From: Prochlorococcus sp. AG-679-M23 | GTDB lineage: Bacteria; Cyanobacteriota; Cyanobacteriia; PCC-6307; Cyanobiaceae | NCBI GenBank assembly: GCA_003208875.1 | Contig: QCUR01000003.1 | Coordinates: 128,001-192,000, forward strand | Length of the DNA: 64,000 bases | Direction of reading: 5' to 3' | In this document: in pieces, positions 1 through 64,000 of the stretch | Layout: the number at the start of each line of letters is the position of its first letter | Position numbering within the stretch: the stretch's first letter is position 1 | Position numbers and translations under genes: made by a program | Notes under the pieces: generated by a model | What the model was told of the DNA's origin: nothing | Databases searched by the model: none | Seen by the model: the letters and a program-made list of their open reading frames with translations, nothing else

Positions 1-62
1 TAAGAAGCGAATAAAGATAGAACTAAAAAAAATAACAAACTTTCCAAAGTAGATTGAGGCAT
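1..62 (-). CDS. 5' part of a small membrane protein, running off the window edge
   Basis: ATG at 62-60, reading MPQSTLESLLFFLVLSLFAS...; hydrophobic and open to the edge. Confidence 0.45.
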   Translation of the reverse strand, partial: MPQSTLESLLFFLVLSLFAS

Positions 63-122
63 AACCATAATTAAGTAAGAGAAGATAGCTATATATCTAT
101 GAAAACGAAATTTATAAAAAAA

Positions 123-494
123 TCAATCAGAAACAATTTTTTTTGCTAAATATTTCTCTGATCTCCTTAATGCCCTTATAGACCCTTTAAAATCTCATTT
201 ATTATATTTTTCTTCACTTTTTTGTTCTAATAAATTAATAATTTTAATTATTTTTAATTCGTCAATTTTTAATTTATGGTCGTTTATTAAGTCAAATTTC
301 GATTAATACAAGAAGAATAATTCTTCTTTAAATTTTTTAATAATATTTTCATCACAAAATTTAGAATTCAAGAGAACCCTTACTTTCCTCTTATCTTCTA
401 TTGCCCCTTTCAAATTTCCCTCTTTAAATTTTTTTTCGCTAGACCTTGTCTTATTAACAATATTTTCGATAAATAATTTATCTTAATTAAGCAT
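123..494 (-). pseudogene. Pseudogene of an ~120-aa protein with an internal helical repeat
   Basis: Manual translation in one frame from ATG 494, with in-frame stops at 483-485, 303-305 and 195-197; internal duplication SEKKFKEGNLKGAI / SEEKYNK*DFKGSI. Confidence 0.6.
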
Positions 495-569
495 TCTTAA
501 GACTTTTGGATCAGCTAATAAAAAATTTACCAAATAATATGCAATTATGTTTAATCATTTATATAGTTT

Positions 570-869
570 TTAACCAATTACAAGTCCTTTCTTAAGGAGT
601 AAATCATATACTTTTACACTTTTTGTTATTCCTATTTTAGTAGGATTATGAATATCTAAAATTTCAGCAAGGCACATTATCCAAGAAGTTCCTTTTCTTA
701 AATTAAGTCCTTTACAAATATGTGTAGGTGCTGACTTGAAACAACCAAAATCTGTTGATATATTCATATTCATGATCTGAGTTTCAAGCTCTAAGCTTAA
801 AAGTTCTATTTCTTGATTAGAAAGAGTAGTTCCAAAAGAATACGATTCAATTAAAAGTTGATAATTCAT
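570..869 (-). CDS. Hypothetical protein
   Basis: 99-aa ORF, ATG start, no overlap with neighbours. Confidence 0.7.
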   Translation of the reverse strand: MNYQLLIESYSFGTTLSNQEIELLSLELETQIMNMNISTDFGCFKSAPTHICKGLNLRKGTSWIMCLAEILDIHNPTKIGITKSVKVYDLLLKKGLVIG

Positions 870-921
870 ATAAAATAAAAATTCTTATCAAGAATAAAAA
901 AATTTTTTTAAAGTTAGTTTA

Positions 922-1203
922 TTAACAGATCCAACGAGTTATTTTTGTACCTTCATAAATATGCCCAGAAGCTTCAACTATTGGTTTTGTTTCGGGATTT
1001 ATGAAAATATTATATAAAACATTTTCAGGACCTTGAAACATTACTATTGCTCTAGTTGGATCGTCTAAAGAATTTCCAATATAAAAAGTCTTAACACCCA
1101 TCTCATTAAACATTGCTTGTTGTTCAGGTGCCTTCATATGGGCTTCATATTCTTTAAAAGTATTACTTAGTTTAAAATCTAGAACTGTTGTTTCGATATT
1201 CAT
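922..1203 (-). CDS. Small conserved picocyanobacterial protein (DUF3764-like)
   Basis: 93-aa ORF; ETTVLDFKLSNTF..MF..MGVKTFYIG pattern recalled from this family. Confidence 0.7.
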   Translation of the reverse strand: MNIETTVLDFKLSNTFKEYEAHMKAPEQQAMFNEMGVKTFYIGNSLDDPTRAIVMFQGPENVLYNIFINPETKPIVEASGHIYEGTKITRWIC

Positions 1204-1393
1204 AAAAATTCATTAATTATCCTTTTATGATTTTAAATCTTATGTCAACAAAAACATTATAAAGAAGACCTTTTGAAAAGAATTCAATCATTTAGAAAAT
1301 AATTAATTATTAAAAAATAAGTTTTTATTCAAAATAACTATTATTTATTTTTATATATGAGTTATAAATCAACTATTAAAATCATTTTGTAAT

Positions 1394-2737
1394 TTGGACT
1401 CAAAGATTTCTCAAAGGGAGCAATGGACGAGTAAGCTCGGATTTATTCTTGCGGCGGCTGGCAGTGCTGTCGGCCTAGGCAATTTATGGGGATTCGCTTA
1501 TAGGGCATCTCAAGGCGGAGGAGCTGCTTTTGTAGTTTTATATATATTAATAGTATTAATTGTTTGTCTTCCAGTTTTTATCGCTGAAATGGCTTTAGGA
1601 AGAAGTGCCATGGCAAGTTCATTACTTGCCCCTGTGAAGTTAGGAGGAAAGAATTGGTACCCACTAGGAATACTTTTCTTCATAGCTCCTTTAGGGATCG
1701 CTTCTTATTATTCAGTAATAATGGGTTGGACAGCAGATACTTTATTTCACTCATTATTTTTTGGATTACCAAAAAATATTGGTGAAGCTGAGAATTTCTT
1801 TGGTTCTATAAGTAGTGGAAGTAGTGTTTTATTAGGACATTTATTAAGTCTTTTACTTACAGCTTTTATAGTTTCATCGGGAATAAAAAAAGGTATAGAA
1901 AAAGTTACTAGATATTTTATGCCTGTACTTTTCATAATTCTTTTGGGTCTCGTAATTTGGGCTACCACCTTATCTGGGGCATTGGAAGGTTATAAGACGT
2001 TCTTATTGAAGTTTGACTTTGCAGAATTAAGAAACCCTCAAACAATTAGAAATGCATTTACTCAAGCATTCTTTTCTTTAAGTTTAGGTATTGGAATAAT
2101 GGTGACTTACGCTTCCTACTTAAATAAGAAAAGTAATTTACCTAAATTAAGTATTAGTGTTGCTTCATTAGATACCTTGGTAGGACTAATGGCAGGTTTA
2201 ATTACTTTCCCAATAGTTTTAACCTTTGGCTTAAATGAAGCTATATCGGAATCAACGGTTGGAGCATTATTTATTTCTATTCCAACAGGATTAGGTTCCT
2301 ATGGAGCCGCAGGGAGGGTAGTAGCTGTTGCTTTTTTTGCATTAGCTTATATTGCTGCTATTACTTCTTCAGTCTCTCTATTGGAAGTGCCAGTCTCCTC
2401 GTTAATGGATAAATTTGGATTTCAAAGAGGTAAATCTGTTTGGATTATTACTCTATTTTTATTTTTAGCAGGAATTCCTTCAGCATTAAACTTAAATATC
2501 CTTGGAACGGTTGATTCAATATTTGGAGGGGTATTACTTATCTTTGGAGGATTCTTAGTATCTTTCTTTATGGGATGGGTAGTTCCTACAAAGTTCAATG
2601 AAGAACTTAATACATCGAAAGTAGGTATAAAAACTACTAGATATTTGAAATTTATGATGAGATGGGTCTCACCTCCAATTATTGCTTTTGGATTAGTTAT
2701 TAGTGTTTTTGACTTACTTAAGGGTTGGATATCATGA
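1394..2737 (+). CDS. Sodium-dependent transporter, neurotransmitter:sodium symporter (NSS) family
   Basis: REQWTSKLGFILAAAGSAVGLGNLW and QAFFSLSLG signatures; many TM segments. Confidence 0.95.
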   Translation: MDSKISQREQWTSKLGFILAAAGSAVGLGNLWGFAYRASQGGGAAFVVLYILIVLIVCLPVFIAEMALGRSAMASSLLAPVKLGGKNWYPLGILFFIAPLGIASYYSVIMGWTADTLFHSLFFGLPKNIGEAENFFGSISSGSSVLLGHLLSLLLTAFIVSSGIKKGIEKVTRYFMPVLFIILLGLVIWATTLSGALEGYKTFLLKFDFAELRNPQTIRNAFTQAFFSLSLGIGIMVTYASYLNKKSNLPKLSISVASLDTLVGLMAGLITFPIVLTFGLNEAISESTVGALFISIPTGLGSYGAAGRVVAVAFFALAYIAAITSSVSLLEVPVSSLMDKFGFQRGKSVWIITLFLFLAGIPSALNLNILGTVDSIFGGVLLIFGGFLVSFFMGWVVPTKFNEELNTSKVGIKTTRYLKFMMRWVSPPIIAFGLVISVFDLLKGWIS

Positions 2738-3123
2738 TAGAAATAATGGTAAATATCTGAAATTTTTAGATATTACTAAGTAAAATATTCTGAGGTTATA
2801 AGGGGGTGTAGGTAAAGGAAGAATTTATTAAATTGCAAAAATTTCATATAAATAAAAATTCACTATTTGCAATAGTTCTTAGCTAAATTAAGAAAAACTT
2901 GGATAAATTATATGTATTTTTTACCAAAAAATTTATGCTAAAAATATTTTTACTGCGGAACTTTTCTTTGACTTCTATACAATACTAAACTAATTTTTCA
3001 CTTATGTAATTCTTTACATAACAGTAAAGTATTTAATTTCATATCGATGAAGTTTTATATAAAGTATTATTACTGTTTATTTTCAATAAATTAAAACCTA
3101 ATCAAGAATAAAGGCAAAGATTA

Positions 3124-4827
3124 ATGTCACGAAAATCTGAATCATTAAAAAGTAAAGAAACTAAAAATTTTTTTGAGTTTTCACAATTAGCAGACTTTTC
3201 TTTAATGAATTCTCTCAAAGCTGATCCTCAGTCGACAAAAGATGGTAATGATCACAGAGCTAGGTCAGTTTATTCAGGTCATTATGTTCCCGTTAGTCCA
3301 ACACCAATTCCAGAACCAATATATATATCGCACAGCAAAACATTATTTAAAGAATTGGGATTAAGTTCTGACCTTACAAAAGATAAAAAGTTTTGCCGTT
3401 TTTTTTCTGGTGATATCAAAGTTGCAGAGTATCCAATGAGCCCATTTGGCTGGGCGACGGGGTATGCATTATCTATTTATGGTACTGAATATACACAACA
3501 ATGTCCATTTGGGACAGGTAATGGCTACGGAGATGGTCGAGCAATTTCTGTATTCGAGGGTTTATTTAAGGGGAAAAGAATGGAGATGCAACTTAAAGGA
3601 GGAGGCCCCACTCCTTATTGTCGTGGTGCAGATGGCCGAGCAGTCTTACGATCAAGTGTTCGTGAATTTCTTGCACAGGAGTTAATGCATGCATTAGGAA
3701 TTCCCACTTCAAGATCTTTATCTCTTTATGTCTCAAAGACAGAAATAGTTAAAAGACCCTGGTATACCAAAGGTTCTAGGTATTTTGAGCCTGATATTAT
3801 GGTTGATAATCATGCCGCAATTACTACACGTGTCGCACCATCATTTTTGCGAGTAGGTCAGCTCGAACTCTTTGCTCGCAGAATTCGAAGCAATTCACAT
3901 CATGACGCTTTTAGTGAGCTTAAGATTATTGTGCAGCATCTTATAGATAGGAACTATAGAGATGAAATTGAGCCTAGTCAGTCATTTAATGAGCAAGTGA
4001 TTAAGTTGGCTTATTTATATCGAGAAAGACTCATATCACTTGTAGCTAACTGGATGCGAGTCGGTTACTGCCAAGGTAATTTTAATAGTGATAATTGTGC
4101 TGCGGGAGGTTTTACTCTTGACTATGGTCCTTTTGGTTTTTGCGAATTATTTGATCCAAGATTTCAGCCTTGGACTGGAGGTGGAGAGCATTTTTCATTT
4201 TTCAATCAGCCTTTTGCTGCAGAAATAAATTTTAAGATGTTTTGTTCATCTCTCCTACCTTTACTTTTAGAAAGTAAAGAAGACATAAAAAAATTAGAGA
4301 AAATTAAAAATGATTTTTCTAAATTAATGAGTAAAGAAATGCAATTAATGTGGGCAAAAAAGCTTGGTCTTGAAAAATACGACGAGACTCTTATTAACGA
4401 CCTTTTCAAGCTTATGGTTAACTCTAATGCCGACTTCAGTATTTTCTTTAGAAAGCTTTCTCATATCCCTGACAATATATCTTCTATAAAAGAGAGTTTT
4501 TATTTACCTTCAACCGAAGAGCTTGATAAAAAATGGTTAATTTGGTTAAAAAAATGGCACGATTGTATTAAGCAACAAGGAAATTTTAAAGAAATCTCCA
4601 AATCAATGAAACAAGTAAATCCTAAGTTTACTTGGCGTGAATGGATGATAGTTCCTGCATATGAAGAAGCTGAAGATGGTAATTATAGCAAAATAAAAGA
4701 ATTACAAACTATCTTCAAGAATCCATATGAAGAGCAGTCTTTGGATATAGAACAAAAATATAGTCGTCTTAGACCAAGAGAATTCTTTAATAAAGGAGGA
4801 GTTTCTCATTACAGTTGTTCCTCTTAA
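3124..4827 (+). CDS. selO: SelO/YdiU family protein adenylyltransferase
   Basis: [38 protein letters not shown] and DYGPFGF motifs; C-terminal CSS. Confidence 0.92.
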
Positions 4828-4880
4828 AAAGAAATTAATTAAGTTATGAAAAAATTGATAAATAATTTAAATGAAGACTT

Positions 4881-5303
4881 TTATTTATTGATAGTTGTTG
4901 GCACTCCCACCACTGAAATAACACCAACATGAAGAATGGCAGGTTTTTTCCCAATATTTTTTACATAATGTTCTCCTCCATTATTACTCTCAACGAACAC
5001 ATCCCCTGCTCTAAAAGTATTGATAACTCTACCTCTAACATGTTTTAACTTACCTCTAGTAACATGTATCAACATTGGGGAAGGATGCTTATGAATAGGA
5101 GTCTTTAAACCAGCAGGTATTTTCACTCTCAACAACCTTAATTCAGGTTCTCCTTCTAGATAATTAAAACTTTTTCCACTTAAGCCTTTAGAAGTTTGAA
5201 TTAATGGAACAACTTCAATTTTTTCTTCAGCTAAGGAATATTTTGGAGATATTAAAGATGTTAATATAACCAGAAAGGAGAAATAACATTTTTTGATTTT
5301 CAT
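4881..5303 (-). CDS. Secreted cupin-domain protein
   Basis: Signal peptide; P.HKHP and H...N.G cupin motifs. Confidence 0.85.
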   Translation of the reverse strand: MKIKKCYFSFLVILTSLISPKYSLAEEKIEVVPLIQTSKGLSGKSFNYLEGEPELRLLRVKIPAGLKTPIHKHPSPMLIHVTRGKLKHVRGRVINTFRAGDVFVESNNGGEHYVKNIGKKPAILHVGVISVVGVPTTINK

Positions 5304-5358
5304 ATGGTTTAGATAATATAACTATTATATAAATATTGATATTAACTACATTTAAGTT

Positions 5359-5520
5359 TTACTTTTTATATAGTTTTTCTAACTGTTTAATTTCTTCCCT
5401 TAATTCTCTGCCTCTGCCATTTAATTTATTATTTTTTTTAATTATTGGAATTATCCACCAAGCTTGTAGACCAACAAAGACCAAAATCAAAAGAATTAAA
5501 TCAGGAGTTCCAGGCGACAT
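5359..5520 (-). CDS. Small membrane-anchored hypothetical protein (53 aa), not in the ORF track
   Basis: MSPGTPDLILLILVFVGLQAWWIIPIIKK...REEIKQLEKLYKK*; TM segment then coiled coil. Confidence 0.6.
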   Translation of the reverse strand: MSPGTPDLILLILVFVGLQAWWIIPIIKKNNKLNGRGRELREEIKQLEKLYKK

Positions 5521-5602
5521 TAAGATCGATTTTGGTTAAATTTTTTAATTGATAATAACAATACTTTATTACTTTTAACTATTAAAAATAAACTTAATAA
5601 TT

Positions 5603-5785
5603 TTATGCCGCTTCTAAATCAATACGAAGCTCCCTACTTTTGTAAATTATTGCTTCTTTGAAATTAATTAGTTTTCTTATTCGTTCCTGCCTTACCTTAT
5701 CAGTAATGTATACATCCTCAACAACCTCTTGTATTGCTAAAGTAACTTTCTGAAGTTGAAACTCTAAATCTTCTCTATAATTCAT
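5603..5785 (-). CDS. Hypothetical protein
   Basis: 60-aa helical ORF with ATG start. Confidence 0.65.
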   Translation of the reverse strand: MNYREDLEFQLQKVTLAIQEVVEDVYITDKVRQERIRKLINFKEAIIYKSRELRIDLEAA

Positions 5786-5916
5786 TGATTAATAAAATTG
5801 TTTTACTAATTAAAATAGAAATCTTTAATTAGTAAATAAGTACTTAACCCAATAAAATTTTCGACTCTAGGCCAAACAAAATATAAAGCTAAAAGTACAA
5901 GTGACCTATATTACTA

Positions 5917-6207
5917 ATGGCAATCAGAAGGGCTAATGGTTGTACTAATTTATCTTATGGCAGTCGTATTGATACGCCTAAAAGTTGTCTTCTTAATCCC
6001 GAAGGGAGAAGATTAATTTTCTTTGAAAGATGCAAAAAATCACCACAGAACAGCATCAAAATCTTTACACATACTTTTTACACGAATCACCTAGGAGAGC
6101 CCGCAGGATTAAAATCTACAAGCAAAATCCGAGTAGAAGAGGCTTGGGAAGAATGGAATGATCTACAAAAACTTGGCTGGACAGAAGTATCACATAATTT
6201 TGGTTAG
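5917..6207 (+). CDS. DUF1651-like picocyanobacterial protein
   Basis: LLNP...LIFF and A.EEW..L...GW patterns. Confidence 0.7.
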   Translation: MAIRRANGCTNLSYGSRIDTPKSCLLNPEGRRLIFFERCKKSPQNSIKIFTHTFYTNHLGEPAGLKSTSKIRVEEAWEEWNDLQKLGWTEVSHNFG

Positions 6208-6480
6208 CCAGGATAAATCAAAAAAAAAAAAAACACACAGACAAATTAATTTTTTAGAAGAAAAAATTAATTACCTTAAACCGTCTGTACCACATCAAAT
6301 CAAAAACTTTAAAGGTATCCAAATAATTCATGAGCATCAAACAAAAGCCATAATAAGACCTTCCTATATACAAAACTGCCTCGTTTTTGACACAGAAATA
6401 AAATAATTTACTTATCTTGCTCCTTGCACTTTACATTATTTAATACTTGTGTTACATTCATTAACAATTACAAAACAGCA

Positions 6481-6687
6481 ATGGCTAATTCTCAAGTAAC
6501 AAATGAATCAGGCGGAAGACAAAATATGTTTCCATCAGAAACTCGTCCTTACATAGATGAGTCAGTTTCTTATGACGGTTATCCTCAAAATGCAGAAAAA
6601 GTAAACGGTCGTTGGGCAATGATTGGCTTCGTAGCATTATTAGGCGCATACGTAACAACAGGTCAAATTATTCCTGGAATATTCTAA
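6481..6687 (+). CDS. hli: High-light-inducible protein
   Basis: AEKVNGRWAMIGF chlorophyll-binding motif and TGQIIPGIF C-terminus; start set at ATG 6481. Confidence 0.95.
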   Translation: MANSQVTNESGGRQNMFPSETRPYIDESVSYDGYPQNAEKVNGRWAMIGFVALLGAYVTTGQIIPGIF

Positions 6688-6918
6688 AAATGGAACCAAT
6701 TTCTCCTGAACTTTATGAGAAACTTGTTGCAGGGTATAAATACAGCAGGTAATTTTTTATTTTTTTAGTAATCTCTTTCACGATAAAAGTTCTCTTTTAT
6801 AACAATAAGTAATTACGAATTTTTTAAAACTGATCAAAAATATCAATTTTAAAAATGGTAAAAAAATTTTTCTAGCAGGAGAAAATACCTTCATTTTTAT
6901 TTAATTACAAAATTTCTT

Positions 6919-6955
6919 AAAAAAAAGAGATCGTTTTTTAGCTGAAAACGATCTC
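6919..6955 (-). terminator. Intrinsic terminator hairpin
   Basis: GAGATCGTTTT / AAAACGATCTC stem (6927-6955) followed by 8 U on the minus strand. Confidence 0.75.
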
Positions 6956-7050
6956 ATGTTACCTAATTCTCACAAGAATAATATCAAGTAAGCTTTTATA
7001 GCTTAGTTTATTTTAAATAAGTGTAAATCCGTAGATATGCCGATTTAATT

Positions 7051-7266
7051 TTATCTCTTTAATCCACCTCTCTTAATCCATAGAAACCAAGTTACCCAAA
7101 TTGGAGGGAGAAACCTTATTAGATAACCAATTTTATAAATATAAAAAGGAACATTATCATCCATAAATAAATCTACGACAGCTGAAGATAATGATACCCA
7201 AATCACAATAATTAAAATATTTGCTCCTAATAAAGCGAATTTGTTTTGCTTAAATATTTTTGGCAT
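7051..7266 (-). CDS. Small two-TM membrane protein
   Basis: 71-aa ORF with two hydrophobic segments. Confidence 0.6.
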   Translation of the reverse strand: MPKIFKQNKFALLGANILIIVIWVSLSSAVVDLFMDDNVPFYIYKIGYLIRFLPPIWVTWFLWIKRGGLKR

Positions 7267-7322
7267 GTAAAAAAAGATATGATCCCAATATTAAAACTAA
7301 TTGAAAATAAAATAATTATTTT

Positions 7323-7574
7323 TCAAAAAAACTTCAAATTTAATATCCAAAACCAAATAAAAAAAATACTAAATTTTATCCCACCTCCTAATATAATTCC
7401 AAAAATATAAGGTGGTAAAAAGAATATTATTAAAATCGAAAGTAAACTCAAAAGAGCAAAAGAGCATCTAAGAACAATATTCTTTCTTCTTTTTCTTCTT
7501 AATTGTTTTAAGAAATTCCACTCCAATTCTATTAGCCTGTAAAATTTTTCAGATAATAAAAATAAATATTTCAT
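7323..7574 (-). CDS. Small membrane protein
   Basis: 83-aa ORF with a basic stretch then a hydrophobic C-terminal half. Confidence 0.55.
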   Translation of the reverse strand: MKYLFLLSEKFYRLIELEWNFLKQLRRKRRKNIVLRCSFALLSLLSILIIFFLPPYIFGIILGGGIKFSIFFIWFWILNLKFF

Positions 7575-7576
7575 AA

Positions 7577-7762
7577 CTACTTATTTATAGTAATATTGGA
7601 CTCCTTAAACAAAATTTTCCTAGCAAGTCTATTCAAGCCAGACCATGTTGAATATTTTTTCTGAGCTGCTTTTATAATTTCCTGCTTCCCTTTTGATGTT
7701 AATTTATATCTTTTTAATAATTTCCCTAGGGCTATTGAATTTATAGAAATAGAAGTATTCAC
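7577..7762 (-). CDS. Hypothetical protein
   Basis: 61-aa ORF, 2 bp from the next gene. Confidence 0.5.
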   Translation of the reverse strand: MNTSISINSIALGKLLKRYKLTSKGKQEIIKAAQKKYSTWSGLNRLARKILFKESNITINK

Positions 7763-7807
7763 TAATTATTACTCAGTTTAAAATGTATATATATTTAATT
7801 TCTAATC

Positions 7808-8104
7808 TTAGCAATAAACTTTATTACCTTCTTTAGAAAAATAATAAATTCTATCCTCTGAACTAACAAAAAAAGTTAAACCTTTATATTGAGATCTACC
7901 AAATTTAATTAATCTATTTTTATGTAAATCCCAATTCTTCGTATTTATATCTGGATTAAACTCTTCTTCTTTTACAGTAGGGATTAAAGATCCAAAACTA
8001 ATCTTTTTTATTGATCGGTTAAGTGGGCTCTTGTAAAGCAATAAGAGAAGTATAAGAATTAAAAAAACAAATATAAAAACTACAAATAAATTTGACATTA
8101 TCAA
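7808..8104 (-). CDS. Membrane-anchored hypothetical protein
   Basis: N-terminal TM; W..H..RL.KFGRS.Y pattern. Confidence 0.65.
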   Translation of the reverse strand: MIMSNLFVVFIFVFLILILLLLLYKSPLNRSIKKISFGSLIPTVKEEEFNPDINTKNWDLHKNRLIKFGRSQYKGLTFFVSSEDRIYYFSKEGNKVYC

Positions 8105-8255
8105 CGATTAAATAATTCTTCTAATTAATTATTCTAAGAATACACTAATTATTTCTATCACTAAGTATTAAATCCTATTTTTAAATTCTTGTATTTTTGA
8201 ATACTTACAAAATGTCTTGAGAAACTTGAAAATAACATTAGCTCGCAGTTTTACT

Positions 8256-8399
8256 ATGACTCAAACTTCAATGAACACTCCTTATGCAAAGAGAGTGGCT
8301 GAGAAATTTAAAGAAGCTCAAAATTATTTAAAAACAAATGGGTTTAGTAGATCAACAAACCATCTTTTAGAAGAGATCGAGAATACATTTGAGAGATAA
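8256..8399 (+). CDS. Small hypothetical protein
   Basis: ORF 8217-8399; probable ATG start at MTQTSMNTPYAKR. Confidence 0.5.
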   Translation: MTQTSMNTPYAKRVAEKFKEAQNYLKTNGFSRSTNHLLEEIENTFER

Positions 8400-8550
8400 T
8401 ACCAAAACCTCCATTTTTACTTGATATTCTATATGGCTATGATGATGGTTTTAGTACCATTATCATTAGCCTTATTGGGAGTTGTATTGATTACCTTTTT
8501 GTATTATTACTTTGTCTCTTTGAATTTAAATTTAAACAGATTTTACAAAC

Positions 8551-9642
8551 TTAAACATTAAACAAAAACTCCATTACATCTCCTTCATTCACAACATATT
8601 CTTTACCTTCACTTCTAAGTAAACCTTTAGTTTTTGCATTTGAAATCGAACCTGAATCTATTAAGTTTTGATATGAAATTGTCTGAGCTCTAATAAATCC
8701 TTTTTCAAAATCAGTGTGTATTACTCCTGCAGCTTGTGGAGCAGTCATCCCATCTTTTATTGTCCAAGCTTTAGTCTCTTTTTCTCCCGTTGTAAAATAA
8801 GTTTTTAATCCTAATAATTTGTATGTAGATTTTATTAAAGATTTTAATCCGCCTTCCTCTACTCCTAAACCCATTAAATAATCTTTTTTATCCTCAGGTT
8901 CCAACTCTATTAATTCTGATTCAACTTGGGCTGAAATTTTTATACATTCGGTATTTTCAGAGTTTGCAAAACTTTGAACTTGTAAGGAGAAATCATTACC
9001 CTCAGCTAAATCATTCTCATTTAAATTAGTCGCATAAACAATTGGTTTTGCAGTAAGAAACCCCAATTGTTTAATCATTAAATTTTCTTCATCGCTTAAA
9101 GATATTGACCTGACTGAAAGACCTTTTTGTAACTCATCCTCAATTTTTTCTAATAAAGAATCTTCTTGTGCGGCTTCTTTACTTGTTTTAACTTGTTTCT
9201 TGATTCTTTCTCTTCTTTTTTGAAGTTGAGATAAATCAGCTAAATTTAGCTCCAAATTAATAATCTCAATATCATCCAAAGGATCGATCTTCCCAGAAAC
9301 ATGAATTACTTCACTATCTTCAAAACATCTCACTACATGCACAATTGCATCAACTTCTCTAATGTTGGAAAGGAATTTATTTCCTAAGCCCTCGCCTTTA
9401 CTAGCACCTTTTACAAGACCTGCGATATCAACAAATTCAATTTTAGTGGGGATAATATTTTGACTAGAACTTAAATTACCTAACTCTTGAAGCCTTTGAT
9501 CAGGAACTGAAACAATACCTTTATTTGGCTCAATGGTACAAAAGGGGAAGTTTGCTGCTTGCGCTTTTGCATTTTCAACAAGCGCATTAAATAAAGTTGA
9601 TTTTCCAACATTTGGTAATCCAATAATTCCGGCTTTTAACAT
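8551..9642 (-). CDS. ychF: Ribosome-binding ATPase YchF
   Basis: [27 protein letters not shown] and [16 protein letters not shown] motifs; TGS domain. Confidence 0.98.
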
Positions 9643-9790
9643 TTGAAAAAATTTATAGATAAATTAGTCAATGAATCATCTTCTTGTAATATAGAGTTTA
9701 CTTAACCAATCATGGATAAGTTAACCATAATCGTTTCGATTATTCACTATAGTTTCTAAATATCCTTAATTGCTTGCTTACTAAAAAAAT

Positions 9791-10852
9791 ATGCTTAATT
9801 TAATAAAGAAGAATTTAAATATAAAAAGTGGAATTGCATTAATTGTTTTAGCAGCTTTTTTTGTCTTTTTAAGTAATTCTTTTAAGAAAAACAAATCAAA
9901 AGACATATCCAACTTTGTAGTTTCCGTTGAAAAGGGAATTCTTTCTGAATCAATTAACACTACTGGAGAAGTAAAGGCTACTAGAACAAGCAATATTGGT
10001 CCAAGAAAGCAAGGAATACTAGAAGAAATTAAAGTAGAAGAAGGTGATCTCGTAGAAAAGGGCCAAATTTTGGCTACTCTCGATGATGAAGATTTCATCT
10101 ATAAGCTTGAAGAACTTGAATTAAATTTAAAAAAACAAAAATCTGAATATTTAAGAAGAGAATTTTTATTCAAAGAAGGAGCAGTTAGTAAAGAGGATTA
10201 TGAAAGCTATAAAAACAAGTACAACACAAGCGAAGCAAAATTTAGTGATGCAAAAGCTGAAAAAGATTTTTATTCTATAAAAGCTCCATACCCAGGGAAA
10301 ATAACAGCTAAATATGCAGAGATAGGTTCGTACGTTACACCTAGTTCAAATTTAAGTTCGGACTCTAAAGCTAAAAACTTTATTTTTGAATTATCAGAAG
10401 GTCTTGAAATTATTGCCAAAGTTCCAGAGAGTGATATAGGAAGGATAAAAACAGGTCAAGAAGCCTCTGTAAGGATAGAAGCTTATCCCTCAAATAAATA
10501 CAGAGCAATAGTTAAAAAAATAGCCGAAAGGGCAGTAAAAGATAATAATGTAACTTCATTCGAAGTAACCTTGAAATTCAAAGAAATCTCTGAGGAAATA
10601 AAAATTGGTATGACCGCTGACCTTGAATTTAAAGTTAAAAGTAGTGAAGAAAAAATCTTAGTTCCGACAGTTTCGATTGTCACCGAAAAAGGTGAAAAAG
10701 GTGTCTTAAAAGTAGATAAAAATAATGCTCCTAAATTTGAAAAGATAGAAATAGGTATTAGTAGCGGCAATAAAACTTCAATAATTGATGGTTTAAAACC
10801 AGGAGAACAAATTTTTATTGATATTCCACCTTGGGCTAATAAAAGAAAATGA
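9791..10852 (+). CDS. Efflux transporter periplasmic adaptor (HlyD/MFP family)
   Basis: N-terminal TM, lipoyl-like VEEGDLVEKGQ and IKAPYPG, coiled coil. Confidence 0.9.
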   Translation: MLNLIKKNLNIKSGIALIVLAAFFVFLSNSFKKNKSKDISNFVVSVEKGILSESINTTGEVKATRTSNIGPRKQGILEEIKVEEGDLVEKGQILATLDDEDFIYKLEELELNLKKQKSEYLRREFLFKEGAVSKEDYESYKNKYNTSEAKFSDAKAEKDFYSIKAPYPGKITAKYAEIGSYVTPSSNLSSDSKAKNFIFELSEGLEIIAKVPESDIGRIKTGQEASVRIEAYPSNKYRAIVKKIAERAVKDNNVTSFEVTLKFKEISEEIKIGMTADLEFKVKSSEEKILVPTVSIVTEKGEKGVLKVDKNNAPKFEKIEIGISSGNKTSIIDGLKPGEQIFIDIPPWANKRK

Positions 10853-13779
10853 GTTTGAAATCTAAAGACTCAAAAAAACCAATTTTACTTTTAGTTGATG
10901 GCCATTCTTTAGCCTTCAGAAGCTTCTATGCATTTAGCAAAGGGGTTGATGGGGGATTAACAACTAAAGAAGGTTTTCCAACTAGTGTCACCTATGGATT
11001 TTTAAAGAGTCTTCTAGATAATTGCAAAAATATTAATGCTGAAGGCGTTTGTATTACCTTTGATACAGAAAAACCAACTTTTAGACATGAATTAGATCCA
11101 AACTATAAAGCTAATAGAGATGTGGCTCCAGATGTTTTTTTTCAAGATATTGAACAACTAGAAATCATCTTGAAAGAAAGTCTTAATTTACCTATTTTCA
11201 AATCACCAGGATTCGAAGCTGATGATCTATTAGGAACAATTGCTAATGATGCATCCTCAAAAGGTTGGTGTGTAAATATTCTTTCTGGGGATCGAGATTT
11301 ATTTCAACTAGTTGATGATCAAAAAGATATTTATGTTCTCTATATGGGGGGAGGTCCTTATGCTAAAAGTGGCAATCCGACTTTAATGAATGAAAATGGA
11401 GTCAAAGAAAAACTAGGAGTTTATCCAGAAAGAGTTGTAGATCTGAAGGCCTTAACTGGTGACAGTTCTGATAATATCCCAGGTATTAAAGGTGTAGGAC
11501 CAAAAACAGCAATTAATTTATTAAAAGAGAATGATACCTTAGACGGGATTTATAAAGCCTTGGACATTATTCAAAAAGATGAAAATAAAAAATATCAGGG
11601 TTTTATAAAAGGAGCCGTTAAGGAAAAGTTAAAAAATGATAAATTCAATGCTTATCTTTCAAGAGATTTAGCAAAGATCGATGTTGAAGTACCTCTGGTC
11701 TTAAGTAATGGATATGAATTAAATCAAATAAACCAAGCTGCTCTATCAGAATCTCTTCAAAAACTTGAATTATCAACTTTACTGAGGCAAGTTGATATTT
11801 TTAATTCAGCATTTAGTAAAGGCGGTTTTAATAAAAATAATGAGGAAAAACAAAAAGAAAAAGAATCAAAAGTTTCAGCTGCAACAGATTTAGAAGAAAC
11901 AGAACATGAAATCCCAAAAATCAAAGTAACTATAGTTAATGATTTTAAATTACTAGATCAACTAGTTAAAAAATTAGAGATTACGAAGGAGATAGTTGCG
12001 TTAGATACTGAGACAAATAGTTTAAATCCCCTAGAGGCAGAACTTGTAGGTATAGGTTTTTGTCTTGGTGAAGATCTTAATGATTTATTTTATATACCCA
12101 TTGCTCATCAATCACAAAAAAATGAGTTAAATCAATTATCAATTGAAGATATATTTTCTAATTTAAGATCATGGATAGAAAATCCAGAAAAAGAAAAAAC
12201 ACTTCAAAATTGTAAGTTTGATAGACAAATATTTTATAACCATGGGCTAAATCTTAGAGGAGTTATTTTTGATACCCTGTTAGCAGATTACATTCTCAAT
12301 AATCAGGAAAAACATGGATTAAGTGAAATTAGTTTTAGAGAATTTGGATTTAAGCCCCCAACTTTTAAAGAAACAGTTGGAAAAAATAAAGATTTTTCAT
12401 TTGTCGACATTAATGATGCAAGTATTTATTGTGGTTATGATGTATTTCTAACTTACAAAATCGCGAAAATTTTTAAAGAACGATTTAATAATGAAAATAA
12501 GGATTTAACAAAATTATTTAAAGAAATCGAATTACCTTTAGAGCCAGTCTTATCAGAAATGGAGATGAATGGTATCAGAATAGATACCACTTATTTAAAT
12601 GAACTTTCTGGAGAATTAAAAAGTACATTAGAAAATATTGAGGAAAATGTTTTTGAAATAGCAAAGCAAGAATTTAATTTATCCTCTCCAAAACAACTTG
12701 GTGAAATATTGTTTGAGAAGTTAAATCTTGATAAAAAAAAATCAAGGAAAACAAAAACAGGTTGGAGTACTGATGCAGTTGTTCTTGAAAGATTAGTAGA
12801 AGAACATGAGATAATTCCCTATCTAATAAAACATAGAACTCTTAGTAAACTTTTAAGTACATACATTGATGCTCTTCCCAATCTTATTAGTGAAAAAACT
12901 GGAAGAGTTCATACTAACTTTAATCAAGCAGCTACCGCCACTGGGAGATTAAGCAGTAGTAATCCTAACCTTCAGAATATCCCTGTCAGAACAGAATTCA
13001 GTAGAAGAATTAGAAAAGCCTTCTTGCCAGAAAAAGGTTGGAAATTACTATCGGCAGATTATTCTCAAATTGAATTAAGAATACTTGCTCACTTAGCTAA
13101 CGAAGAAATTCTTATAAATGCATTCCACAAAAATGATGATATTCACTCTTTAACAGCACGATTGATTTTTGAAAAGGAAGGTATAAATTCTGACGAACGA
13201 AGAGTTGGTAAAACCATTAATTTTGGAGTTATTTATGGAATGGGAATAAAAAAGTTTGCACGCTCTACAGGGGTAAGTACGACTGAAGCAAAAGAATTTT
13301 TGATTAAATATAAAAAAAGGTATGCCAAAATTTTTAAATTTCTAGAACTTCAAGAAAGGCTTGCTCTCTCGAAAGGTTATGTAGAGACAATTTTTGGAAG
13401 AAAGAGAGAATTTAAATTTGATAAAAATGGACTTGGTAGATTAATAGGAAAAGATCCGTATGAAATAGATTTGCAAACTGCCAGGAAAGCTGGGATGGAG
13501 GCTCAGTCATTAAGAGCCGCAGCAAATGCTCCTATACAGGGTTCTAGTGCTGACATTATTAAAATAGCTATGGTTCAATTGAACAAAAAATTATTAGAGA
13601 TGAATATTCCAGTTAAAATGCTTTTACAAGTTCATGATGAATTATTGTTCGAGGTCCAACCAGATTTCTTAGAAATCACAAAGCAACTAGTGAAAGAAAC
13701 TATGGAAGATTGTGTGAAATTAAAGGTACCGCTTCTAGTCGATATCGGAGTTGGAAATAACTGGATGGAAACCAAATAA
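10849..13779 (+). CDS. polA: DNA polymerase I
   Basis: 5'-3' exonuclease (VDGHSLAFR, EADD, GDSSDNIPG), 3'-5' exonuclease DTET, polymerase motifs DYSQIELR and VHDE. Confidence 0.99.
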   Translation: MSLKSKDSKKPILLLVDGHSLAFRSFYAFSKGVDGGLTTKEGFPTSVTYGFLKSLLDNCKNINAEGVCITFDTEKPTFRHELDPNYKANRDVAPDVFFQDIEQLEIILKESLNLPIFKSPGFEADDLLGTIANDASSKGWCVNILSGDRDLFQLVDDQKDIYVLYMGGGPYAKSGNPTLMNENGVKEKLGVYPERVVDLKALTGDSSDNIPGIKGVGPKTAINLLKENDTLDGIYKALDIIQKDENKKYQGFIKGAVKEKLKNDKFNAYLSRDLAKIDVEVPLVLSNGYELNQINQAALSESLQKLELSTLLRQVDIFNSAFSKGGFNKNNEEKQKEKESKVSAATDLEETEHEIPKIKVTIVNDFKLLDQLVKKLEITKEIVALDTETNSLNPLEAELVGIGFCLGEDLNDLFYIPIAHQSQKNELNQLSIEDIFSNLRSWIENPEKEKTLQNCKFDRQIFYNHGLNLRGVIFDTLLADYILNNQEKHGLSEISFREFGFKPPTFKETVGKNKDFSFVDINDASIYCGYDVFLTYKIAKIFKERFNNENKDLTKLFKEIELPLEPVLSEMEMNGIRIDTTYLNELSGELKSTLENIEENVFEIAKQEFNLSSPKQLGEILFEKLNLDKKKSRKTKTGWSTDAVVLERLVEEHEIIPYLIKHRTLSKLLSTYIDALPNLISEKTGRVHTNFNQAATATGRLSSSNPNLQNIPVRTEFSRRIRKAFLPEKGWKLLSADYSQIELRILAHLANEEILINAFHKNDDIHSLTARLIFEKEGINSDERRVGKTINFGVIYGMGIKKFARSTGVSTTEAKEFLIKYKKRYAKIFKFLELQERLALSKGYVETIFGRKREFKFDKNGLGRLIGKDPYEIDLQTARKAGMEAQSLRAAANAPIQGSSADIIKIAMVQLNKKLLEMNIPVKMLLQVHDELLFEVQPDFLEITKQLVKETMEDCVKLKVPLLVDIGVGNNWMETK

Positions 13780-13803
13780 TCTTCCAATAAAAACTTTTTT
13801 AAT

Positions 13804-15282
13804 ATGATCAAATTATTTAATACTTTAAGTAAAAACGTTGAAGTCTTTAAACCAATAGATGAAGTAGTAAAAATATATTGTTGTGGCGTAACTGTTTATG
13901 ATTTATGTCATCTTGGGCATGCAAGAAGTTATATAGCTTGGGATGTTCTTAGAAGGTTTTTAATTTACAGAAATTATAAAGTTAAGTTTGTCCAGAATTT
14001 TACTGATATCGACGATAAGATTTTAAAAATAGCAAGAGAAGAAAATTGTTCAATGCAGGAAGTTTCTCAAAAAAACATCATTGAATTTCATAAAGATATG
14101 GATTCATTGGGGATTATGAGACCAGACAGCATGCCTACTGCGACCAACTCTATTTTAAGCATCGTTGAGTTAATTAAAATTTTAGAGAGTAAAGGATATG
14201 CATATTCTGTTGACGGAGATGTTTATTATTCAGTACTTAAAAATAAAAATTATGGGCAACTAAGTAATCAAAATATTCAAGAACAAAATGTTAATCAACA
14301 GGGAAGAATTTCTGTGACGGAAAAAAGCAAAAAAGAGGCTCCTCAAGATTTCGCTCTATGGAAAAATGCAAAAGCTAATGAACCATCTTTTAATTCTCCA
14401 TGGGGTCAAGGAAGGCCTGGATGGCATATTGAATGTTCAGCAATGGTAAAAGATGAATTAGGAGAAACAATTGATATCCATTTAGGTGGATCTGATCTTA
14501 TCTTTCCTCACCATGAAAATGAGATTGCACAATCTGAATCGGCAAATAATAAAAAACTGGCAAATTATTGGCTACATAACGGAATGGTCAATGTAAACGG
14601 ACAAAAGATGAGTAAATCATTGAAAAACTTCACCACAATAAGAGACTTATTAGAATCAGGAACAAGTCCAATGGCTTTAAGATATTTTGTTTTAACCGTA
14701 AACTATAGAAAGCCACTCGATTTTACCGATGAGGCTTTGAAAAGTGCCTCCGAAGCATGGAAAAATATTAATGTTGCTCTTTCTTTTTTTGATATTACTA
14801 AAAAAGAAAATCTATCGATTGAGGTAAAGGAAACTAATGAATTTGTTGAAGAAACATATAAAGATATGATCAATTATGAAATATCTCAAAAAAAGATAAA
14901 GTTTACTAATGCTTTAAATAACGACCTTAATACAGCAGGAGCAATTGCAATCATTTATGAATTAGCCAAACCACTAAAAAACTTTATAAATCAATTCCAA
15001 AGAATTAAAAACCTTGAAATAAATACTAATGAAAAATTTCATCTTAGAGAAACTTTTAAAACACTAGAAGAACTGACTGATGTTCTTGGATTAAAAAAAG
15101 AAGAAATAATAATCGACAACAGAATCAACGAAGATCAAATACTATCCCTCATTAATAAAAGATTGGTAGCAAAAAAGGAAAAAGATTATGCAGAAGCCGA
15201 CAAAATAAGAAATTCATTAAAGGAAAAAGGCGTAGAACTCATAGATCAATCCCCTGAGCTTACAACATGGGTAAGGATCTAA
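13804..15282 (+). CDS. cysS: Cysteine-tRNA ligase
   Basis: CGVTVYD..HLGH, PGWHIEC and KMSKS motifs. Confidence 0.99.
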   Translation: MIKLFNTLSKNVEVFKPIDEVVKIYCCGVTVYDLCHLGHARSYIAWDVLRRFLIYRNYKVKFVQNFTDIDDKILKIAREENCSMQEVSQKNIIEFHKDMDSLGIMRPDSMPTATNSILSIVELIKILESKGYAYSVDGDVYYSVLKNKNYGQLSNQNIQEQNVNQQGRISVTEKSKKEAPQDFALWKNAKANEPSFNSPWGQGRPGWHIECSAMVKDELGETIDIHLGGSDLIFPHHENEIAQSESANNKKLANYWLHNGMVNVNGQKMSKSLKNFTTIRDLLESGTSPMALRYFVLTVNYRKPLDFTDEALKSASEAWKNINVALSFFDITKKENLSIEVKETNEFVEETYKDMINYEISQKKIKFTNALNNDLNTAGAIAIIYELAKPLKNFINQFQRIKNLEINTNEKFHLRETFKTLEELTDVLGLKKEEIIIDNRINEDQILSLINKRLVAKKEKDYAEADKIRNSLKEKGVELIDQSPELTTWVRI

Positions 15283-15364
15283 ATTTTAAGAAAAAACCCA
15301 ATTTAAATTTTTTATTTTTTAAATTCACCTTTAAGTGGGAAAATATTATAAATATTAGAGAAAA

Positions 15365-16594
15365 TTGAAATACATTACTGTGCTGGGTTCAACAGGTTCA
15401 ATTGGGACTCAAACTCTCGAAATAGTTAGTGAACTTCCTGATAAATTCAAAGTAGTGGCTCTTTCAGCAGGGAGAAATATAGACTTATTAACGGAGCAAG
15501 TTAGTCAACATAAACCAGAAGTTATTGCTATCGAGGATGAAAATCTTTTAACAGATTTAAAAAATAATATTAACAATTTAGGAATAAGTAATCCTCCTAT
15601 AGTTTTAGGTGGTCGAGAGGCGATTAATTCAGTGGCAGCATGGGATTCTGCCGATACTGTAATTACTGGAATAGTAGGATGTGCTGGACTTATTCCGACG
15701 ATGTCAGCTATTAAGGCTGGTAAAAATATTGCGCTTGCCAATAAAGAAACCTTAATTGCCGCGGGATCTGTTGTTATACCTGCTTTAAAGGAAAGCAAAA
15801 GTAGACTTTTACCTGCGGACTCTGAGCATTCAGCTATCTTTCAATGCATACAAGGATTACCTAATTATGAAAATGCCGATTTTTCAACAGGTCAAATCCC
15901 AAATGGTTTAAAAGCTATTCATTTAACTGCATCAGGAGGTGCTTTTAGAGATTGGGCAGTAGAGGATTTAAAAAATGTCACAGTGGAAGATGCGACTTCC
16001 CATCCAAATTGGAGTATGGGGAGAAAAATAACTGTAGATTCTGCGACTCTTATGAACAAAGGATTAGAGGTTATTGAAGCACATTATCTTTTTGGGACGT
16101 CCTACGAAAATATTGAAATTGTTATACATCCTCAAAGTATTATTCATTCAATGATTGAGATGGAAGATTCTTCTGTCCTAGCTCAATTAGGATGGCCTGA
16201 TATGAAGCTCCCAATTTTATATGCAATGAGTTGGCCAGAAAGATTTAAAACTAATTGGAAAAGATTTAATTTAACTGAGATTGGGCAACTTACATTTAAA
16301 AAACCGGACGAAGTAAAATATCCATGTATGGGACTTGCATATTCAGCAGGAAAATGTTCAGGAACAATGCCTGCAGTACTAAATGCTGCAAATGAAATGG
16401 CAGTAGATCAATTTCTAAAAGAAAAAATTTCTTTTCAAGAAATTCCTATCTTTATAAATAAAACTTGTGAATCACATTTAAATAAAATCAACTTAAATCC
16501 AAAGTTAGAAGATATTCTAGAGGTTGATAATTGGGCGAGGATTTTTGTTCAAGAAGAGATAAAAAAAGGCAAAAAATATATCAACGTAGGTTAA
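15365..16594 (+). CDS. dxr: 1-deoxy-D-xylulose-5-phosphate reductoisomerase
   Basis: GSTGSIG, LANKE, PADSEH and HPNWSMG motifs. Confidence 0.99.
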
Positions 16595-16599
16595 AAAAA

Positions 16600-16929
16600 G
16601 TGAACGTTCAAAAGCACTTATTACTTTGTGCAACGCCTACAAAACAAAAATGTTTTAAAGGCGATGAAGGTAATAAGACTTGGGAATGTCTTAAAAAGAC
16701 TTTAAAAAATTATGAGAATGATTCTTCTTCAAGAAATATACAAATAATGAGATCTAAAGTTGATTGTTTAAGGATATGTAAAAATGGACCAATTCTTCTT
16801 ATTTGGCCTGATGGCATTTGGTATGAAAAAGTTTCTCCAGAAAAAGTATCAGAAATTTTCACCTCTCATGTAATTAATGGTAATCCAATCGAAAAGTGGA
16901 TTTTCAAAAAAACTCCTTTTGAAAAATAA
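16600..16929 (+). CDS. Thioredoxin-like (2Fe-2S) ferredoxin
   Basis: HLLLC......C...CLRIC..GP...IWPDGIWY; GTG start at 16600, just after the dxr stop. Confidence 0.85.
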   Translation: MNVQKHLLLCATPTKQKCFKGDEGNKTWECLKKTLKNYENDSSSRNIQIMRSKVDCLRICKNGPILLIWPDGIWYEKVSPEKVSEIFTSHVINGNPIEKWIFKKTPFEK

Positions 16930-16948
16930 TTTTAAAAATATATATTTC

Positions 16949-18043
16949 TTAAAAACTTAAAAGCCAATTCTTAACTGCTTCATCAGACCAACAACCATTA
17001 TTTGAATGAAAACCATTATGCCCCCCTTTATCAGTTATCAGAATAGTTAATTTATTAAATGATTCATTCAAAGAATTTTTTAAATTTAAAGTAGATTGAT
17101 ATGGAACCCAAGGATCATCCTTAGCGTGGATTAAAAGAGTAGGGGGAAGATTCTTAATTAAATTTTGAATCCTAAAAATAGGTGAAGATTGATAATAATA
17201 ATCCTCTAAAGATTTGAACCCCCAACTAGGTGCAGTGAAATTTGCATCAAATTCTCCTATCGTTTTTAAACCTTTAATTTTTTTACTCAAGCTACTTTTA
17301 GGCAATAAAATCCCTTCATTTTTAAATCCATCCCATAATTGCCTTTTCAAACGTTGCATTAACCATTTTTGATATAAAAAATTTCGAGGCCTTTCTATAC
17401 AATTGCTGCAAGATAATAAATCTAAAGGGCTACTAACGCAAGCCAATCCATCTAATAATTTTCTACTACTATTTTTTGAGCTGTGGTCTAAGCAGGCATT
17501 AAGAAGAATAGTTCCTCCAAGGGATAATCCAACTCCAAATATAGGTAAATCTTCTTTGTTTTTTAAAGAATCTTTTAATTCAGAATTAAGAAGTTGTCTG
17601 AAAAATTTAAGCGCCAAAATAATATCATTCGAACATCTTGCGGAATAATTCCCTTTCGCCAAATATCTGGCTGATCCAGCTCCTCTAAGATTTAATTTAA
17701 GAACTCCAAATCCATTATTAACTAACTTTCTAGCAATTCGTTTTAAACCAAAACGCCTAGTAGATCCTCCTAATCCATGAGTAATAAGAACAATTCCTTT
17801 TAAACAATCTAAGTTCTCTGGGAACTCTAAGAACCCTAAAAGATAATCACCATCAAATTTTTTTGAGAGAATATTATTTATTGGTAAAAGTATTTTTTTA
17901 TTTGTTTTAGCTTGGAGAAGATCAAAAATAAATGTATCTCTTAAAGTTTGAAGGTCCCCTCCAATCCAAGGGAAAGCCTGTTTAAAAGGTCTTTTGTTTA
18001 TATAATCTGAGAACTTAAATGAGAGATTACTATTTATCGCCAA
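16949..18043 (-). CDS. YheT-family alpha/beta hydrolase
   Basis: GDLQT, HGLGGS, GLSLGG nucleophile elbow, DDPWVP, GGHNGF. Confidence 0.9.
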   Translation of the reverse strand: MAINSNLSFKFSDYINKRPFKQAFPWIGGDLQTLRDTFIFDLLQAKTNKKILLPINNILSKKFDGDYLLGFLEFPENLDCLKGIVLITHGLGGSTRRFGLKRIARKLVNNGFGVLKLNLRGAGSARYLAKGNYSARCSNDIILALKFFRQLLNSELKDSLKNKEDLPIFGVGLSLGGTILLNACLDHSSKNSSRKLLDGLACVSSPLDLLSCSNCIERPRNFLYQKWLMQRLKRQLWDGFKNEGILLPKSSLSKKIKGLKTIGEFDANFTAPSWGFKSLEDYYYQSSPIFRIQNLIKNLPPTLLIHAKDDPWVPYQSTLNLKNSLNESFNKLTILITDKGGHNGFHSNNGCWSDEAVKNWLLSF

Positions 18044-19466
18044 CTCCTAGATCCTTTAATTCTCCAATTAACTCACTTAAAACTTTCTTGGCATCACCAA
18101 AAACCATAGAGGTATTTGGCAAGTCAAACAAATCATTTTTTATACCCGAATAACCAGCGCTCATTCCTCTTTTTATTACAAAGACTGTTCTTGCTTCCTG
18201 GACATCAAGAACAGGCATTCCGTATAAAGGAGAACTCTTGTCATTTTTTGCTTGAGGATTAACAACATCATTTGCGCCTAAGACCAAAACAACATCTGTT
18301 GCTGGGAATTCAGGATTAACAACATCCATTTCTTTGAGTTGTTCATAAGGAACATCTGCTTCTGCCAAAAGAACATTCATATGGCCTGGCATTCTTCCTG
18401 CTACAGGATGAATCGCATATACAACTTCAATACCATTTTGTTCTAGTTTTTTTGTTACTTCTCTCAAAGTATGTTGTGCTTGAGCCACAGCAAGACCATA
18501 TCCGGGAACAACGATCACTCTATTTGCTGCCTCTAATGTTAATGCACATTCTTCAACACTACAGGAAGTTATATTTGTATATTCCCCTGATCCAGAAGAT
18601 GTAGTAGTTTGTGCAGATAAAGAGCCTCCAAAAAGGACAGAAATCAGAGATCTGTTCATTCCTTTGCACATTACCTGAGTTAATATCAAGCCTGCTGCTC
18701 CCACCATTGCTCCAGCTACAATTAAAAGCTGACTGTCTACTACAAAACCTGCAGCTGCAGCTGCGATACCTGAATAGCTATTTAAAAGAGATATAACAAC
18801 CGGCATATCTGCACCACCAATTGGCAAAGTTACCCCAATTCCTAAAAGAGTAGAGGCTATAACTAAAAGCCAAATCGAACTAACATTACCGCTTATTAGG
18901 TATATGAAAGATATCAATGAAGTTACTCCAAAAACAATGTTTACAAAATGTCTAGCTTTAACCTGAGTCCATCCAGGGGTGGACAGCCAACCTTGTAATT
19001 TAGCCATTGCCACGATTGAACCTGAAAAAGTAATCGCACCAACAAATATTGAAACTGAAATTGAAGCATCATTAATAAAAGGTTCTAAAGATCCTGCTTT
19101 CGCTACTTCATTAAAAGGGAATAAAAATGCACCAATAGCTACCAATAGAGAAGACATTCCGCCAAAACCATTGAACAAAGCTACAGTCTCTGGCATTGAT
19201 GTCATTGGAACCTTCTTAGCAAGTAAAGTTCCTAACAAACTTCCCACTAAGGATCCAACAATGATCCATGCCCATGATTGAGATGGGATTCCAGAAGTAC
19301 CTAGATAGTAGGAGAGTAAACCTACAACAGAAAGCAACATAGCAAATGCTGCTAATATATTTGCTTCTCTAGCAGACCTAACTTTTGATAACCCTTTTAT
19401 ACCAAGTGCTAATAAAAGAACTGCTAGAAGATCTATAACGAATTTAATAATATCAGGAAGATTCAT
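18030..19466 (-). CDS. pntB: NAD(P) transhydrogenase beta subunit
   Basis: GGADMPVVISLLNSYSG, VPGYGLAVAQAQ and HPVAGRMPGHMNV motifs. Confidence 0.98.
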   Translation of the reverse strand: MNLPDIIKFVIDLLAVLLLALGIKGLSKVRSAREANILAAFAMLLSVVGLLSYYLGTSGIPSQSWAWIIVGSLVGSLLGTLLAKKVPMTSMPETVALFNGFGGMSSLLVAIGAFLFPFNEVAKAGSLEPFINDASISVSIFVGAITFSGSIVAMAKLQGWLSTPGWTQVKARHFVNIVFGVTSLISFIYLISGNVSSIWLLVIASTLLGIGVTLPIGGADMPVVISLLNSYSGIAAAAAGFVVDSQLLIVAGAMVGAAGLILTQVMCKGMNRSLISVLFGGSLSAQTTTSSGSGEYTNITSCSVEECALTLEAANRVIVVPGYGLAVAQAQHTLREVTKKLEQNGIEVVYAIHPVAGRMPGHMNVLLAEADVPYEQLKEMDVVNPEFPATDVVLVLGANDVVNPQAKNDKSSPLYGMPVLDVQEARTVFVIKRGMSAGYSGIKNDLFDLPNTSMVFGDAKKVLSELIGELKDLGVGDK

Positions 19467-19483
19467 TTTATGTAATTAATTGA

Positions 19484-19780
19484 TTATTTATTTTTTTTTG
19501 TAGGTTTACGACTAAACATTGCAAGCATTCTGTCCGTTACAAAAAACCCACCTACAACGTTAAAAAGGGCAAATCCAAGAGATATTGATCCGATTATTAA
19601 TAATGGACTATTTGGCTCTGCTTTTATAATTGCAGTTAATGCTGCCAACATTGTTATACCTGAGATGGCATTTGCCCCACTCATTAAAGGTGTATGAAGT
19701 GTTGGAGGTACTTTTCCTATTAACTCCAGACCTAATAAACTTCCAAGCAATAAAACCCAGAGCAAGCTATCAAAATTCAT
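19484..19780 (-). CDS. pntA: NAD(P) transhydrogenase alpha subunit part 2
   Basis: VPPTLHTPLMSGANAISG and GGFFVTDRML motifs. Confidence 0.97.
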   Translation of the reverse strand: MNFDSLLWVLLLGSLLGLELIGKVPPTLHTPLMSGANAISGITMLAALTAIIKAEPNSPLLIIGSISLGFALFNVVGGFFVTDRMLAMFSRKPTKKNK

Positions 19781-19795
19781 AATTTAATTAAGACC

Positions 19796-20926
19796 TCAAT
19801 TTTCAAAAACTTTATTTTGAAGGATAACTCCTTCATTACTTAATAAACAGCCAGAGATTAATTCATCCTCTTTATCTAGATTAATTACACCATCTTTTAT
19901 GAAAGGTGTAATCAAAGATGTGAGGTTCTTAGCATAAAGTGTACTTGCATCATAAGGAACAGATGATGGTAACTCGCCAGCTCCTATTAGCTTTACGCCA
20001 TTCCTAATAATAGTTTCATTAGATTTTGTTCCTTCGCAATTACCTCCTTGAGATACGGCCAAATCAATAACTACTGCTCCAGGTCGCATCTTTTCAATCA
20101 TATTAGAATCGATTAAAACAGGAGCTTTTTTACCTAAGACTTGTGCAGTACAAACAGCAACATCAGCTTCGGATAAATATTTAGTTAACGTAGCCTTTTG
20201 TTTAGAAAGGAATTCAGGCGTAACTGCTTTTGCATAACCACCTGATTCGCCTGGTTTTTCGTCAATTTCAGGAAGTTCTATAAATCTTGCTCCAAGAGAT
20301 TCAACTTGCTCTTTTACAGCTGGCCTAATATCTGAAACGAAAACAATAGCTCCAAGTCTTTTTGCAGTAGCAACTGCCTGCAATCCTGCAACCCCTCCAC
20401 CAAGAACAACAACTTTCGCAGGCTGTACAGTTCCTGCTGCAGTCATAAGCATCGGAAAATATCTATCAAGTTCACTTGCTGCTAAAAGAACTGCTTTATA
20501 TCCTGCGATATTGGCTTGAGAAGAAAGTACATCCGATGATTGAGCTCTACTAATCCTTGGAAGTAATTCCATTGATAAAGCTGAGATCTTTTGACTAGTT
20601 ATAGTTTTTTGAAGTTTTTCATTAGCATATGGATTTAAAAGGCCTACTAGAATAGCACCTTTTTTTAACTTGCTTAAATTAGATTCAGAAGGAGGTTGAA
20701 CACAAAAAACAACATCGACATTTTCCCAAATATTTATATTAGATTCACTAACAATTTCACCTCCAGATTCTTTGTATAAAGTGTTGTTAAACCCTGATAG
20801 TTCTCCAGCTGAACTTTCTACAAAAACTTCGCATCCAAGACCCTTTAATTTTTTTACAGCTGAGGGAGTAGCTGAAACTCTTCTCTCTCCAGAGGCTGTT
20901 TCAATAGGAATGAGTATCTTTGTCAA
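19796..20926 (-). CDS. pntA: NAD(P) transhydrogenase alpha subunit part 1
   Basis: ERRVSATP, PRISRAQ, GGGVAGLQA and GGYAK motifs. Confidence 0.97.
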   Translation of the reverse strand: MTKILIPIETASGERRVSATPSAVKKLKGLGCEVFVESSAGELSGFNNTLYKESGGEIVSESNINIWENVDVVFCVQPPSESNLSKLKKGAILVGLLNPYANEKLQKTITSQKISALSMELLPRISRAQSSDVLSSQANIAGYKAVLLAASELDRYFPMLMTAAGTVQPAKVVVLGGGVAGLQAVATAKRLGAIVFVSDIRPAVKEQVESLGARFIELPEIDEKPGESGGYAKAVTPEFLSKQKATLTKYLSEADVAVCTAQVLGKKAPVLIDSNMIEKMRPGAVVIDLAVSQGGNCEGTKSNETIIRNGVKLIGAGELPSSVPYDASTLYAKNLTSLITPFIKDGVINLDKEDELISGCLLSNEGVILQNKVFEN

Positions 20927-21058
20927 TTTATAGTTGTTTTAAACATACTAAAGATAAATTGAATAAAGTCAAAAGTCTTGGAGTTTGAGTTTTGTTAAAA
21001 ATATATTTTCTTTTCTTTAAATCATGGCTATGAAAATTATATAAGTATTAAAAATCTA

Positions 21059-21637
21059 ATGAGCATAAAAGCTATCGAATGCCCAGATGGAGTTTGTCAT
21101 AGTCATCATGGCGGTCATGCTGTTCCAAGACAAACCATGCAGAGAAACTTAGAGAAACATGGTAAAGACTGGTGTGAAAAACTAGCTGAAAGAATTTATG
21201 AAATGTCAGTTGATACCTATTCTCAAACAGTAATGCCTAGCCTTCATTCATCAGGATGGCAAAGAAGACATCTAGATTGGGAATTTAAATTAGCCGAAAA
21301 TGACTCTGAACCTGATGAAGCTCTTGTTGAAGGAATCATAAATGCTACTGAAAGTTTTCTAAGAAGCAGTGAGGTGCATAGATTATTCATACAAGAACTC
21401 GTACAGGGTACGTTTGAAGAAGCGAATGATAAAAAAATAATTTCTAAAGCTATAAAGTCTATTATTGAAGAGGAAATAGTTATTTCGTTAAGAGAAAAAA
21501 AAGAAATTCTTTTAAGAAAAATATCATCAAAATTAGTTTCTGAAGAAAAAGTTAGCGAGGAGCTTGCAATAAATTCAGCGAAAGAAGGATTTGATGAAGT
21601 TGAAAGGTTACTCGTTAATCATACAGAGGCAGTTTAG
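21059..21637 (+). CDS. Conserved hypothetical protein with N-terminal Cys/His cluster
   Basis: 192-aa ORF beginning IECPDGVCHSHHGGH. Confidence 0.8.
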   Translation: MSIKAIECPDGVCHSHHGGHAVPRQTMQRNLEKHGKDWCEKLAERIYEMSVDTYSQTVMPSLHSSGWQRRHLDWEFKLAENDSEPDEALVEGIINATESFLRSSEVHRLFIQELVQGTFEEANDKKIISKAIKSIIEEEIVISLREKKEILLRKISSKLVSEEKVSEELAINSAKEGFDEVERLLVNHTEAV

Positions 21638-21792
21638 ATCAAATTCTTTATATTTTTTTTATATTCACAGCAAATATAGGCTCAAATATTAACTAAATAT
21701 TAAATTATTGTTTGAAAGTACAAAGTTGTAACTTATTAGACAATGATTTAACCAAACCATATGCTTATCTATAGTCAATTCCAAAGCAGGAA

Positions 21793-22029
21793 ATGTCTAA
21801 TTTTATAAGGAAAAGAATTGATGTAGCAACCTGTTGGGCAACCAACAGAATATCCGTAATGGATACTCTAGAAAAATACGAGGATAGTTACGCAATTGCA
21901 GAGGAGTTCAGAGAATGGATATTGCATATTGGTGAAGAAAATGAAAACCTAAAAAGTTCTGTATTAAATTTTCCTAATGAATTAAAAGAATTATTAAATC
22001 AAAAGATAAATGAGAACTTAATCGAGTGA
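21793..22029 (+). CDS. Conserved hypothetical protein
   Basis: 78-aa ORF with AT.WA and EEFREWI motifs. Confidence 0.75.
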   Translation: MSNFIRKRIDVATCWATNRISVMDTLEKYEDSYAIAEEFREWILHIGEENENLKSSVLNFPNELKELLNQKINENLIE

Positions 22030-22086
22030 AATCCGACCTTCATAAGTAGGGCTAATTGATTAATATTAGAGAATATAAATATCTAA

Positions 22087-23463
22087 ATGGAAACAAAAGT
22101 GAAAGAGGACAATGTAGAAAATTTAGTGATAATAGGCTCTGGTCCAGCAGGTTATACAGCTGCTATATATGCAGCCCGTGCAAACCTTCAACCTCTTTTA
22201 GTAACGGGATTTAATTCTGGTGGAATTCCAGGTGGTCAATTAATGACGACTACTTTCGTTGAAAACTATCCAGGTTTTCCTGATGGAGTATTAGGTCCTG
22301 AATTAATGGATTTAATGAAAGCTCAAGCCGAAAGATGGGGTACAAATTTATATGAAAGTGATGTTATTTCAATTGATACCAGCAAAAGTCCTTTTGAGTT
22401 ACAAACCTTAGAAGGAGTCATTAAATCCAATTCAATTATTATCGCAACTGGCGCAAGTGCTAACAGGTTAGGAGTTATAAATGAAGATAAATTTTGGAGC
22501 AAAGGGATAAGTGCCTGCGCAATTTGTGATGGAGCGACGCCACAGTTTAGAGATGAAGAATTAGCAGTTATTGGAGGCGGAGATTCTGCATGTGAAGAAG
22601 CTGCATATCTCACAAAATATGGTAGCAAGGTGCATTTACTCGTTAGATCCGAAAAACTGAGAGCTAGTGCAGCAATGATAGATAGAGTAAAAGCTAATTC
22701 AAAGATTGAGATACACTGGAACACAAAAGTAGAGAAAGCTAATGGTACTGATTGGCTTGAAAACGTTGAAACCATTAACTCACAAAAAGGTAACGTCGAA
22801 ATTAAAGTTAAAGGACTTTTTTATGCTATTGGACACACACCCAATACAAAGTTTTTAAATAATAAAATTGAATTAGATAAAAAAGGATATATCGCTTGTA
22901 AATCAGGGAGACCAGAAACTTCAATAGAAGGTATATTTGCGGCTGGCGATGTTGTAGATTCTGAGTGGAGACAAGGGGTTACAGCTGCTGGGACAGGATG
23001 CATGGCAGCATTAGCTGCTGAGAGATGGTTAGCAGAGAAGAATTTATCAAAAATAATTGTTAGAGAAACAAGCGAGCCAGAGAAAACATTGTCTTCATCA
23101 AGTTTCAATGAAGAGGAGACAAATGAAGATACGTTCGATTTAAATTCCGAATGGCAAAAAGGTAGTTACGCACTGAGGAAGCTTTATCATGAGAGTAATA
23201 AACCAATATTAGTTATTTTTAGCTCACCAAGTTGTGGACCATGCCATGTATTAAAACCACAACTTAAAAGAGTGATTAAGGAATTTGATGGAGCTGTACA
23301 AGGTATAGAAATTGATATAGATAAAGATCAGGAAATCGCTAAACAAGCAGGAATAAATGGAACTCCTACAATACAACTATTTAAAGAAAAATTACTTAAA
23401 AAACAGTGGCAGGGTGTTAAACAACGTAGTGAATTCAAAGAAGCGATACAAAATATCATTTGA
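22087..23463 (+). CDS. trxB: NADPH-thioredoxin reductase fused to a C-terminal thioredoxin (NTRC-type)
   Basis: [26 protein letters not shown], then a C-terminal CGPC thioredoxin domain. Confidence 0.96.
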
Positions 23464-23479
23464 GCAAATTATTTATTAT

Positions 23480-23746
23480 TTATTTCCTTCTAGCATTATT
23501 TTTAGAATTTCCAGTTCTTGGGCCACCACCTCCTGCATTTCTTTCACGATAGGTGATCCTTCCTCTTGTTAGATCATAAGGACTTATCTCCACAAGTACC
23601 TTATCTCCGGCTAACAATTTAATTCTAAATTTAGTTAACTTACCTGCTGCTCTGCATAAACATTGGTGACCTTCAGGTTGCTCTAAAGTAACCAAATAAA
23701 AACCATTTCCTTGTTCTTTTTCTATCACACCAGATGTTTCGATCAT
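23480..23746 (-). CDS. infA: Translation initiation factor IF-1
   Basis: IKLLAGDKVLVEISPYDLTRGRITYR. Confidence 0.97.
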   Translation of the reverse strand: MIETSGVIEKEQGNGFYLVTLEQPEGHQCLCRAAGKLTKFRIKLLAGDKVLVEISPYDLTRGRITYRERNAGGGGPRTGNSKNNARRK

Positions 23747-23850
23747 TAAATAATTTATTTTCTAGATTTATATTATCAGAAAAGAATAAACAAAATTTAC
23801 CTCAACATAATTACGTCAGATGAAATAAATTAATTGCAAAGAATTTTGAT

Positions 23851-24063
23851 TTATACAAAAAATTTTATTTCATTAATTATTTGTAACTGACCATAATAAA
23901 AATTTGCCTTTGCAATTTTTTCAGGATCATCTAGTTGATCGAAAAAGACAAATCCTAAACTCTCCCATAAAGATGAGCCACAAACATTATTTAATTCATT
24001 AGTTGCCTCTTGAGCGATATTATTCAACTTACGCTCAAGATTTTTAGATTTAGAAATTGACAT
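23851..24063 (-). CDS. Hypothetical protein
   Basis: 70-aa ORF with ATG start. Confidence 0.65.
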   Translation of the reverse strand: MSISKSKNLERKLNNIAQEATNELNNVCGSSLWESLGFVFFDQLDDPEKIAKANFYYGQLQIINEIKFFV

Positions 24064-24115
24064 CAGAAAAACTATTTATAGTACAAATATACTATAAAAC
24101 TTACTTAATGCAACC

Positions 24116-25078
24116 TTAGAAAGGGAGTCTCTTTTTTTCTTCAATATTTAGATCAGCTTCCATTTCTTTAAGTCTTTTTAAAATCTGCTGATAATATTCT
24201 TTAATGTAACTTTCTAGAGAAGTAGAATCTTCTTTTTTAAGTTCTAACACTTCATAAGTATTACTCATATCAGCGTCTAAGGGGACTCCACTACTAGTAA
24301 CTTCAGCGAAGGCTAATCTTTCAGAAACATTTAGTGCATCTTGAAAAAATGAAACCACATTTTGAGTTGCTTTTATTAGAAAAGGCGAAACTCTAAAAAT
24401 CTTTGCTTTCTTATTACTATATTTTTCGCATAAAGAAATTACTTCATCAGAATCCCAGGCCCTTGGTCCAACTAAAGGAAGTGAAAGCTTATAAGATTTT
24501 GGCTTATTTATTGAGGAAACGACAATTTTAGCCATATCTTGGGTGTTCATATACGCGATTTTAGTTGGGGTGCCACTCATCCATACGGCTTGACTGTCTA
24601 AAACAGGTATAGCGAATTGACTAATGACACCTTGCATAAAAGCAGCGCATTTGAAAATTGTATAGTCAAAATTAGATTTCTCTAGAAGTTTTTCAGTGCA
24701 ATACTTAACATCCATTAAGGGTACATTTCTAAACTTTTCTGTTGATAAAATCGAGAAAAAAATAACCCTTTTTATTTTTTTCGATTCACAAGCATTAAAA
24801 AGATTAAGTTTACCGTCCCAGTCAGTTTCATATATACTTTTGGAATCTTCGGGTCTTCCAGTTGCGCTATCAATAACTACTTCAATATCTTGTAGAGCAT
24901 AATCTATATCACCAGAGTTTAGTAAATTTCCTTTTGTAAGTTCACAACCCCATTCTTGGAGAAAAGAAGCTTTCCTAGGATTCCTAACGAAACATCTAAC
25001 TTCATGCCCTTCTTCAATAGCTTGTTTTGCTATCTGCCTTCCAAGAGTTCCTGTTGCACCTACTAAAAGAATCTTCAT
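24116..25078 (-). CDS. NmrA/Ycf39-like NAD(P)-binding protein
   Basis: ILLVGATGTLGRQI Rossmann motif; CFVRNPRKA.FL.EWG. Confidence 0.9.
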   Translation of the reverse strand: MKILLVGATGTLGRQIAKQAIEEGHEVRCFVRNPRKASFLQEWGCELTKGNLLNSGDIDYALQDIEVVIDSATGRPEDSKSIYETDWDGKLNLFNACESKKIKRVIFFSILSTEKFRNVPLMDVKYCTEKLLEKSNFDYTIFKCAAFMQGVISQFAIPVLDSQAVWMSGTPTKIAYMNTQDMAKIVVSSINKPKSYKLSLPLVGPRAWDSDEVISLCEKYSNKKAKIFRVSPFLIKATQNVVSFFQDALNVSERLAFAEVTSSGVPLDADMSNTYEVLELKKEDSTSLESYIKEYYQQILKRLKEMEADLNIEEKKRLPF

Positions 25079-25136
25079 ACTTAAGGATGTTCTTAACTTT
25101 TCGAGATTAACTCACTTTCTATAGTATTCGTGAGAA

Positions 25137-25235
25137 TCAATCTCCTTGAAATTTTAATAATAATGCACCACCAACCAATCCAATTGGTATCAATATCCAA
25201 AACACAGCAGCAATACTAAAAATTTCTTTGGCCAT
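25137..25235 (-). CDS. petM: Cytochrome b6f subunit VII (PetM), not in the ORF track
   Basis: [32 protein letters not shown]. Confidence 0.92.
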
Positions 25236-25347
25236 AGGAAACTTAATCAATTATTATAATTTAACGTTTATATGCATTTTTTTGTAGAAAAAATAACTAA
25301 TGCAAATATCTTTAAATTATTTAAGAGAGGAATAAAGGGTTATTTAT

Positions 25348-26292
25348 ATGAACTCTATCGATAAATCGCAAGAAAGAAACAAATCTAATTATTGGTATTG
25401 GAACGGATTTAAAATTTTTTGGAGTGTTAAAGGTGAAGATAATACACATCCAATGATTTTGCTTCACGGGTTCGGCGCAAGTAGTAAACATTGGAGAAAT
25501 AATTCTTACTACTTTGCTCAAAAAGGATATTCTGTTTACTCAATAGATTTAATTGGATTTGGCAATTCAGCACAGCCAGGAATTAAAGACATAGGGAAAT
25601 TAGATAATGGAGTTTGGTGTAATCAAGTCAGTGATTTTATTAAACAAGTAATCAGGCCAAAGACTTCTAAGAAGATAATTTTAATAGGAAATTCTTTAGG
25701 TTCTTTAGTAGCTTTAACATGCGCAGTCTATTTAAAGAATGAAATATTATCAGTTATCGCATCTCCTCTTCCAGATCCTCTAGTAATTAAAAAAAAGGAA
25801 TCAGAACTTAATTCGATTTTTGAAAAATTTAGAATCAAACTTATAAAAATATTTTTCAGAATATTTCCTTTAGAAATAGTTCTATTTTTAATAAGTAAAT
25901 TGGGAATAATAAAATTAGGACTTAATTCTGCATATTTCAAAAAAGATAAAGTAGATAAAGAATTAATAAATATTGTTAGTAAACCAGTTTTAAGAAAGAC
26001 TTCGGCAAGAGCACTAAGAGCTATGTGCATTGGTATGGCAACAAGGGGAGATAAGTTAAGGGCCTCTTACCTTTTGGAACAACTTAGTCTTTCAAAAAAA
26101 ATTCCTTTTTTATTGTTGTGGGGAGAAAAGGATAATTTCATACCTTTATTTCTTGGCAAAAAGATTGCAAAATTCCATAGATGGGTAGAATTGAAAATAA
26201 TATCCAATTCAGGCCATTGTGTTCATGATGAAGATCCTTCATTATTTAATAAAATTTCTTATGAATGGATTAGAGACTTAAAAACCTATTAA
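25348..26292 (+). CDS. Alpha/beta fold hydrolase
   Basis: LLHGFGAS..HWR, DLIGFG.S, GNSLG and GHC.HDE motifs. Confidence 0.92.
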   Translation: MNSIDKSQERNKSNYWYWNGFKIFWSVKGEDNTHPMILLHGFGASSKHWRNNSYYFAQKGYSVYSIDLIGFGNSAQPGIKDIGKLDNGVWCNQVSDFIKQVIRPKTSKKIILIGNSLGSLVALTCAVYLKNEILSVIASPLPDPLVIKKKESELNSIFEKFRIKLIKIFFRIFPLEIVLFLISKLGIIKLGLNSAYFKKDKVDKELINIVSKPVLRKTSARALRAMCIGMATRGDKLRASYLLEQLSLSKKIPFLLLWGEKDNFIPLFLGKKIAKFHRWVELKIISNSGHCVHDEDPSLFNKISYEWIRDLKTY

Positions 26293-26295
26293 AAT

Positions 26296-26820
26296 ATGAA
26301 ACATACATTATCAGTACTTGTTGAAGACGAATCAGGGGCATTAAGTAGAATCTCAGGTCTATTTGCTAGAAGAGGTTTTAATATCGATAGTCTCGCTGTT
26401 GGGCCTGCAGAAACTAAGGGGATTTCAAGATTAACGATGGTAGTAGAGGGTGATAATGAAACCCTTCAACAAATGACAAAACAACTTAATAAATTATTTA
26501 ATGTTCTTGGAGTCGTTGATTTTACAAACCTTGCTGCAGTTGAAAGGGAATTAATGCTTCTCAAAGTATCGTCAAAAGAAGATACTAGAAGTAATATTTT
26601 AGATATCGTTCAAATATTTAGAGCAAAAGTAGTAGATGTGTCAGATATTGCTTTAACTCTTGAAGTGGTGGGAGATCCAGGAAAATTAGTTGCTTTGGAA
26701 AAGCTTCTTGAACCATATGGAATACTTGAAATTGCAAGAACAGGGAAAGTTGCTCTTAAGCGATCTTCTGGAGTAAATACTGAAATGTTAAAAATAAATA
26801 AATACTCTTTAGAGATTTAA
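26296..26820 (+). CDS. ilvH: Acetolactate synthase small subunit
   Basis: [36 protein letters not shown] domain. Confidence 0.97.
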
Positions 26821-27476
26821 TTAGAAATTATGATTTCATAAATCAAATCTTCTCTATCTATTTCCTTTAATATTTCTATCCCTTTAACAACTTTTCCAAA
26901 GATTGAATATCTTCCATCTAATTCGGGGAATTTATTAGTTACAAAGAAAAACTCTGTAGAAGAAGAATTCCTTTCTCCACTTTTAACCATAGCTAATGAT
27001 CCCTTTTCAAAAAAGTTAGTCAAAGTTTCAATTCCTGCGGGATCTAAAATTTGGTAACCATATTTTGGTTCGATTTCTTTTTTTAATTTTATTTCCAAGG
27101 GAATATTTCTTCTAAGTTTGTTTAAGTTTTGATTTTCTTTTTTGTAATAATTGTTTTCTGGATAAATACCTGAATGAATTACTTTAACTTGAGGAAAATT
27201 AATTATCTTATAAAACCTTTTATTTTTATAGATATTTTTATTTACATTTTGAATAAAATTGCTTACTGTAACTGGTTTATTTTTTCCATATAATTGAACA
27301 TCAATATTACCCTTTGAAGTCTTGAAAACTACTCTTTGGTTCTTTTTTAAACAGTTAAGATCGAGCTTTTTACAATAAAAATTAGAATCAAAAGTATTTT
27401 TATAACTGCAACCTGTAATTAATAATAAAAATATCTTAAAAAATATAAGTGGTTTTAATAAATAAAATCTTCTTAT
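26817..27476 (-). CDS. Cyclophilin-type peptidyl-prolyl isomerase, probable lipoprotein
   Basis: Frame is open far upstream of the ORF-track start: LLLITGC lipobox, [30 protein letters not shown] and [11 protein letters not shown]; start codon uncertain (ATA proposed). Confidence 0.8.
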
Positions 27477-28030
27477 TTTAAACCCTCCAAATTTACATTT
27501 AGAAATTTGGCTAATCTTGCTCCTTCCTCTTCAACTTGAAGCAACGGTTTAAGTTCTCCTGCGCCACTCAAAGGAAGTGCTTTTTTTCTGCCTTTAAGAA
27601 CTAATGCAATTCTTCTTCTTGGATTAAATCCTTCACTTATATCAAGTTTTACTGACTTAATTTCATCGAAACTTAATTTAACTTCAATATCCTTAAATAA
27701 TCCTTTTCTTTTAATTTCAATAGATTGAGAATCTTTATCAAAAAAGTTATAACCAGAACCGAAATTTATAAAAACCAAATACCATAAATAAATATTAAGC
27801 AAATTCGCTATTACTCCATAAGCACCCATTATTATTCCCTGAGGGATAAAAAGTAAGGTTGAAGGATTACCTAAAGGGAGCAAATCTCTACCTGTATAGC
27901 TTGAGATCGCAGCTAAGATAAAACCTATACCGCCAATAGATAACATTCCTCCAATAAGGTAGTTCGATATTTTTCTTGAACCATTGATTTTTTGTTCAAT
28001 TTTGTTAAAGGAAGAGAGATTTGATTGCAT
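27473..28030 (-). CDS. ycf4: Photosystem I assembly protein Ycf4
   Basis: GSRKISNY, FIPQGIIM, EGFNPRR and LAKFLNV.LEGL motifs. Confidence 0.97.
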   Translation of the reverse strand: MQSNLSSFNKIEQKINGSRKISNYLIGGMLSIGGIGFILAAISSYTGRDLLPLGNPSTLLFIPQGIIMGAYGVIANLLNIYLWYLVFINFGSGYNFFDKDSQSIEIKRKGLFKDIEVKLSFDEIKSVKLDISEGFNPRRRIALVLKGRKKALPLSGAGELKPLLQVEEEGARLAKFLNVNLEGLK

Positions 28031-28214
28031 AATATTTTTATTCTAGATGTCTATTCCTACTAATATAACTTTAAATATAGAGTATTAATACCTAATTTTT
28101 AGCATTAAAGTTAGGAAAGCTTTACAAGGCATTTCATATATACAGATATTTCCCCACTTTACTCTCAATCTTTGTTACAGTCTCATCGTATCCCGAAGCT
28201 AAAAACGATTTCTC

Positions 28215-29291
28215 ATGACGATCGCCGTTGGAAGCGCCCCACAGAGAGGATGGTTTGATGTCCTTGATGATTGGTTAAAGCGCGACAGGTTTGTATTTAT
28301 TGGTTGGTCCGGTTTACTACTTCTACCTTGTGCATATCTTGCAATAGGTGGATGGTTTGTCGGAACAACATTTGTTACCTCTTGGTACACACATGGTATT
28401 GCATCTTCATATCTTGAAGGAGCAAACTTTTTGACAGCAGCTGTAAGTACCCCTGGAGATGCCATGGGTCACAGTCTTCTATTTTTATGGGGTCCAGAAG
28501 CCCAAGGTAGTTTCGTAAGATGGCTACAACTTGGTGGTCTTTGGAACTTTGTTGCATTACATGGAGTATTTGGCCTTATTGGTTTCATGCTTCGTCAATT
28601 TGAAATTGCTGGTCTTGTAGGTATCCGACCTTACAACGCACTTGCTTTTTCAGCTGTAATTGCAGTTTTTACAAGTATCTTCCTTATCTACCCACTAGGA
28701 CAGCATAGTTGGTTCTTTGCACCATCATTTGGTGTTGCTGCAATCTTCCGTTATATCTTGTTCATTCAAGGTTTTCACAATATTACCCTTAATCCTTTTC
28801 ACATGATGGGTGTTGCTGGAATTCTTGGTGGTGCACTTCTTTGCGCTATCCACGGAGCTACAGTTCAAAACACATTATATGAAGATACAAGTGTTTACAC
28901 AGACGGTAAAGTTCAAAGTTCAACCTTTAGAGCTTTCGATCCAACACAAGAAGAAGAAACTTATTCAATGATTACAGCGAATAGATTCTGGAGCCAAATT
29001 TTTGGTATTGCTTTCTCTAATAAGAGATTCCTTCACTTCTTGATGCTATTTGTACCTGTTATGGGTATGTGGACATCTTCAATTGGTATTGTTGGTTTAG
29101 CACTTAACTTAAGAGCTTACGATTTCGTTAGCCAAGAGATAAGAGCTGCAGAAGATCCAGAATTTGAAACATTCTACACAAAGAATATACTTCTGAACGA
29201 AGGTATGCGAGCATGGATGTCTTCTGTGGATCAACCACACGAAAACTTTGTATTCCCTGAGGAGGTTCTTCCGCGTGGAAACGCCCTTTAA
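28215..29291 (+). CDS. psbD: Photosystem II D2 protein
   Basis: [16 protein letters not shown] ... [10 protein letters not shown]. Confidence 0.99.
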
Positions 29292-30657
29292 TAATTTACT
29301 AAGAGCTCCTAACCAGAGTATTGAAGAAACTGGTTACGCTTGGTACGTAGGTAACGCCAGATTAATTAATTTATCTGGACGTTTACTTGGAGCACACATT
29401 GCACACTCTGGCCTAATAGTATTTTGGGCTGGAGCAATGATGTTATTCGAAGTAAGCCATTTCACATTTGATAAACCAATGTGGGAACAAGGCTTGATTT
29501 GCATGCCTCACGTTGCAATGTTTGGGTTTGGAATTGGCCCTGGTGGTGAAGTTACTTCTGTATATCCCTTCTTTGTTGCAGGTGTTATACATTTAATTTC
29601 CTCAGCAGTTTTAGGTTTTGGAGGAATTTATCACTCTTTAGCTGGCCCAGAAAAGCTCGAGCAAGATTTTCCTTTCTTTTCAACTGACTGGAGAGATAAA
29701 AACCAAATGACTAATATATTGGGTTATCACCTAGTAGTTTTAGGGGTTGGTGCTTTATTTTTCGTAGCCGATTGGATGTTTATCGGTGGTGCTTATGACA
29801 CATGGGCTCCCGGTGGAGGAGAAGTTAGATTGGTTAGTCCAACTTTAGATCCAAGAGTAATACTTGGTTATCTATTTAGGTCTCCATGGGGAGGTGCTGG
29901 TTCAATTATCGGTGTTAACTCAATTGAAGACATTGTTGGAGGCCATGTATACGTTGGTATAACTGCAATTATTGGTGGTTTATTCCATATCTTCACAAAA
30001 CCCTTTGGATGGGCTAGAAGAGCATTCATTTGGAATGGAGAAGGACTTCTAAGTTATGCACTTGGTGGAATCTGTGTTGCAAGTTTTATTGCATCAACTT
30101 TCATCTGGTTTAACAATACTGCTTACCCTTCAGAATTCTATGGCCCAACAAACGCTGAAGCTTCACAGGCCCAAAGCTTTACTTTCCTTGTGAGAGATCA
30201 AAGAATAGGAGCTAATGTAGGTTCAACAATGGGACCAACAGGATTAGGTAAGTATCTCATGAGATCTCCTACAGGTGAAATTATATTTGGTGGTGAAACA
30301 ATGAGATTTTGGGATTTCAGAGGACCATGGTTAGAACCTTTAAGAGGACCTAACGGATTGAGCCTTGAGAAAATTCAAAATGATATTCAGCCTTGGCAAG
30401 TTAGAAGAGCAGCTGAATATATGACTCATGCACCTAATGCTTCTATCAACTCCGTTGGTGGTATCATTACTGAGCCTAATGCTGTTAACTTTGTTAACTT
30501 AAGACAATGGTTAGCTGCAGCTCAATTCTTCCTAGGATGGTTTACATTCATCGGTCACCTTTGGCATGCAGGTCGTGCTAGAGCAGCCGCTGCCGGTTTC
30601 GAAAAAGGAATTGACAGAAAGAGTGAGCCAGCTCTAGAAATGCCAGATATTGATTAA
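29275..30657 (+). CDS. psbC: Photosystem II CP43
   Basis: [28 protein letters not shown] start overlapping the psbD end, with GGAGG at 29261-29265. Confidence 0.99.
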
Positions 30658-30672
30658 CTCTAATCAATTTTC

Positions 30673-30700
30673 AAAAGACCCTTTTTAAGGGTCTTTTTTT
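30673..30700. terminator. Bidirectional intrinsic terminator between psbC and maf
   Basis: AAAAGACCCTT / AAGGGTCTTTT inverted repeat followed by a T-tract. Confidence 0.85.
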
Positions 30701-31326
30701 TATGGGAAAATTCCTTCCTTAATAAGACTCTTTCTAAGCCATGGCAAACTTAAACCCATTACATTACTAAAACAACCATCTATCCTTTCGATATATTTAC
30801 CTCCCTTGCCCTCTAAAGCAAATCCTCCAGCACAATATAAAGGTTCAAGAGAGTCAACATAATTTTTTATCTCTTCATCTTGCAATTTAGAAAAATATAC
30901 TTTAGAACTTACTGTTTTTTTAATTTTCTTTGTCACTTTTAGTATTTTTGAACTTGAGTCAAAAGTACTAAAAAGTAATGTATGTCCCGTATGGAGAAAA
31001 CCAAATTCTCCAGACATTTGTGACCATCTTCTATATGCCTCTTCTTTATCTGATGGTTTTCCGAAAGGTCTTCCATTAAATTCGAATATTGAATCACAAC
31101 CAAGAATTTCTACAGAACTATAATTAAACTTTTCTGGTAAGTCTATTTCTTGGATATTAAGAGCAATCCTACTAGCTTTTTGAAAAGACAATTCGAGAGT
31201 TAAATTAGATATATCTTTCTCTTTTACTAAATCTTCATCAAAATTACTTGATATTTGAATAAATTCGATTTGAGAATTTTCTAGTAATTTCTTTCTAGAT
31301 TGAGAAGCAGAAGCTAGAATTAACAC
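30700..31326 (-). CDS. maf: Maf nucleoside triphosphate pyrophosphatase
   Basis: [25 protein letters not shown] and NVMGL motifs. Confidence 0.95.
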
Positions 31327-31393
31327 AAATTTTTTTATCTAATTATAATTCAATTTACTTATTAATAAATTTCAAGATTAATATAAATTACTA

Positions 31394-32923
31394 ATGGAAT
31401 TAATAGAAAAACTACAACCTATTAAAAAGCCCTTAATGGTTTTAGGTACATCTAGCGGGGCAGGTAAATCTTTAACAGTTACGGCCATAGGCAGGATTCT
31501 TAAAAATTCAGGAGAAAAACCAATACCTTTTAAAGGCCAAAATATGAGTAACAATGCATGGGTTGATTGGAATGGCGGAGAGATGGCATTTTCTCAAGCT
31601 TTACAAGCATTTGCTTGCGGGATAATTCCTTCTTCGGAGATGAATCCTATCCTATTAAAACCACAAGGGAATTCAACTAGTGAAGTCATTCATTTAGGAA
31701 GAAGTATGGGTATCACAACAGCAAAAGATTACTACAAAGATTGGTTTTCCTCTGGATGGGAAGTAATTAAAGAAAGTTTGAATTCAATATATGAACGACA
31801 CCCAAATTGTCGTTTAATTATTGAGGGGGCAGGAAGTCCTGTAGAGATGAATTTAATTCACAGAGACCTTACGAACTTAAGAGTTGCAAAGTATTTAAAT
31901 GCGAATTGCATTTTAGTAACTGATATCGAAAGAGGAGGCGTATTTGCTCAAATAATAGGAACTCTTGAGTTAATGAAACCGGAAGAAAGAAAACTCATTA
32001 AAGGTATATTAATAAACAGATTTAGAGGGGACCTTTCATTATTTGAAGAAGGTAAAAAATGGATAGAAAACAAAACAAAAATCCCTGTTTTAGGAATAAT
32101 TCCTTGGTTAAATGATAAATTTCCTCCAGAGGATTCTTTAGATTTATTAGAAAAAAAATCATCTGTAACCAACCCTGAAATAAAGGTTGGAATTATCAAA
32201 TTGCCATCTATAAGTAACTTTTCAGATTTTGATCCATTAGAAAATGAAGAATCAATATTAATCAAATGGGTAATGGAATCTCAAAATTTAAATCAATTTG
32301 ATTTTCTTATTATTCCTGGAAGTAAACAGACTATTCAAGATCAACAATTTCTTAGAGATTCTGGTCTATCAAAAGATATAAAAAATTATTCAAAGAATAA
32401 AGGTAATATTTTTGGAATTTGCGGAGGTTTACAAATGTTAGGAACAATTCTTGAAGACCCATTTTTTAAAGAAGGATCAAAAATCAATTTAGAGAAATCA
32501 ATTAATGGAATTGGATTACTCCCTTTAAAAACAACTTTCCTTCAAAAAAAGATAACAAGGCAAATAAATTCTGAGTCAATTTGGCCGCAAGTTACAGAAA
32601 TCAACGGGTTTGAGATACATAACGGGGTAACTGAATTAGATAATAGTCAAGATACTTTTAAAATAAAACCTATTTTTAAGGATTTAGATCTTGGTTGGTA
32701 TAAAGAAAATATTCAAGGAGGGACTATTGCAGGTACATATATTCATGGAATCTTTGAAAATGATTACTGGCGAGATCACTATTTAAATTTAATTAGAAAA
32801 GGGAAAAACTTACCTTTATTAGACAAGAGAACAAGATCTTATAAAATGAAACGGGAAAACATTATTGATAATCTCGCAAATGAATTTAAAAAAAATTTTA
32901 ATATTTCATCATTGTTAAATTGA
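31394..32923 (+). CDS. cobQ: Cobyric acid synthase
   Basis: GTSSGAGKS, PFKGQNMSNN, EGAGSP.E.NL, GICGGLQMLG and GTYIHG motifs. Confidence 0.97.
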   Translation: MELIEKLQPIKKPLMVLGTSSGAGKSLTVTAIGRILKNSGEKPIPFKGQNMSNNAWVDWNGGEMAFSQALQAFACGIIPSSEMNPILLKPQGNSTSEVIHLGRSMGITTAKDYYKDWFSSGWEVIKESLNSIYERHPNCRLIIEGAGSPVEMNLIHRDLTNLRVAKYLNANCILVTDIERGGVFAQIIGTLELMKPEERKLIKGILINRFRGDLSLFEEGKKWIENKTKIPVLGIIPWLNDKFPPEDSLDLLEKKSSVTNPEIKVGIIKLPSISNFSDFDPLENEESILIKWVMESQNLNQFDFLIIPGSKQTIQDQQFLRDSGLSKDIKNYSKNKGNIFGICGGLQMLGTILEDPFFKEGSKINLEKSINGIGLLPLKTTFLQKKITRQINSESIWPQVTEINGFEIHNGVTELDNSQDTFKIKPIFKDLDLGWYKENIQGGTIAGTYIHGIFENDYWRDHYLNLIRKGKNLPLLDKRTRSYKMKRENIIDNLANEFKKNFNISSLLN

Positions 32924-33171
32924 AACAATCAAAAATTAAAATTATATGGCCAAATAACATCGAGACATATGCCTCAGAAGGAGACGATTGGTTTTCAATT
33001 GCTGAAAAGGTAGGTTTTGAAATTCCAACTGGATGTTTAACGGGGAGTTGTGGAGCTTGTGAAATAGATGTTAATGGCGAAACGGTGAGAGCTTGTATAA
33101 GCAATATTCAAAGTAAAAAAGATTGTTCATTAAGCGTTTCTTTTACTACTGACCCTTTCTGGGAAAATTAA
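32920..33171 (+). CDS. 2Fe-2S ferredoxin-like protein
   Basis: IPTGCLTGSCGACE...RAC. Confidence 0.88.
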   Translation: MKQSKIKIIWPNNIETYASEGDDWFSIAEKVGFEIPTGCLTGSCGACEIDVNGETVRACISNIQSKKDCSLSVSFTTDPFWEN

Positions 33172-33209
33172 ATTATTTAATTATTGAATTATTTTTATTA
33201 AGTACAAAA

Positions 33210-33221
33210 ACGGAGAGGGTG
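33210..33221. repeat. att-like core copy 1 (distal island boundary)
   Basis: ACGGAGAGGGTG, identical to 44630-44641 at the tRNA-Ser 3' end. Confidence 0.9.
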
Positions 33222-33289
33222 AATTACATCACACACCATATAGGTAGATATTGGAATACATGGGACTCATTTTTGAGTAGTAAAGGCAT

Positions 33290-33306
33290 ATCCACCAACA
33301 TATCCA
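33290..33306. repeat. ATCCACCAACA arm-like motif at the cassette A left end
   Basis: ATCCACCAACATATCCA, starting 79 bp from the CGGAG core. Confidence 0.75.
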
Positions 33307-33372
33307 AGAAAACATTATTGGTATGAATAAGAATACTTTGGACGATAATGGAAAAAAAAATATTGAGTTTGC

Positions 33373-33467
33373 AAAAAAAAACCCCTATTTCTAGAGGTTT
33401 TTTTCTGGTTTTACTGAATCAAGTGTTTCCTTGTTTCCACTGTTTCAGTGAAACCTCTCCTACACAC
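33373..33467 (-). ncRNA. yfr2: Yfr2-family sRNA
   Basis: Minus strand: 5' GTGTGTAGGAG leader, hairpin with GGAAACAAGGAAACA in the loop, terminator hairpin plus U9; TAATAT -10 box upstream. Confidence 0.85.
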
Positions 33468-33568
33468 ATACATATATTAGATCATAAAAATTTTTTTCGT
33501 GAAGGGGGTGAGTAATATTACTTAATTGTCACATTTACCAGTTTCGGCCTTTAATACTTAATTGCATT

Positions 33569-33656
33569 AAAAAACACCCTAATTCTCAAGAATCAGAGCG
33601 TTAATATCAGAAATTAGTGTGTGAGGAGTTTCTAATGTTATTAATCTAATAGAAAA
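33569..33656 (-). ncRNA. Yfr1/Yfr10-like sRNA
   Basis: ACTCCTCACAC (33629-33619) between a 5' hairpin (TTTCTA..TAGAAA) and an imperfect 3' stem ending in U6; ends approximate. Confidence 0.7.
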
Positions 33657-33682
33657 GATCTCAATTCTGTGTAGTGTTAACA

Positions 33683-33901
33683 CTATTTCTTTTCCCAAAA
33701 TAGATAAAGATTTGAAAACTGATTTTTAGTATCTACTACTGCAGTGCTTGTTGAGATTAACTTCCAACCGGCAGAATTACGTTTTCTCATAATTGCTGCA
33801 ATCTCATTTTCTTGTCTTTGAGTATTTGCATTGCCTACTGCGTAATAGATATCAAGATCATTTTCTACATATGACATATTTAAATGTGCTGGTTTATTCA
33901 A
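33683..33901 (-). CDS. Small hypothetical protein
   Basis: 72-aa ORF with ...GWKLIS...LYLFWEK; true start may be an internal Met. Confidence 0.65.
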   Translation of the reverse strand: MNKPAHLNMSYVENDLDIYYAVGNANTQRQENEIAAIMRKRNSAGWKLISTSTAVVDTKNQFSNLYLFWEKK

Positions 33902-34323
33902 AGTTAATAATACTCAATCTTTCATCGATACTGAAATGGATTCGATAGGGTTATTAGAAATAAGTATTGTATGGTTTTACCTTCACCTCAAATTGCAATT
34001 GGATTATTGCTTATAAGTATTGGAATCGTAGTCACCTTTGATATCAAAATTGATTTATTTAAAGGTAAAGAGTAAAAGACAAAAGTTGGATATCTGGCAA
34101 AATGATTATATTAATTTGTTCAAAGAATAATCTTGTCAATTAAAGAACGCAATTACGATAATGATGGAACAGATCCATCAGAAGAATATTTTAGAAAGAA
34201 GAAAAAAGATAATGATGATGATACCTACTTCCCCTTAGAAGAATCAGAACCACCACATTATTAAGAACAGTAGAAAATTTATTGACAGATTCTTTAAAAT
34301 TAAAAAAATAAAAAAATTTAAAT

Positions 34324-34728
34324 ATGACTGAACAAAGGAAAATAGAGAAATTTGGAGTCGGGAATTTGTATCCTGATATTCATCCACCAGAATTTTCATT
34401 CTTTAAAAAAAAATGTATAGATGTAGCAATTGGATATGATGATGGTTTTACTTTCACTCCTAAATTTGGGAATTTTAAAGAAACTGAAGATATTTTTGAT
34501 TACCTAAAACAATATCTTGAAGATAAAGAATTAGAAAAATTAGATATTCGTTTTGATACCTTAAAAACTTGTATATACCAAATAAATCCTGAGACATTAG
34601 AACTTGGAGAATTATTGGAATGTGAAGGAAGTGATGTTAAATATTTTGAATGGAATAAACAAACTAAAAGTTTTGAAGAGGTTGAATCAAATTCACTAAG
34701 TGATGAAGAAGAAGAATATTTTCACTAA
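34324..34728 (+). CDS. Acidic hypothetical protein
   Basis: 134-aa ORF with ATG start. Confidence 0.7.
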   Translation: MTEQRKIEKFGVGNLYPDIHPPEFSFFKKKCIDVAIGYDDGFTFTPKFGNFKETEDIFDYLKQYLEDKELEKLDIRFDTLKTCIYQINPETLELGELLECEGSDVKYFEWNKQTKSFEEVESNSLSDEEEEYFH

Positions 34729-34985
34729 GTAATGATAATTCATATTTCCCTTCAGAAGAAACAGAGCAAGTTGAGACATTAATAAAATGAATAAAGAGCA
34801 TAATTATGAAGAAGGATTATTTAATTACGTTGTTTTGAAGGAAGAAAAGGAAGTGATCTTTTATTTACATAATCCCTATCCAGATTGCTTAAAAATTCCA
34901 GATATAATGAAACAAAGGTTTCCTAGTGATTCAAGAGCATAGTTGTAAATTCTTTGGATGATTTCAAAAAGTATGGAGCAAAAAG

Positions 34986-35168
34986 TTGAGCACTAAATGG
35001 GATGACACTTCATGGCAGAAAGAGTTCTTGAATATGAAGGCACATTCGCCTTCAGATGCCAAACTCTTAATGGGAGGTGTAAAAGGATTGAAAGGTGCTT
35101 GGCGTTTAGGTGTTCTGCACGTTGAATACGAAAGACTGAAGAAAGCACAAGAGCAGCAACAACAATGA
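34986..35168 (+). CDS. Small hypothetical protein
   Basis: 60 aa; GGAG upstream; similar to the next ORF. Confidence 0.65.
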   Translation: MSTKWDDTSWQKEFLNMKAHSPSDAKLLMGGVKGLKGAWRLGVLHVEYERLKKAQEQQQQ

Positions 35169-35332
35169 AAGAAGAAACAAATTGGAAAAAAGAATTACTA
35201 GAAAGTAAGAAGTTCAATAATAAATTTTCAAAAAATATATTAGAAAATGGTGCAAAGAATTATATGCAAGAAATCTATATAGGATATATGTATACCCGAT
35301 GGAGAAAAATTAGAGAGAAATCTATACTATAA
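35165..35332 (+). CDS. Small hypothetical protein (55 aa), probable paralogue of the preceding ORF, not in the track
   Basis: ATGA overlap; MKEETNWKKELLESKKFNNKFSKNILENGAKNYMQEIYIGYMYTRWRKIREKSIL*. Confidence 0.6.
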   Translation: MKEETNWKKELLESKKFNNKFSKNILENGAKNYMQEIYIGYMYTRWRKIREKSIL

Positions 35333-35514
35333 GCATTACCATAAGTACCTACCACATCCCAAAAAGCATTCCACAACATTTTGATGGTGGTTATAGCGTT
35401 AATTTCAAAATGAGAATATAAAACTTTAAATCTATATAAAAACAACTATCCTGTATTTACAGGCATTTTAAAGGATTAATTGTCACAAAAAAAGGTATAA
35501 GGATCTAAAAATAT

Positions 35515-35527
35515 ACGGAGAGGGTGG
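35515..35527. repeat. att-like core copy 2
   Basis: ACGGAGAGGGTGG, a 13-bp match to the tRNA-Ser end. Confidence 0.9.
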
Positions 35528-35602
35528 ACATAGAATTCAATCTAGAATTCCAGTGTAGACCTACTCTGACCACAGTTTAGTTTAGTAATTCATATGAAAC
35601 CT

Positions 35603-35620
35603 TGAGACAACCTAGAGACA
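35603..35620. repeat. Cassette B left arm-like repeat
   Basis: TGAGACAACCTAGAGACA; 17/18 identical to 43174-43191. Confidence 0.8.
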
Positions 35621-35846
35621 TTTTAGTTTTTATTACTTAATCGATGGATTTAATTTATTGACTACAAATATGGGTCTTCATCACATAGTTATTTCAACTG
35701 ATTTAGAAGCAAAGAGTATAAAAAGAATTTCAACTGAGAATAATAGTGACCATGATGGAATAAGTTGTTTAATTAATTTTTAAAAGTTAACCAATGAAAA
35801 TTAATATGGCACAATAAATATGATTTAGGAAATCCAAAAAATTATT

Positions 35847-36197
35847 GTGGATACTGCTGATAAACTTTCGATTCTTCAAGAGAGCGTAAACGCTTTCTTC
35901 ATTAAATTTTTTGATGGAATGTATCCAGAGAGAGTAGACAGAGATCCTGATTTAGTTAAGTTAAAACGAATTGGAAATCTCAACCAATTCAATGGAATTG
36001 ATAAGGATTTCCCTGATTTTGATATTAAAATGGATATCACGAAAGCATTTACTCATATTATTGAACACGGTGATGGAATTGAAATGCTTAAGGAAGAAAA
36101 TGTTCCATTTGAAGATAGTGTTGAAAGATTAGTTTTGGAAGAACTTACAAATACTGAGAATAGATATGGATATGATTTCAATGATGATGTTGAATAA
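35847..36197 (+). CDS. Acidic hypothetical protein
   Basis: 116-aa ORF, GTG start, abutting the next gene. Confidence 0.7.
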   Translation: MDTADKLSILQESVNAFFIKFFDGMYPERVDRDPDLVKLKRIGNLNQFNGIDKDFPDFDIKMDITKAFTHIIEHGDGIEMLKEENVPFEDSVERLVLEELTNTENRYGYDFNDDVE

Positions 36198-36545
36198 ATG
36201 AAAAAACTATTTCTTCTAATTTTAATATTTGGTTTTAATACTCCTGTAAATGCAGAACAATATCAAAGGCACAAATATACTTGCCCAGAATCTCAAAGTG
36301 AATGTAATGAAGGAGAAATAGCAGCAATTAAATTAGTAAATGACACTTATTGGGAAATGCTTTCAGAGAGAATCAAGGAAAATAAACATTATAAGTATCC
36401 TTGGTATTGGGTTTACAAAAAGGGGGAGTGTAAATATTCTGTCGCTGCGAAGGAAGATATGCCAAAGCATACAGTCACTATGGAATGGATTGATGTTGAT
36501 ATTTGCGAAAAAACCACTAAATTGTTGGATCTAAGACGCAGATGA
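36198..36545 (+). CDS. Small secreted protein with four Cys
   Basis: Signal peptide MKKLFLLILIFGFNTPVNA. Confidence 0.75.
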   Translation: MKKLFLLILIFGFNTPVNAEQYQRHKYTCPESQSECNEGEIAAIKLVNDTYWEMLSERIKENKHYKYPWYWVYKKGECKYSVAAKEDMPKHTVTMEWIDVDICEKTTKLLDLRRR

Positions 36546-36625
36546 AAATTAAAAAAAATATTCTCTCTAAGATTGCTAATCGATCATTATCCCAATTGGG
36601 TTCTTTTCTCATTGATTAAGACTAA

Positions 36626-39600
36626 TTAACTTGCAACTAATTCTTCTCCTAGAGTTTCTGCTTGTTGTAGAACAGTCTCAACTGCAGTAATTTGTTCATC
36701 TGGTGGATACTTATATCTCTTCAAAAGTGTTTTGATTTTAAGTCTCAGTTTTGCCCTGACATTTTCTTTATATTGCCAGTCAATATTTGCATCTCTCCTC
36801 ATAATTTCTGCAAGTTCTCTTGCCATATTTGCAAGAACTTCTTCTTTCAAAAGTTTATGAGCAGATGGGTTGTCTGCTAAAGCATCATAGAAAGATTGTT
36901 CTGCAGAAGATAAACCTAATGCAATCCCACGTTCTAAATCTTCTCTGAATTTCTTTGCCATTTCAATTAGTTCTTCTATTACTTGTGCTGCTTCTATCGC
37001 CCTGTTTTCATATTTTTGCAATGATTTAGAAAGCATTTCACTAAAGTTTTTCTGCTTCACAACATTTGTTCTGAACTTACTTTTTACTTCATCATTTATG
37101 AGTTTTTGAAGCAATTCAACTGCTAAATTTTTCTGTGGGATCTTACTTACTTCTGATAAGAATTGATCTGACATGATACTTATATCTGGATTCTTGAGAC
37201 CAGCAACTTTGAATACATCAGTTATTCCATCAGAGACTAATGATTCAGATAGAAGTTGTTGTAATTCAAACCCATAAGTTTGAGGTGGACGTACAACAAT
37301 ATCTCCTTTTATTAGCATTGCTCTTATTGCTTGAAGGAATGCTATTTCAGGACTATGTTCAAGTGCTTCATCAGTTGTTCCACAAAGAGCAAATGCTTTC
37401 GTTATTTTTAGAACTGTATTGCAGAATCTTTTCTTCCCATCATCTATCTCGAGAATATGGTCAAGACAATTTGGAATAATGTCTAATGCTTTTCCTTTCT
37501 CTCTAAAGTGACCCCATTCAACAGGATGTAAGAGATCTTCTGCTATTTGAATTTGTTCAAGAAGTACACGAACTGCTTCACTGGTATCAAGTTTTATTTC
37601 CCCTTTTCCGTTTGCTGCTGTGTAAGTAGCAAGTGCCTCTTTGAGTTGTGGAGCAATACCTATGTAATCAACAATCAGTCCACCTGGTTTATCCTTGAAA
37701 ACTCTATTGACTCTTGCAATTGCTTGAGCAAGATTTGCTTCTTTCATTGGTTTATCTACGTACATAGTTGCTAAACAAGGTGCATCAAAACCCGTCAACC
37801 ACATATCTCTTACAAGAACGATTTTGAGTGGATCATTTGGATCTTTGAATCTATTCTCTAAATCTTTTTTTTGTTGTTTGCTTGTGTGATGAGGTTGAAG
37901 AAGTTCCGACTCAGAAGCAGATGCAGTCATGACAACTTTTACAGAACCTTTCATATGATCCGAATCTTTCCATGCTGGTTTGAGATCGACTATCTCGTTG
38001 TAAAGACGTGCACAGATTTCTCTACTCATTCCAACAATCAATGCTTTTCCAGGTTGCGTTTTAGATCTTTGTTCATAGTGGGCAATAAGATCTTTTGCTA
38101 CTTGTTTGAGTCGAGGTTCTGCTCCTACTAATGCTTCTAATGCTGCCCATCTACTTTTCGCCTTTTCAGTAGAAGAAATATCATCTTCATTTTCAAAAAT
38201 TTCATCAAACCTACTATCTAAACTCGGAGTACTGCTTTCTTTGAGTTTTAGTTTTGCTAGTCTTGACTCGTAATAAATTGGAACTGTTGCTCCATCATCT
38301 ACTGCTTGCTGAATATCATAAATAGAAACGTAATGACCAAAGACTGCTTGTGTATCTCGATCATCTTGAGAAATTGGAGTTCCTGTAAATGCCAAGAAAG
38401 TTGCGTTTGGAAGAGCATCCCTCAGTCCTTTTGCTAATCCATATTTCACTTCTCCTGTCTTTGAATCAATTCTTCCTTTGAAACCATATTGAGTTCGATG
38501 TGCCTCATCACAAATCACCACAATATTTTTTCTATCAGTCAATGCAGGGAATTTTTCTTCGTCCTTTTCTGTTGCAAATTTTTGAATGGTTGTAAAAATA
38601 ATTCCTCCACTAGGTCTGTTATCTAATAGATCTCTTAGATCTTTTCTTGACTCTGCTTGCTTAGGTTTTTCTCCCAATAAATCTCCAGATCCAGTAAAGA
38701 CACCAAATAACTGACCATCAAGATCTTGCCTATCAGTGACCATTACTAAGGTGGGATTTTGAAGTCTTTTATCGGTTAGAAGTTTTCCTGCTAAACATGC
38801 CATCTCGATACTTTTTCCTGCACCTTGCGTATGCCAAACAACTCCACCTTTGCGATCACCATCTGGTTTACTTGCCTCTATGACTCTTTCGACTGCAGTA
38901 TTGACTGCATAGAACTGATGATAAGCAGCAATCTTTTTGATAATTTCTTTTTCTTCTTCAAAGACACAGAATGAACGTATGAAATCTAATAATCTTTTTT
39001 TATCGAATAATCCTCTAACTAAGGTTTCTAATTGTTTGAACTTTCCAAGTGGATCTAAATCTTGTTCTTTTTCAATAACTCTCCATTGCTGGAATCTTTC
39101 CTCATTCGCAGAAAGCGATCCTACTTTTGCATAAGTACCATCACTAATAACTAATAGAACATTTGGAGTAAATAAATCAGGAATATCTACTTTATAAGTT
39201 CTTAGTTGATTGAAAGCGTCCCAGATATCAGTTTTTTCATTTGCTGGATTCTTGAGTTCAATTACTGCAATTGGGAGACCATTTATATAAACAACAACAT
39301 CAGGTCTACGATTATTTTTTGGACCACTAATTGCTAATTGATTGACGACTAACCAATCATTTTTATCAGGATTATCAAAATCAATAATTCTTAGTCGGAT
39401 TCCAATTTCTTGGTTACCTTCCATGTAAGAAATAGGAAGTCCTTTGGTCATCCATATGTGAAATTGACGATTCGAAGCAACTAATCCAGGAATATTTGGA
39501 TTGGTTATTTGTAGAACTGCTGAATCAATAGTTTTACTAGGAACTTCAGGATTCAATTTTATAAGTGCAGACTTCAAACGAACTGTTAGATAAACTTGTC

Positions 39601-39727
39601 TGAAATCAATTCTTTCAGGAGAGTCTCCATCAGGAGCAATATTTGGACCATAAACATATTGATATCCGAGATCTTCAAACCATTCAATTGAAGTTTCTTC
39701 TATTAGATTTTCATCTATCAATGACAT
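36626..39727 (-). CDS. hsdR: Type I restriction endonuclease R subunit
   Basis: RPD...IELK nuclease motif, WHTQGAGKS Walker A, DEAHR, FTGTP, LTGFDAP, QAIARVNR. Confidence 0.97.
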   Translation of the reverse strand: MSLIDENLIEETSIEWFEDLGYQYVYGPNIAPDGDSPERIDFRQVYLTVRLKSALIKLNPEVPSKTIDSAVLQITNPNIPGLVASNRQFHIWMTKGLPISYMEGNQEIGIRLRIIDFDNPDKNDWLVVNQLAISGPKNNRRPDVVVYINGLPIAVIELKNPANEKTDIWDAFNQLRTYKVDIPDLFTPNVLLVISDGTYAKVGSLSANEERFQQWRVIEKEQDLDPLGKFKQLETLVRGLFDKKRLLDFIRSFCVFEEEKEIIKKIAAYHQFYAVNTAVERVIEASKPDGDRKGGVVWHTQGAGKSIEMACLAGKLLTDKRLQNPTLVMVTDRQDLDGQLFGVFTGSGDLLGEKPKQAESRKDLRDLLDNRPSGGIIFTTIQKFATEKDEEKFPALTDRKNIVVICDEAHRTQYGFKGRIDSKTGEVKYGLAKGLRDALPNATFLAFTGTPISQDDRDTQAVFGHYVSIYDIQQAVDDGATVPIYYESRLAKLKLKESSTPSLDSRFDEIFENEDDISSTEKAKSRWAALEALVGAEPRLKQVAKDLIAHYEQRSKTQPGKALIVGMSREICARLYNEIVDLKPAWKDSDHMKGSVKVVMTASASESELLQPHHTSKQQKKDLENRFKDPNDPLKIVLVRDMWLTGFDAPCLATMYVDKPMKEANLAQAIARVNRVFKDKPGGLIVDYIGIAPQLKEALATYTAANGKGEIKLDTSEAVRVLLEQIQIAEDLLHPVEWGHFREKGKALDIIPNCLDHILEIDDGKKRFCNTVLKITKAFALCGTTDEALEHSPEIAFLQAIRAMLIKGDIVVRPPQTYGFELQQLLSESLVSDGITDVFKVAGLKNPDISIMSDQFLSEVSKIPQKNLAVELLQKLINDEVKSKFRTNVVKQKNFSEMLSKSLQKYENRAIEAAQVIEELIEMAKKFREDLERGIALGLSSAEQSFYDALADNPSAHKLLKEEVLANMARELAEIMRRDANIDWQYKENVRAKLRLKIKTLLKRYKYPPDEQITAVETVLQQAETLGEELVAS

Positions 39728-41040
39728 TAGATACCAACCTCATCAATCATTCTTTCTGCATCAGAAATTATGAGTTCTCCCGAAACTAGTCTTGGAAGCA
39801 ATGTATCTCTAAGTTCTTCTAGCAACATATTAGAAACTATATTCGAAGTTCTTTTTTTGAATAATAATAAGGCAATTTTTTCGTAGCGTTCGCATATTTT
39901 ATTAGGAGGCACAATAATCTTTAATTTTCTACAATCTTCTCTTCTTAGAAATCCTCTTGCACTTCCAGAAACCCATGAAGTAATTTCTTTGACCTTATTA
40001 CTAAAGGAATAGTAAGTAAACATTTGGTCAATACTATTATTTTTTGATCTAATTCTCCACATATTTTGATTTAGTAAAGATGGAACAATATCACTTGAAA
40101 CCAAACCTATTTTGCCTAAAGTTGCCCCAACCATTACAAATAACGTATCACCTTCAAGTAATTCAAATTTTCTAAATTCATCAAATTTATCTTTCTCAAT
40201 AAAGACAGCATCCTTTTTATTGATAAAAGAATCTTCTCCAATGTTTAGTGTTCTAACTATAAAAGATCCTTTTGTAGTGTAATCCTTACTTTTGAAAGCA
40301 TATCCGCCACTCAAATCTGCAATTTCATCTAATTCTTTTACTTGCCATCCTTTTGGAATCTCTCCTAATTCAGAATCTTCAAATGAATCTGGAAATAAAT
40401 TACTAATCTCGTCAGGTAATCCAGTTGAGAGACCTTCTACTTTTGCTTTTACAGGATCAAAATCTATAAACCAAGATTTGAAAAGTGCTTTTGCTATTTC
40501 TTCAAGAGTTTCATTAGTTTTTTGATTGATTTCAATTTTTTTATCAAGGGTTCCAATGATATGTGCAATTGCTTTTTGTTCATGGAGAGGAGGATATTCA
40601 AATTCAAATCTTCCTAAAACCTTTGCATTTGCTCCTGCTTGTGCAGAACCAGTTTTTGAACCCCTTACGAAATTCCACCATGAGGAACTTCTCATACATC
40701 GCCATACATATGAAGGATCCACAATTTGTTTATTTACGCGAAATCTTATGAGGTAAGAAGCAAAAACCACAAAAGATTCTCCTTGAAATAAATAATTTTC
40801 TCCAGTACTATTTCCTGTTCTCGCAACAACAATATCTCCATCGTTCAAAAGATATTTTGATTTTGAGGATGAATCTATTTCGCAGAATGGAACATCTCTC
40901 CATTGCACAAAACCATTTTGAATATCTGTAATTCTTAGGAATTTTGTGCCAGTATTTTCATCTGTTGCACTTGCTGTAAAACCATACTCGATTTTTTCTG
41001 AGACGTCAGCAAGTGAAGTTTTTTTCCAATTACTATTCAT
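39727..41040 (-). CDS. hsdS: Type I restriction specificity subunit
   Basis: Two TRDs; PPL.EQKAIA..LDKKIE, central ALFKSWF...ELGEIPKGW, terminal LRDTLLPRLVSGEL. Confidence 0.96.
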   Translation of the reverse strand: MNSNWKKTSLADVSEKIEYGFTASATDENTGTKFLRITDIQNGFVQWRDVPFCEIDSSSKSKYLLNDGDIVVARTGNSTGENYLFQGESFVVFASYLIRFRVNKQIVDPSYVWRCMRSSSWWNFVRGSKTGSAQAGANAKVLGRFEFEYPPLHEQKAIAHIIGTLDKKIEINQKTNETLEEIAKALFKSWFIDFDPVKAKVEGLSTGLPDEISNLFPDSFEDSELGEIPKGWQVKELDEIADLSGGYAFKSKDYTTKGSFIVRTLNIGEDSFINKKDAVFIEKDKFDEFRKFELLEGDTLFVMVGATLGKIGLVSSDIVPSLLNQNMWRIRSKNNSIDQMFTYYSFSNKVKEITSWVSGSARGFLRREDCRKLKIIVPPNKICERYEKIALLLFKKRTSNIVSNMLLEELRDTLLPRLVSGELIISDAERMIDEVGI

Positions 41041-42607
41041 ATCCTATACGATTCAAATTCTCAGCAATTTTTTGATCTAATTTTGCTCCCTCTTCCTGTT
41101 GTGTTTTGAGTAAAGAGGTAAGTCTTTTCATCTTTTCATCAAAAGGTTCACCATCATCCTCTTCTTCTGGAGCACCAACATATCGTCCAGGAGTTAGAGC
41201 AAAACTATTCTTTTCAATCTCTTCAAACTTTGCGTTGTAGCAGAAACCTGCAACGTCCTCATACTCATCATCTTTACGCCAAGATTGGACAGTATCTGCA
41301 ATCTTAGAAATATCTCCATCAGTGAGAATTCTCTCAACTCGATTTTTCATTGTTCCCATTTGGCGAGCATCAATGAATAAAGTTTCTCCTTTTCTATCTC
41401 TACCTCTTTGAGTTTTATCGTTAGTCAAAAACCATAAACAAACTGGAATTTGGGTATTCAAAAATAATTGCCCAGGCAATGCAACCATAACTTCAACCAC
41501 ATCTTTTTTGACCATCTCTTCTCGAATATTCCCCTCATTACTTGTATTAGAACTCATAGATCCATTTGCAAGAACTACTCCTGCTTGACCACCTGGTCTC
41601 AACTTCCAAAGCATATGTTGTAACCATGCATAGTTAGCATTTCCTGCTGGTGGTCTTCCATATGCCCAGCGAACATCACTTTCATATTTTTCCCCACCCC
41701 AATCAGAAATATTGAAGGGTGGATTAGCGAGTATGTAATCAAATTTTTGATCAAGATGCTGATCTCTTGCAAAAGTATCTGCAGGTTCTTGTCCTAAATC
41801 GGCAGAAAAACCCCTAATTGCAAGGTTTATTGCTGCTAATCGCCAAGTAGTAGGATTACTTTCTTGACCATAAATTGAAATAGCATCTCTTTCTCCTCCA
41901 TGTGCTTCTATAAATCTTTCACTTTGAACAAACATTCCACCTGATCCACAACATGGATCATAAACTCGACCTTTATCAGGAGATAAAACTGCAACTAATG
42001 TTTTTACAACGTGAGAAGGAGTATAGAATTGTCCTCCTTTTTTTCCTTCAGCACTTGCAAATTGACCCAAAAAGTATTCAAAAACTTCACCTAAAACATC
42101 TCCCGAATTTTCTTGCTCAGTGAAACCAACGGTTGAAAAAAGATCTATTAGTTGTCCTAATATTCCAAATTCTAATTGAGCAGTACTAAATCTTTTATCT
42201 AACTTTCCCCTTAGGTCTGAGTTTTCATTCTCAATCGAAACCAATGCTTTATCAATACGCTGACCAATATCAGGTTGTTTTGCTTGATTTCTAAGTTCTT
42301 CCCATCGGGCATCTTTTGGAACCCAAAACACATTTGCTTGAGTGTAATAATCTCTATCTTCTAATGCCTCTTGATGATCTTTAGGATCATCTCCAAGAAA
42401 ATAATCTGAGTCTGGGGTGCTAACTATTTCTAATACTTTTTTCTGATGTTCAACAAAGGTATCCGAAACAAATTTTAGAAATATCAATGGAAGAACAAGA
42501 TTCTTATATTCAGCAGCATCCATTTGAGCACGTAATTTATCTGCACTTGCCCAAAGAACTGCTTTGAAATCTTTTGGAGTATCTTCTTTCTTTTTAGGAA
42601 TGACCAA
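41033..42607 (-). CDS. hsdM: Type I DNA methyltransferase M subunit (m6A)
   Basis: LW..ADKLR, GQFYTP, YDPCCGSGGMF (motif I) and NPPF (motif IV). Confidence 0.97.
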   Translation of the reverse strand: MVIPKKKEDTPKDFKAVLWASADKLRAQMDAAEYKNLVLPLIFLKFVSDTFVEHQKKVLEIVSTPDSDYFLGDDPKDHQEALEDRDYYTQANVFWVPKDARWEELRNQAKQPDIGQRIDKALVSIENENSDLRGKLDKRFSTAQLEFGILGQLIDLFSTVGFTEQENSGDVLGEVFEYFLGQFASAEGKKGGQFYTPSHVVKTLVAVLSPDKGRVYDPCCGSGGMFVQSERFIEAHGGERDAISIYGQESNPTTWRLAAINLAIRGFSADLGQEPADTFARDQHLDQKFDYILANPPFNISDWGGEKYESDVRWAYGRPPAGNANYAWLQHMLWKLRPGGQAGVVLANGSMSSNTSNEGNIREEMVKKDVVEVMVALPGQLFLNTQIPVCLWFLTNDKTQRGRDRKGETLFIDARQMGTMKNRVERILTDGDISKIADTVQSWRKDDEYEDVAGFCYNAKFEEIEKNSFALTPGRYVGAPEEEDDGEPFDEKMKRLTSLLKTQQEEGAKLDQKIAENLNRIGYE

Positions 42608-42719
42608 TAAAAAATAATTGCTCTTATTTTATACCTAATTGCTATTTTGTTTGATTCAATGCTTACTTTCTGACATGCGATTTGTTATTTTTTTAATTAG
42701 TTAAAGAGCGAATAAAATC

Positions 42720-42914
42720 ATGATTACTAATAAGAGATACCAAACGTTATTAATGCTTGCGACAACAGGCAAACCTTTAAATAAAGACGCTACAGAAGAA
42801 GAAAAGAAATTCTACGAAGAATGTAAACATGACTATAAAGTCATGAAAGAAACCGCAAAGAAAAAGGGCATAAAGAATCCAATTTTAGAAATACCAATGG
42901 AAGTTGATTTTTAG
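42720..42914 (+). CDS. Small hypothetical protein
   Basis: 64-aa ORF with ATG start. Confidence 0.65.
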   Translation: MITNKRYQTLLMLATTGKPLNKDATEEEKKFYEECKHDYKVMKETAKKKGIKNPILEIPMEVDF

Positions 42915-42921
42915 AGAAATA

Positions 42922-43113
42922 ATGCAACCACCAAAGACCTCTGAAGAATTAACAGAAATGTATCCCGATCTAGAACCTTGGCAAAGGGATGAACTAGAAA
43001 TTTGGCACAGAGGATGGATTACTAAATTAATGACTGGAGATGCAACATCAAAAGAATATAATGCTGCAATACCTCCTCATCCAGATCCTCATCACCCTGA
43101 AGATGATGAGTAA
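42922..43113 (+). CDS. Small acidic hypothetical protein
   Basis: MQPPKTSEELTEMYPDLEPWQRDELE...; ATG 7 bp after the previous stop. Confidence 0.65.
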   Translation: MQPPKTSEELTEMYPDLEPWQRDELEIWHRGWITKLMTGDATSKEYNAAIPPHPDPHHPEDDE

Positions 43114-43146
43114 AATAAGGTTTGAAAATTATTTGTATCTCTAAAA

Positions 43147-43191
43147 AACCTAGAGACTTTAAAAAAATAACCCTGAGACAACATAGAGACA
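43147..43191. repeat. Cassette B right arm-like repeats
   Basis: AACCTAGAGAC (43147-43157) and TGAGACAACATAGAGACA (43174-43191). Confidence 0.8.
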
Positions 43192-43314
43192 AGAGTGGTC
43201 ATTGTGGTAACTTATAAAAGTCAAACGGGTTAAAGAATACCTAAAACAACTCAGTCATAACAGTGAATCTGGACATTCTGACCAATTCTGACTACATCTT
43301 ATTTGTATAAAAAT

Positions 43315-43326
43315 ACGGAGAGGGTG
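43315..43326. repeat. att-like core copy 3
   Basis: ACGGAGAGGGTG. Confidence 0.9.
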
Positions 43327-43396
43327 AAATTCACTTTCGTGTTTTAACGGCAGATACAGGAACATCTGGGATGGTTAAAGGGATGTAGAGGCAAAT

Positions 43397-43420
43397 ATCC
43401 ACCAACACATCCACCAACAC
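43397..43420. repeat. Cassette C left arm-like tandem
   Basis: ATCCACCAACAC x2, starting 81 bp from the core. Confidence 0.85.
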
Positions 43421-43529
43421 CAAAAACTTGCCTATATTGGACGATATTGGATTGATAAATCTGTATATAAATTACAATTTTATATATATTTTTTTCTAGG
43501 GATATAATTATCAAAATATTTAATAAAAA

Positions 43530-44417
43530 ATGAAAACACTCTATTCATTTTTAGTTTCATTATTAGTAATACCTTTTTCAACAACTATAGGACTAGGGTC
43601 TTTATATTTTTATAGTGAACTTGCAATTTTCACTAGAGAAGCAAAAGCAACAAACTGGAATGCATTTAATCTAAATTTTAAAAAAGGGTTGAGATATCTT
43701 GATAAGGGTGAATATCAAAAGGCACTTGATGCTTACAACAGAGTAATTAAAATTTATGCACTTGATGGACCTAGTTTCTACAACAGAGGCACAGCATATT
43801 TAGGATTAGGAAAATACAATGAGGCAATTAAAGACTTTTTAAAATCAATTAAATACGATAATGAGAAAGGCAACCAATATGCTTATAACAATATTGCAGT
43901 CGCATACGATAATCTTGGAGATTACAAAAATGCCCTTAAATATATCAACTTAGCAATAGATGCGTACCCTAAATTTGGACTTTATTTTCACAATCGTGCT
44001 TACTATAATTTGGAGTTAGAAAATTTCAAAGATGCAGAAAAAGATTATGCGAAAGCAAAAGAAGTTTACTTAAAATATAAAAGTACAAGAATGATTGGAG
44101 ATTGTCCAAAAGTTAAGAATCTAGAGCATTGCAAACTAGATTCTTGGTTCTATAACGATTTAGGTTATGCAAAAGAGAGTTTAGGAGATTTTAGAGGAGC
44201 ATTGGTTAATTACGATAAAGCAATAGAAATAAATTATCCAAATCCAAATGAAGAAAAATTTATCATATTCAATAATCGGGGAAATACAAGATATGAATTA
44301 GGTGATGAGAAGGGTGCTTGTAAAGATTACAAGTTTGCTGCATCAATAGGTGACGCGGAAGGAGTTGAGTGGTTGAAATCAAAGGATGGTAAATGGTGCG
44401 GAGAAATGGAATTTTAA
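43530..44417 (+). CDS. Tetratricopeptide-repeat protein with N-terminal hydrophobic segment
   Basis: Repeated YNRG.AY..LG.Y..A..D TPR units; C-terminal GAC.DY..AA..G. Confidence 0.9.
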   Translation: MKTLYSFLVSLLVIPFSTTIGLGSLYFYSELAIFTREAKATNWNAFNLNFKKGLRYLDKGEYQKALDAYNRVIKIYALDGPSFYNRGTAYLGLGKYNEAIKDFLKSIKYDNEKGNQYAYNNIAVAYDNLGDYKNALKYINLAIDAYPKFGLYFHNRAYYNLELENFKDAEKDYAKAKEVYLKYKSTRMIGDCPKVKNLEHCKLDSWFYNDLGYAKESLGDFRGALVNYDKAIEINYPNPNEEKFIIFNNRGNTRYELGDEKGACKDYKFAASIGDAEGVEWLKSKDGKWCGEMEF

Positions 44418-44432
44418 AACATAAAAAGATTT

Positions 44433-44520
44433 ATCCACCAACACATACTTTCTCCATCAAATATCCACCAACACATCAAAAAATATCCACCAACATATCC
44501 ACCAACATATCCACCAACAC
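44433..44520. repeat. Cassette C right arm-like repeat cluster
   Basis: ATCCACCAACA at 44433, 44463, 44485, 44497 and 44509; the last three in 12-bp tandem. Confidence 0.9.
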
Positions 44521-44630
44521 ATTTATGCATATACTGGTAAATGTTGGATTATATAGGACAAACAACTTCTCTAAAATCCCATTTTGACCGCATTTTTGCC
44601 AACATAGCACTTCACAGGATGATAATTAAA

Positions 44631-44715
44631 CGGAGAGGGTGGGATTCGAACCCACGAATAGTTACCTATTAAACGATTTCGAATCGTTCGCTTTCGACCA
44701 CTCAGCCACCTCTCC
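44631..44715 (-). tRNA. tRNA-Ser (anticodon CGA)
   Basis: GGAGAGG/CCTCTCC acceptor stem, AACGA-TTCGAAA-TCGTT anticodon arm, long variable arm, GTGGG-TTCGAAT-CCCAC T arm; CCA not encoded. Confidence 0.97.
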
Positions 44716-44766
44716 GTAATTAAATAATATATAAAATTTATAAATTCGTTTTTTTTATCTTATTTA

Positions 44767-45798
44767 TTAATTCCAACCCGCTTCTTTCATCATTTTGATT
44801 GCGAGAGAATTATTTTCACCTAACTCATCTACCGTGACTTTATCAGAAGTAAACTCCCCAAAGTTTTTGACTATTTCATTTTGATTAACTTCATTTAAAG
44901 GATGTTCAAAAGTAGGTGCGGCTAAACCCTTACTTCCTTCTGGTGAGGCTAAAAATTCAAGCAATTTTATAGCTTCAGACTTGTTAGTAGCATATCTAGC
45001 AACACCTCCAGCACTAATGTTTACGTGTGCAGGATTGGGTGTAATAACAGACGTTTTTTTTGCATATAAAGAATCTCTTCTTCCATTAACACCGGCAAGC
45101 ATTCTTGCAACATAGTAGTGATTGACAATCCCGACACCACATTTTTTCTTGGAAACTGCTCTTACTATTGCAATATCACCTGGGAAGAAAGGTTTAGAAA
45201 CATTAGAAATCATTCCACTTAACCAAGCTTTAGTTTCAGTCTCACCTTTATTAACTATTTGATTAGCTACCAGAGATTGGTTGTAAGGACTTTTTCTATT
45301 TCTTAAACATACTTTCCCTTTTAAAGAGGGATCAGCTAGATCCGAATAGTCCCTTATTTTATTAACATCCACAACTTTTGGATTAGCAACCATGACCCTA
45401 ACTCTTCTAGTTAGCGCATACCATTCCCTACCTGGATCTTTTAAACCATCTGGAACATCGTTCTCTAAATTTGATGAGTCAATTCTTTGCAGCAAACCTG
45501 CTTTTGCAGCATTAGTTATTCTTGCTGCATCAACAAGCAAAATCACATCTGCTTGAGAATTTTTTCCTTCTCTTTTTAATCTTTCAATTAAAGATATCCC
45601 GGCAGCTTCAATAAGTCTTACTTTTATCCCAGTTTCTTCCGCAAATTTCTTATAAACTCCTCTATCGGTATTGTAATGTCTTCCTGAATAAACTTTCACT
45701 TCTTTTTCAGTTGAGTTAACAGGTATATTTGTATTAAATAAGAAAGTAAGGGTCAAAGCTGAATAAAAAAGTCTTTTTAGTTTTTGCACTTTTATCAA
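44767..45798 (-). CDS. futA: Fe(3+) ABC transporter substrate-binding protein FutA/IdiA
   Basis: VYSGRHY, YNQSL, VNHYY and HVNIS motifs. Confidence 0.95.
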   Translation of the reverse strand: MIKVQKLKRLFYSALTLTFLFNTNIPVNSTEKEVKVYSGRHYNTDRGVYKKFAEETGIKVRLIEAAGISLIERLKREGKNSQADVILLVDAARITNAAKAGLLQRIDSSNLENDVPDGLKDPGREWYALTRRVRVMVANPKVVDVNKIRDYSDLADPSLKGKVCLRNRKSPYNQSLVANQIVNKGETETKAWLSGMISNVSKPFFPGDIAIVRAVSKKKCGVGIVNHYYVARMLAGVNGRRDSLYAKKTSVITPNPAHVNISAGGVARYATNKSEAIKLLEFLASPEGSKGLAAPTFEHPLNEVNQNEIVKNFGEFTSDKVTVDELGENNSLAIKMMKEAGWN

Positions 45799-45891
45799 TT
45801 AGTATCTATGGTTACTTTATATATATCCAACGAGCAAGAATCCTAAAAGAAATTTTCTATACACGGCCTTGTATCATTTTTTATACATAAA

Positions 45892-46557
45892 ATGAATTAT
45901 TTAACGCACCAGCTACTTAATGAAGAGGAAATAGAAATATTAAATAACAATATAAAAAAACAAAATAATCTTTGGGAAGATGGAAAAAAGACCGCGGGAA
46001 GTCATGCTTCAAAAGTAAAAAATAATTTGCAATTAAATAGAAATTCGGAAGTTTCAAAAAAATATTCTCAATTAATTAATAAAAAGATCCTTGCCAACTC
46101 GCTAATTAAGAGTTTTTCACTACCTAAAATAATCCATGGAACTATGTTCACCAAATCATCGCTAAACATGGGTTATGGGAGACATATTGATAATCCATTT
46201 ATGTCTTCAGGTAGATCAGATTTATCGTTTACTATTTCATTAACTAATAAAGATTTTTATGAAGGTGGAGAGTTAGTAATTGAAACGATTAACTCTGAGA
46301 AAGAATTTAAGCTAAATGCCGGTGAGATAATTATTTATCCAAGTACTTATTTACATTCAGTTAAAGAGATAAAAAATGGTGAAAGATTAGTATGCGTTGG
46401 ATGGATCGAAAGTTATGTTAAATCAATTGAACAAAGAGAGTATTTATTTGATCTTGATGCGGGAGCAAAAAGCATATTAGCTAAACATGGCAGGTCGGAT
46501 GAACTTGATTTAGTTTTTAAATCTTATTCAAACTTTCTTAGATTGCTTGGCAACTAA
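45892..46557 (+). CDS. piuC: PKHD-type Fe(II)/2-oxoglutarate hydroxylase (PiuC/YbiX)
   Basis: WEDG..TAG....VKNN.Q, YG.H.D, DLS.T, YEGGEL, YPS..LH.V and W..S motifs. Confidence 0.9.
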   Translation: MNYLTHQLLNEEEIEILNNNIKKQNNLWEDGKKTAGSHASKVKNNLQLNRNSEVSKKYSQLINKKILANSLIKSFSLPKIIHGTMFTKSSLNMGYGRHIDNPFMSSGRSDLSFTISLTNKDFYEGGELVIETINSEKEFKLNAGEIIIYPSTYLHSVKEIKNGERLVCVGWIESYVKSIEQREYLFDLDAGAKSILAKHGRSDELDLVFKSYSNFLRLLGN

Positions 46558-46632
46558 AGAAACATTTTATACATGCTGAAGAAATTAGTTATTTAATTAT
46601 TTAATATATTAATAGTTAAGTTTAAATTTAAA

Positions 46633-46872
46633 ATGCCTAAAAGAAGTGCAATAGCATTATTTGTAGCAGCAACAAGTGCCCTTTCCATAGCGGCAACAGA
46701 GGATATTTCCTTGAAAGCCGGAGAAAATGATATGGGAGGTTTAAAAGAATGGAATACTGATATGCCAGTTAACTCAGATTTTATATTGGATGAAGCAGCC
46801 CAAAAATTAGCTGATGAAGCTGCTAAATCAAGTATGTGTATACCAATTGGAGAGGGTGAAAACTGCTGGTAA
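46633..46872 (+). CDS. Small secreted acidic protein ending CIPIGEGENCW
   Basis: Signal-peptide-like N-terminus; C-terminal Cys pair; followed by a terminator. Confidence 0.75.
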   Translation: MPKRSAIALFVAATSALSIAATEDISLKAGENDMGGLKEWNTDMPVNSDFILDEAAQKLADEAAKSSMCIPIGEGENCW

Positions 46873-46919
46873 AAAAATTTCCTAATATCAACAACAAAGT
46901 AAATATTTAAGTAGTTAAA

Positions 46920-46947
46920 AAAAAACGCCCTATTCAGGGCGTTTTTT
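46920..46947. terminator. Bidirectional intrinsic terminator
   Basis: AAAAAACGCCCT-attc-AGGGCGTTTTTT between convergent genes. Confidence 0.88.
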
Positions 46948-46964
46948 AGTTTCAAAATCTAGTT

Positions 46965-48248
46965 CTAGAATTTGAATGTAGTTTCTAAAAGTGCACCAGT
47001 CAGGTCTGAACTTGCTGTTCCGTTTCTGTCGGAACCACCAAATACAGTTGGAGTTACATTAATAGAATCATTCACTTGGAATGAATAATAAGCTTCCCAA
47101 GCAAAAGGATCAGTTGTTTCTGACTCTTTCTTTTGTGGCTGACCGAAAGCTAATCCAATTCTGTCATCAGCTTGGAAAATATCTTGCCAGTTTAAACCTA
47201 CAAAATACATATTTGTATTACTGTTTGAACTAGCATCTGTTTCAGATGTATCAAAACCAACAGAAATTGAAGGGGTAGCATTTCCTGTTTCTGCAGGTCT
47301 CCACCATCCTCTTAAACCAATATTGGTACTATTACCATCTCCAGCTCTGGTTTTACCAGCTGAAGTAGTGAAGTAACTATCAGTCCATCCGTTGTACTTT
47401 TGGTTAACAATCGCTGATACTGAATACTGTGGTTGTGTATAACCAACTTGAGTAGCCCAACTTGTCTTACCATCGTTAGTTAAAACACCTGTAGATTCGT
47501 TACCTTTTTGAGTAGTGAAGTTTGTGCTAAAAGCTAGTCCACTATCACCAGTCCATGTCAAGCCTGCTCCAGGACTTGTACTTGCACCATATGCTGACGC
47601 ATTACCACCAAGAGTAAACTGTTTTAAAACAGGTTTGTAAATTGATGGGGTTGTACCATGCATATAGTAGTTTTCAATCTTAGGTCCAGCAGTAAATGTA
47701 AACTTGTCACCTACAGGCATTGAGTACCACAACTTATCAACCTTGAATCCATCTCCATTCTGGTTGGCAGATGATAAATATGTACCATATGCAGTTTCGT
47801 TAAATGGTAGGGTTTTTTCTCCAGCGGAATCTTTAGGACCGTTTCCAGTCTTAATTCTTACGTAAAGATTGTCATCCCCAGTAAAACTTGTATTCAAGTT
47901 CATTACGTACATGTACTGGAAAACAGTAGCTTCATTAAGAGCAGTAATGCTATCATCAGCATCAAGAGCTCCAACAGAGAAAACTGCTTTACCATCCATT
48001 GTTGTGGTATCAGAGAAACCACCTGCTTCAAAATCGTTAAATTGAGTTTCTAAACCATCAATTTTATCGTTGACTGTTGCAAGTTCATTTGCAAAAGATT
48101 TGCTATTAAATTGTTGTTTTTTTGAAGATGATTTACTACGAGAGTAGCTATTCATACTTTCAATATTAATGTCGTTAGCTTGAGCACCGATCGGAGCAAT
48201 TAAGCCGATAGCTGCACTAGCAACCAACATTTGTTGGAAGAGTTTCAT
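46965..48248 (-). CDS. som: Som-type cyanobacterial outer-membrane porin
   Basis: MKLFQQ.LV signal, FSDTT.M.G, LNTSFTGDDNL..R...GN, C-terminal TTFKF. Confidence 0.93.
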   Translation of the reverse strand: MKLFQQMLVASAAIGLIAPIGAQANDINIESMNSYSRSKSSSKKQQFNSKSFANELATVNDKIDGLETQFNDFEAGGFSDTTTMDGKAVFSVGALDADDSITALNEATVFQYMYVMNLNTSFTGDDNLYVRIKTGNGPKDSAGEKTLPFNETAYGTYLSSANQNGDGFKVDKLWYSMPVGDKFTFTAGPKIENYYMHGTTPSIYKPVLKQFTLGGNASAYGASTSPGAGLTWTGDSGLAFSTNFTTQKGNESTGVLTNDGKTSWATQVGYTQPQYSVSAIVNQKYNGWTDSYFTTSAGKTRAGDGNSTNIGLRGWWRPAETGNATPSISVGFDTSETDASSNSNTNMYFVGLNWQDIFQADDRIGLAFGQPQKKESETTDPFAWEAYYSFQVNDSINVTPTVFGGSDRNGTASSDLTGALLETTFKF

Positions 48249-48389
48249 TTTACCTCACACGGAAAAAACCCACACGAATGGGTAAACAAATTGTATCGAG
48301 TGTAACCTTATTGAGTAGGAAAATAAGATTCCTTTGCAAGTATCAATTTATACATAAGCCCTTATTTTTGAATATTAATCTCTAGATTT

Positions 48390-49262
48390 TTATTTTTTCA
48401 CTAATGGGAAGTTTAATAACTCTCTCTCTTTCACCCATGAAGAGGCAACTTCTCTTGCTAAATTTCTAATCTTTTCAATGTATTGAGCACGATCTGTTAC
48501 CGAGATTACTCCTCTCGCATCAAGTAAATTAAATACGTGACTACATTTTAAAACATAATCAAGAGCAGGGTAAGTAAGCTTCTTTTCAGTTAATAAATTT
48601 GCTTCATCTTGGTAGATCTCAAATAATTTTCTGAGATTTTCAGGATTAGATTCAGTGAAATTATATGAGCATTGACCTTTTTCAAATTGGAGCCAAATGT
48701 CACTATATTTCAAATCTTTATTCCATTTCAAGTCCCAAATACTTTCCTTATCTTGCAAGAACATTGCAATCCTCTCTAAACCATATGTAATTTCAATTGG
48801 TATTGGTTTACAATCAATTCCACCACACTGTTGGAAATAGGTAAATTGAGTAACTTCCATCCCATCTAACCAAACCTCCCAACCTACTCCCCACGCTCCT
48901 AGGGTAGGTGACTCCCAATTGTCCTCTACAAACCTTATGTCATGATCTCTAGGATTTATTCCAAGAAATTCTAAAGATTTCAAATATTTTTCTTGAATCC
49001 CATCTGGGGAAGGCTTAATTATTACTTGATATTGAAAATAATGTTGAGCACGATTGGGATTATCACCAAATCTTCCGTCTGTTGGTCTTCTACATGGCTC
49101 AGCATATGCAACAGACCAAGGTTCGGGTCCAATTGCCCTCAAAAAAGTATGAGGATTCATTGTTCCCGCTCCCTTTTCAGTATCGTAAGGCTGCATAATC
49201 AAACAACCCTCTTTGGACCAAAAATTATTTAAATTTTGAATTATATCCTGAAAAAACATCAA
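48390..49262 (-). CDS. glyQ: Glycine-tRNA ligase alpha subunit
   Basis: GAGTMNP.TFLR, RRPTDGR.G.NPNR and EITYGLER motifs. Confidence 0.99.
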
Positions 49263-49414
49263 ATTTTAAGAAGTTTAGAATTTAGATCAATGCCATTAAA
49301 CATAATAACAAAACTTAAAACAAAAAATATTTTCAACTCTAATTTTTCAAAAGCATTATCTGGTATGTGGATAGTATAAAATTTAATCCAATATAAACAT
49401 AAATTAGAAATTAA

Positions 49415-49801
49415 TCATGAAAAAAAATCTAATGGCAATGGTCCAAAAGTATTAGATTCTTTTGCATCTTCATCATATTGGCAAGTTATTAAAATTCCTT
49501 CTCCCAGACCATTTTCAGATCTTATATAAACATTTCCAGTTTTTTGATTACCTTTCAAAAAAACACTTCCATCAGCATGAAGCGAATCTAAATTACCAAA
49601 TTTTATTGAGGGATATTTATTAGAAATTGATTGCACTACTTCAATAGCTTTAGTATCACAAGGTGCCATTATTCCTATTGTTATCCAATCGGCATTATAA
49701 ATATTAGTTTCTAGTTCTTCTAAAAGTTTTTTTATTTGACTACTGCTTAAAAAAGGAGCAGATCTAAGACTGTTTAAATCAACTAAATTATTTATTCCCA
49801 T
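49415..49801 (-). CDS. DUF1824-like protein
   Basis: DW.TIGIMA, VFLK.NQKTG and FGPLPLDFF motifs. Confidence 0.8.
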   Translation of the reverse strand: MGINNLVDLNSLRSAPFLSSSQIKKLLEELETNIYNADWITIGIMAPCDTKAIEVVQSISNKYPSIKFGNLDSLHADGSVFLKGNQKTGNVYIRSENGLGEGILITCQYDEDAKESNTFGPLPLDFFS

Positions 49802-49827
49802 TTAATTAATACCTAAAAAAATAATAC

Positions 49828-50160
49828 TTAACCAAATGTTCTTCCATTCCAAGCCCACATTGAAGCAGACACATCCTCGAAAGAAATATAAATCTTATCT
49901 ATTGGAATTCCCATTTTTTCATAAACAAAATTAGATATTGGCTTTGCCATTTCTGAAGGATTTAAACAGCCTATTGACTTAATCTCTAAAAAGCAGCAAG
50001 GGCTTTCATCATCGAAATACATTTCGGAATTATCATCTAATTTAGCCATAACGAATCTTTTAGATTTATTTGTTAAAGACGAGACTAATATTGAGATTTC
50101 TTCAAGTAATTTTTGCTTATCCTCTATTTTTGCAGATGTAGAAACATTAATGTAAGGCAT
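49828..50160 (-). CDS. MIF-like tautomerase
   Basis: N-terminal Pro (MPYINV); KSIG; IYI.F.D....WAWNG.TF. Confidence 0.9.
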   Translation of the reverse strand: MPYINVSTSAKIEDKQKLLEEISILVSSLTNKSKRFVMAKLDDNSEMYFDDESPCCFLEIKSIGCLNPSEMAKPISNFVYEKMGIPIDKIYISFEDVSASMWAWNGRTFG

Positions 50161-50162
50161 AT

Positions 50163-50333
50163 TTATGCAGCTAAATTATCTTTTTGAAAATCATTTTGTA
50201 GATAAAAAGTTTTAGTTTTTAAACCTTTTTTTGATGAAAGATATGCCATATCGTATTGACTAATTCCGTTTTTATATGGATTGAAAAGGGCGTTTTTAGA
50301 TCTACTTTTTTTGCTCCTTTTAGATTCAATCAT
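50163..50333 (-). CDS. Small basic hypothetical protein (56 aa), not in the track
   Basis: MIESKRSKKSRSKNALFNPYKNGISQYDMAYL...DNLAA*; 2 bp from the MIF start. Confidence 0.55.
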   Translation of the reverse strand: MIESKRSKKSRSKNALFNPYKNGISQYDMAYLSSKKGLKTKTFYLQNDFQKDNLAA

Positions 50334-50486
50334 TTTAATTAAATTGATATTTAATAATTTAACTTTTTTTGAATAGATGTCTAGTTTTTTTTTAAAATCT
50401 TTAATTAATTAAGTGCTAAATATATTTCAAAATCACAATATGAATATCTATTTACTAAATTTAAAATATGTCTCATTAAAATCGAC

Positions 50487-51125
50487 TTGGAAGTTTTAAA
50501 TAATTATCAAAGAAAAAAGCTTGATGAGAGTAATGACGAAGAATTTTATTCTGACCCAAAATTTGTCTATCATCTAGATGCTAACTTCAGGCAATATCTA
50601 TCAAATGTTTATAAAACTGAAATCGCAGATTATTCAACTGTCCTTGATTTAATGTCAAGTTGGGATAGTTATTTACCAAAAGAGAAAAAGTATAAAAAAG
50701 TTATTGGACATGGATTAAACAAACAAGAACTGGAAAAAAACAAAATTTTTGATTCTTATTGGATACAAAATTTCAATTTAAATCAAGAGATTCCTCTAGA
50801 TAGTGGAAGCGTTGATTATTGTTTAATGGTGGCAGCTTGGCAATATTTACAATACCCAGAAAATTTAACCAAAGAAATCGTAAGAATTTTGAGTAATCAG
50901 GGCAAGATTATGATTGCTTTTTCAAATAGAGCATTTTGGCATAAGGCTCCTAATATATGGACTACATCTACTGAAGAAGAGAGAATAAAATATGTAAGAG
51001 AAGTATTAATCACAAACGGATTTAATGAACCAAAAATCATTAAAAAGTTTAACGAACCTTCTCTTAATATTTTTAATTTTTTAAATAAAGATCCTTTTTA
51101 TTGTTTAATTGCGACTAAAGAATAA
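50487..51125 (+). CDS. SAM-dependent methyltransferase-like protein
   Basis: FY..PKFV.HLD, VLDLMSSW.S.LP, GHGLN..EL and FSNR motifs. Confidence 0.88.
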   Translation: MEVLNNYQRKKLDESNDEEFYSDPKFVYHLDANFRQYLSNVYKTEIADYSTVLDLMSSWDSYLPKEKKYKKVIGHGLNKQELEKNKIFDSYWIQNFNLNQEIPLDSGSVDYCLMVAAWQYLQYPENLTKEIVRILSNQGKIMIAFSNRAFWHKAPNIWTTSTEEERIKYVREVLITNGFNEPKIIKKFNEPSLNIFNFLNKDPFYCLIATKE

Positions 51126-51232
51126 ATTATTAATTTAATGCAGTATAGGAAAAGTTAATGAAAAGCTAATAATTAAAATCCATAGCCATACTTTTGAATA
51201 GTTACTAATATTGGGTAGTTTAAAAATTTTCA

Positions 51233-51478
51233 ATGGGATCTAAAAGAGAAAAATACCCTGAAAAATGTCCATGGGATCTAGGACCTAATCAAGATTTGGC
51301 AAAAGAAGAAAACTGGACACTAAGATTAGGGGAGGCAAATGTATGTTTTAGCAAAAACAAACTAGATGCTAATTACTTTCATGTAATCAGTAATGAAAAT
51401 GAAGAGCAAATTCTTGCTTTTAGAGCAAGGCTTCTTTATCAGAAATTACTTGATAAAGGATTTAGATTAGTAGAGTAA
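51233..51478 (+). CDS. Hypothetical protein
   Basis: 81-aa ORF with ATG start. Confidence 0.6.
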   Translation: MGSKREKYPEKCPWDLGPNQDLAKEENWTLRLGEANVCFSKNKLDANYFHVISNENEEQILAFRARLLYQKLLDKGFRLVE

Positions 51479-51489
51479 AAAGTGAACCA

Positions 51490-52140
51490 CTAGACTAATA
51501 AACTTAGATCCTCAAAAATAAACTTTTGTATTTCTTCTTCTTGGTTTTTATTTAAGTATTTTATAGATCTTGAATTAAGTATCCAAATATCTTGAGAACC
51601 AATATTAATAAATCTATCCTCATATTCCAACTTCAAAGAATTAGCCTTAAGAGTATTAGGATCAATTTGTTGGCTAGTATATTTTTTACTTAGGAATCCA
51701 TTCCCAGTATCGAAGAATTCTTGAACAAAAATTTCTATGATTATTCCGTGGATTTTTCTATAAACCATATTTATACAATTATTTTTGACACGATATTTAT
51801 CACCCTCACTTTTACCGGAAACCATCATTTCAATTCCACTTTCTGAATCTTTAATTAAATTAAAATTATTTTTCGAGTGAATTTCTTTAAATTCTCTTTT
51901 TACCCTATGGATAGACACTTCGAATAATTGTGAGGATATACTTTTAACTATTTTTTGATCATCAATATTATCTATTTCAGGTTTAAAATCTTTACCTAAA
52001 ACAAAATTACCTTTATAGGTATCATTATTCACGGAGAAAATGCATTTACCTTTATACCCACTAAATTTACTATCCCACGTATATCTTCTTTCATAAGCAT
52101 TTTTAAAAAGTTCTTTGCAGTTTATTTCTGTTAAATTCAT
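51490..52140 (-). CDS. DUF3386-like protein
   Basis: LF..AYE.RYTWD..F.GY and SQLFEV.IHRV motifs. Confidence 0.82.
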   Translation of the reverse strand: MNLTEINCKELFKNAYERRYTWDSKFSGYKGKCIFSVNNDTYKGNFVLGKDFKPEIDNIDDQKIVKSISSQLFEVSIHRVKREFKEIHSKNNFNLIKDSESGIEMMVSGKSEGDKYRVKNNCINMVYRKIHGIIIEIFVQEFFDTGNGFLSKKYTSQQIDPNTLKANSLKLEYEDRFINIGSQDIWILNSRSIKYLNKNQEEEIQKFIFEDLSLLV

Positions 52141-52172
52141 TATTTAATAAGCATGTTTAATAATAATTTTAC

Positions 52173-52208
52173 AAAAAAATCCCCTCTAATTAATAGAGAG
52201 GATTTTTT
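52173..52208 (-). terminator. Intrinsic terminator of pcb
   Basis: AAAAAAATCCCCTCTA / TAGAGAGGATTTTTT hairpin (G-U pair on the minus strand). Confidence 0.8.
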
Positions 52209-52222
52209 CGTAGTTAATTTAA

Positions 52223-53281
52223 CTAATTTTGTGTAATTTTTGCATTCTCCATATTGTCAAAAGCTTGACCAATTTTCTTAAAGTCAAATCCCATAGCTCT
52301 TAGAGCATGCCATAAATGACCTTGTAAAAAGAAGAATCCTAAATAAAAGTGCGTATTTGCAAGCCATGCTCTAGAACTATAAGCTCCAGAACCTAAATCA
52401 ACAGTGTCAGTAAAGTAAGGAGCAAATTCAAATGAAAGCTTTAATGGTTCCCCATAAAGATCAACTGGATAAATAGTAGTATTTGAAGCACACCAGAATG
52501 CTGCTACAAAAGCCATATAAGAAACTCCTACTACTGAGTAAGAGAGGATCGCCTCAGCACCTAGTAATCCTTTACCTTTGAATTCTGTATATTCTCCAAA
52601 TTGTTTTGTGCAAATATGGAAAACCCCTCCAATAATTTCTAAGAAGGCTAAGAACGCATGACCACCCATAATATCTTCCAAGCTATCAATTTTAAGAAAA
52701 TCAAACTGATGATTCCAAATAGCAGCGATATCTAAATTGTAAATTACTTGTCTTGTGGAACCAATCGCAGGATCGTAAATACCATGAATGCGAGCCCATT
52801 CAACAAACATTATTGCTCCAAGTCCTAAGAAAATAAGATGATGACCAAGTATAAAAGTCAATTTATCAGGATCATCCCACTCGAAATCAAATTTTTGAGG
52901 CTTACTATTTTCTGGATAATCTCCAAGATCACCTGCAAATTTGTTGGAATGTAATAATCCACCAGCACCTAATACTGCTGAGAAGATTAGATGCAATGTG
53001 CAAATTACAACAATTCCATATGGTTCTGTAATGACTCCATTCTCAATCCCTCCAATCCCAATGCCAGCGAGGTGAGGCAAAACAATTGCTTTCTGAGCAC
53101 CCATTGGAATACTGGCGTCATAACGAGCTAATTCAAATAATCCAAAAGCCCCTGCCCAGAACATCATTAATCCTGCATGTGCAGCATGAGCAGCTATGAA
53201 TTTACCTGAACGGCCAACAACACCAGAATTACCTGCGTACCAGTCATAGGTAACATCAGTTTTTCCGTAGTTTTGTAACAC
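52223..53281 (-). CDS. pcb: Chlorophyll a/b-binding Pcb antenna protein (IsiA/CP43-like)
   Basis: YDWYAGNS, AAHAAHAGL..FWAG and LQGHLWHALRAMGF motifs; lacks the large CP43 lumenal loop. Confidence 0.95.
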   Translation of the reverse strand: MLQNYGKTDVTYDWYAGNSGVVGRSGKFIAAHAAHAGLMMFWAGAFGLFELARYDASIPMGAQKAIVLPHLAGIGIGGIENGVITEPYGIVVICTLHLIFSAVLGAGGLLHSNKFAGDLGDYPENSKPQKFDFEWDDPDKLTFILGHHLIFLGLGAIMFVEWARIHGIYDPAIGSTRQVIYNLDIAAIWNHQFDFLKIDSLEDIMGGHAFLAFLEIIGGVFHICTKQFGEYTEFKGKGLLGAEAILSYSVVGVSYMAFVAAFWCASNTTIYPVDLYGEPLKLSFEFAPYFTDTVDLGSGAYSSRAWLANTHFYLGFFFLQGHLWHALRAMGFDFKKIGQAFDNMENAKITQN

Positions 53282-53423
53282 TTGATTTAAATAAACAGCA
53301 AATTGAGCTTATTGCTAATTCGAGTGATTTTTACAAGATCTTTACAGGCATTAATCATTTATGTAAAAAAAACATACCATCAGAGAACAAATGTTACAAA
53401 GGAACAGAAATATCTTAAAAGAT

Positions 53424-53948
53424 TTATCCCAGTGAAGGAATTTCGCCTTTTAATTGAGAAGCCCATGTTTCTAGACGAGAGTCTGTTAAATCAGATTCAC
53501 TATCTTCATCAAGTGGTAACCCACAAAAGCTTTCACCCATTACGCTCTTTGACTCATCAAACGTATAAGCAGATTTATCTACATAGCCAACCATTTCGGC
53601 GCCTGCTTTTGTGAAATAACTATGTAATTCTTCCATTGCATCGCAATAGTTTTCTGTATAGGTAGATGAATCCCCTAAACCAAAAATGGCTACCTTTTTT
53701 CCTGACAAACTTAGTTCCCCAATATCCTCTAATATTGAGTCCCAAGCAGTTCCAGACCTTTCCTCATCTGCTCCAGTATTCCATGTAGGAATACCACAAA
53801 TTATTCCATCAAGGCCTTCGAATTCCGAAAGATCATCAACATCGGAAACATCCTTAGGTGATTCTGCTGAAGAAATAAAGTTGTGAAGACGATCAGCTAC
53901 GTCTTCAGTTTTTCCGGTTGTAGTTGCGTAATAAATTCCTACGGTCAT
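53424..53948 (-). CDS. isiB: Flavodoxin
   Basis: YYATTTGKTE, PTWNTG, FGLGDS..Y..NYCDA and GLPLDED motifs. Confidence 0.96.
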   Translation of the reverse strand: MTVGIYYATTTGKTEDVADRLHNFISSAESPKDVSDVDDLSEFEGLDGIICGIPTWNTGADEERSGTAWDSILEDIGELSLSGKKVAIFGLGDSSTYTENYCDAMEELHSYFTKAGAEMVGYVDKSAYTFDESKSVMGESFCGLPLDEDSESDLTDSRLETWASQLKGEIPSLG

Positions 53949-54088
53949 AACTTCAAAATGTTTACATTAAAATAATAAAATTAAAATACGATAAATTAAT
54001 TTTTATAAAAACTTTTTCATGTATATTTTTATACAAATTAACGTAAAAAAATCTGTCCCTAGCAATCTAACTTGAACAGTATCTAATA

Positions 54089-54823
54089 ATGCTAAGTAAT
54101 AATCAAAAAACTAATCTCAATAAGCTGATTAAAGATTTTAATTTTTCAAGTTCAAAAAAATATAAATTAATTGTTTTATTGGGCCTGCTGGGTGATTTTG
54201 ATAGTTTTGAATACGCAATAAATTTGAAAAATTTTATAAACAATACTCAAAATAAGGATATAGATATTTTTGCAATCGCAATTGGTAACAAAATCGGTAA
54301 AGACAAATTTTGCAAATTTACAGGATTTCCTAATAAGAATTTAGAAGTAGTTTACGATAATAAAATTCACGAGGACCTTAAGGTTTCAAAAGGTATTGAT
54401 ATTGGACTGGGAGGTTGGATGAATATGTTGATAATGTTATCAGGAATATACTCTTTAAAAACGATTAAAGAGGTCATTAGAGGTTATACCGGTGATAGAA
54501 ATTCAAAACAAATTTTTTCTGACGAGGATCAAATAAATCTTTTCAATTTAATAAAATTTTCTGGAGTGTTCTTCAAATATACATGTGGTGATGGTTATTT
54601 AAGGCCTTTTGAATTGGCTACTTACAGATTAAATAACATGTTGGAAATTCTTCAAAACTGGAATGATTACATTCTTGATAATAAGTATCTTCCTCAAAGG
54701 GGGGCTTCCTTTCTATTAGATGATAAAGACCAAATTATTTACAACTATTTTTCCAATGATGTGCTTGGGTATTCTTCTAAAATGGAAGATCCCTTAGCGT
54801 TTTTATCTGAGAAATGTAAATAA
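54089..54823 (+). CDS. AhpC/TSA-like (peroxiredoxin-like) protein
   Basis: LGDFDSFEY, FC.FTGFP, RPFELAT.RL.NM and QRGA.F motifs. Confidence 0.8.
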   Translation: MLSNNQKTNLNKLIKDFNFSSSKKYKLIVLLGLLGDFDSFEYAINLKNFINNTQNKDIDIFAIAIGNKIGKDKFCKFTGFPNKNLEVVYDNKIHEDLKVSKGIDIGLGGWMNMLIMLSGIYSLKTIKEVIRGYTGDRNSKQIFSDEDQINLFNLIKFSGVFFKYTCGDGYLRPFELATYRLNNMLEILQNWNDYILDNKYLPQRGASFLLDDKDQIIYNYFSNDVLGYSSKMEDPLAFLSEKCK

Positions 54824-55095
54824 TGAATTCTTTAAATATCGAGTTTTTCGGATACATTGCTGCAATCTTAACTACAGCTGCTTTTCTACCACAGTTAATT
54901 AAAACGTTAAAGACGAAAAAAGCTGAAGATGTCTCTTTAGTTACTTTAATAATGTTTATATGCGGTGTTTTGTCTTGGATTATTTATGGATATAGAATCT
55001 CCTCATTACCAATTTTAATAGCAAACATTATCACTTTAATACTTAATTTATTTATTTTAATTTCAAAAATATATTATTCCCGAGATATTAGATAG
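54823..55095 (+). CDS. SemiSWEET/PQ-loop family transporter
   Basis: AAILTT.AFLPQ..KT...K...DVS; three TM segments. Confidence 0.88.
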   Translation: MNSLNIEFFGYIAAILTTAAFLPQLIKTLKTKKAEDVSLVTLIMFICGVLSWIIYGYRISSLPILIANIITLILNLFILISKIYYSRDIR

Positions 55096-55180
55096 TGATA
55101 ATTAGTTAATCTAAAAGTATTAATTTGCCCGTAAAACATTTAAATAAAGCCTAATATAAATCAAATAACAAATTTAAGTC

Positions 55181-55405
55181 TTGAAATCTTCTAAATGCTG
55201 GGTTTGGTTTAAAGGAAGCCTCAATGAAGGGGGATATTGGAAAGAGGGTTTTAGTTGCACCTTTGATGAAAAGCCTGGAATACTAATAGAAAGCCCATCA
55301 TACGTAACATGTAGAGTTCCAAATTGGCGTGTCCTTACAAAAGAACCTGAAGATTTAAAAAAAACACCTTTGATTCCAGAAAATGCAATTTGGAAAATAA
55401 TTTAA
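55181..55405 (+). CDS. Conserved hypothetical protein
   Basis: CWVWF.G.....GYW..GF...CRVP.WRV pattern. Confidence 0.7.
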   Translation: MKSSKCWVWFKGSLNEGGYWKEGFSCTFDEKPGILIESPSYVTCRVPNWRVLTKEPEDLKKTPLIPENAIWKII

Positions 55406-55513
55406 ATTAAATAAAAAATATATATTCATCACATAACTCCTAAAAAGGTAGGATTATTTTATTAAAAATAAATTAATACTATTTACGATCTTTTTATAAA
55501 TATTATTCCTTTC

Positions 55514-56392
55514 TTGATTTTAGGTTTTTTTATTGGAAAAAGAAAACCTAAACTATCAGAACTTATCGCTTTACCCCTAATTAAGTATGGTATTCCGTTG
55601 AGTGTAATGGGCCTCTTATTAAAAGAAGGAATTGATCTAGATTTAATTAAAACTGCTTTAATTGCTTTTCTATCAATTGGATTTTTAATAGTTCTTATTA
55701 ATTATTTATCAATATTTAAAACAAGACTACCTAATTACTCTTTACAATTAGCTGGTTTAATAGGTAACACTTCATTTCTAGGGATCCCAATTGCATTAGC
55801 CCTCCTTCCCACAAGTACTATTAATTTTACGATAGGATTCGATTTAGGAACAACTCTATTTGCTTGGATATTTGGGCCTTTCTTTCTAAAAAAGAGGATA
55901 AACACTAATACAAATCTTAATTTCAATGAACTTTTAAAAGCAATACTAAATAGCCCTGCCTCAAGAGGAATAGTAGGTGTACTGATTGCATATCTTTTAG
56001 GGTTGGAAAATGTTTTAGGAGATTATTTGTGGATCCCAGCAAGAATAGTAATAGTTCTAGCGATAGTTGTTGTTGGAACAAGATTAGGAATAATCACAAA
56101 TAGCAAAACTAAATTTTTTAATTTGAATAAAGGGATTAAATATTCAATAATTTTAAAATTATTAATTTTCCCTCTATTTATATTTGTTTTTAGCAAGATC
56201 TTGGGCTTTAACTTAAACGAGACTTCAGCGGTGGTTCTTCAGGCAGGAACACCCTCAGCTGTATCAACAATCTTGATGGCTGAGGCTTATAAAACAAATC
56301 AAAAGATTGCAGCTACAATTCTTTTTACAACAACATTAATTTCAATTATTACGATTCCTATTCTGGCAAATATAATAAATTTTTCTAAATAA
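55514..56392 (+). CDS. AEC (auxin efflux carrier) family permease
   Basis: GNTSFLGIP, LKL.I.P and LQA..P.A motifs; many TMs; start may lie upstream. Confidence 0.88.
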   Translation: MILGFFIGKRKPKLSELIALPLIKYGIPLSVMGLLLKEGIDLDLIKTALIAFLSIGFLIVLINYLSIFKTRLPNYSLQLAGLIGNTSFLGIPIALALLPTSTINFTIGFDLGTTLFAWIFGPFFLKKRINTNTNLNFNELLKAILNSPASRGIVGVLIAYLLGLENVLGDYLWIPARIVIVLAIVVVGTRLGIITNSKTKFFNLNKGIKYSIILKLLIFPLFIFVFSKILGFNLNETSAVVLQAGTPSAVSTILMAEAYKTNQKIAATILFTTTLISIITIPILANIINFSK

Positions 56393-56505
56393 ACTCAGAA
56401 ATAACCCCTTTAAACAAGAATATATATATTCATCTAAACAACATATTTGCTGATAATTGTAAATAATATATCCGGATATTTACATAATGTCTTAAGATTT
56501 ATAGT

Positions 56506-56757
56506 ATGAAGTCAGTAAATCCTAAAAATGAATATATCCCTCTAGATCTTAAAATCTCCGTAAGAAGAGATACTTTACGACTCATTTCAGAAATGGCTCG
56601 TGATATGGGGATTAGTATCAATGAGGTTTTTAGTTTTTTGGCGGAGGATTCGGTCATAGATTTAGAATTATTAGATAATTTAAATAATGTCGAAATTCCA
56701 AATAAATGTAGTTTGGATGACCTAAAGAATGAAATGCTTAAAAAAAAGCTTTATTAA
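56506..56757 (+). CDS. Small protein with possible ribbon-helix-helix-like region
   Basis: LKISVRRDTLRLISEMARDMGISINEVF. Confidence 0.6.
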   Translation: MKSVNPKNEYIPLDLKISVRRDTLRLISEMARDMGISINEVFSFLAEDSVIDLELLDNLNNVEIPNKCSLDDLKNEMLKKKLY

Positions 56758-58559
56758 AATTTTTCCACTTTTTTATTTCTCCAGTTAGCTTCAAAACCAT
56801 TAATTAGTAAATTAGTTGCTTGATCATTTAAATCACTTTTTTTGATCCTCCATAGATTATAAATTCCATAAAAACCTAGTTTTTGATGACTAATATTTGA
56901 CCAATGTTCTTCAATAGATGAATATTTATCTATAACAACCAAAAAGGTTTCCTTATCGTAATTAGGTTTATCTTGAAAATTAATCCTTCTATCAAAAGTT
57001 AATCTTTCGGATAAATTAATTACTCCTTCTGCATTTCTAGATTCATAAAAAACTATCTGTTTTGAGTAGAAATGTAATGATGGTTTTCTTATTCCAATCA
57101 TTGCAAGAGTTTCACCACCCTGTCGAGAATTTAAAATTTGTTTTGAGATATTACGTAAAGGTAATTGTCTAGATGTATCTCCTAATTTCCTAATTGGAGG
57201 CATCAAAACAGTTTGTCCCAGCAATAGTAATAATTGAAGATAAAGAAAAGTATTTTGGGATCTCAAAACAAATAAAACAATTCCAACGAAAGCAAAAGCA
57301 AAGAAAAACAATCTTGCTTTAAGAATTATTCCGGTACTCAATAAGTTTGACGCAAGATTTGGCATTTCAGGATCATTTATTGTGTTCAACCAAATATTTG
57401 ATAAAAAGAATGCTATTGATAACCCAAGCAGGATAAAAAGATTAATAATCCACAAAAAGGAAAAGGCTTTTTTTTGATTTTGAAGCTTCGTATAACTATT
57501 GCTTGTCAGAATTGCTGCAGCTGGGATAGCAGGAAGCCAGTAGCTTGGAAGTTTTGTTGCAGAAATACTAAAAAAAATAAAAACAGAACCCAGCCAACAT
57601 AAACAATAAATAAATAAGCTTTCTGAAGGGATGCAACCTTTTTTTAAACTAGTTTTCAAGTCTTTAAAAGCCTCAAATATTCCGTGAAATAAAAGAGGAG
57701 TAAATGGTAATGATCCTATAACCATTATGTATAAAAAGAACCAAATAGGTTCTGCATGATTATTAACTACTGATGTATATCTCTGAAAATTGTGATAGCC
57801 AAAAAAACTATCCCAAAAAGGTTTACCTTCCTTTATTAACTCTAAAACGTACCAGGGCAAGCTTAACAAAACTGTAATTAATAAACCTCTTTTAGGTTTT
57901 ATTTTGTCAAGTAAATCCCTCCAATCCTTTTGAATGGATAAAAAAGATGAAATAGTCAATGCAGCAAGGACAAAAGCTACTGGTCCTTTGGTTAAAATTG
58001 CAAGCCCCAAAAAAAACCATGGAGAGATACAATTTTCTTTTTTATTACTAGCCATTCTTCTCCAAAATAAAAGAAGGCTTATTCCTAAATTCCCGCATAA
58101 GAGTGCATCACTTACCGCAGTTCTGCTCCAAATAATTATTAGTGGAGACAAGGCAAAGCTCAAAGATGCCACTATCGGCGTAGCTAATTTTCTCTCACCT
58201 TTTTGAGGCCAACAATATATTGTATCTCCAATCATTAGCATCAAAAACAATGAAGCCAATGCCGAAGGAAGTCTTGCTGATATTGTTCCAAGGCTATCCC
58301 ATACCTCGTTTTTCGGTAAGGAATAGAACAAGCCCATTAGCCAATAAATAAGTGGTGGTTTATCAAATCGGAAAATACCATTTACTTTTGGGGTTAACCA
58401 ATCGCCAGATTCACTCATTGCCTTCCCCGCAGCAGCAAAAAGGGGAGGAGTTTCATCTACCAATCCTGTAAAACCTAAACCTAAAAGAAAAATTATTATT
58501 CCAAAAAACAAAACTACTAAAAAAGTTAGAAGCCTTTCTTTAGATTTAAAAAAAATCAT
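56754..58559 (-). CDS. ArnT/PMT-type (GT-C) glycosyltransferase
   Basis: DE..., M..SGDWLTP..NG..RFDKPPL.YW, ARLPSA, LTKGP and KLPSY motifs. Confidence 0.92.
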   Translation of the reverse strand: MIFFKSKERLLTFLVVLFFGIIIFLLGLGFTGLVDETPPLFAAAGKAMSESGDWLTPKVNGIFRFDKPPLIYWLMGLFYSLPKNEVWDSLGTISARLPSALASLFLMLMIGDTIYCWPQKGERKLATPIVASLSFALSPLIIIWSRTAVSDALLCGNLGISLLLFWRRMASNKKENCISPWFFLGLAILTKGPVAFVLAALTISSFLSIQKDWRDLLDKIKPKRGLLITVLLSLPWYVLELIKEGKPFWDSFFGYHNFQRYTSVVNNHAEPIWFFLYIMVIGSLPFTPLLFHGIFEAFKDLKTSLKKGCIPSESLFIYCLCWLGSVFIFFSISATKLPSYWLPAIPAAAILTSNSYTKLQNQKKAFSFLWIINLFILLGLSIAFFLSNIWLNTINDPEMPNLASNLLSTGIILKARLFFFAFAFVGIVLFVLRSQNTFLYLQLLLLLGQTVLMPPIRKLGDTSRQLPLRNISKQILNSRQGGETLAMIGIRKPSLHFYSKQIVFYESRNAEGVINLSERLTFDRRINFQDKPNYDKETFLVVIDKYSSIEEHWSNISHQKLGFYGIYNLWRIKKSDLNDQATNLLINGFEANWRNKKVEKF

Positions 58560-59650
58560 TTAATATAATTTTGTGTTTGATATTCTTTGATAACCTTATT
58601 AAGCCAAGTCACTACTTTATCAGCAAATATATTTGAAGAAGCATTACTATCTACCCATTCTCTACAATTTTTTCGGTCAATCTTATTAATGATTTTTATG
58701 TAATTAAGTAGGCCTTGCTTATCATCAGGTTTTGCTAGGTAACCAGTTTTTCCATGCTGAATAATTTCACTTGGCCCTCCCCTTTTATATGCGACAACAG
58801 GTACTCCACAAGCTAATGCTTCAACTACTACATTTCCATAAGCTTCGTTCCATTTGGGAGTATTAAGTAAAGCTCTACAAGTTCCAAGTTCTTTCTGTAA
58901 CTTATCAGTTTCTACAAAACCTTTCCATTCTAAAATCCCTGGAGAGAATAACTTTTCAATTTTTAATGCATATGATTCATCTTGAACAATTCCCCAAACA
59001 TTAAGTTTTTCGCCAAGAGCATTAGCCACATATGCTGCATCCTCTAAACCTTTTTCAGGTGCTACTCTTCCTACCCAACCCAGAGGACCATTTTTACAAT
59101 CTTGAAATACATAATTACCTAAATTAAATCCGTTGCCAATAATAATTGGATTTTCAATAAAAGGATAATCAGATGCTTGTATCTTTGAGTGAAAAGCAAA
59201 GTTATTAGGAAATTTGGAATAAACTTTTGAAATTAAATTACTTATAACAAAACTTTCAGAACCCATACTAATAATATGAGCAATTGGAATGTCCATATTT
59301 AGAGTCATCCAAATTGGTAGCCAATCATAAGAAAAATTCAAAATAATATCTGCTTTCTTTCCTATATCTATTGCCTTTTCAATCATTCCTGATAAAAGGG
59401 AATCATCAGGAATACTTACCGACGAATAATAATCTTGGTGTTGCCAACTTTTTTGCTCTTTTCCCTCCACAAAATGTAATTTTGCTTTTTTACTAACTTC
59501 AAATAATTTAGATTTATTTGGGGCCACTACGTCAACTGTATGACCTTTTACAATCAAGCCAGAAACTAAAGAGTTTAGAGTAAGCTCTACTCCTCCACCT
59601 TTACCACTGCCTAAAAAACCAATAGGAGTACTAATTAAAACTATATGCAT
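58556..59650 (-). CDS. Glycosyltransferase family 4
   Basis: GGGVE, GRVAPEKG and EAYGNVVVEALACGVPV motifs. Confidence 0.93.
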   Translation of the reverse strand: MHIVLISTPIGFLGSGKGGGVELTLNSLVSGLIVKGHTVDVVAPNKSKLFEVSKKAKLHFVEGKEQKSWQHQDYYSSVSIPDDSLLSGMIEKAIDIGKKADIILNFSYDWLPIWMTLNMDIPIAHIISMGSESFVISNLISKVYSKFPNNFAFHSKIQASDYPFIENPIIIGNGFNLGNYVFQDCKNGPLGWVGRVAPEKGLEDAAYVANALGEKLNVWGIVQDESYALKIEKLFSPGILEWKGFVETDKLQKELGTCRALLNTPKWNEAYGNVVVEALACGVPVVAYKRGGPSEIIQHGKTGYLAKPDDKQGLLNYIKIINKIDRKNCREWVDSNASSNIFADKVVTWLNKVIKEYQTQNYIK

Positions 59651-59679
59651 TCTTTAAAAATTATTTTCCTATTGACTTA

Positions 59680-60621
59680 CTAAATATTAGTCTTAGTATT
59701 TGAAAATTCCCATATAGACTTTCTCTGGCTGACAAAGAAAACTGATATTAGGACAAAACCCACTCCTATCCATTGAATGATTGTTAATCTTTCATTAAGG
59801 TAAATACCACCACTAAGGAGCGCAAATATTGGTGTTAAAAAGGCAAGAGTGCTAAATCCTGTTATTTCTTTATTATTTGCAAAATAGAAAAATAAACCAT
59901 ATGCCAAAGCGCCTCCAAAGATACTTGCAAATGACATAAGTCCCCAATCAAATATGGACCAATTTGGTATCAATTGAAAATTTGTTTGTAAGCAATGTTT
60001 AAGAATAAGAGGAACACTCCCAAAAACCATGTGCCATCCAGTTACTGCAACTGGATCACTTTTAGTACATGTGAATCTTATCAAAATTGTTCCAAGTGCC
60101 ATTGCTAGAGAGGCTCCAAGCATCCATAATTCTCCAACATTAAATGCAATATCACTAATACTCTTATCAGACATTAACCACCAACTTTCCAAAAGTTCTT
60201 TTGGAACTCCTAAAAAAACTATTCCACCTAAGCCAAAAAGTAGCCCTAACCATCCAATTGGATTAATTAAATTACCAAAAATCGCTCTTGCCAAGATTGC
60301 TACCATCAAAGGTTGAGAATCAATCAACACAGAGCCGAGCCCTGCACCTGTCTTAGATATCCCATATGTTAAAAATAATTGAAAAAAAGTTGCGTCTATG
60401 ATTGTAAAAACCAAAAACCATTTCAAATCACACTTATAAATTTTTAAATCTCGTTTAAATAAATATGTTGTAATAAGAACAAGAATTCCGGCAGGTAGAA
60501 GTCTTAATGAAGCGACAAAATCTGGACCAGCACTAGATACTAGAGGGGTCATGGCTGCCATTGAAGTCCCCCATAGAGCAAAAGGGAGTATCATTAAAAA
60601 CCAATTTAGGATTGAATTCAT
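59680..60621 (-). CDS. EamA/DMT family transporter
   Basis: LWGT, LRLLPAG, SQP and L.P...E motifs; about 10 TMs. Confidence 0.92.
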   Translation of the reverse strand: MNSILNWFLMILPFALWGTSMAAMTPLVSSAGPDFVASLRLLPAGILVLITTYLFKRDLKIYKCDLKWFLVFTIIDATFFQLFLTYGISKTGAGLGSVLIDSQPLMVAILARAIFGNLINPIGWLGLLFGLGGIVFLGVPKELLESWWLMSDKSISDIAFNVGELWMLGASLAMALGTILIRFTCTKSDPVAVTGWHMVFGSVPLILKHCLQTNFQLIPNWSIFDWGLMSFASIFGGALAYGLFFYFANNKEITGFSTLAFLTPIFALLSGGIYLNERLTIIQWIGVGFVLISVFFVSQRKSIWEFSNTKTNI

Positions 60622-60674
60622 TAGTTCTGCTGATAGTCTTTTTAAAGTAGATTTATGATTTGTACCTTAAAAGA

Positions 60675-61484
60675 ATGATTTGGCCTTTTAGACGTAAGTC
60701 AAAAAAAAGAATGGCTCGTATAGTAATTGATGAGCCAATTACAAGTTCAACAAGAGTTTCTGTCCTTAAAGCTCTAAAACAAATTGAGGATAGAGAATTC
60801 CCTGCATTAATACTTAGGATAGACTCCCCTGGAGGTACCGTCGGCGATAGCCAAGAAATATACTCTGCTATTAAAAGACTAAAAGAGAAAGGTTGTAAAG
60901 TCGTAGCAAGTTTTGGAAACATATCAGCTTCTGGTGGAGTATATATCGGAGTTGCGTCTGACAAAATTGTAGCGAATCCAGGAACTATAACGGGTTCGAT
61001 TGGGGTAATAATCAGAGGAAATAATTTATCTGAACTTTTGAATAAAATTGGTATTAAGTTTGAGACAGTAAAAAGCGGGATTTATAAAGATATTCTTTCA
61101 CCAGATAAGCCTTTAAGTAAGGAAGGAAGGGAACTCTTACAAGGATTGATAGATGAAAGTTACAAACAATTTACAGAGGCTGTATCTGAAGGTAGAAATT
61201 TACTTGTTGAAGAGGTAAAGAAATTTGCTGATGGAAGAATCTTTACTGGAACACAAGCAAAAGATCTAGGATTAGTTGACAAGATTGGAGATGAGTTTGT
61301 TGCAAGGGAGCTTGCAGCAGAGATGGTAAAAATCGATCCAAAAATACAACCAGTTACTTTTGGTAAAAAGAAAAAGAAAATATTAGGACTTATACCAGGG
61401 AGTAGAATTGCAGAGAAAATTATTCAAAATATATTTTTTGAAGTAAATTCATCTAATAAAATACTTTGGTTATATAAACCCTAA
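60675..61484 (+). CDS. sppA: Signal peptide peptidase SppA
   Basis: LRIDSPGG, SASGGVY, TGSIGV, KSG.YKD and ADGR.FTG motifs; ATG at MIWPFRR. Confidence 0.95.
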   Translation: MIWPFRRKSKKRMARIVIDEPITSSTRVSVLKALKQIEDREFPALILRIDSPGGTVGDSQEIYSAIKRLKEKGCKVVASFGNISASGGVYIGVASDKIVANPGTITGSIGVIIRGNNLSELLNKIGIKFETVKSGIYKDILSPDKPLSKEGRELLQGLIDESYKQFTEAVSEGRNLLVEEVKKFADGRIFTGTQAKDLGLVDKIGDEFVARELAAEMVKIDPKIQPVTFGKKKKKILGLIPGSRIAEKIIQNIFFEVNSSNKILWLYKP

Positions 61485-61491
61485 ATCCGAT

Positions 61492-61875
61492 ATGATTGAA
61501 AAATTTGAAGGAAATTACCAATTAACAATCATAAGAGGGGCTACTACTGCAAAAAATAATTCTAAAAAAGAAATCGAGAGTGCTGTAGTTGAATTAATCG
61601 AAGAATTAATTGCAAGAAATAATATTGTTGTAAATAATTTGTTATCGATTACATTTACTGTTACCAATGATTTAGATGCATGTTTTCCTGCTTCCATTGC
61701 AAGAAGATGTAAAAGTCTTGATTCCGTTGCATTCTTAGACTGCCAACAAATGTACGTGCCAAATGATGTTGATTTTTGCATTAGATTAATGGCACAAGTT
61801 TTGTTAACTCCCAATCAATCTGTTAATCATCCTTATTTAAGAGGCGCTTCAAAATTAAGGGCGGATAGATGTTAA
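61492..61875 (+). CDS. aroH: AroH-type chorismate mutase
   Basis: IRGATT, FTVT.DLDACFPA and H.YL.GA..LR.D motifs. Confidence 0.94.
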   Translation: MIEKFEGNYQLTIIRGATTAKNNSKKEIESAVVELIEELIARNNIVVNNLLSITFTVTNDLDACFPASIARRCKSLDSVAFLDCQQMYVPNDVDFCIRLMAQVLLTPNQSVNHPYLRGASKLRADRC

Positions 61876-61941
61876 TCTTATTAAAACAATTTTCTCTAAT
61901 AAATTCGATAGTTAAGTAACTAATTATCTATTTACTTAAAT

Positions 61942-62517
61942 ATGATGTTTAACAAACAAAAAAAATTCATTTTAAATTTAAAAATTTTAAAGTTTTTATT
62001 TTTTTCACCATTGTTAATTTCAATTCCATTTTACCTCGCAAATAGTGGTGCAAAAGCAGGATTGGAATTCCAGTGGAATCAAGATTCAGGATATCGAAAA
62101 TTAAAATGGTACCAAAAAGAGGATAAAAGAAAATTTAGAAATACAATTTTTTTCTTCTTAAGACCTTCTGATAGAGAAACAGGACTTCTAAAAATTACAT
62201 TAAAAATCCCCGAAACATTCGATTCAAATCTTAAAGATAAAGTAAGTCTATGTGAGGTAAAAATAGGAGGCTATGAAGGTCGTACTAAATGTTTAAAAGA
62301 TATACCTGCAGATATAGAGATAAATGAAGATAATTCATCACTAGATATTTTTCCTTATAGCCCAATACCTTCAAATAAAAATAGTTACGCGATTGTTTTT
62401 AAAAAAATATTTAATCCTAAAAAGTCTGGTCTTAAACAATTTCATTCTTTTGGTCAGTATGTTCGAAAGAATAGCTCTTCAAGATATTTAGGAAGCTGGA
62501 CTATATTGATCAATTAA
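61942..62517 (+). CDS. DUF2808-like secreted protein
   Basis: Signal peptide; EF.W....Y.KL..YQ, NP...G..QF and Y.G.W motifs. Confidence 0.78.
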   Translation: MMFNKQKKFILNLKILKFLFFSPLLISIPFYLANSGAKAGLEFQWNQDSGYRKLKWYQKEDKRKFRNTIFFFLRPSDRETGLLKITLKIPETFDSNLKDKVSLCEVKIGGYEGRTKCLKDIPADIEINEDNSSLDIFPYSPIPSNKNSYAIVFKKIFNPKKSGLKQFHSFGQYVRKNSSSRYLGSWTILIN

Positions 62518-62547
62518 ATGATAAATTAATAAAGGATAATAAAAAAA

Positions 62548-62685
62548 ATGACAAAAAGAACATTCGGCGGAACATCAAGGAAAAGAAAACGTGTATCTGG
62601 TTTTAGGGTAAGAATGCGTTCTCACACAGGAAGAAGAGTTATTAAAAGCAGAAGAAAAAGAGGTAGAGAAAAAATAGCAGTTTAA
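62548..62685 (+). CDS. rpmH: 50S ribosomal protein L34, not in the track
   Basis: [45 protein letters not shown]. Confidence 0.97.
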
Positions 62686-62693
62686 CATTTTTT

Positions 62694-63083
62694 ATGATGG
62701 CCTTGCCCAAAACTATGCGTTTAAAAGGTCATAGGACTTTTGATTATATTCATAAAAATTCCGCTAAATATTATGGGAAATTAATGACTTTCAAAATAGC
62801 CAAATCAAATCCAAATATTCTCATCTCCCATAACAATATTCATAGTTTAAATAATTTTAAAATTGCCATATCAATAAGTAAGAAAGTTTCAAAAAAAGCA
62901 GTAGAAAGAAATAAACTTAGGAGAATATTGCAGGATTGTTTATTAAAAAATTTCAGCGAGGAGAATAACCACAAACCTTATTGGTTACTTGTTAACCTGA
63001 AAGCTGGTAATTTCTACAATGATAAGATAAATCTATTGGAGGAATTTCAATACCTAATTTTTAAGTCAGGTTTATTTAAATGA
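62694..63083 (+). CDS. rnpA: Ribonuclease P protein component
   Basis: LPK..RLK...F and ISISKKVSKKAVERNKLRR motifs; follows rpmH. Confidence 0.95.
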   Translation: MMALPKTMRLKGHRTFDYIHKNSAKYYGKLMTFKIAKSNPNILISHNNIHSLNNFKIAISISKKVSKKAVERNKLRRILQDCLLKNFSEENNHKPYWLLVNLKAGNFYNDKINLLEEFQYLIFKSGLFK

Positions 63084-63493
63084 TTAACATTAATGAAGAA
63101 TCGTTTTATGAGGGTGGCCCAGCAAAAAGTGATTTAATAATCAATTTATTTGCTGGTTTAACTCTTCTTGGTCTTCCATTTACATTCGCTGCAATAGTAA
63201 GGGCCTTATGGTTAAGATACAAAATTACCAATAAAAGAATAACTATTGATGGAGGATGGTTTGGTAAAAATAAAACTCAAGTATCTTTAAGCAATATTGA
63301 AGAGATAAGATCTATCCCGAGAGGATTCGGATCTTATGGGGACATGGTTTTAATACTCAACGATGGCTCCAAGGTTGAGATGAAATCTTTACCTTTATTT
63401 AGAGAAAAACAAAAATTTATTGAGGAAAACATGGTTAAAAGATCACAAACATTAAATCTTAATGAGGTTGAGGGATTTGCTACTAAATCTTGA
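63080..63493 (+). CDS. Bacterial PH-domain membrane protein
   Basis: FYEGGP..DL and LW.RY.IT..RI motifs; lies between rnpA and yidC. Confidence 0.85.
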   Translation: MININEESFYEGGPAKSDLIINLFAGLTLLGLPFTFAAIVRALWLRYKITNKRITIDGGWFGKNKTQVSLSNIEEIRSIPRGFGSYGDMVLILNDGSKVEMKSLPLFREKQKFIEENMVKRSQTLNLNEVEGFATKS

Positions 63494-63566
63494 TTAAATT
63501 AATTACAAAAGTATTATTATCCTGTAAAATCAAAGTGACAAATAAAATCAAATCTTCTTTAATATC

Positions 63567-64000
63567 GTGATCGGGTTCATTTCAGAGAAATTATTAATCC
63601 CGATTCTAGATTTTTTCTACGGGTTAGTACCCAGTTATGGATTGGCCATAGTTGCACTAACAGTCGTAATTAGAATCGCTCTATTCCCACTAAGCGCAGG
63701 TTCTATTAGAAGCGCTAGGAGAATGAAAATAGCTCAGCCTGTAATGCAAAAAAGGCAAGCAGAAATAAAGTCCAAATTTTCAAGCGACCCAAAGAAACAG
63801 CAAGAGGAATTAGGAAAATTAATGAATGAATTTGGTAGCCCTCTCGCAGGATGTTTACCTTTAATTGTTCAGATGCCTGTTTTATTTGCATTATTTGCAA
63901 CTTTAAGAGGATCACCATTTGCAGATGTACCTTACAATATCAACTTAAAAGTCTTACCCCAAGATCAAATTGCGGCTATTGATCCTAAACCTTATAAATC
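63567..64000 (+). CDS. yidC: Membrane protein insertase YidC (5' part, truncated by the window)
   Basis: GTG start; [20 protein letters not shown]...[19 protein letters not shown]. Confidence 0.96.

Follow-up and report, generated by a model that had tools for sequence, protein, structure and literature searches.

The 11.4 kb that separates a ferredoxin gene from tRNA-Ser(CGA) in Prochlorococcus sp. AG-679-M23 probably consists of three integrative elements in tandem, none of them autonomous, which would be mobilized by the integrases of rare autonomous relatives. The array and its att architecture were observed directly in the 64,000-nucleotide stretch of DNA analyzed here (the window; Table 1).

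Core repeats and cassettes at tRNA-Ser(CGA)

Four exact plus-strand copies of ACGGAGAGGGTG start at 33210, 35515, 43315, and 44630 (search allowing up to one mismatch). The chance expectation for this 12-mer is 0.05, none of 100 shuffles reached four copies, and the whole genome (1,645,990 bases) holds these four alone, all in direct orientation. The repeat equals the last 11 nt of tRNA-Ser(CGA) plus one flanking base. The original prediction had placed the four copies at these positions and derived them from the tRNA 3′ end; the former are confirmed as exact and unique in the genome, and the latter is confirmed by placement of the tRNA with Rfam and ARAGORN. Core-to-core distances of 2305, 7800, and 1315 bp delimit cassettes A, B, and C, and these spacings, together with the Rfam and Pfam contents, agree with the predicted units of ~2.3, 7.8, and 1.3 kb.

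On the distal side, an AT-rich spacer of ~38 bp runs from the Fer2 stop to core copy 1, similar to the spacer of an empty site in a relative (L008). On the other side, tRNA-Ser(CGA) and the solute-binding protein gene, which we take to be futA/idiA-like following the earlier naming, are present in 199 of 201 genus genomes. In three contigs of one metagenome run, the position of core copy 2 runs directly into tRNA sequence.

Table 1. Features of the island and its flanks (positions in the window)
Feature	Position	Strand	Details
2Fe-2S ferredoxin gene (Fer2)	32920..33171	+	Pfam Fer2; last core gene, distal (left) island side
Core copy 1	33210..33221	+	distal copy; marks original tRNA-proximal host junction
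Cassette A left end, subtype L-b	33222..33316	+	one ATCCACCAAC arm repeat at 33290-33299
Cyano-1 RNA, cassette A cargo	33402..33469	-	Rfam RF01701, 70.1 bits vs gathering score 41
Yfr10 RNA, cassette A cargo	33559..33636	-	Rfam RF02362, 68.3 bits vs gathering score 43
Two paralogous small ORFs (60, 55 aa), cassette A	34986..35332	+	PHROG 16908 and 869
Core copy 2	35515..35526	+	A/B junction
Cassette B left end	35527..35640	+	GAGACA-type repeats, TGAGACAACCTAGAGACA at 35603-35620
Two small ORFs (116, 115 aa), cassette B	35847..36545	+	
Type I restriction-modification operon, cassette B cargo	36626..42607	-	
hsdR	36626-39727	-	Pfam HSDR_N, SWI2_SNF2, T1RH-like_C
hsdS	39727-41040	-	Pfam Methylase_S
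hsdM	41033-42607	-	Pfam N6_Mtase, HsdM_N
Cassette B right-end module	42714..43314	+	small ORFs 42720-42914, 42904-43113; GAGACA-type repeats ~43148-43191
Core copy 3	43315..43326	+	B/C junction
Cassette C left end, subtype L-a	43327..43423	+	two ATCCACCAAC arm repeats, 43397 and 43409
TPR-repeat protein (295 aa), sole gene of cassette C	43530..44417	+	Pfam TPR_1, TPR_2, TPR_8
Cassette C right end	44433..44629	+	five ATCCACCAAC arm repeats (44433-44518) + ~110-nt core-proximal segment
Core copy 4	44631-44641		last 11 nt of tRNA-Ser(CGA)
tRNA-Ser(CGA)	44631..44715	-	Rfam 44631-44715; ARAGORN 44630-44716
Solute-binding protein gene	44767..45798	-	Pfam SBP_bac_6, SBP_bac_11, SBP_bac_1, SBP_bac_8; core flank, tRNA side

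Cassette A carries the Cyano-1 and Yfr10 RNAs and small ORFs, and cassette B carries hsdR, hsdS, and hsdM with four small ORFs. The frames of the 60- and 55-aa ORFs of cassette A are kept in most of 17 homologous segments, and in related elements ~145 bp usually separate these ORFs from the right arm cluster downstream. The segment 33365-34131, which includes the RNA genes, occurs in many relatives at a host-like divergence of ~78%, suggesting that part of cassette A may be fixed; the cassette is an old composite, and here the original prediction of minimal cassettes goes too far. Neither the 116- nor the 115-aa ORF of cassette B has a confident Pfam or PHROG match; the second shares 83% DNA identity with an ORF in the L017 element.

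Conserved ends around variable cargo

At this locus, ATCCACCAAC is confined inside the junctions, with one copy after core 1, two after core 3, and five before the tRNA. All eight copies that continue as ATCCACCAACA are found here, and elsewhere the genome has only three further exact ATCCACCAAC 10-mers, each isolated. The ATCCACCAAC direct repeats of cassettes A and C and the GAGACA-type repeats of cassette B are of the kind expected of arm-type sites and are putative binding sites for an integrase.

These ends recur in other genomes. The left end of cassette A shares 76–84% identity with its counterparts in many related elements; the right-end arms of this cassette are degenerate. The left end of cassette B is 95–96% identical to those of the L017 and L104 elements, its motif is found in 5 of 285 genomes (none in a reversed control), and its right-end module is 91–93% identical in L017, L104, and L036 despite different cargo. 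For cassette C, identity is 93–98% in 13 loci at the left end (96.9% in the integrase-bearing contig L069) and 82–92% in 19 loci at the right end, and in L026 the same TPR gene is accompanied by a MORN-repeat gene between the same ends. Across hosts, end identity is 91–98% compared with 78–80% for flanking cobQ.

The original prediction had proposed comparing the locus across relatives, and the comparison showed directly that the site varies within the population, its content not being fixed in all relatives, and that the same ends surround different cargo. In 17 relatives, the spacer from the Fer2 stop to the tRNA ranges from 35 bp to 14 kb with one to three cores, and it exceeds 20 kb in two more; the 35-bp case is the empty site of L008, with a single core. 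The arm doublet occurs in 28 of 285 genus genomes (none in a reversed control), and 19 of the 20 loci fetched by this pattern have a flanking marker of the tRNA-Ser(CGA) locus. Related elements are laid out as core, 70 nt, and two arms at one end, and two to seven arms (mostly four or five), ~110 nt, and core at the other. Arm-type elements with such ends measure 0.2 to 6.1 kb, and some units of ~215 bp have no cargo. Their cargo is diverse: some carry TPR genes, and others a DnaB_C helicase, sulfotransferases, a C5-methylase together with a nuclease, or a methyltransferase-like gene alongside one for a membrane protein. B-type ends flank a different restriction-modification system in each of three genomes (G000, G052, and G008).

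Proposed source of the integrase and alternative explanations

The cassettes had been predicted to contain no recombinase-like ORF, and Pfam and tblastn bear this out. Pfam found no recombinase among the 11 island ORFs of at least 64 aa chosen for the search, and tblastn with six integrases (E ≤ 0.01) gave no match in the window; the integrase remnants that were to indicate simple decay were found neither there nor in 40 related genomic loci. Pfam also detected no integrase in a set of 101 ORFs, nor in 61 ORFs of another set of 91.

In other DNA, cognate integrases were observed immediately adjacent to these arms and this core. Six of 51 metagenome contigs encode a tyrosine integrase of 430–450 aa next to an arm cluster, after which come the core and a left end bearing two arms; PF00589 is present in all six and PF13356 (Arm-DNA-bind_3) in three. 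Autonomous relatives have the start codon of the integrase within ~5–10 nt of the arm cluster that corresponds to the right-end arms of cassette C. Integrase-bearing elements occupy tRNA-Ser(CGA) in 2 of 285 genus genomes (G150 and G232), and the G150 element is ~5 kb with the same core. The autonomous relatives L069 and G150 carry a tyrosine recombinase together with a small serine recombinase, and a DnaB-type helicase is found in larger family members.

In the mechanism we propose, site-specific recombination at the 3′ end of the tRNA, within the 11-bp core CGGAGAGGGTG, would have inserted each element, and serial integration would place the newest element next to the tRNA and displace older ones outward. 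Each retains both attachment junctions, with short direct repeats of the arm type just inside. The matching enzymes would be tyrosine integrases of the lambda/P4 type whose N-terminal domain binds the arms, encoded by rare autonomous tycheposon-type relatives that also carry a small serine recombinase. After entering the cell or integrating beside the array, such a helper could excise a single cassette, or a group of them lying between outer cores, and transport this DNA into another cell. We infer the action of the integrase, in trans or in cis, on integrase-less cassettes, as well as the exact crossover region and the transfer vehicle. The tRNA-Ser(CGA) site would then allow restriction-modification systems and other cargo to be exchanged.

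The original prediction of non-autonomous cassettes is partly supported, by the lack of an integrase, the ends around other cargo, and the cognate integrase elsewhere. The predicted mobilization in trans goes further than these observations: metagenome contigs and the contigs of four sequencing runs showed neither an excised circle nor an attP junction for any integrase-less cassette, and a search of this genome for tRNA-Ser integrases gave no candidate helper. Both results count against our reading. Also counting against it, the best match to the cognate integrase in 285 genus genomes is 35–36% identical, with no close homologue, and no matching integrase was found for B-type ends.

Each cassette could instead be the dead remnant of a tycheposon that was once autonomous and, having inserted, lost its integrase; the repeats would then be leftovers, and nothing would move now. 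The missing helper, the degenerate right arms of cassette A, and the apparent vertical inheritance of part of it fit this explanation, as do the degenerated elements and scattered partial tRNAs that the portion of the tycheposon preprint considered here reports in islands (Hackl et al., bioRxiv 10.1101/2020.12.28.424599). Ragged ends and pieces of integrase genes would be expected from independent decay, however, whereas the window and the 40 loci hold no fragment, the same integrase-less end modules surround many different cargoes, and the ends are 91–98% identical in hosts whose cobQ is ~79% identical. Moreover, one integrase-less restriction-modification cassette, encoding a methylase and a nuclease, is found at two different tRNA-Ser genes, tRNA-Ser(CGA) in L023 and tRNA-Ser(TGA) in L089 (86.9% identity over 2,223 bp). 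We consider inert remnants unlikely.

The L023/L089 homology spans arm to arm only, and this limit, together with the cargo-less units, means that homologous recombination at repeats also shapes the elements, which counts against our reading as well. RecA-type exchange through the conserved 100–600 bp ends, arms, or core flanks could even be the main way in which the cassettes pass between cells, with integrases acting only in the distant past; the ~215-bp units fit deletion between left and right arm repeats, and the B ends have sufficient length to provide homology. Recombination is not elevated at island flanks, however, in the part of the preprint considered (10.1101/2020.12.28.424599). 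Every unit is also bounded by exact 11-nt core duplications where the empty site has a single core, and integrase-bearing relatives have identical architecture, which together make this explanation quite improbable. Still less credible is recombination of the cores by a host enzyme, for which the model would be Xer recombinases, which act on elements that integrate at dif. The genome's tyrosine recombinases are a 189-aa fragment and one full-length 386-aa core-genome protein, conserved in 20 of the 24 genus genomes that were sampled and, outside the genus, in 12 of 16 genera belonging to this class. This protein lacks an arm-binding domain, whereas the arm-type repeats of the elements sit beside arm-binding integrases elsewhere, and its activity here would predict arrays in all genomes rather than arm-type elements in 28 of 285.

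Comparison with known systems

Integrons hold a row of promoter-less or single-gene cassettes, bounded by recombination sites at one chromosomal point, with the recombinase outside the cassettes; their parts are intI, attI, the Pc promoter, and folded attC sites. The array had been called integron-like, and tandem accretion of site-bounded cassettes at one point, with no recombinase inside, does hold. The integron is only an analogy, however: the array has no resident intI, attI, or Pc promoter, its boundaries are a tRNA-derived core and arm repeats rather than folded attC sites, and the recombinases of its family are of lambda/P4 type with arm binding.

Tandem accretion of cis-mobilizable elements (CIMEs) is a closer known concept. 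As described in the part of the review considered here (Guedon et al. 2017, PMC5704250), CIMEs keep attL and attR, lack integration and transfer genes, and form tandems at tRNA gene 3′ ends; they are proposed to move once an autonomous element whose integrase matches has inserted next to them, and such cis-mobilization has been demonstrated experimentally. The array shares the retained junctions, the absence of an integrase, and the tandem arrangement. However, CIMEs are defined there as relatives of Firmicutes conjugative or mobilizable elements that travel by conjugation, whereas this array has no conjugation machinery, its proposed helpers are of tycheposon type, and the mobilization of its cassettes is predicted. 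Dehalococcoides likewise has tandem islands downstream of one small-RNA gene, ssrA, with 20-bp direct repeats of the 3′ end of that gene at their borders; some have an integration module and 15 do not, the latter suggested to be cis-mobilizable (McMurdie et al. 2011, PMC3146451, as far as considered here). The resemblance is in repeat-bounded units at an RNA gene, some lacking an integrase; the ssrA arrays differ in using a serine recombinase and a tmRNA target, rather than tyrosine integrases and a tRNA, and the portion considered describes no arm-type repeats such as those present here.

The nearest relatives are tycheposons of Prochlorococcus, for which the considered part of the preprint (10.1101/2020.12.28.424599) describes integration at tRNA 3′ ends with partial-tRNA direct repeats, newer elements pushing older ones into the island with a partial tRNA between tandem elements, a tyrosine recombinase and a small serine recombinase as hallmark genes, adaptive or defensive cargo, and vesicles or capsids as proposed vehicles. 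The array is alike in insertion site, repeats, stacking, and cargo, and its family in the hallmark recombinases of L069 and G150 and the DnaB-type helicase of larger members. The same text defines elements by their integrase and regards material without an integrase as fragments "which lack clear boundaries," whereas the three cassettes, with neither integrase nor replication genes, have sharp and conserved boundaries. The tRNA-Ser(CGA) site looks like a place at which accessory genes, those for defence included, are swapped; islands of this kind have been described before, and this one is a variant. The preprint's list of seven island tRNAs includes tRNA-Ser(TGA) but not tRNA-Ser(CGA), although the journal version or supplements may cover this site. 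In the genome studied here, the final 26 nt of these two tRNAs are identical.

Architecture of the array

The island between a small ferredoxin gene and tRNA-Ser(CGA) probably consists of three non-autonomous elements, cassettes A, B, and C, stacked as one after another integrated at the tRNA 3′ end. The source organism is apparently Prochlorococcus-like, judged by ~31% G+C, the genes psbD-psbC, a gene resembling pcb, and the RNAs Cyano-1 and Yfr10. When it was searched for the 12-mer ACGGAGAGGGTG at ≤1 mismatch, four matches were returned (33210, 35515, 43315, and 44630), all exact and on the plus strand, with spacings of 2305, 7800, and 1315 bp. The expectation by chance is 0.05, none of 100 shuffles reaches four, and the remainder of the 1,645,990-base genome holds no further copy. 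The original prediction had placed the copies at these positions and had described the repeat as the last 11 nucleotides of the tRNA plus one base, and both statements stand: the tRNA, as located by ARAGORN and Rfam, lies on the minus strand, and thus ACGGAGAGGGTG comprises its last 11 nt and one downstream base. The cassette contents that had been proposed (small RNAs and small ORFs in A, a type I restriction-modification system in B, one TPR gene in C) agree with Rfam and Pfam. The cassettes had also been described as free of recombinases. Consistent with this, Pfam identified no recombinase domain and no PF00589 match among the 11 island ORFs submitted, and tblastn with six integrases of relevant families against the whole window gave no match at E ≤ 0.01.

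Features of the array and its flanks, with positions in the window
Feature	Position	Strand	Content	Basis
Left flank	stop at 33171		psbD-psbC-maf-cobQ, then small 2Fe-2S ferredoxin gene (Fer2)	Pfam
Cassette A	33222-35514		Cyano-1, Yfr10, and small ORFs	Rfam (RNAs)
RNA-gene segment of A	33365-34131			
Cyano-1 RNA	33402-33469	minus		
Yfr10 RNA	33559-33636	minus		
Small ORF pair of A	34986-35332		paralogous, 60 and 55 aa	PHROG 16908, 869
Cassette B	35527-43314		two small ORFs; hsdR-hsdS-hsdM (minus); two more small ORFs	Pfam
Cassette C	43327-44629		single 295-aa TPR gene	Pfam
tRNA-Ser(CGA)	44630-44716 (ARAGORN); 44631-44715 (Rfam)	minus	only tRNA gene in the window	ARAGORN, Rfam
Right flank			tRNA and solute-binding protein gene	Pfam
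120-aa ORF	46593-46955	minus	just past the tRNA-side flank	no Pfam match
427-aa ORF	46965-48248	minus	just past the tRNA-side flank	no Pfam match

Read by eye, the core region has the layout AATTAAAC-GGAGAGG-GTGAAATT, apparently an imperfect inverted repeat around a 7-bp center, as expected of core-type sites flanking an overlap region. Short direct repeats, referred to as arm repeats, lie inside the junctions. One copy of ATCCACCAAC is found ~70 nt inside core 1, two are found ~70 nt inside core 3, and five lie 110–200 nt ahead of the tRNA core. Every copy at the locus has the same orientation and all eight extend as ATCCACCAACA; the only other exact ATCCACCAAC 10-mers in the genome are three isolated ones away from the locus. 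Cassette B has GAGACA-type repeats instead, with TGAGACAACCTAGAGACA near its left end and TGAGACAACATAGAGACA plus a further copy near its right end. In B and C both junctions have arm repeats on their inner side; in A only the left one does. In attP sites of the lambda/P4 type, arm-type direct repeats lie to either side of a core that sits beside the gene for an integrase with an arm-binding domain. Joining the ends of cassette C across the core would give five repeats, 110 nt, the core, 70 nt, and two repeats, an arrangement that appears to match such an attP and that recurs beside integrases in six metagenomic contigs (L045, L061, L069, L075, L083, and L085; L-numbers denote loci or contigs fetched for comparison).

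Cassette A fits the picture of active elements least, because its RNA-gene segment is host-gene-like, occurring in many relatives at ~78% identity, and the arm-like repeats at its right end are degenerate only. In many relatives the ~770-bp RNA segment adjoins a rhomboid gene, and the core is missing on the ferredoxin side. In the relative locus L012, Cyano-1 and Yfr10 lie in a 1.8-kb att-flanked, A-like unit that adjoins the tRNA, with a type I system farther out, a cassette order different from that of the window. Given their location inside att-flanked units in both the window and L012, these regulatory RNAs may have arrived as element cargo.

Shared ends and integrases in relatives

The tRNA and its flanking gene are present in 199 of 201 genus genomes, and from 20 of them the 20 kb that adjoins the tRNA toward the island was taken. 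The ferredoxin gene is present in 17 of these loci; as for the other three, one contig ends at 4.3 kb and two islands exceed 20 kb. Between the ferredoxin stop and the tRNA, L008 has 35 bp and L009 258 bp, whereas the remaining 15 loci have 1.25–14 kb; each locus contains one to three core copies. L008 is an empty site, made up of the ferredoxin stop, ~30 AT-rich bases, and the tRNA. A similar AT-rich spacer sits before core 1 in the window, which indicates that core 1 is the displaced host copy and that all DNA to its right is inserted. The anticipated variation of the site among relatives, empty site included, is thus seen across the 20 loci (35 bp to >20 kb). Among their cargo are restriction-modification systems (type I and type III-like), sugar/LPS genes, a rhomboid protease, 2OG oxygenases, and TPR proteins, and none of their 101 ORFs of at least 90 aa is an integrase by Pfam (E ≤ 1e-4). 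A gene of ~600–630 aa with no Pfam match adjoins the ferredoxin gene in 9 of the 17 relatives that have the latter (L007, L010–L013, L015, L017, L019, and L022) and is missing from the window's genome.

Of the 285 genomes of the genus sample, many of which are incomplete, 28 contain the arm doublet ATCCACCAACAYATCCACCAAC; the reversed control has none. Loci were fetched from 20 of the 27 other doublet-bearing genomes, four more being already in the first batch of 20. At least one flanking marker of the tRNA-Ser(CGA) locus is present in 19 of the 20; the twentieth is a 6-kb contig. The same ends were expected to enclose other cargo, and this was found for both C-type and B-type ends.

Core-to-core units with C-type ends in the window and in fetched loci (L-numbers)
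Unit length	Source	Cargo
~215 bp	L033, L034, L036	none
1.3 kb	window cassette C	TPR gene
1.7 kb (L042 ~1.6 kb)	L006, L028, L031, L042	membrane-protein-like and methyltransferase-like ORFs
2.45 kb	L023	C5 methylase and ICEA-like nuclease
2.9 kb	L026	TPR gene of the window and MORN-repeat gene
3.3 kb	L030	TPR proteins, DnaB_C helicase
3.7 kb	L032	sulfotransferases
5–6 kb	L024, L025, L027	TPR proteins, DnaB_C helicase

The doublet loci contain 91 ORFs of at least 100 aa, and with 30 recurrent flank genes (e.g. rhomboid) omitted, none of the 61 searched with Pfam is an integrase; the integrase tblastn covered all doublet loci at full length and revealed no integrase remnant in them. Several cargo ORFs were considered as hidden recombinases and rejected: one of 182 aa looks like a membrane protein, those of 241–257 aa have a SAM-methyltransferase-like motif by eye, and those of 145, 154, and 168 aa have no Pfam match. 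The B-type motif is found in 5 of 285 genomes and in none of the reversed control. Two genus genomes, G052 (L017) and G008 (L104), have 7.0–7.5-kb elements with B-type ends adjoining the tRNA, in which the left ends are 95–96% and the right-end modules 91–93% identical to those of cassette B. The G052 interior encodes a type III-like methylase and helicase, and that of G008 a different type I system and a YgjP-like protein. One B-type end pair with three restriction-modification systems in three genomes points to the site as a swap point for phage defense.

A scan of metagenome contigs for ATCCACCAACAYATCCACCAAC recovered 51 contigs. In six of these, an ORF of 430–450 aa starts within ~5–10 nt of an arm cluster of two to four exact repeats. 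About 120 nt separate this cluster from the core CGGAGAGGGTG, past which lies a two-armed left end. PF00589 (Phage_integrase) is matched by all six ORFs and PF13356 (Arm DNA-binding) by three, so that cognate integrases do sit beside the same arms and core. All three contigs tested (L061, L069, and L085) have a resolvase-type serine recombinase nearby. L069 and cassette C share 96.9% identity at their left ends, and the L069 contig shows an accreted state, with an integrase-bearing unit followed by a core and an integrase-less left end. L045, L061, L083, and L085 have ~50–53% G+C, compared with 37% for L075 and 34% for L069, and the integrases of the four GC-rich contigs are only 34–37% identical to that of L069. 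Finding the same arms and tRNA-Ser core next to integrases in such DNA suggests an att system common to relatives of high G+C as well, perhaps marine Synechococcus or elements of theirs. Seven core-less doublet contigs of 49–64% G+C (L043, L049, L062, L071, L076, L081, and L093) are probably unrelated matches.

Homologues of the L069 integrase (26–36% identity) occur in 25 of 285 genus genomes, the window's genome not among them. Ten of the places were fetched, and in two, from genomes G150 and G232, 180–210 nt separate the integrase from the 3′ end of tRNA-Ser(CGA), and its transcription runs away from the tRNA. In G150 the element spans ~5 kb, has the same core at both ends and an arm repeat of its own, and contains, besides the integrase, a resolvase and three small ORFs. 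On the basis of these two integrases, the tRNA-Ser(CGA) site is a real target of integrase-bearing elements, probably of the tycheposon type. No integrase matching the B-type ends was found among the genomic loci examined.

The proposed search of the window's genome for tRNA-Ser integrases yielded two PF00589 matches and, among them, no candidate helper. One, close to where contig C6 begins, is a 189-aa fragment. The other, a 386-aa tyrosine recombinase (contig C4 163917-165074; L001 829-1989), is encoded by a gene with hemH on one side and a cobalamin adenosyltransferase-like gene on the other, and it lacks an arm-binding domain. Its conservation extends to 20 of 24 genus genomes sampled and, at 43–46% identity, to 12 of 16 genera elsewhere in the class, and it is probably a housekeeping recombinase. 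The array has no resident helper and is presumably static until one arrives. Circular junctions of the cassettes had also been anticipated; none was seen. Terminal overlap is present in 0 of the 51 metagenome contigs, and neither these contigs nor the short contigs of four metagenome runs contain excised or circular forms. Single-contig joints (e.g. 33108>44630 and 35602>43227) were discounted, having a short side of ≤30 letters and undefined content between. In the four runs, cover of the B interior is far below that of A and the tRNA, contig depth not being usable to rank parts. An IMG/VR scan for the arm doublet gave 0 matches.

Relation to known elements and rival explanations

An integron array is headed by a resident intI with attI and a promoter for the cassettes, which end in attC, imperfect palindromes that are recombined as folded single strands. 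Here, in contrast, a tRNA gene forms the head, the window island has no integrase, and the junctions consist of an identical 12-nt tRNA-derived core with direct arm repeats; no palindromic attC-like unit is common to them. The original description of the array as integron-like holds only as an analogy.

The tycheposon preprint describes tRNA integration, tandem elements with a partial tRNA between them, elements that have degenerated, and partial tRNAs scattered about, and it proposes that transient elements leave behind most island material (10.1101/2020.12.28.424599). Integration at a tRNA 3′ end with partial-tRNA direct repeats is also found here, in four 11-nt copies. As the preprint defines it, a tycheposon has a site-specific recombinase of its own, a tyrosine recombinase from the tycheposon clade or, rarely, a large serine recombinase; autonomous relatives encode an integrase, and cassettes A–C lack one. 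Replication hallmark genes (primase, helicase, and polymerase) are likewise missing from A–C by Pfam; the larger same-ended relatives L024, L025, L027, L030, and L042 encode a DnaB_C-only helicase of ~310 aa amid several TPR proteins, and the L025 element also encodes a DnaA_N-like small protein. Cis-mobilizable elements (CIMEs) keep attL and attR, lack integration genes, and move in cis by accretion with an autonomous neighbor whose integrase matches (PMC5704250). Here, too, cores bound each cassette and integration genes are missing, whether lost or never present. Dehalococcoides arrays with and without integration modules are known downstream of ssrA (PMC3146451). The underlying concept is thus already known and the cassettes are not a new category. 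The literature searched, with the tycheposon work as preprint text, contains no description of Prochlorococcus cassettes at tRNA-Ser(CGA) that carry arm repeats and lack an integrase.

If the cassettes are non-autonomous elements, they would rely on rare autonomous relatives for tyrosine integrases with arm binding, acting in trans or, after accretion, in cis, with crossover within GGAGAGG and transfer to other cells by some vehicle. That the cassettes are instead inert decay products is unlikely. Cassette A, with its degenerate right end, comes nearest to such a product, and the window's genome has no candidate helper; integrase remnants are absent from the window and 40 related loci, C-subtype left ends are 93–98% identical where host cobQ is only 78.5–79.8% identical, and B ends are 91–96% identical versus 79.2% for cobQ. 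The degenerated fragments of the preprint, which located elements via integrases, "lack clear boundaries" (10.1101/2020.12.28.424599), whereas the boundaries here are sharp and conserved.

The most direct sign of integrase-less cassettes moving between attachment sites is a pair of sequences at two tRNA-Ser genes. L089 contains an element with the same arm repeats at a tRNA-Ser(TGA), the core of which differs by one base. From arm to arm, over 2,223 bp, the methylase and nuclease cargo of this element shares 86.9% identity with the L023 cassette at tRNA-Ser(CGA); neither copy has an integrase. The homology halts at the arm repeats, however, and could therefore also reflect homologous exchange there. 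Exchange chiefly by homologous recombination at conserved ends is nonetheless, in our judgment, improbable as a general account, cognate integrases being found beside the same arms and core. Recombination of the cores by a host recombinase, for which the conserved 386-aa protein lacking an arm-binding domain is at hand, is very improbable. Returning to non-autonomous elements, we tentatively entertain a broader reading, in which Prochlorococcus and its neighbors keep a self-sustaining population of integrase-less cassettes, a tRNA-anchored counterpart of integrons with ~340-bp docking ends, served by rare helpers, some from GC-rich relatives, at two tRNA-Ser genes. The standardized docking ends, tRNA-Ser core plus arms, would permit excision, stacking, and exchange of cargo, defense genes included.

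Most Prochlorococcus island material lies outside recognizable mobile elements, integrase-carrying elements accounting for 3.6% of it in the tycheposon preprint (10.1101/2020.12.28.424599). For the rest, cassettes that lack an integrase but have sharp, conserved ends compatible with one offer a concrete, testable route, by which cargo could persist and spread without the cost of its own recombinase. The seven island tRNAs listed in that text are Pro-tgg, Ser-tga, Ala-ggc, Thr-ggt, Arg-tct, Met-cat, and tmRNA (10.1101/2020.12.28.424599). Relative to this list, which lacks it, tRNA-Ser(CGA) is added to the island-seeding tRNAs, and it is tied to the listed tRNA-Ser(TGA) by a 3′-terminal 26 nt that is identical between the two genes in the window's genome.

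Minor features of the elements

Cargo-less units of ~215–270 bp (L033 10302-10517, L034 9392-9607, and L036 9190-9405, and metagenomic L051 and L060) consist of core, left end, arm repeats, core-proximal right end, and core, consistent with deletion between left and right arm repeats. Other arm variants occur at the same core: ATCCCACAACAC and a related ATCTCACAACAC copy in a 258-bp cargo-less unit (L009 19580-19838), ATCCCTAACAC in L070 (3668-3788), a contig that passes from the core into a different element type, and TTTTTACATGTGT in the G150 element. Several integrase/arm specificities thus share one core. Because the arm repeat (T)ATCCAC(C) resembles a DnaA box, the repeats might double as a replication origin. 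The small ORF pair of cassette A, matching PHROG families without an assigned function, is conserved at the protein level, with homologous segments in 16 loci (e.g. L014, L024, L029, and L040). In many integrase-less elements the pair lies ~145 bp upstream of the right arm cluster, sitting like part of the element backbone, and a role in excision or regulation is possible.

Follow-up and report, generated by a model that had tools for sequence, protein, structure and literature searches.

Organization of the tRNA-Ser(CGA) island

The island at the tRNA-Ser(CGA) gene of Prochlorococcus sp. AG-679-M23 probably consists of three stacked inserts whose short repeated words are the attachment-site arms of tycheposon-like elements with lambda/P4-type integrases, because integrase-bearing relatives have the same geometry at this core. 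This is most likely a familiar mechanism, seen here in an unusually clear form.

The window, a stretch of 64,000 nucleotides, comes from a 1.65-Mb genome with a G+C content of 31%. The tRNA-Ser(CGA) gene (44630–44716, minus strand) was located with ARAGORN and compared with the other three tRNA-Ser genes; its final 11 bases and one base beyond (44630–44641 on the plus strand) form the recombination core. A sequence-only reading of the window had anchored its measurements on CGGAG, but this 5-mer has 26 matches versus 22 expected and is uninformative alone, the actual common core being the 12-mer ACGGAGAGGGTG. Exact copies of ACGGAGAGGGTG lie at 33210, 35515, 43315, and 44630; the copy at 44630 coincides with the tRNA 3′ end on the minus strand. 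With up to two mismatches there are eight matches in the window against 0.95 expected, a number reached in none of 100 shuffles. Core copy 1 (33210–33221, plus strand) forms the outermost junction, directly next to the 3′ flank of a 2Fe-2S ferredoxin-like gene; copies 2 (35515–35526) and 3 (43315–43326) are exact plus-strand matches. The four copies delimit three cassettes, A, B, and C, none of which contains an integrase or AlpA gene.

Every cassette is bounded by a core copy and retains both arms of what is probably a former attP. The far end runs from the core through ~25 bases to a loose first word set at +35 to +60 and a tandem pair of a 10–12-base word at ~+82. The tRNA-near end has two to five more copies of the 10–12-base word, the first word set, and then a spacer of ~20 bases in cassette B to ~70 bases in cassette C before the core is reached. 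Arms of the AC class, found in cassettes A and C, have the first word set again at +120 to +140.

Cassette A (33222–35514; 2.3 kb) contains small ORFs without a Pfam family, and tandem paralogues (34986–35168 and 35165–35332) match phage families of unknown function. The first word set of its far-end arm, ATATTGGAAT ACATGGGACT (together ATATTGGAATACATGGGACT; 33248–33267, plus strand), is ~+37 from the core, and a homologous stretch is present in 14 other arms of its class. The tandem-word slot (33290–33309, plus strand) holds ATCCACCAACA (33290–33300) followed by a decayed second copy, ATATCCAAG. Words of another class are found in the tRNA-near arm (35348–35379, plus strand); these are CCTACCACAT (35348–35357) and TTCCACAACAT (35369–35379), which resemble the CCACCACAT words found in locus L069 and in L254, the latter within an integrase-bearing element.

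Cassette B (35527–43314; 7.8 kb) encodes a type I restriction-modification system recognised with Pfam, with hsdR (36626–39727), hsdS (39727–41040), and hsdM (41033–42607) all on the minus strand, together with small ORFs at 35847–36197, 36198–36545, 42720–42914, and 42904–43113. A direct repeat (TAGAATTC twice; 35530–35549) is situated just ahead of the far-end first word set GTGTAGACCT ACTCTGACCA (together GTGTAGACCTACTCTGACCA; 35553–35572, plus strand), and the tandem word CCTTGAGACAA CCTAGAGACA lies at +85 with a period of 11 (35600–35620, plus strand; the previously reported TGAGACAACCTAGAGACA is 35603–35620). The tRNA-near arm has three copies of the tandem word (CCTAGAGAC, CCCTGAGACA, and CATAGAGACA; 43149–43191, plus strand) and three of the first word set (TCTGGAC, TCTGACC, and TCTGACT; 43267–43295, plus strand), the latter 20–48 bases ahead of the core and with homology to the L230 arm, which belongs to an integrase-bearing element.

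Cassette C (43327–44629; 1.3 kb) has a single gene, coding for a TPR protein of 295 aa (43530–44417, plus strand; Pfam). Its far-end arm contains the first word set ATACAGGAAC ATCTGGGATG (together ATACAGGAACATCTGGGATG; 43354–43373, plus strand), two copies of the tandem word ATCCACCAACAC at +81 with a period of 12 (43397–43420, plus strand), and a second first-word set, ATATTGGACGATATTGGATT (43434–43453). The tRNA-near arm has five copies of ATCCACCAACA (44433–44520, plus strand; starts at 44433, 44463, 44485, 44497, and 44509), a cluster that also adjoins the tRNA in relatives, and three first-set words, ATACTGGTAA ATGTTGGATT ATATAGGACA (44531–44560, plus strand), 70–100 bases ahead of the tRNA core.

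The window cassettes represent two clear word classes and a mixed third. All sequences and offsets quoted for them in the sequence-only reading are present in the window as given. Cassette A is not a clean twin of cassette C, with one exact word copy and a near arm of other-class words. That reading overlooked the recurrence of the same words at the tRNA-near end of cassettes B and C, the cassette C copies lying beyond the range it covered.

Word statistics, spacing, and matched ends

ATCCACCAACA has eight exact copies in the window, every one on the plus strand, and nine matches with up to one mismatch against 0.82 expected (nine reached in 0 of 100 shuffles); GAGACAACMTAGAGACA has two sites against 0.25 expected (two reached in 2 of 100 shuffles). 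Exact copies in the entire genome number four for the core, eight for ATCCACCAACA, and two for GAGACAACMTAGAGACA, all inside this island. Among 285 genomes the word is present in 28, versus no matches for a reversed-pattern control.

A tandem word, defined as a 9-mer with up to one mismatch, a period of 9–14, and a start at +70 to +100, was found at 27 of 36 non-tRNA cores in 31 loci compared to 79 of 2000 random positions (4%) in the same loci, with 20 of the 31 loci chosen for the ATCCACCAACA word and 11–12 of the positive cores having other words. Starts fall in the +80–89 bin at 26 of these 27 cores, and the predicted enrichment at a fixed offset in other genomes is thus found for the tandem word. 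Different words do occupy the same slot, as had been proposed, but two codes is an undercount, since at least ten words occur at ~+80 in related loci. The 10-bp tandem reported at +37 is present as sequence at that offset but is weak as a repeat (exact 6-mer, spacing 9–12, within +18 to +68), occurring at 9 of 39 distinct cores versus 4.7% of random windows. This first word set is weakly repetitive, and its halves in cassettes A and C share just ~A-N-N-GGA.

In 17 of 22 cassettes the near-end arm of the same cassette contains the far-end word again, versus 63 of 401 cross-class pairs, and matching near arms contain a mean of 2.9 copies of it. End words match in cassettes B and C of the window; arms are mismatched or missing in cassette A, in L047 (7253–10146), and in L037 (12371–16131).

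There is next to no probability that the words arose by chance, or as low-complexity sequence in an AT-rich genome, and share no meaning. The 31% G+C content, the chance-level frequency of CGGAG, and the looseness of the +37 tandem would fit such an origin, but for the core and tandem words it is ruled out by the shuffle controls, the genome-wide uniqueness of both, the reversed-pattern control (no matches in 285 genomes, compared to 28 genomes with the word), and an offset that is fixed across genomes.

Integrase-bearing relatives

Five genomes of the genus have integrase-bearing elements at this core (L219/L220, L230, L231, and L254; the L231 core has one mismatch), in which a first word set and a tandem word particular to the element accompany the core, the tandem word starting about +70 to +85 from it. 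The L219/L220 integrase (413 aa) is associated with the word TTTTACATGTG, that of L230 (444 aa) with ATCCCTGACAC, and that of L231 (426 aa) with ATCACCAACAT; the L254 element has a TTCCACCACAT-like word. L230 and L231 share the order core, first word set, tandem word (at +82/+84), AlpA-like ORF, and P4-type int, with a promoter-like TTGAC...TATAAT ahead of the AlpA-like ORF in L231; this ORF matches PF05930 (45 bits) in L231 and has a weak HTH match alone in L230. The L219/L220 integrase is instead at the tRNA-near end, and the architecture is therefore not uniform. Pfam searches of the L219 integrase show an Arm DNA-binding domain (PF13356, 48.8 bits) as well as core-binding and catalytic domains.

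The integrases at this core belong to four lineages, each with its own word, and are polyphyletic in a quick tree; those of L219 and L230 are ~25% identical. The expectation that motif class follows the clade of the adjacent integrase is borne out, in that integrases with the same word share a subclade (TCCCAACAACA 4 of 4, TTTTACATGTG 2 of 2, TCCCAACAT 2 of 2, and TCCCGACCAT two sisters and one unresolved), among few, related sequences in a quick tree with SH-aLRT support only. Within a tRNA-Asn group, pairs with the same word have 82% identity over residues 1–105 and 74% over the rest, compared to 68% and 72%, respectively, for different-word pairs; the L250 and L260 integrases, whose words differ, are 69% identical in the N-terminal part and 93% in the rest. 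The tree and these identities indicate that word identity follows the integrase subclade and, among the tRNA-Asn elements, the N-terminal domain as opposed to the remainder of the protein. The most likely role of the tandem word is as a docking site of the integrase N-terminal arm-binding domain, and that of the first word set is as a site of an AlpA-type excision factor; both roles are putative, and the two assignments could be swapped.

Of 105 island ORFs of at least 110 aa (20 loci), none had a match to an integrase or recombinase family, and tblastn with 26 integrases of the family gave no match across 35 island loci or the window's own genome. The suggestion of at least two integrase specificities at one core, acting as a barcode, is partly supported by the lineages and their own words in relatives. 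The searches turned up no integrase whose word is exactly ATCCACCAACAC or CCTWGAGACA; the nearest words are ATCACCAACAT (L231) and ATCCCTGACAC (L230). Because words differ by element family and the core is common, integrases of different lineages would use one site and assemble only on their own arms.

It is improbable that the tandem words serve the inserts' replication or transcription, as iterons or operator sites of such a module, rather than recombination. Their direct repetition with an 11–12-base period is iteron-like, DnaB-type helicase genes are present in four of 20 loci with ATCCACCAACA arms (L040, L042, L045, and L051), and the far-end words of integrase-bearing elements are directly upstream of a promoter-like TTGACA...TATAAT. 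However, the words flank the recombination core on either side at a constant distance, are kept in cassettes and 215-bp units lacking a replication gene, and track the integrase N-terminal domain, and a relative's integrase (L219) has a recognised arm-binding domain.

Array turnover and spread

Locus L099 is an empty site in which the ferredoxin flank joins the tRNA directly; it has no words between them, and the words therefore come with the insert. Their absence here, their presence on both sides of the core, and the matching ends uphold the proposal that they are arm-type sites at fixed distances from the core.

Turnover of the array takes place at the cores. G074, with flanks 93% identical, has cassette A (L210; 93% identity), and L069, with cobQ 98% identical, has cassette A and one different cassette; cassette C is present in neither. 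In three contigs from one metagenome run, core copy 2 leads straight into the tRNA body. G044, G074, and G071 share only the ends of cassette B and have different cargo (35507–35640, 93–96% identical in G044 and G074; 42714–43332, 91–93% in all three), and G128 has the same restriction operon inverted, inside a cassette of a different word class. Locus L043 has the cassette C TPR gene at 91% identity and its near arm at 95%, yet cobQ at just 79%. L051 contains a 589-bp integrase-less cassette whose words, TGGCAC / TTTTACATGTG, are those of the L219 element, and cargo-less units of 215–227 bp are present in L041, L048, L038, and L111.

Three circular inserts would have recombined one after another into the last 12 bases of tRNA-Ser(CGA), through heterobivalent tyrosine integrases (lambda/P4 type) like those of tycheposons. 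Today's cassettes would be passengers, moving in trans only upon entry of a matching helper into the cell. Alternatively, with the same arm origin, they could be decaying remnants that lost int by deletion and are never moved by a helper, the array changing solely through homologous recombination or deletion between repeated cores and words. A genome without an integrase of the family (tblastn, 26 queries) is consistent with such remnants, as are decayed or mismatched arms (e.g. the second word copy in cassette A, and the lack of a matching near arm in five of 22 cassettes), cargo-less units resembling deletions between flanking direct word repeats, and the inverted operon of G128, which points to ordinary recombination shuffling cargo. 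This account is nonetheless rather unlikely, as no int pseudogene fragments were seen across the 35 loci, and the 11-base word has 108 exact copies and 26 with one mismatch in these loci, most of them selected for that word, although flanking cobQ is ~79% identical. Cassette C and its arm are likewise 91–95% identical where flanks are 79%, and class B ends are 91–96% identical in three genomes with different cargo, which argues for recent lateral spread of integrase-less forms. Neither isolated phages nor IMG/VR yielded a copy of the arms, and hence no candidate vehicle.

Comparison with known systems

The preferred reading, arms of integrated elements, has a close parallel in the arm sites of heterobivalent tyrosine integrases, such as lambda P1, P2, and P′1–3, and in P4/HP1-type integrases with an N-terminal arm-binding domain. 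Shared features are short words that recur to either side of a short core, tens to ~190 bases away, another set of tandem sites closer to the core, as for Xis, and, in the relatives, an integrase with Arm-DNA-bind_3, core-binding, and catalytic domains and a small AlpA-type HTH gene upstream of int. Unlike those systems, the window has DNA sites alone without an integrase, many word classes are associated with one chromosomal core, and the arm role is predicted.

CIMEs, described in streptococci with site-specific accretion, are att-flanked elements without recombination genes that form tandem stacks at the end of one tRNA or gene and are proposed to move on the arrival of a related element that brings a cognate integrase. 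The window cassettes are similarly att-flanked, integrase-less, and stacked at one tRNA end, but they have no conjugation context or resident helper, and several arm specificities share one core. As in integrons, the array consists of mostly promoter-poor units of one or a few genes between recombination sites, with the newest adjoining the anchor; however, the sites are direct tRNA-end copies with long arms rather than attC hairpins, no IntI-type integrase is beside the array, and the relatives' enzymes are P4-type integrases.

Tycheposons integrate serially at tRNA 3′ ends with partial tRNA copies between elements, use tyrosine recombinases specific for one tRNA, and carry defence and niche cargo (Hackl et al., bioRxiv 10.1101/2020.12.28.424599). 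The window has the same genus-level host, serial tRNA 3′-end integration, partial tRNA copies, and kind of cargo, but its target, Ser(CGA), is not among the seven target genes given in the passages of that preprint considered here (Pro-tgg, Ser-tga, Ala-ggc, Thr-ggt, Arg-tct, Met-cat, and tmRNA), whose main text does not contain the terms 'arm' and 'direct repeat' (bioRxiv 10.1101/2020.12.28.424599). The preprint attributes integrase-less island material to imprecise excision that carries flanking DNA along (bioRxiv 10.1101/2020.12.28.424599). Unlike that account, the window cassettes each carry both attP arms and therefore look like integrated circles of their own.

Organization of the tRNA-Ser(CGA) cassettes

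The window contains a single tRNA gene, tRNA-Ser(CGA), on the minus strand at 44630–44716, in a 1.65 Mb genome of 31% G+C. The core ACGGAGAGGGTG is the reverse complement of the final 11 bases of this gene plus one base past its end, and exact copies are present at 33210, 35515, 43315, and 44630 (the tRNA itself) and nowhere else in the genome. They bound three cassettes: A (33222–35514), containing small ORFs (two with matches to phage families without assigned function); B (35527–43314), encoding a type I restriction-modification system; and C (43327–44629), with a single TPR protein gene. The outer border of this stretch, which ends at the tRNA, is a ferredoxin-like gene (32920–33171). A short core common to the chromosomal target is thus present at every junction, as expected for attP arms. 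The sequence-only reading had anchored the cassettes on CGGAG, which alone occurs at chance level (26 matches vs 22 expected); the real anchor is the 12-mer. Cassette A contains adjacent small paralogous ORFs at 34986–35168 and 35165–35332 (phrog_16908 and phrog_869, function unassigned), and no DNA-binding family was found among the small ORFs of cassettes A and B.

Arm words in the window

Each arm has a looser first word set (~+37 from the core on the tRNA-far side) and a tandem 10–12-base word (~+82), the window's words being ATCCACCAACAC and CCTWGAGACA. All of the words and offsets first reported are correct on re-reading of the window, although the tandem described at +37, while there, repeats only loosely, and the words noted to the right of each core, at the tRNA-far cassette ends, also have tRNA-near copies that had been overlooked. 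There are eight exact copies of ATCCACCAACA in the window, all on the plus strand; with up to one mismatch nine are seen where 0.82 are expected, a number reached in no shuffle. GAGACAACMTAGAGACA has two copies, and neither word has further copies elsewhere in the genome.

Five ATCCACCAACA copies (44433–44520, plus strand) lie in the near arm of cassette C, adjoining the tRNA. The near arm of cassette B contains three copies of the GAGACA word (43149–43191) and three of the TCTGACC unit of its +37 set (43267–43295), both ahead of core 3. Cassettes B and C therefore each have one word on both arms at set distances, distinct from the core sequence. Cassette A has one exact and one decayed copy of ATCCACCAACA at its far end and words of another class (CCTACCACAT and TTCCACAACAT) in its near arm.

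Related loci in Prochlorococcus

The ATCCACCAACA tandem is present in 28 of the 285 genomes of the genus (none for a reversed-pattern control). From 20 genomes bearing it, 20 kb around the match was taken, the tRNA being included in 18 of the 20 stretches. Ten more loci were chosen by the tRNA alone, hence without word bias; these are the Prochlorococcus loci among the matches listed for a tRNA-Ser pattern that is widely conserved, also in other phyla. Prochlorococcus is named in the record titles of the sister loci. All loci with both flanks have the same gene order of cobQ, ferredoxin, island, tRNA-Ser(CGA), and a solute-binding-protein gene, with a variable island of 2.7–13 kb between the ferredoxin gene and the tRNA. 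In genome G077 (L041 16275–18069) cobQ and the ferredoxin gene are inverted and lie beyond the tRNA and solute-binding-protein gene, an arrangement suggestive of an inverted chromosomal segment with a breakpoint at the island. One locus, L099, is an empty site in which the ferredoxin flank continues into the tRNA without words, and the words therefore belong to the inserts.

Across 31 loci, a tandem 9-mer is present at +70 to +100 from 27 of 36 non-tRNA cores, with 26 starting in the +80–89 bin, compared with 79 of 2000 random positions (4%), so the prediction that words recur at a fixed offset from the core in other genomes is borne out. The slot is filled by at least ten words in these 31 loci, with the nearer first word set varying in step; the proposal of two sequence codes at one core was right in that differing words fill the slot but set the count too low. 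Other words in the same position include ATCCCACAACAC (L092), ACCCGCCAACA (L069), ATCCCACACTAC (L117), and a CCTAACAC-like word (L111). The far-end word is repeated in the near arm of its own cassette in 17 of 22 cassettes, vs 63 of 401 cross-class pairs.

Several loci contain core-to-core units without cargo (oriented copies: L041 and L048, both 9919–10145; L038, 9896–10122; L111, 9773–10011; L092, about 9790–10011). These 215–227 bp units consist only of two arms sharing one word pair, which places the cargo within the array of words; they are predicted to be natural minimal attP-like substrates. A shorter arrangement is seen in L035 (oriented 8244–8352), where two cores 97 bases apart surround about five tandem TGAACAGGTA copies, and a comparable 58-base unit in L043 holds CAGACAC twice.

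Cassette turnover and cargo exchange

Genome G074, with flanks and cassette A 93% identical to the window, has no cassette C, and a class B cassette abuts its tRNA. The class B cassettes of G074, G044, and G071 have the proximal 620 bases in common with window cassette B (91–93% identity), and the far arm is also common to G044 and G074 (93–96%); the intervening cargo differs in all three genomes, although G044 also has one ORF of window cassette B at 83%. Two small acidic ORFs (42714–43113; 64 and 69 aa, no family match), with 91–93% DNA identity in the same three genomes, are conserved jointly with the class B near arm while cargo varies, and may represent the element backbone. In L069 (cobQ 98% identical) the cassette after A belongs to another class, and L043 has a TPR gene 91% and a near arm 95% identical to those of cassette C but a cobQ of only 79%. 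In genome G128 (L045 14431–20000 and L212 1–720), a type I restriction operon ~85% identical to that of the window is inverted relative to it and occupies a cassette whose words are of a different class (CCCCCACTAC), showing that cargo moves between arm classes.

Metagenome contigs were also considered, leaving out depth differences and joints with sides of <30 letters as evidence. At window position 35527, three contigs of marine metagenome run X2, from other strains, pass directly from core 2 to the body of the tRNA; marine strains with cassette A as the tRNA-nearest insert thus appear to exist, and the contigs hint at this order in some of them. One contig joining 33108 to 44630 could come from a strain whose site is empty, but with a side of 29 it is too weak to count.

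Integrase-bearing elements at the same core

Elements with an integrase are located at tRNA-Ser(CGA) in genomes G212, G108, G084, G198, and G153. Fifteen long PF00589 forms were fetched, three of which (L219, L220, and L230) are at this tRNA, and a profile from nine such integrases (A1) gives 29 matches in 25 of the 285 genomes, including two more elements with the Ser(CGA) core. In L219 and L220, where a 413-aa integrase adjoins the tRNA, TAGCAC/TGGCAC/TGTCAC form the first word set and the tandem word TTTTACATGTG starts at ~+70. In L230, where a 74-aa ORF precedes a 444-aa integrase adjoining the far arm, TTGTCCAG forms the first word set; the tandem word ATCCCTGACAC is at +82 with three further copies in the near arm. 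The core of L231 has one mismatch and is followed by two copies of ATCACCAACAT at +84, an AlpA ORF (45 bits), and a 426-aa integrase; its word has CACCAACA and a period of 12 in common with the window's A/C word. L254 has the Ser(CGA) core with TTCCACCACAT-like words. The L219 integrase contains Pfam Arm-DNA-bind_3 (PF13356, 48.8 bits), core-binding, and catalytic domains, and alignment A1 and blastp identify those of L230, L231, and L254 as homologues, although L219 and L230 share only ~25% identity.

The same order of core, first word set, tandem word, AlpA-like ORF, and int is found at cores that match the 3′ ends of tRNA-Ser(GCT) and tRNA-Asn(GTT), with a promoter-like TTGACA…TATAAT between the tandem word and the AlpA-like ORF. 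Integrases of the same family occur at these cores in L246–L253, L255, L259, L260, and L262; the window's genome has its tRNA-Asn(GTT) at G000:C1:124761-124834. Taken as a whole, the cassette anatomy is the one predicted for circular, attP-bearing elements of the P4/lambda integrase type after integration. In it, the tandem word is likely the arm-type site and the nearer set an excision-factor site, although the assignments could be reversed, with the tandem word read by the excision factor and the nearer set by the integrase.

With the tandem word as putative arm-type site, word class can be compared with integrase lineage. In a quick maximum-likelihood tree, with SH-aLRT support only, integrases with the Ser(CGA) core occur in both major branches, and each of four multi-member words is confined to one subclade, apart from one TCCCGACCAT member of uncertain placement. 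In the tRNA-Asn group, integrase pairs with the same word share 82% identity in residues 1–105 and 74% in the rest, whereas pairs with different words share 68% and 72%. Between L250 and L260, whose words differ, identity drops from 93% over the rest of the protein to 69% over the N-terminal part. These few, related sequences are suggestive of a word that follows the integrase, most closely its N-terminal domain.

The search for mobilizing enzymes

No integrase was found in cassettes A, B, and C; the window has no PF00589 match, and the only matches of its genome are on other contigs. A cognate integrase with an N-terminal arm-binding domain is absent from the window and its genome and was found in relatives only. 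Among 105 island ORFs of at least 110 aa in 20 loci none matches integrase or recombinase families. An ORF pair adjoining the near arm in L046, L049, and L052 was considered as a broken integrase and rejected, as it resembles a methyltransferase and a membrane protein.

PF00589 matches (E up to 1e-8) are present in 91 of the 285 genomes and include several kinds of recombinase. The 359-aa class adjoins tRNA-Thr and short forms (190–220 aa) are in tRNA-Pro islands; both were set aside, being located elsewhere than Ser(CGA). The window's genome encodes a 386-aa protein (G000:C4:163917-165077; L001 829–1986) that matches PF00589 weakly (29.7 bits) and has no family match in its N-terminal 224 residues. 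It lies in a housekeeping context, between ferrochelatase and cobO/argB, and many other genomes of the genus have ORFs, mostly of 389 aa, with matches about as weak. As a host helper this 386–389-aa homologue was rejected, since one protein cannot account for many word classes.

In distant-mode blastn searches of isolated phages, 44400–44720 matched tRNA-Ser genes only and 43100–43470 matched nothing. Neither the ATCCACCAACA tandem nor the core plus arm start has a match in IMG/VR; a class B 17-mer found five loci there, which were rejected for their unrelated composition and lack of core and integrase. A degenerate word pattern searched in metagenomes gave 80 fetched loci, one Prochlorococcus-like and none with an integrase.

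Proposed mobilization of the cassettes

By their words, the window cassettes, all without an integrase, fall into two clear classes and a third of mixed character. The L231 type is the closest match for cassette C and for the far end of A, the L230 and L044 type for B, and the L254 and L069 type for the near arm of A. With no A1-family integrase in the genome, they are at present stranded passengers. We infer that helpers would move them in trans, as near-identical integrase-less cassettes and arms are spread among genomes with far more diverged flanks, and no int fragments are present in 35 loci.

We entertain, as a tentative and rather doubtful generalization, that Prochlorococcus islands are largely complete attP circles without integrases, forming a shared passenger pool mobilized by word-reading helpers in an integron-like manner. 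If so, an integrase N-terminal swap, such as that between L250 and L260, would switch a helper to other cassettes with the tRNA target unchanged; gene collecting would be integron-like yet run by heterobivalent tyrosine integrases; and the flexible gene pool of one site would be divided among at least four helper lineages.

Comparison with known systems

To our knowledge, Prochlorococcus is without plasmids, conjugation, and prophages, and the filling of its islands is only partly understood. Here, island cargo such as a restriction system and TPR proteins is found in units that have retained both recombination arms in full but not the enzyme, with arms in many sequence classes that appear to follow integrase lineage. 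For the question of which helper would move which cassette, the natural minimal unit of 215 bp, combined with a tRNA end and a few integrases, offers a workable test.

The cassettes resemble tycheposons in forming an array at a tRNA gene, between full and partial tRNA copies. In the available text of Hackl et al. (bioRxiv 10.1101/2020.12.28.424599), seven target genes are listed, with Ser(CGA), Ser(GCT), and Asn(GTT) not among them, the word 'arm' is not used, and integrase-less island DNA is attributed to imprecise excision. Relative to that text, the window's target lies outside the list, and tRNA-Ser(CGA), as well as Ser(GCT) and Asn(GTT), would be added to the target sites of integrase family A1. 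Ser(TGA) has the last 25 tRNA bases in common with Ser(CGA) but then CCA, whereas all junctions keep CCGT. The definition, as given there, includes an own integrase and often excisionase and replication genes; cassettes A, B, and C have no integrase and by this definition are not tycheposons, but at most derivatives or passengers of them.

Integrons differ in that the junctions here are direct copies of a tRNA end rather than attC, with no adjacent IntI and no PF00589 match. The cassettes match CIMEs in being bounded by attL- and attR-type sites without recombination and transfer genes. CIMEs are att-flanked elements without an integrase that accrete in tandem and move together with, or through the action of, a related element that shares their site and has an integrase; here there is no such helper in the window's genome, and the integrase-bearing elements at this site are in other genomes. 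A heterobivalent integrase is a textbook mechanism. The mechanism is thus known and the host system is that of the tycheposons; a cassette pool partitioned among helpers is the more novel possibility.
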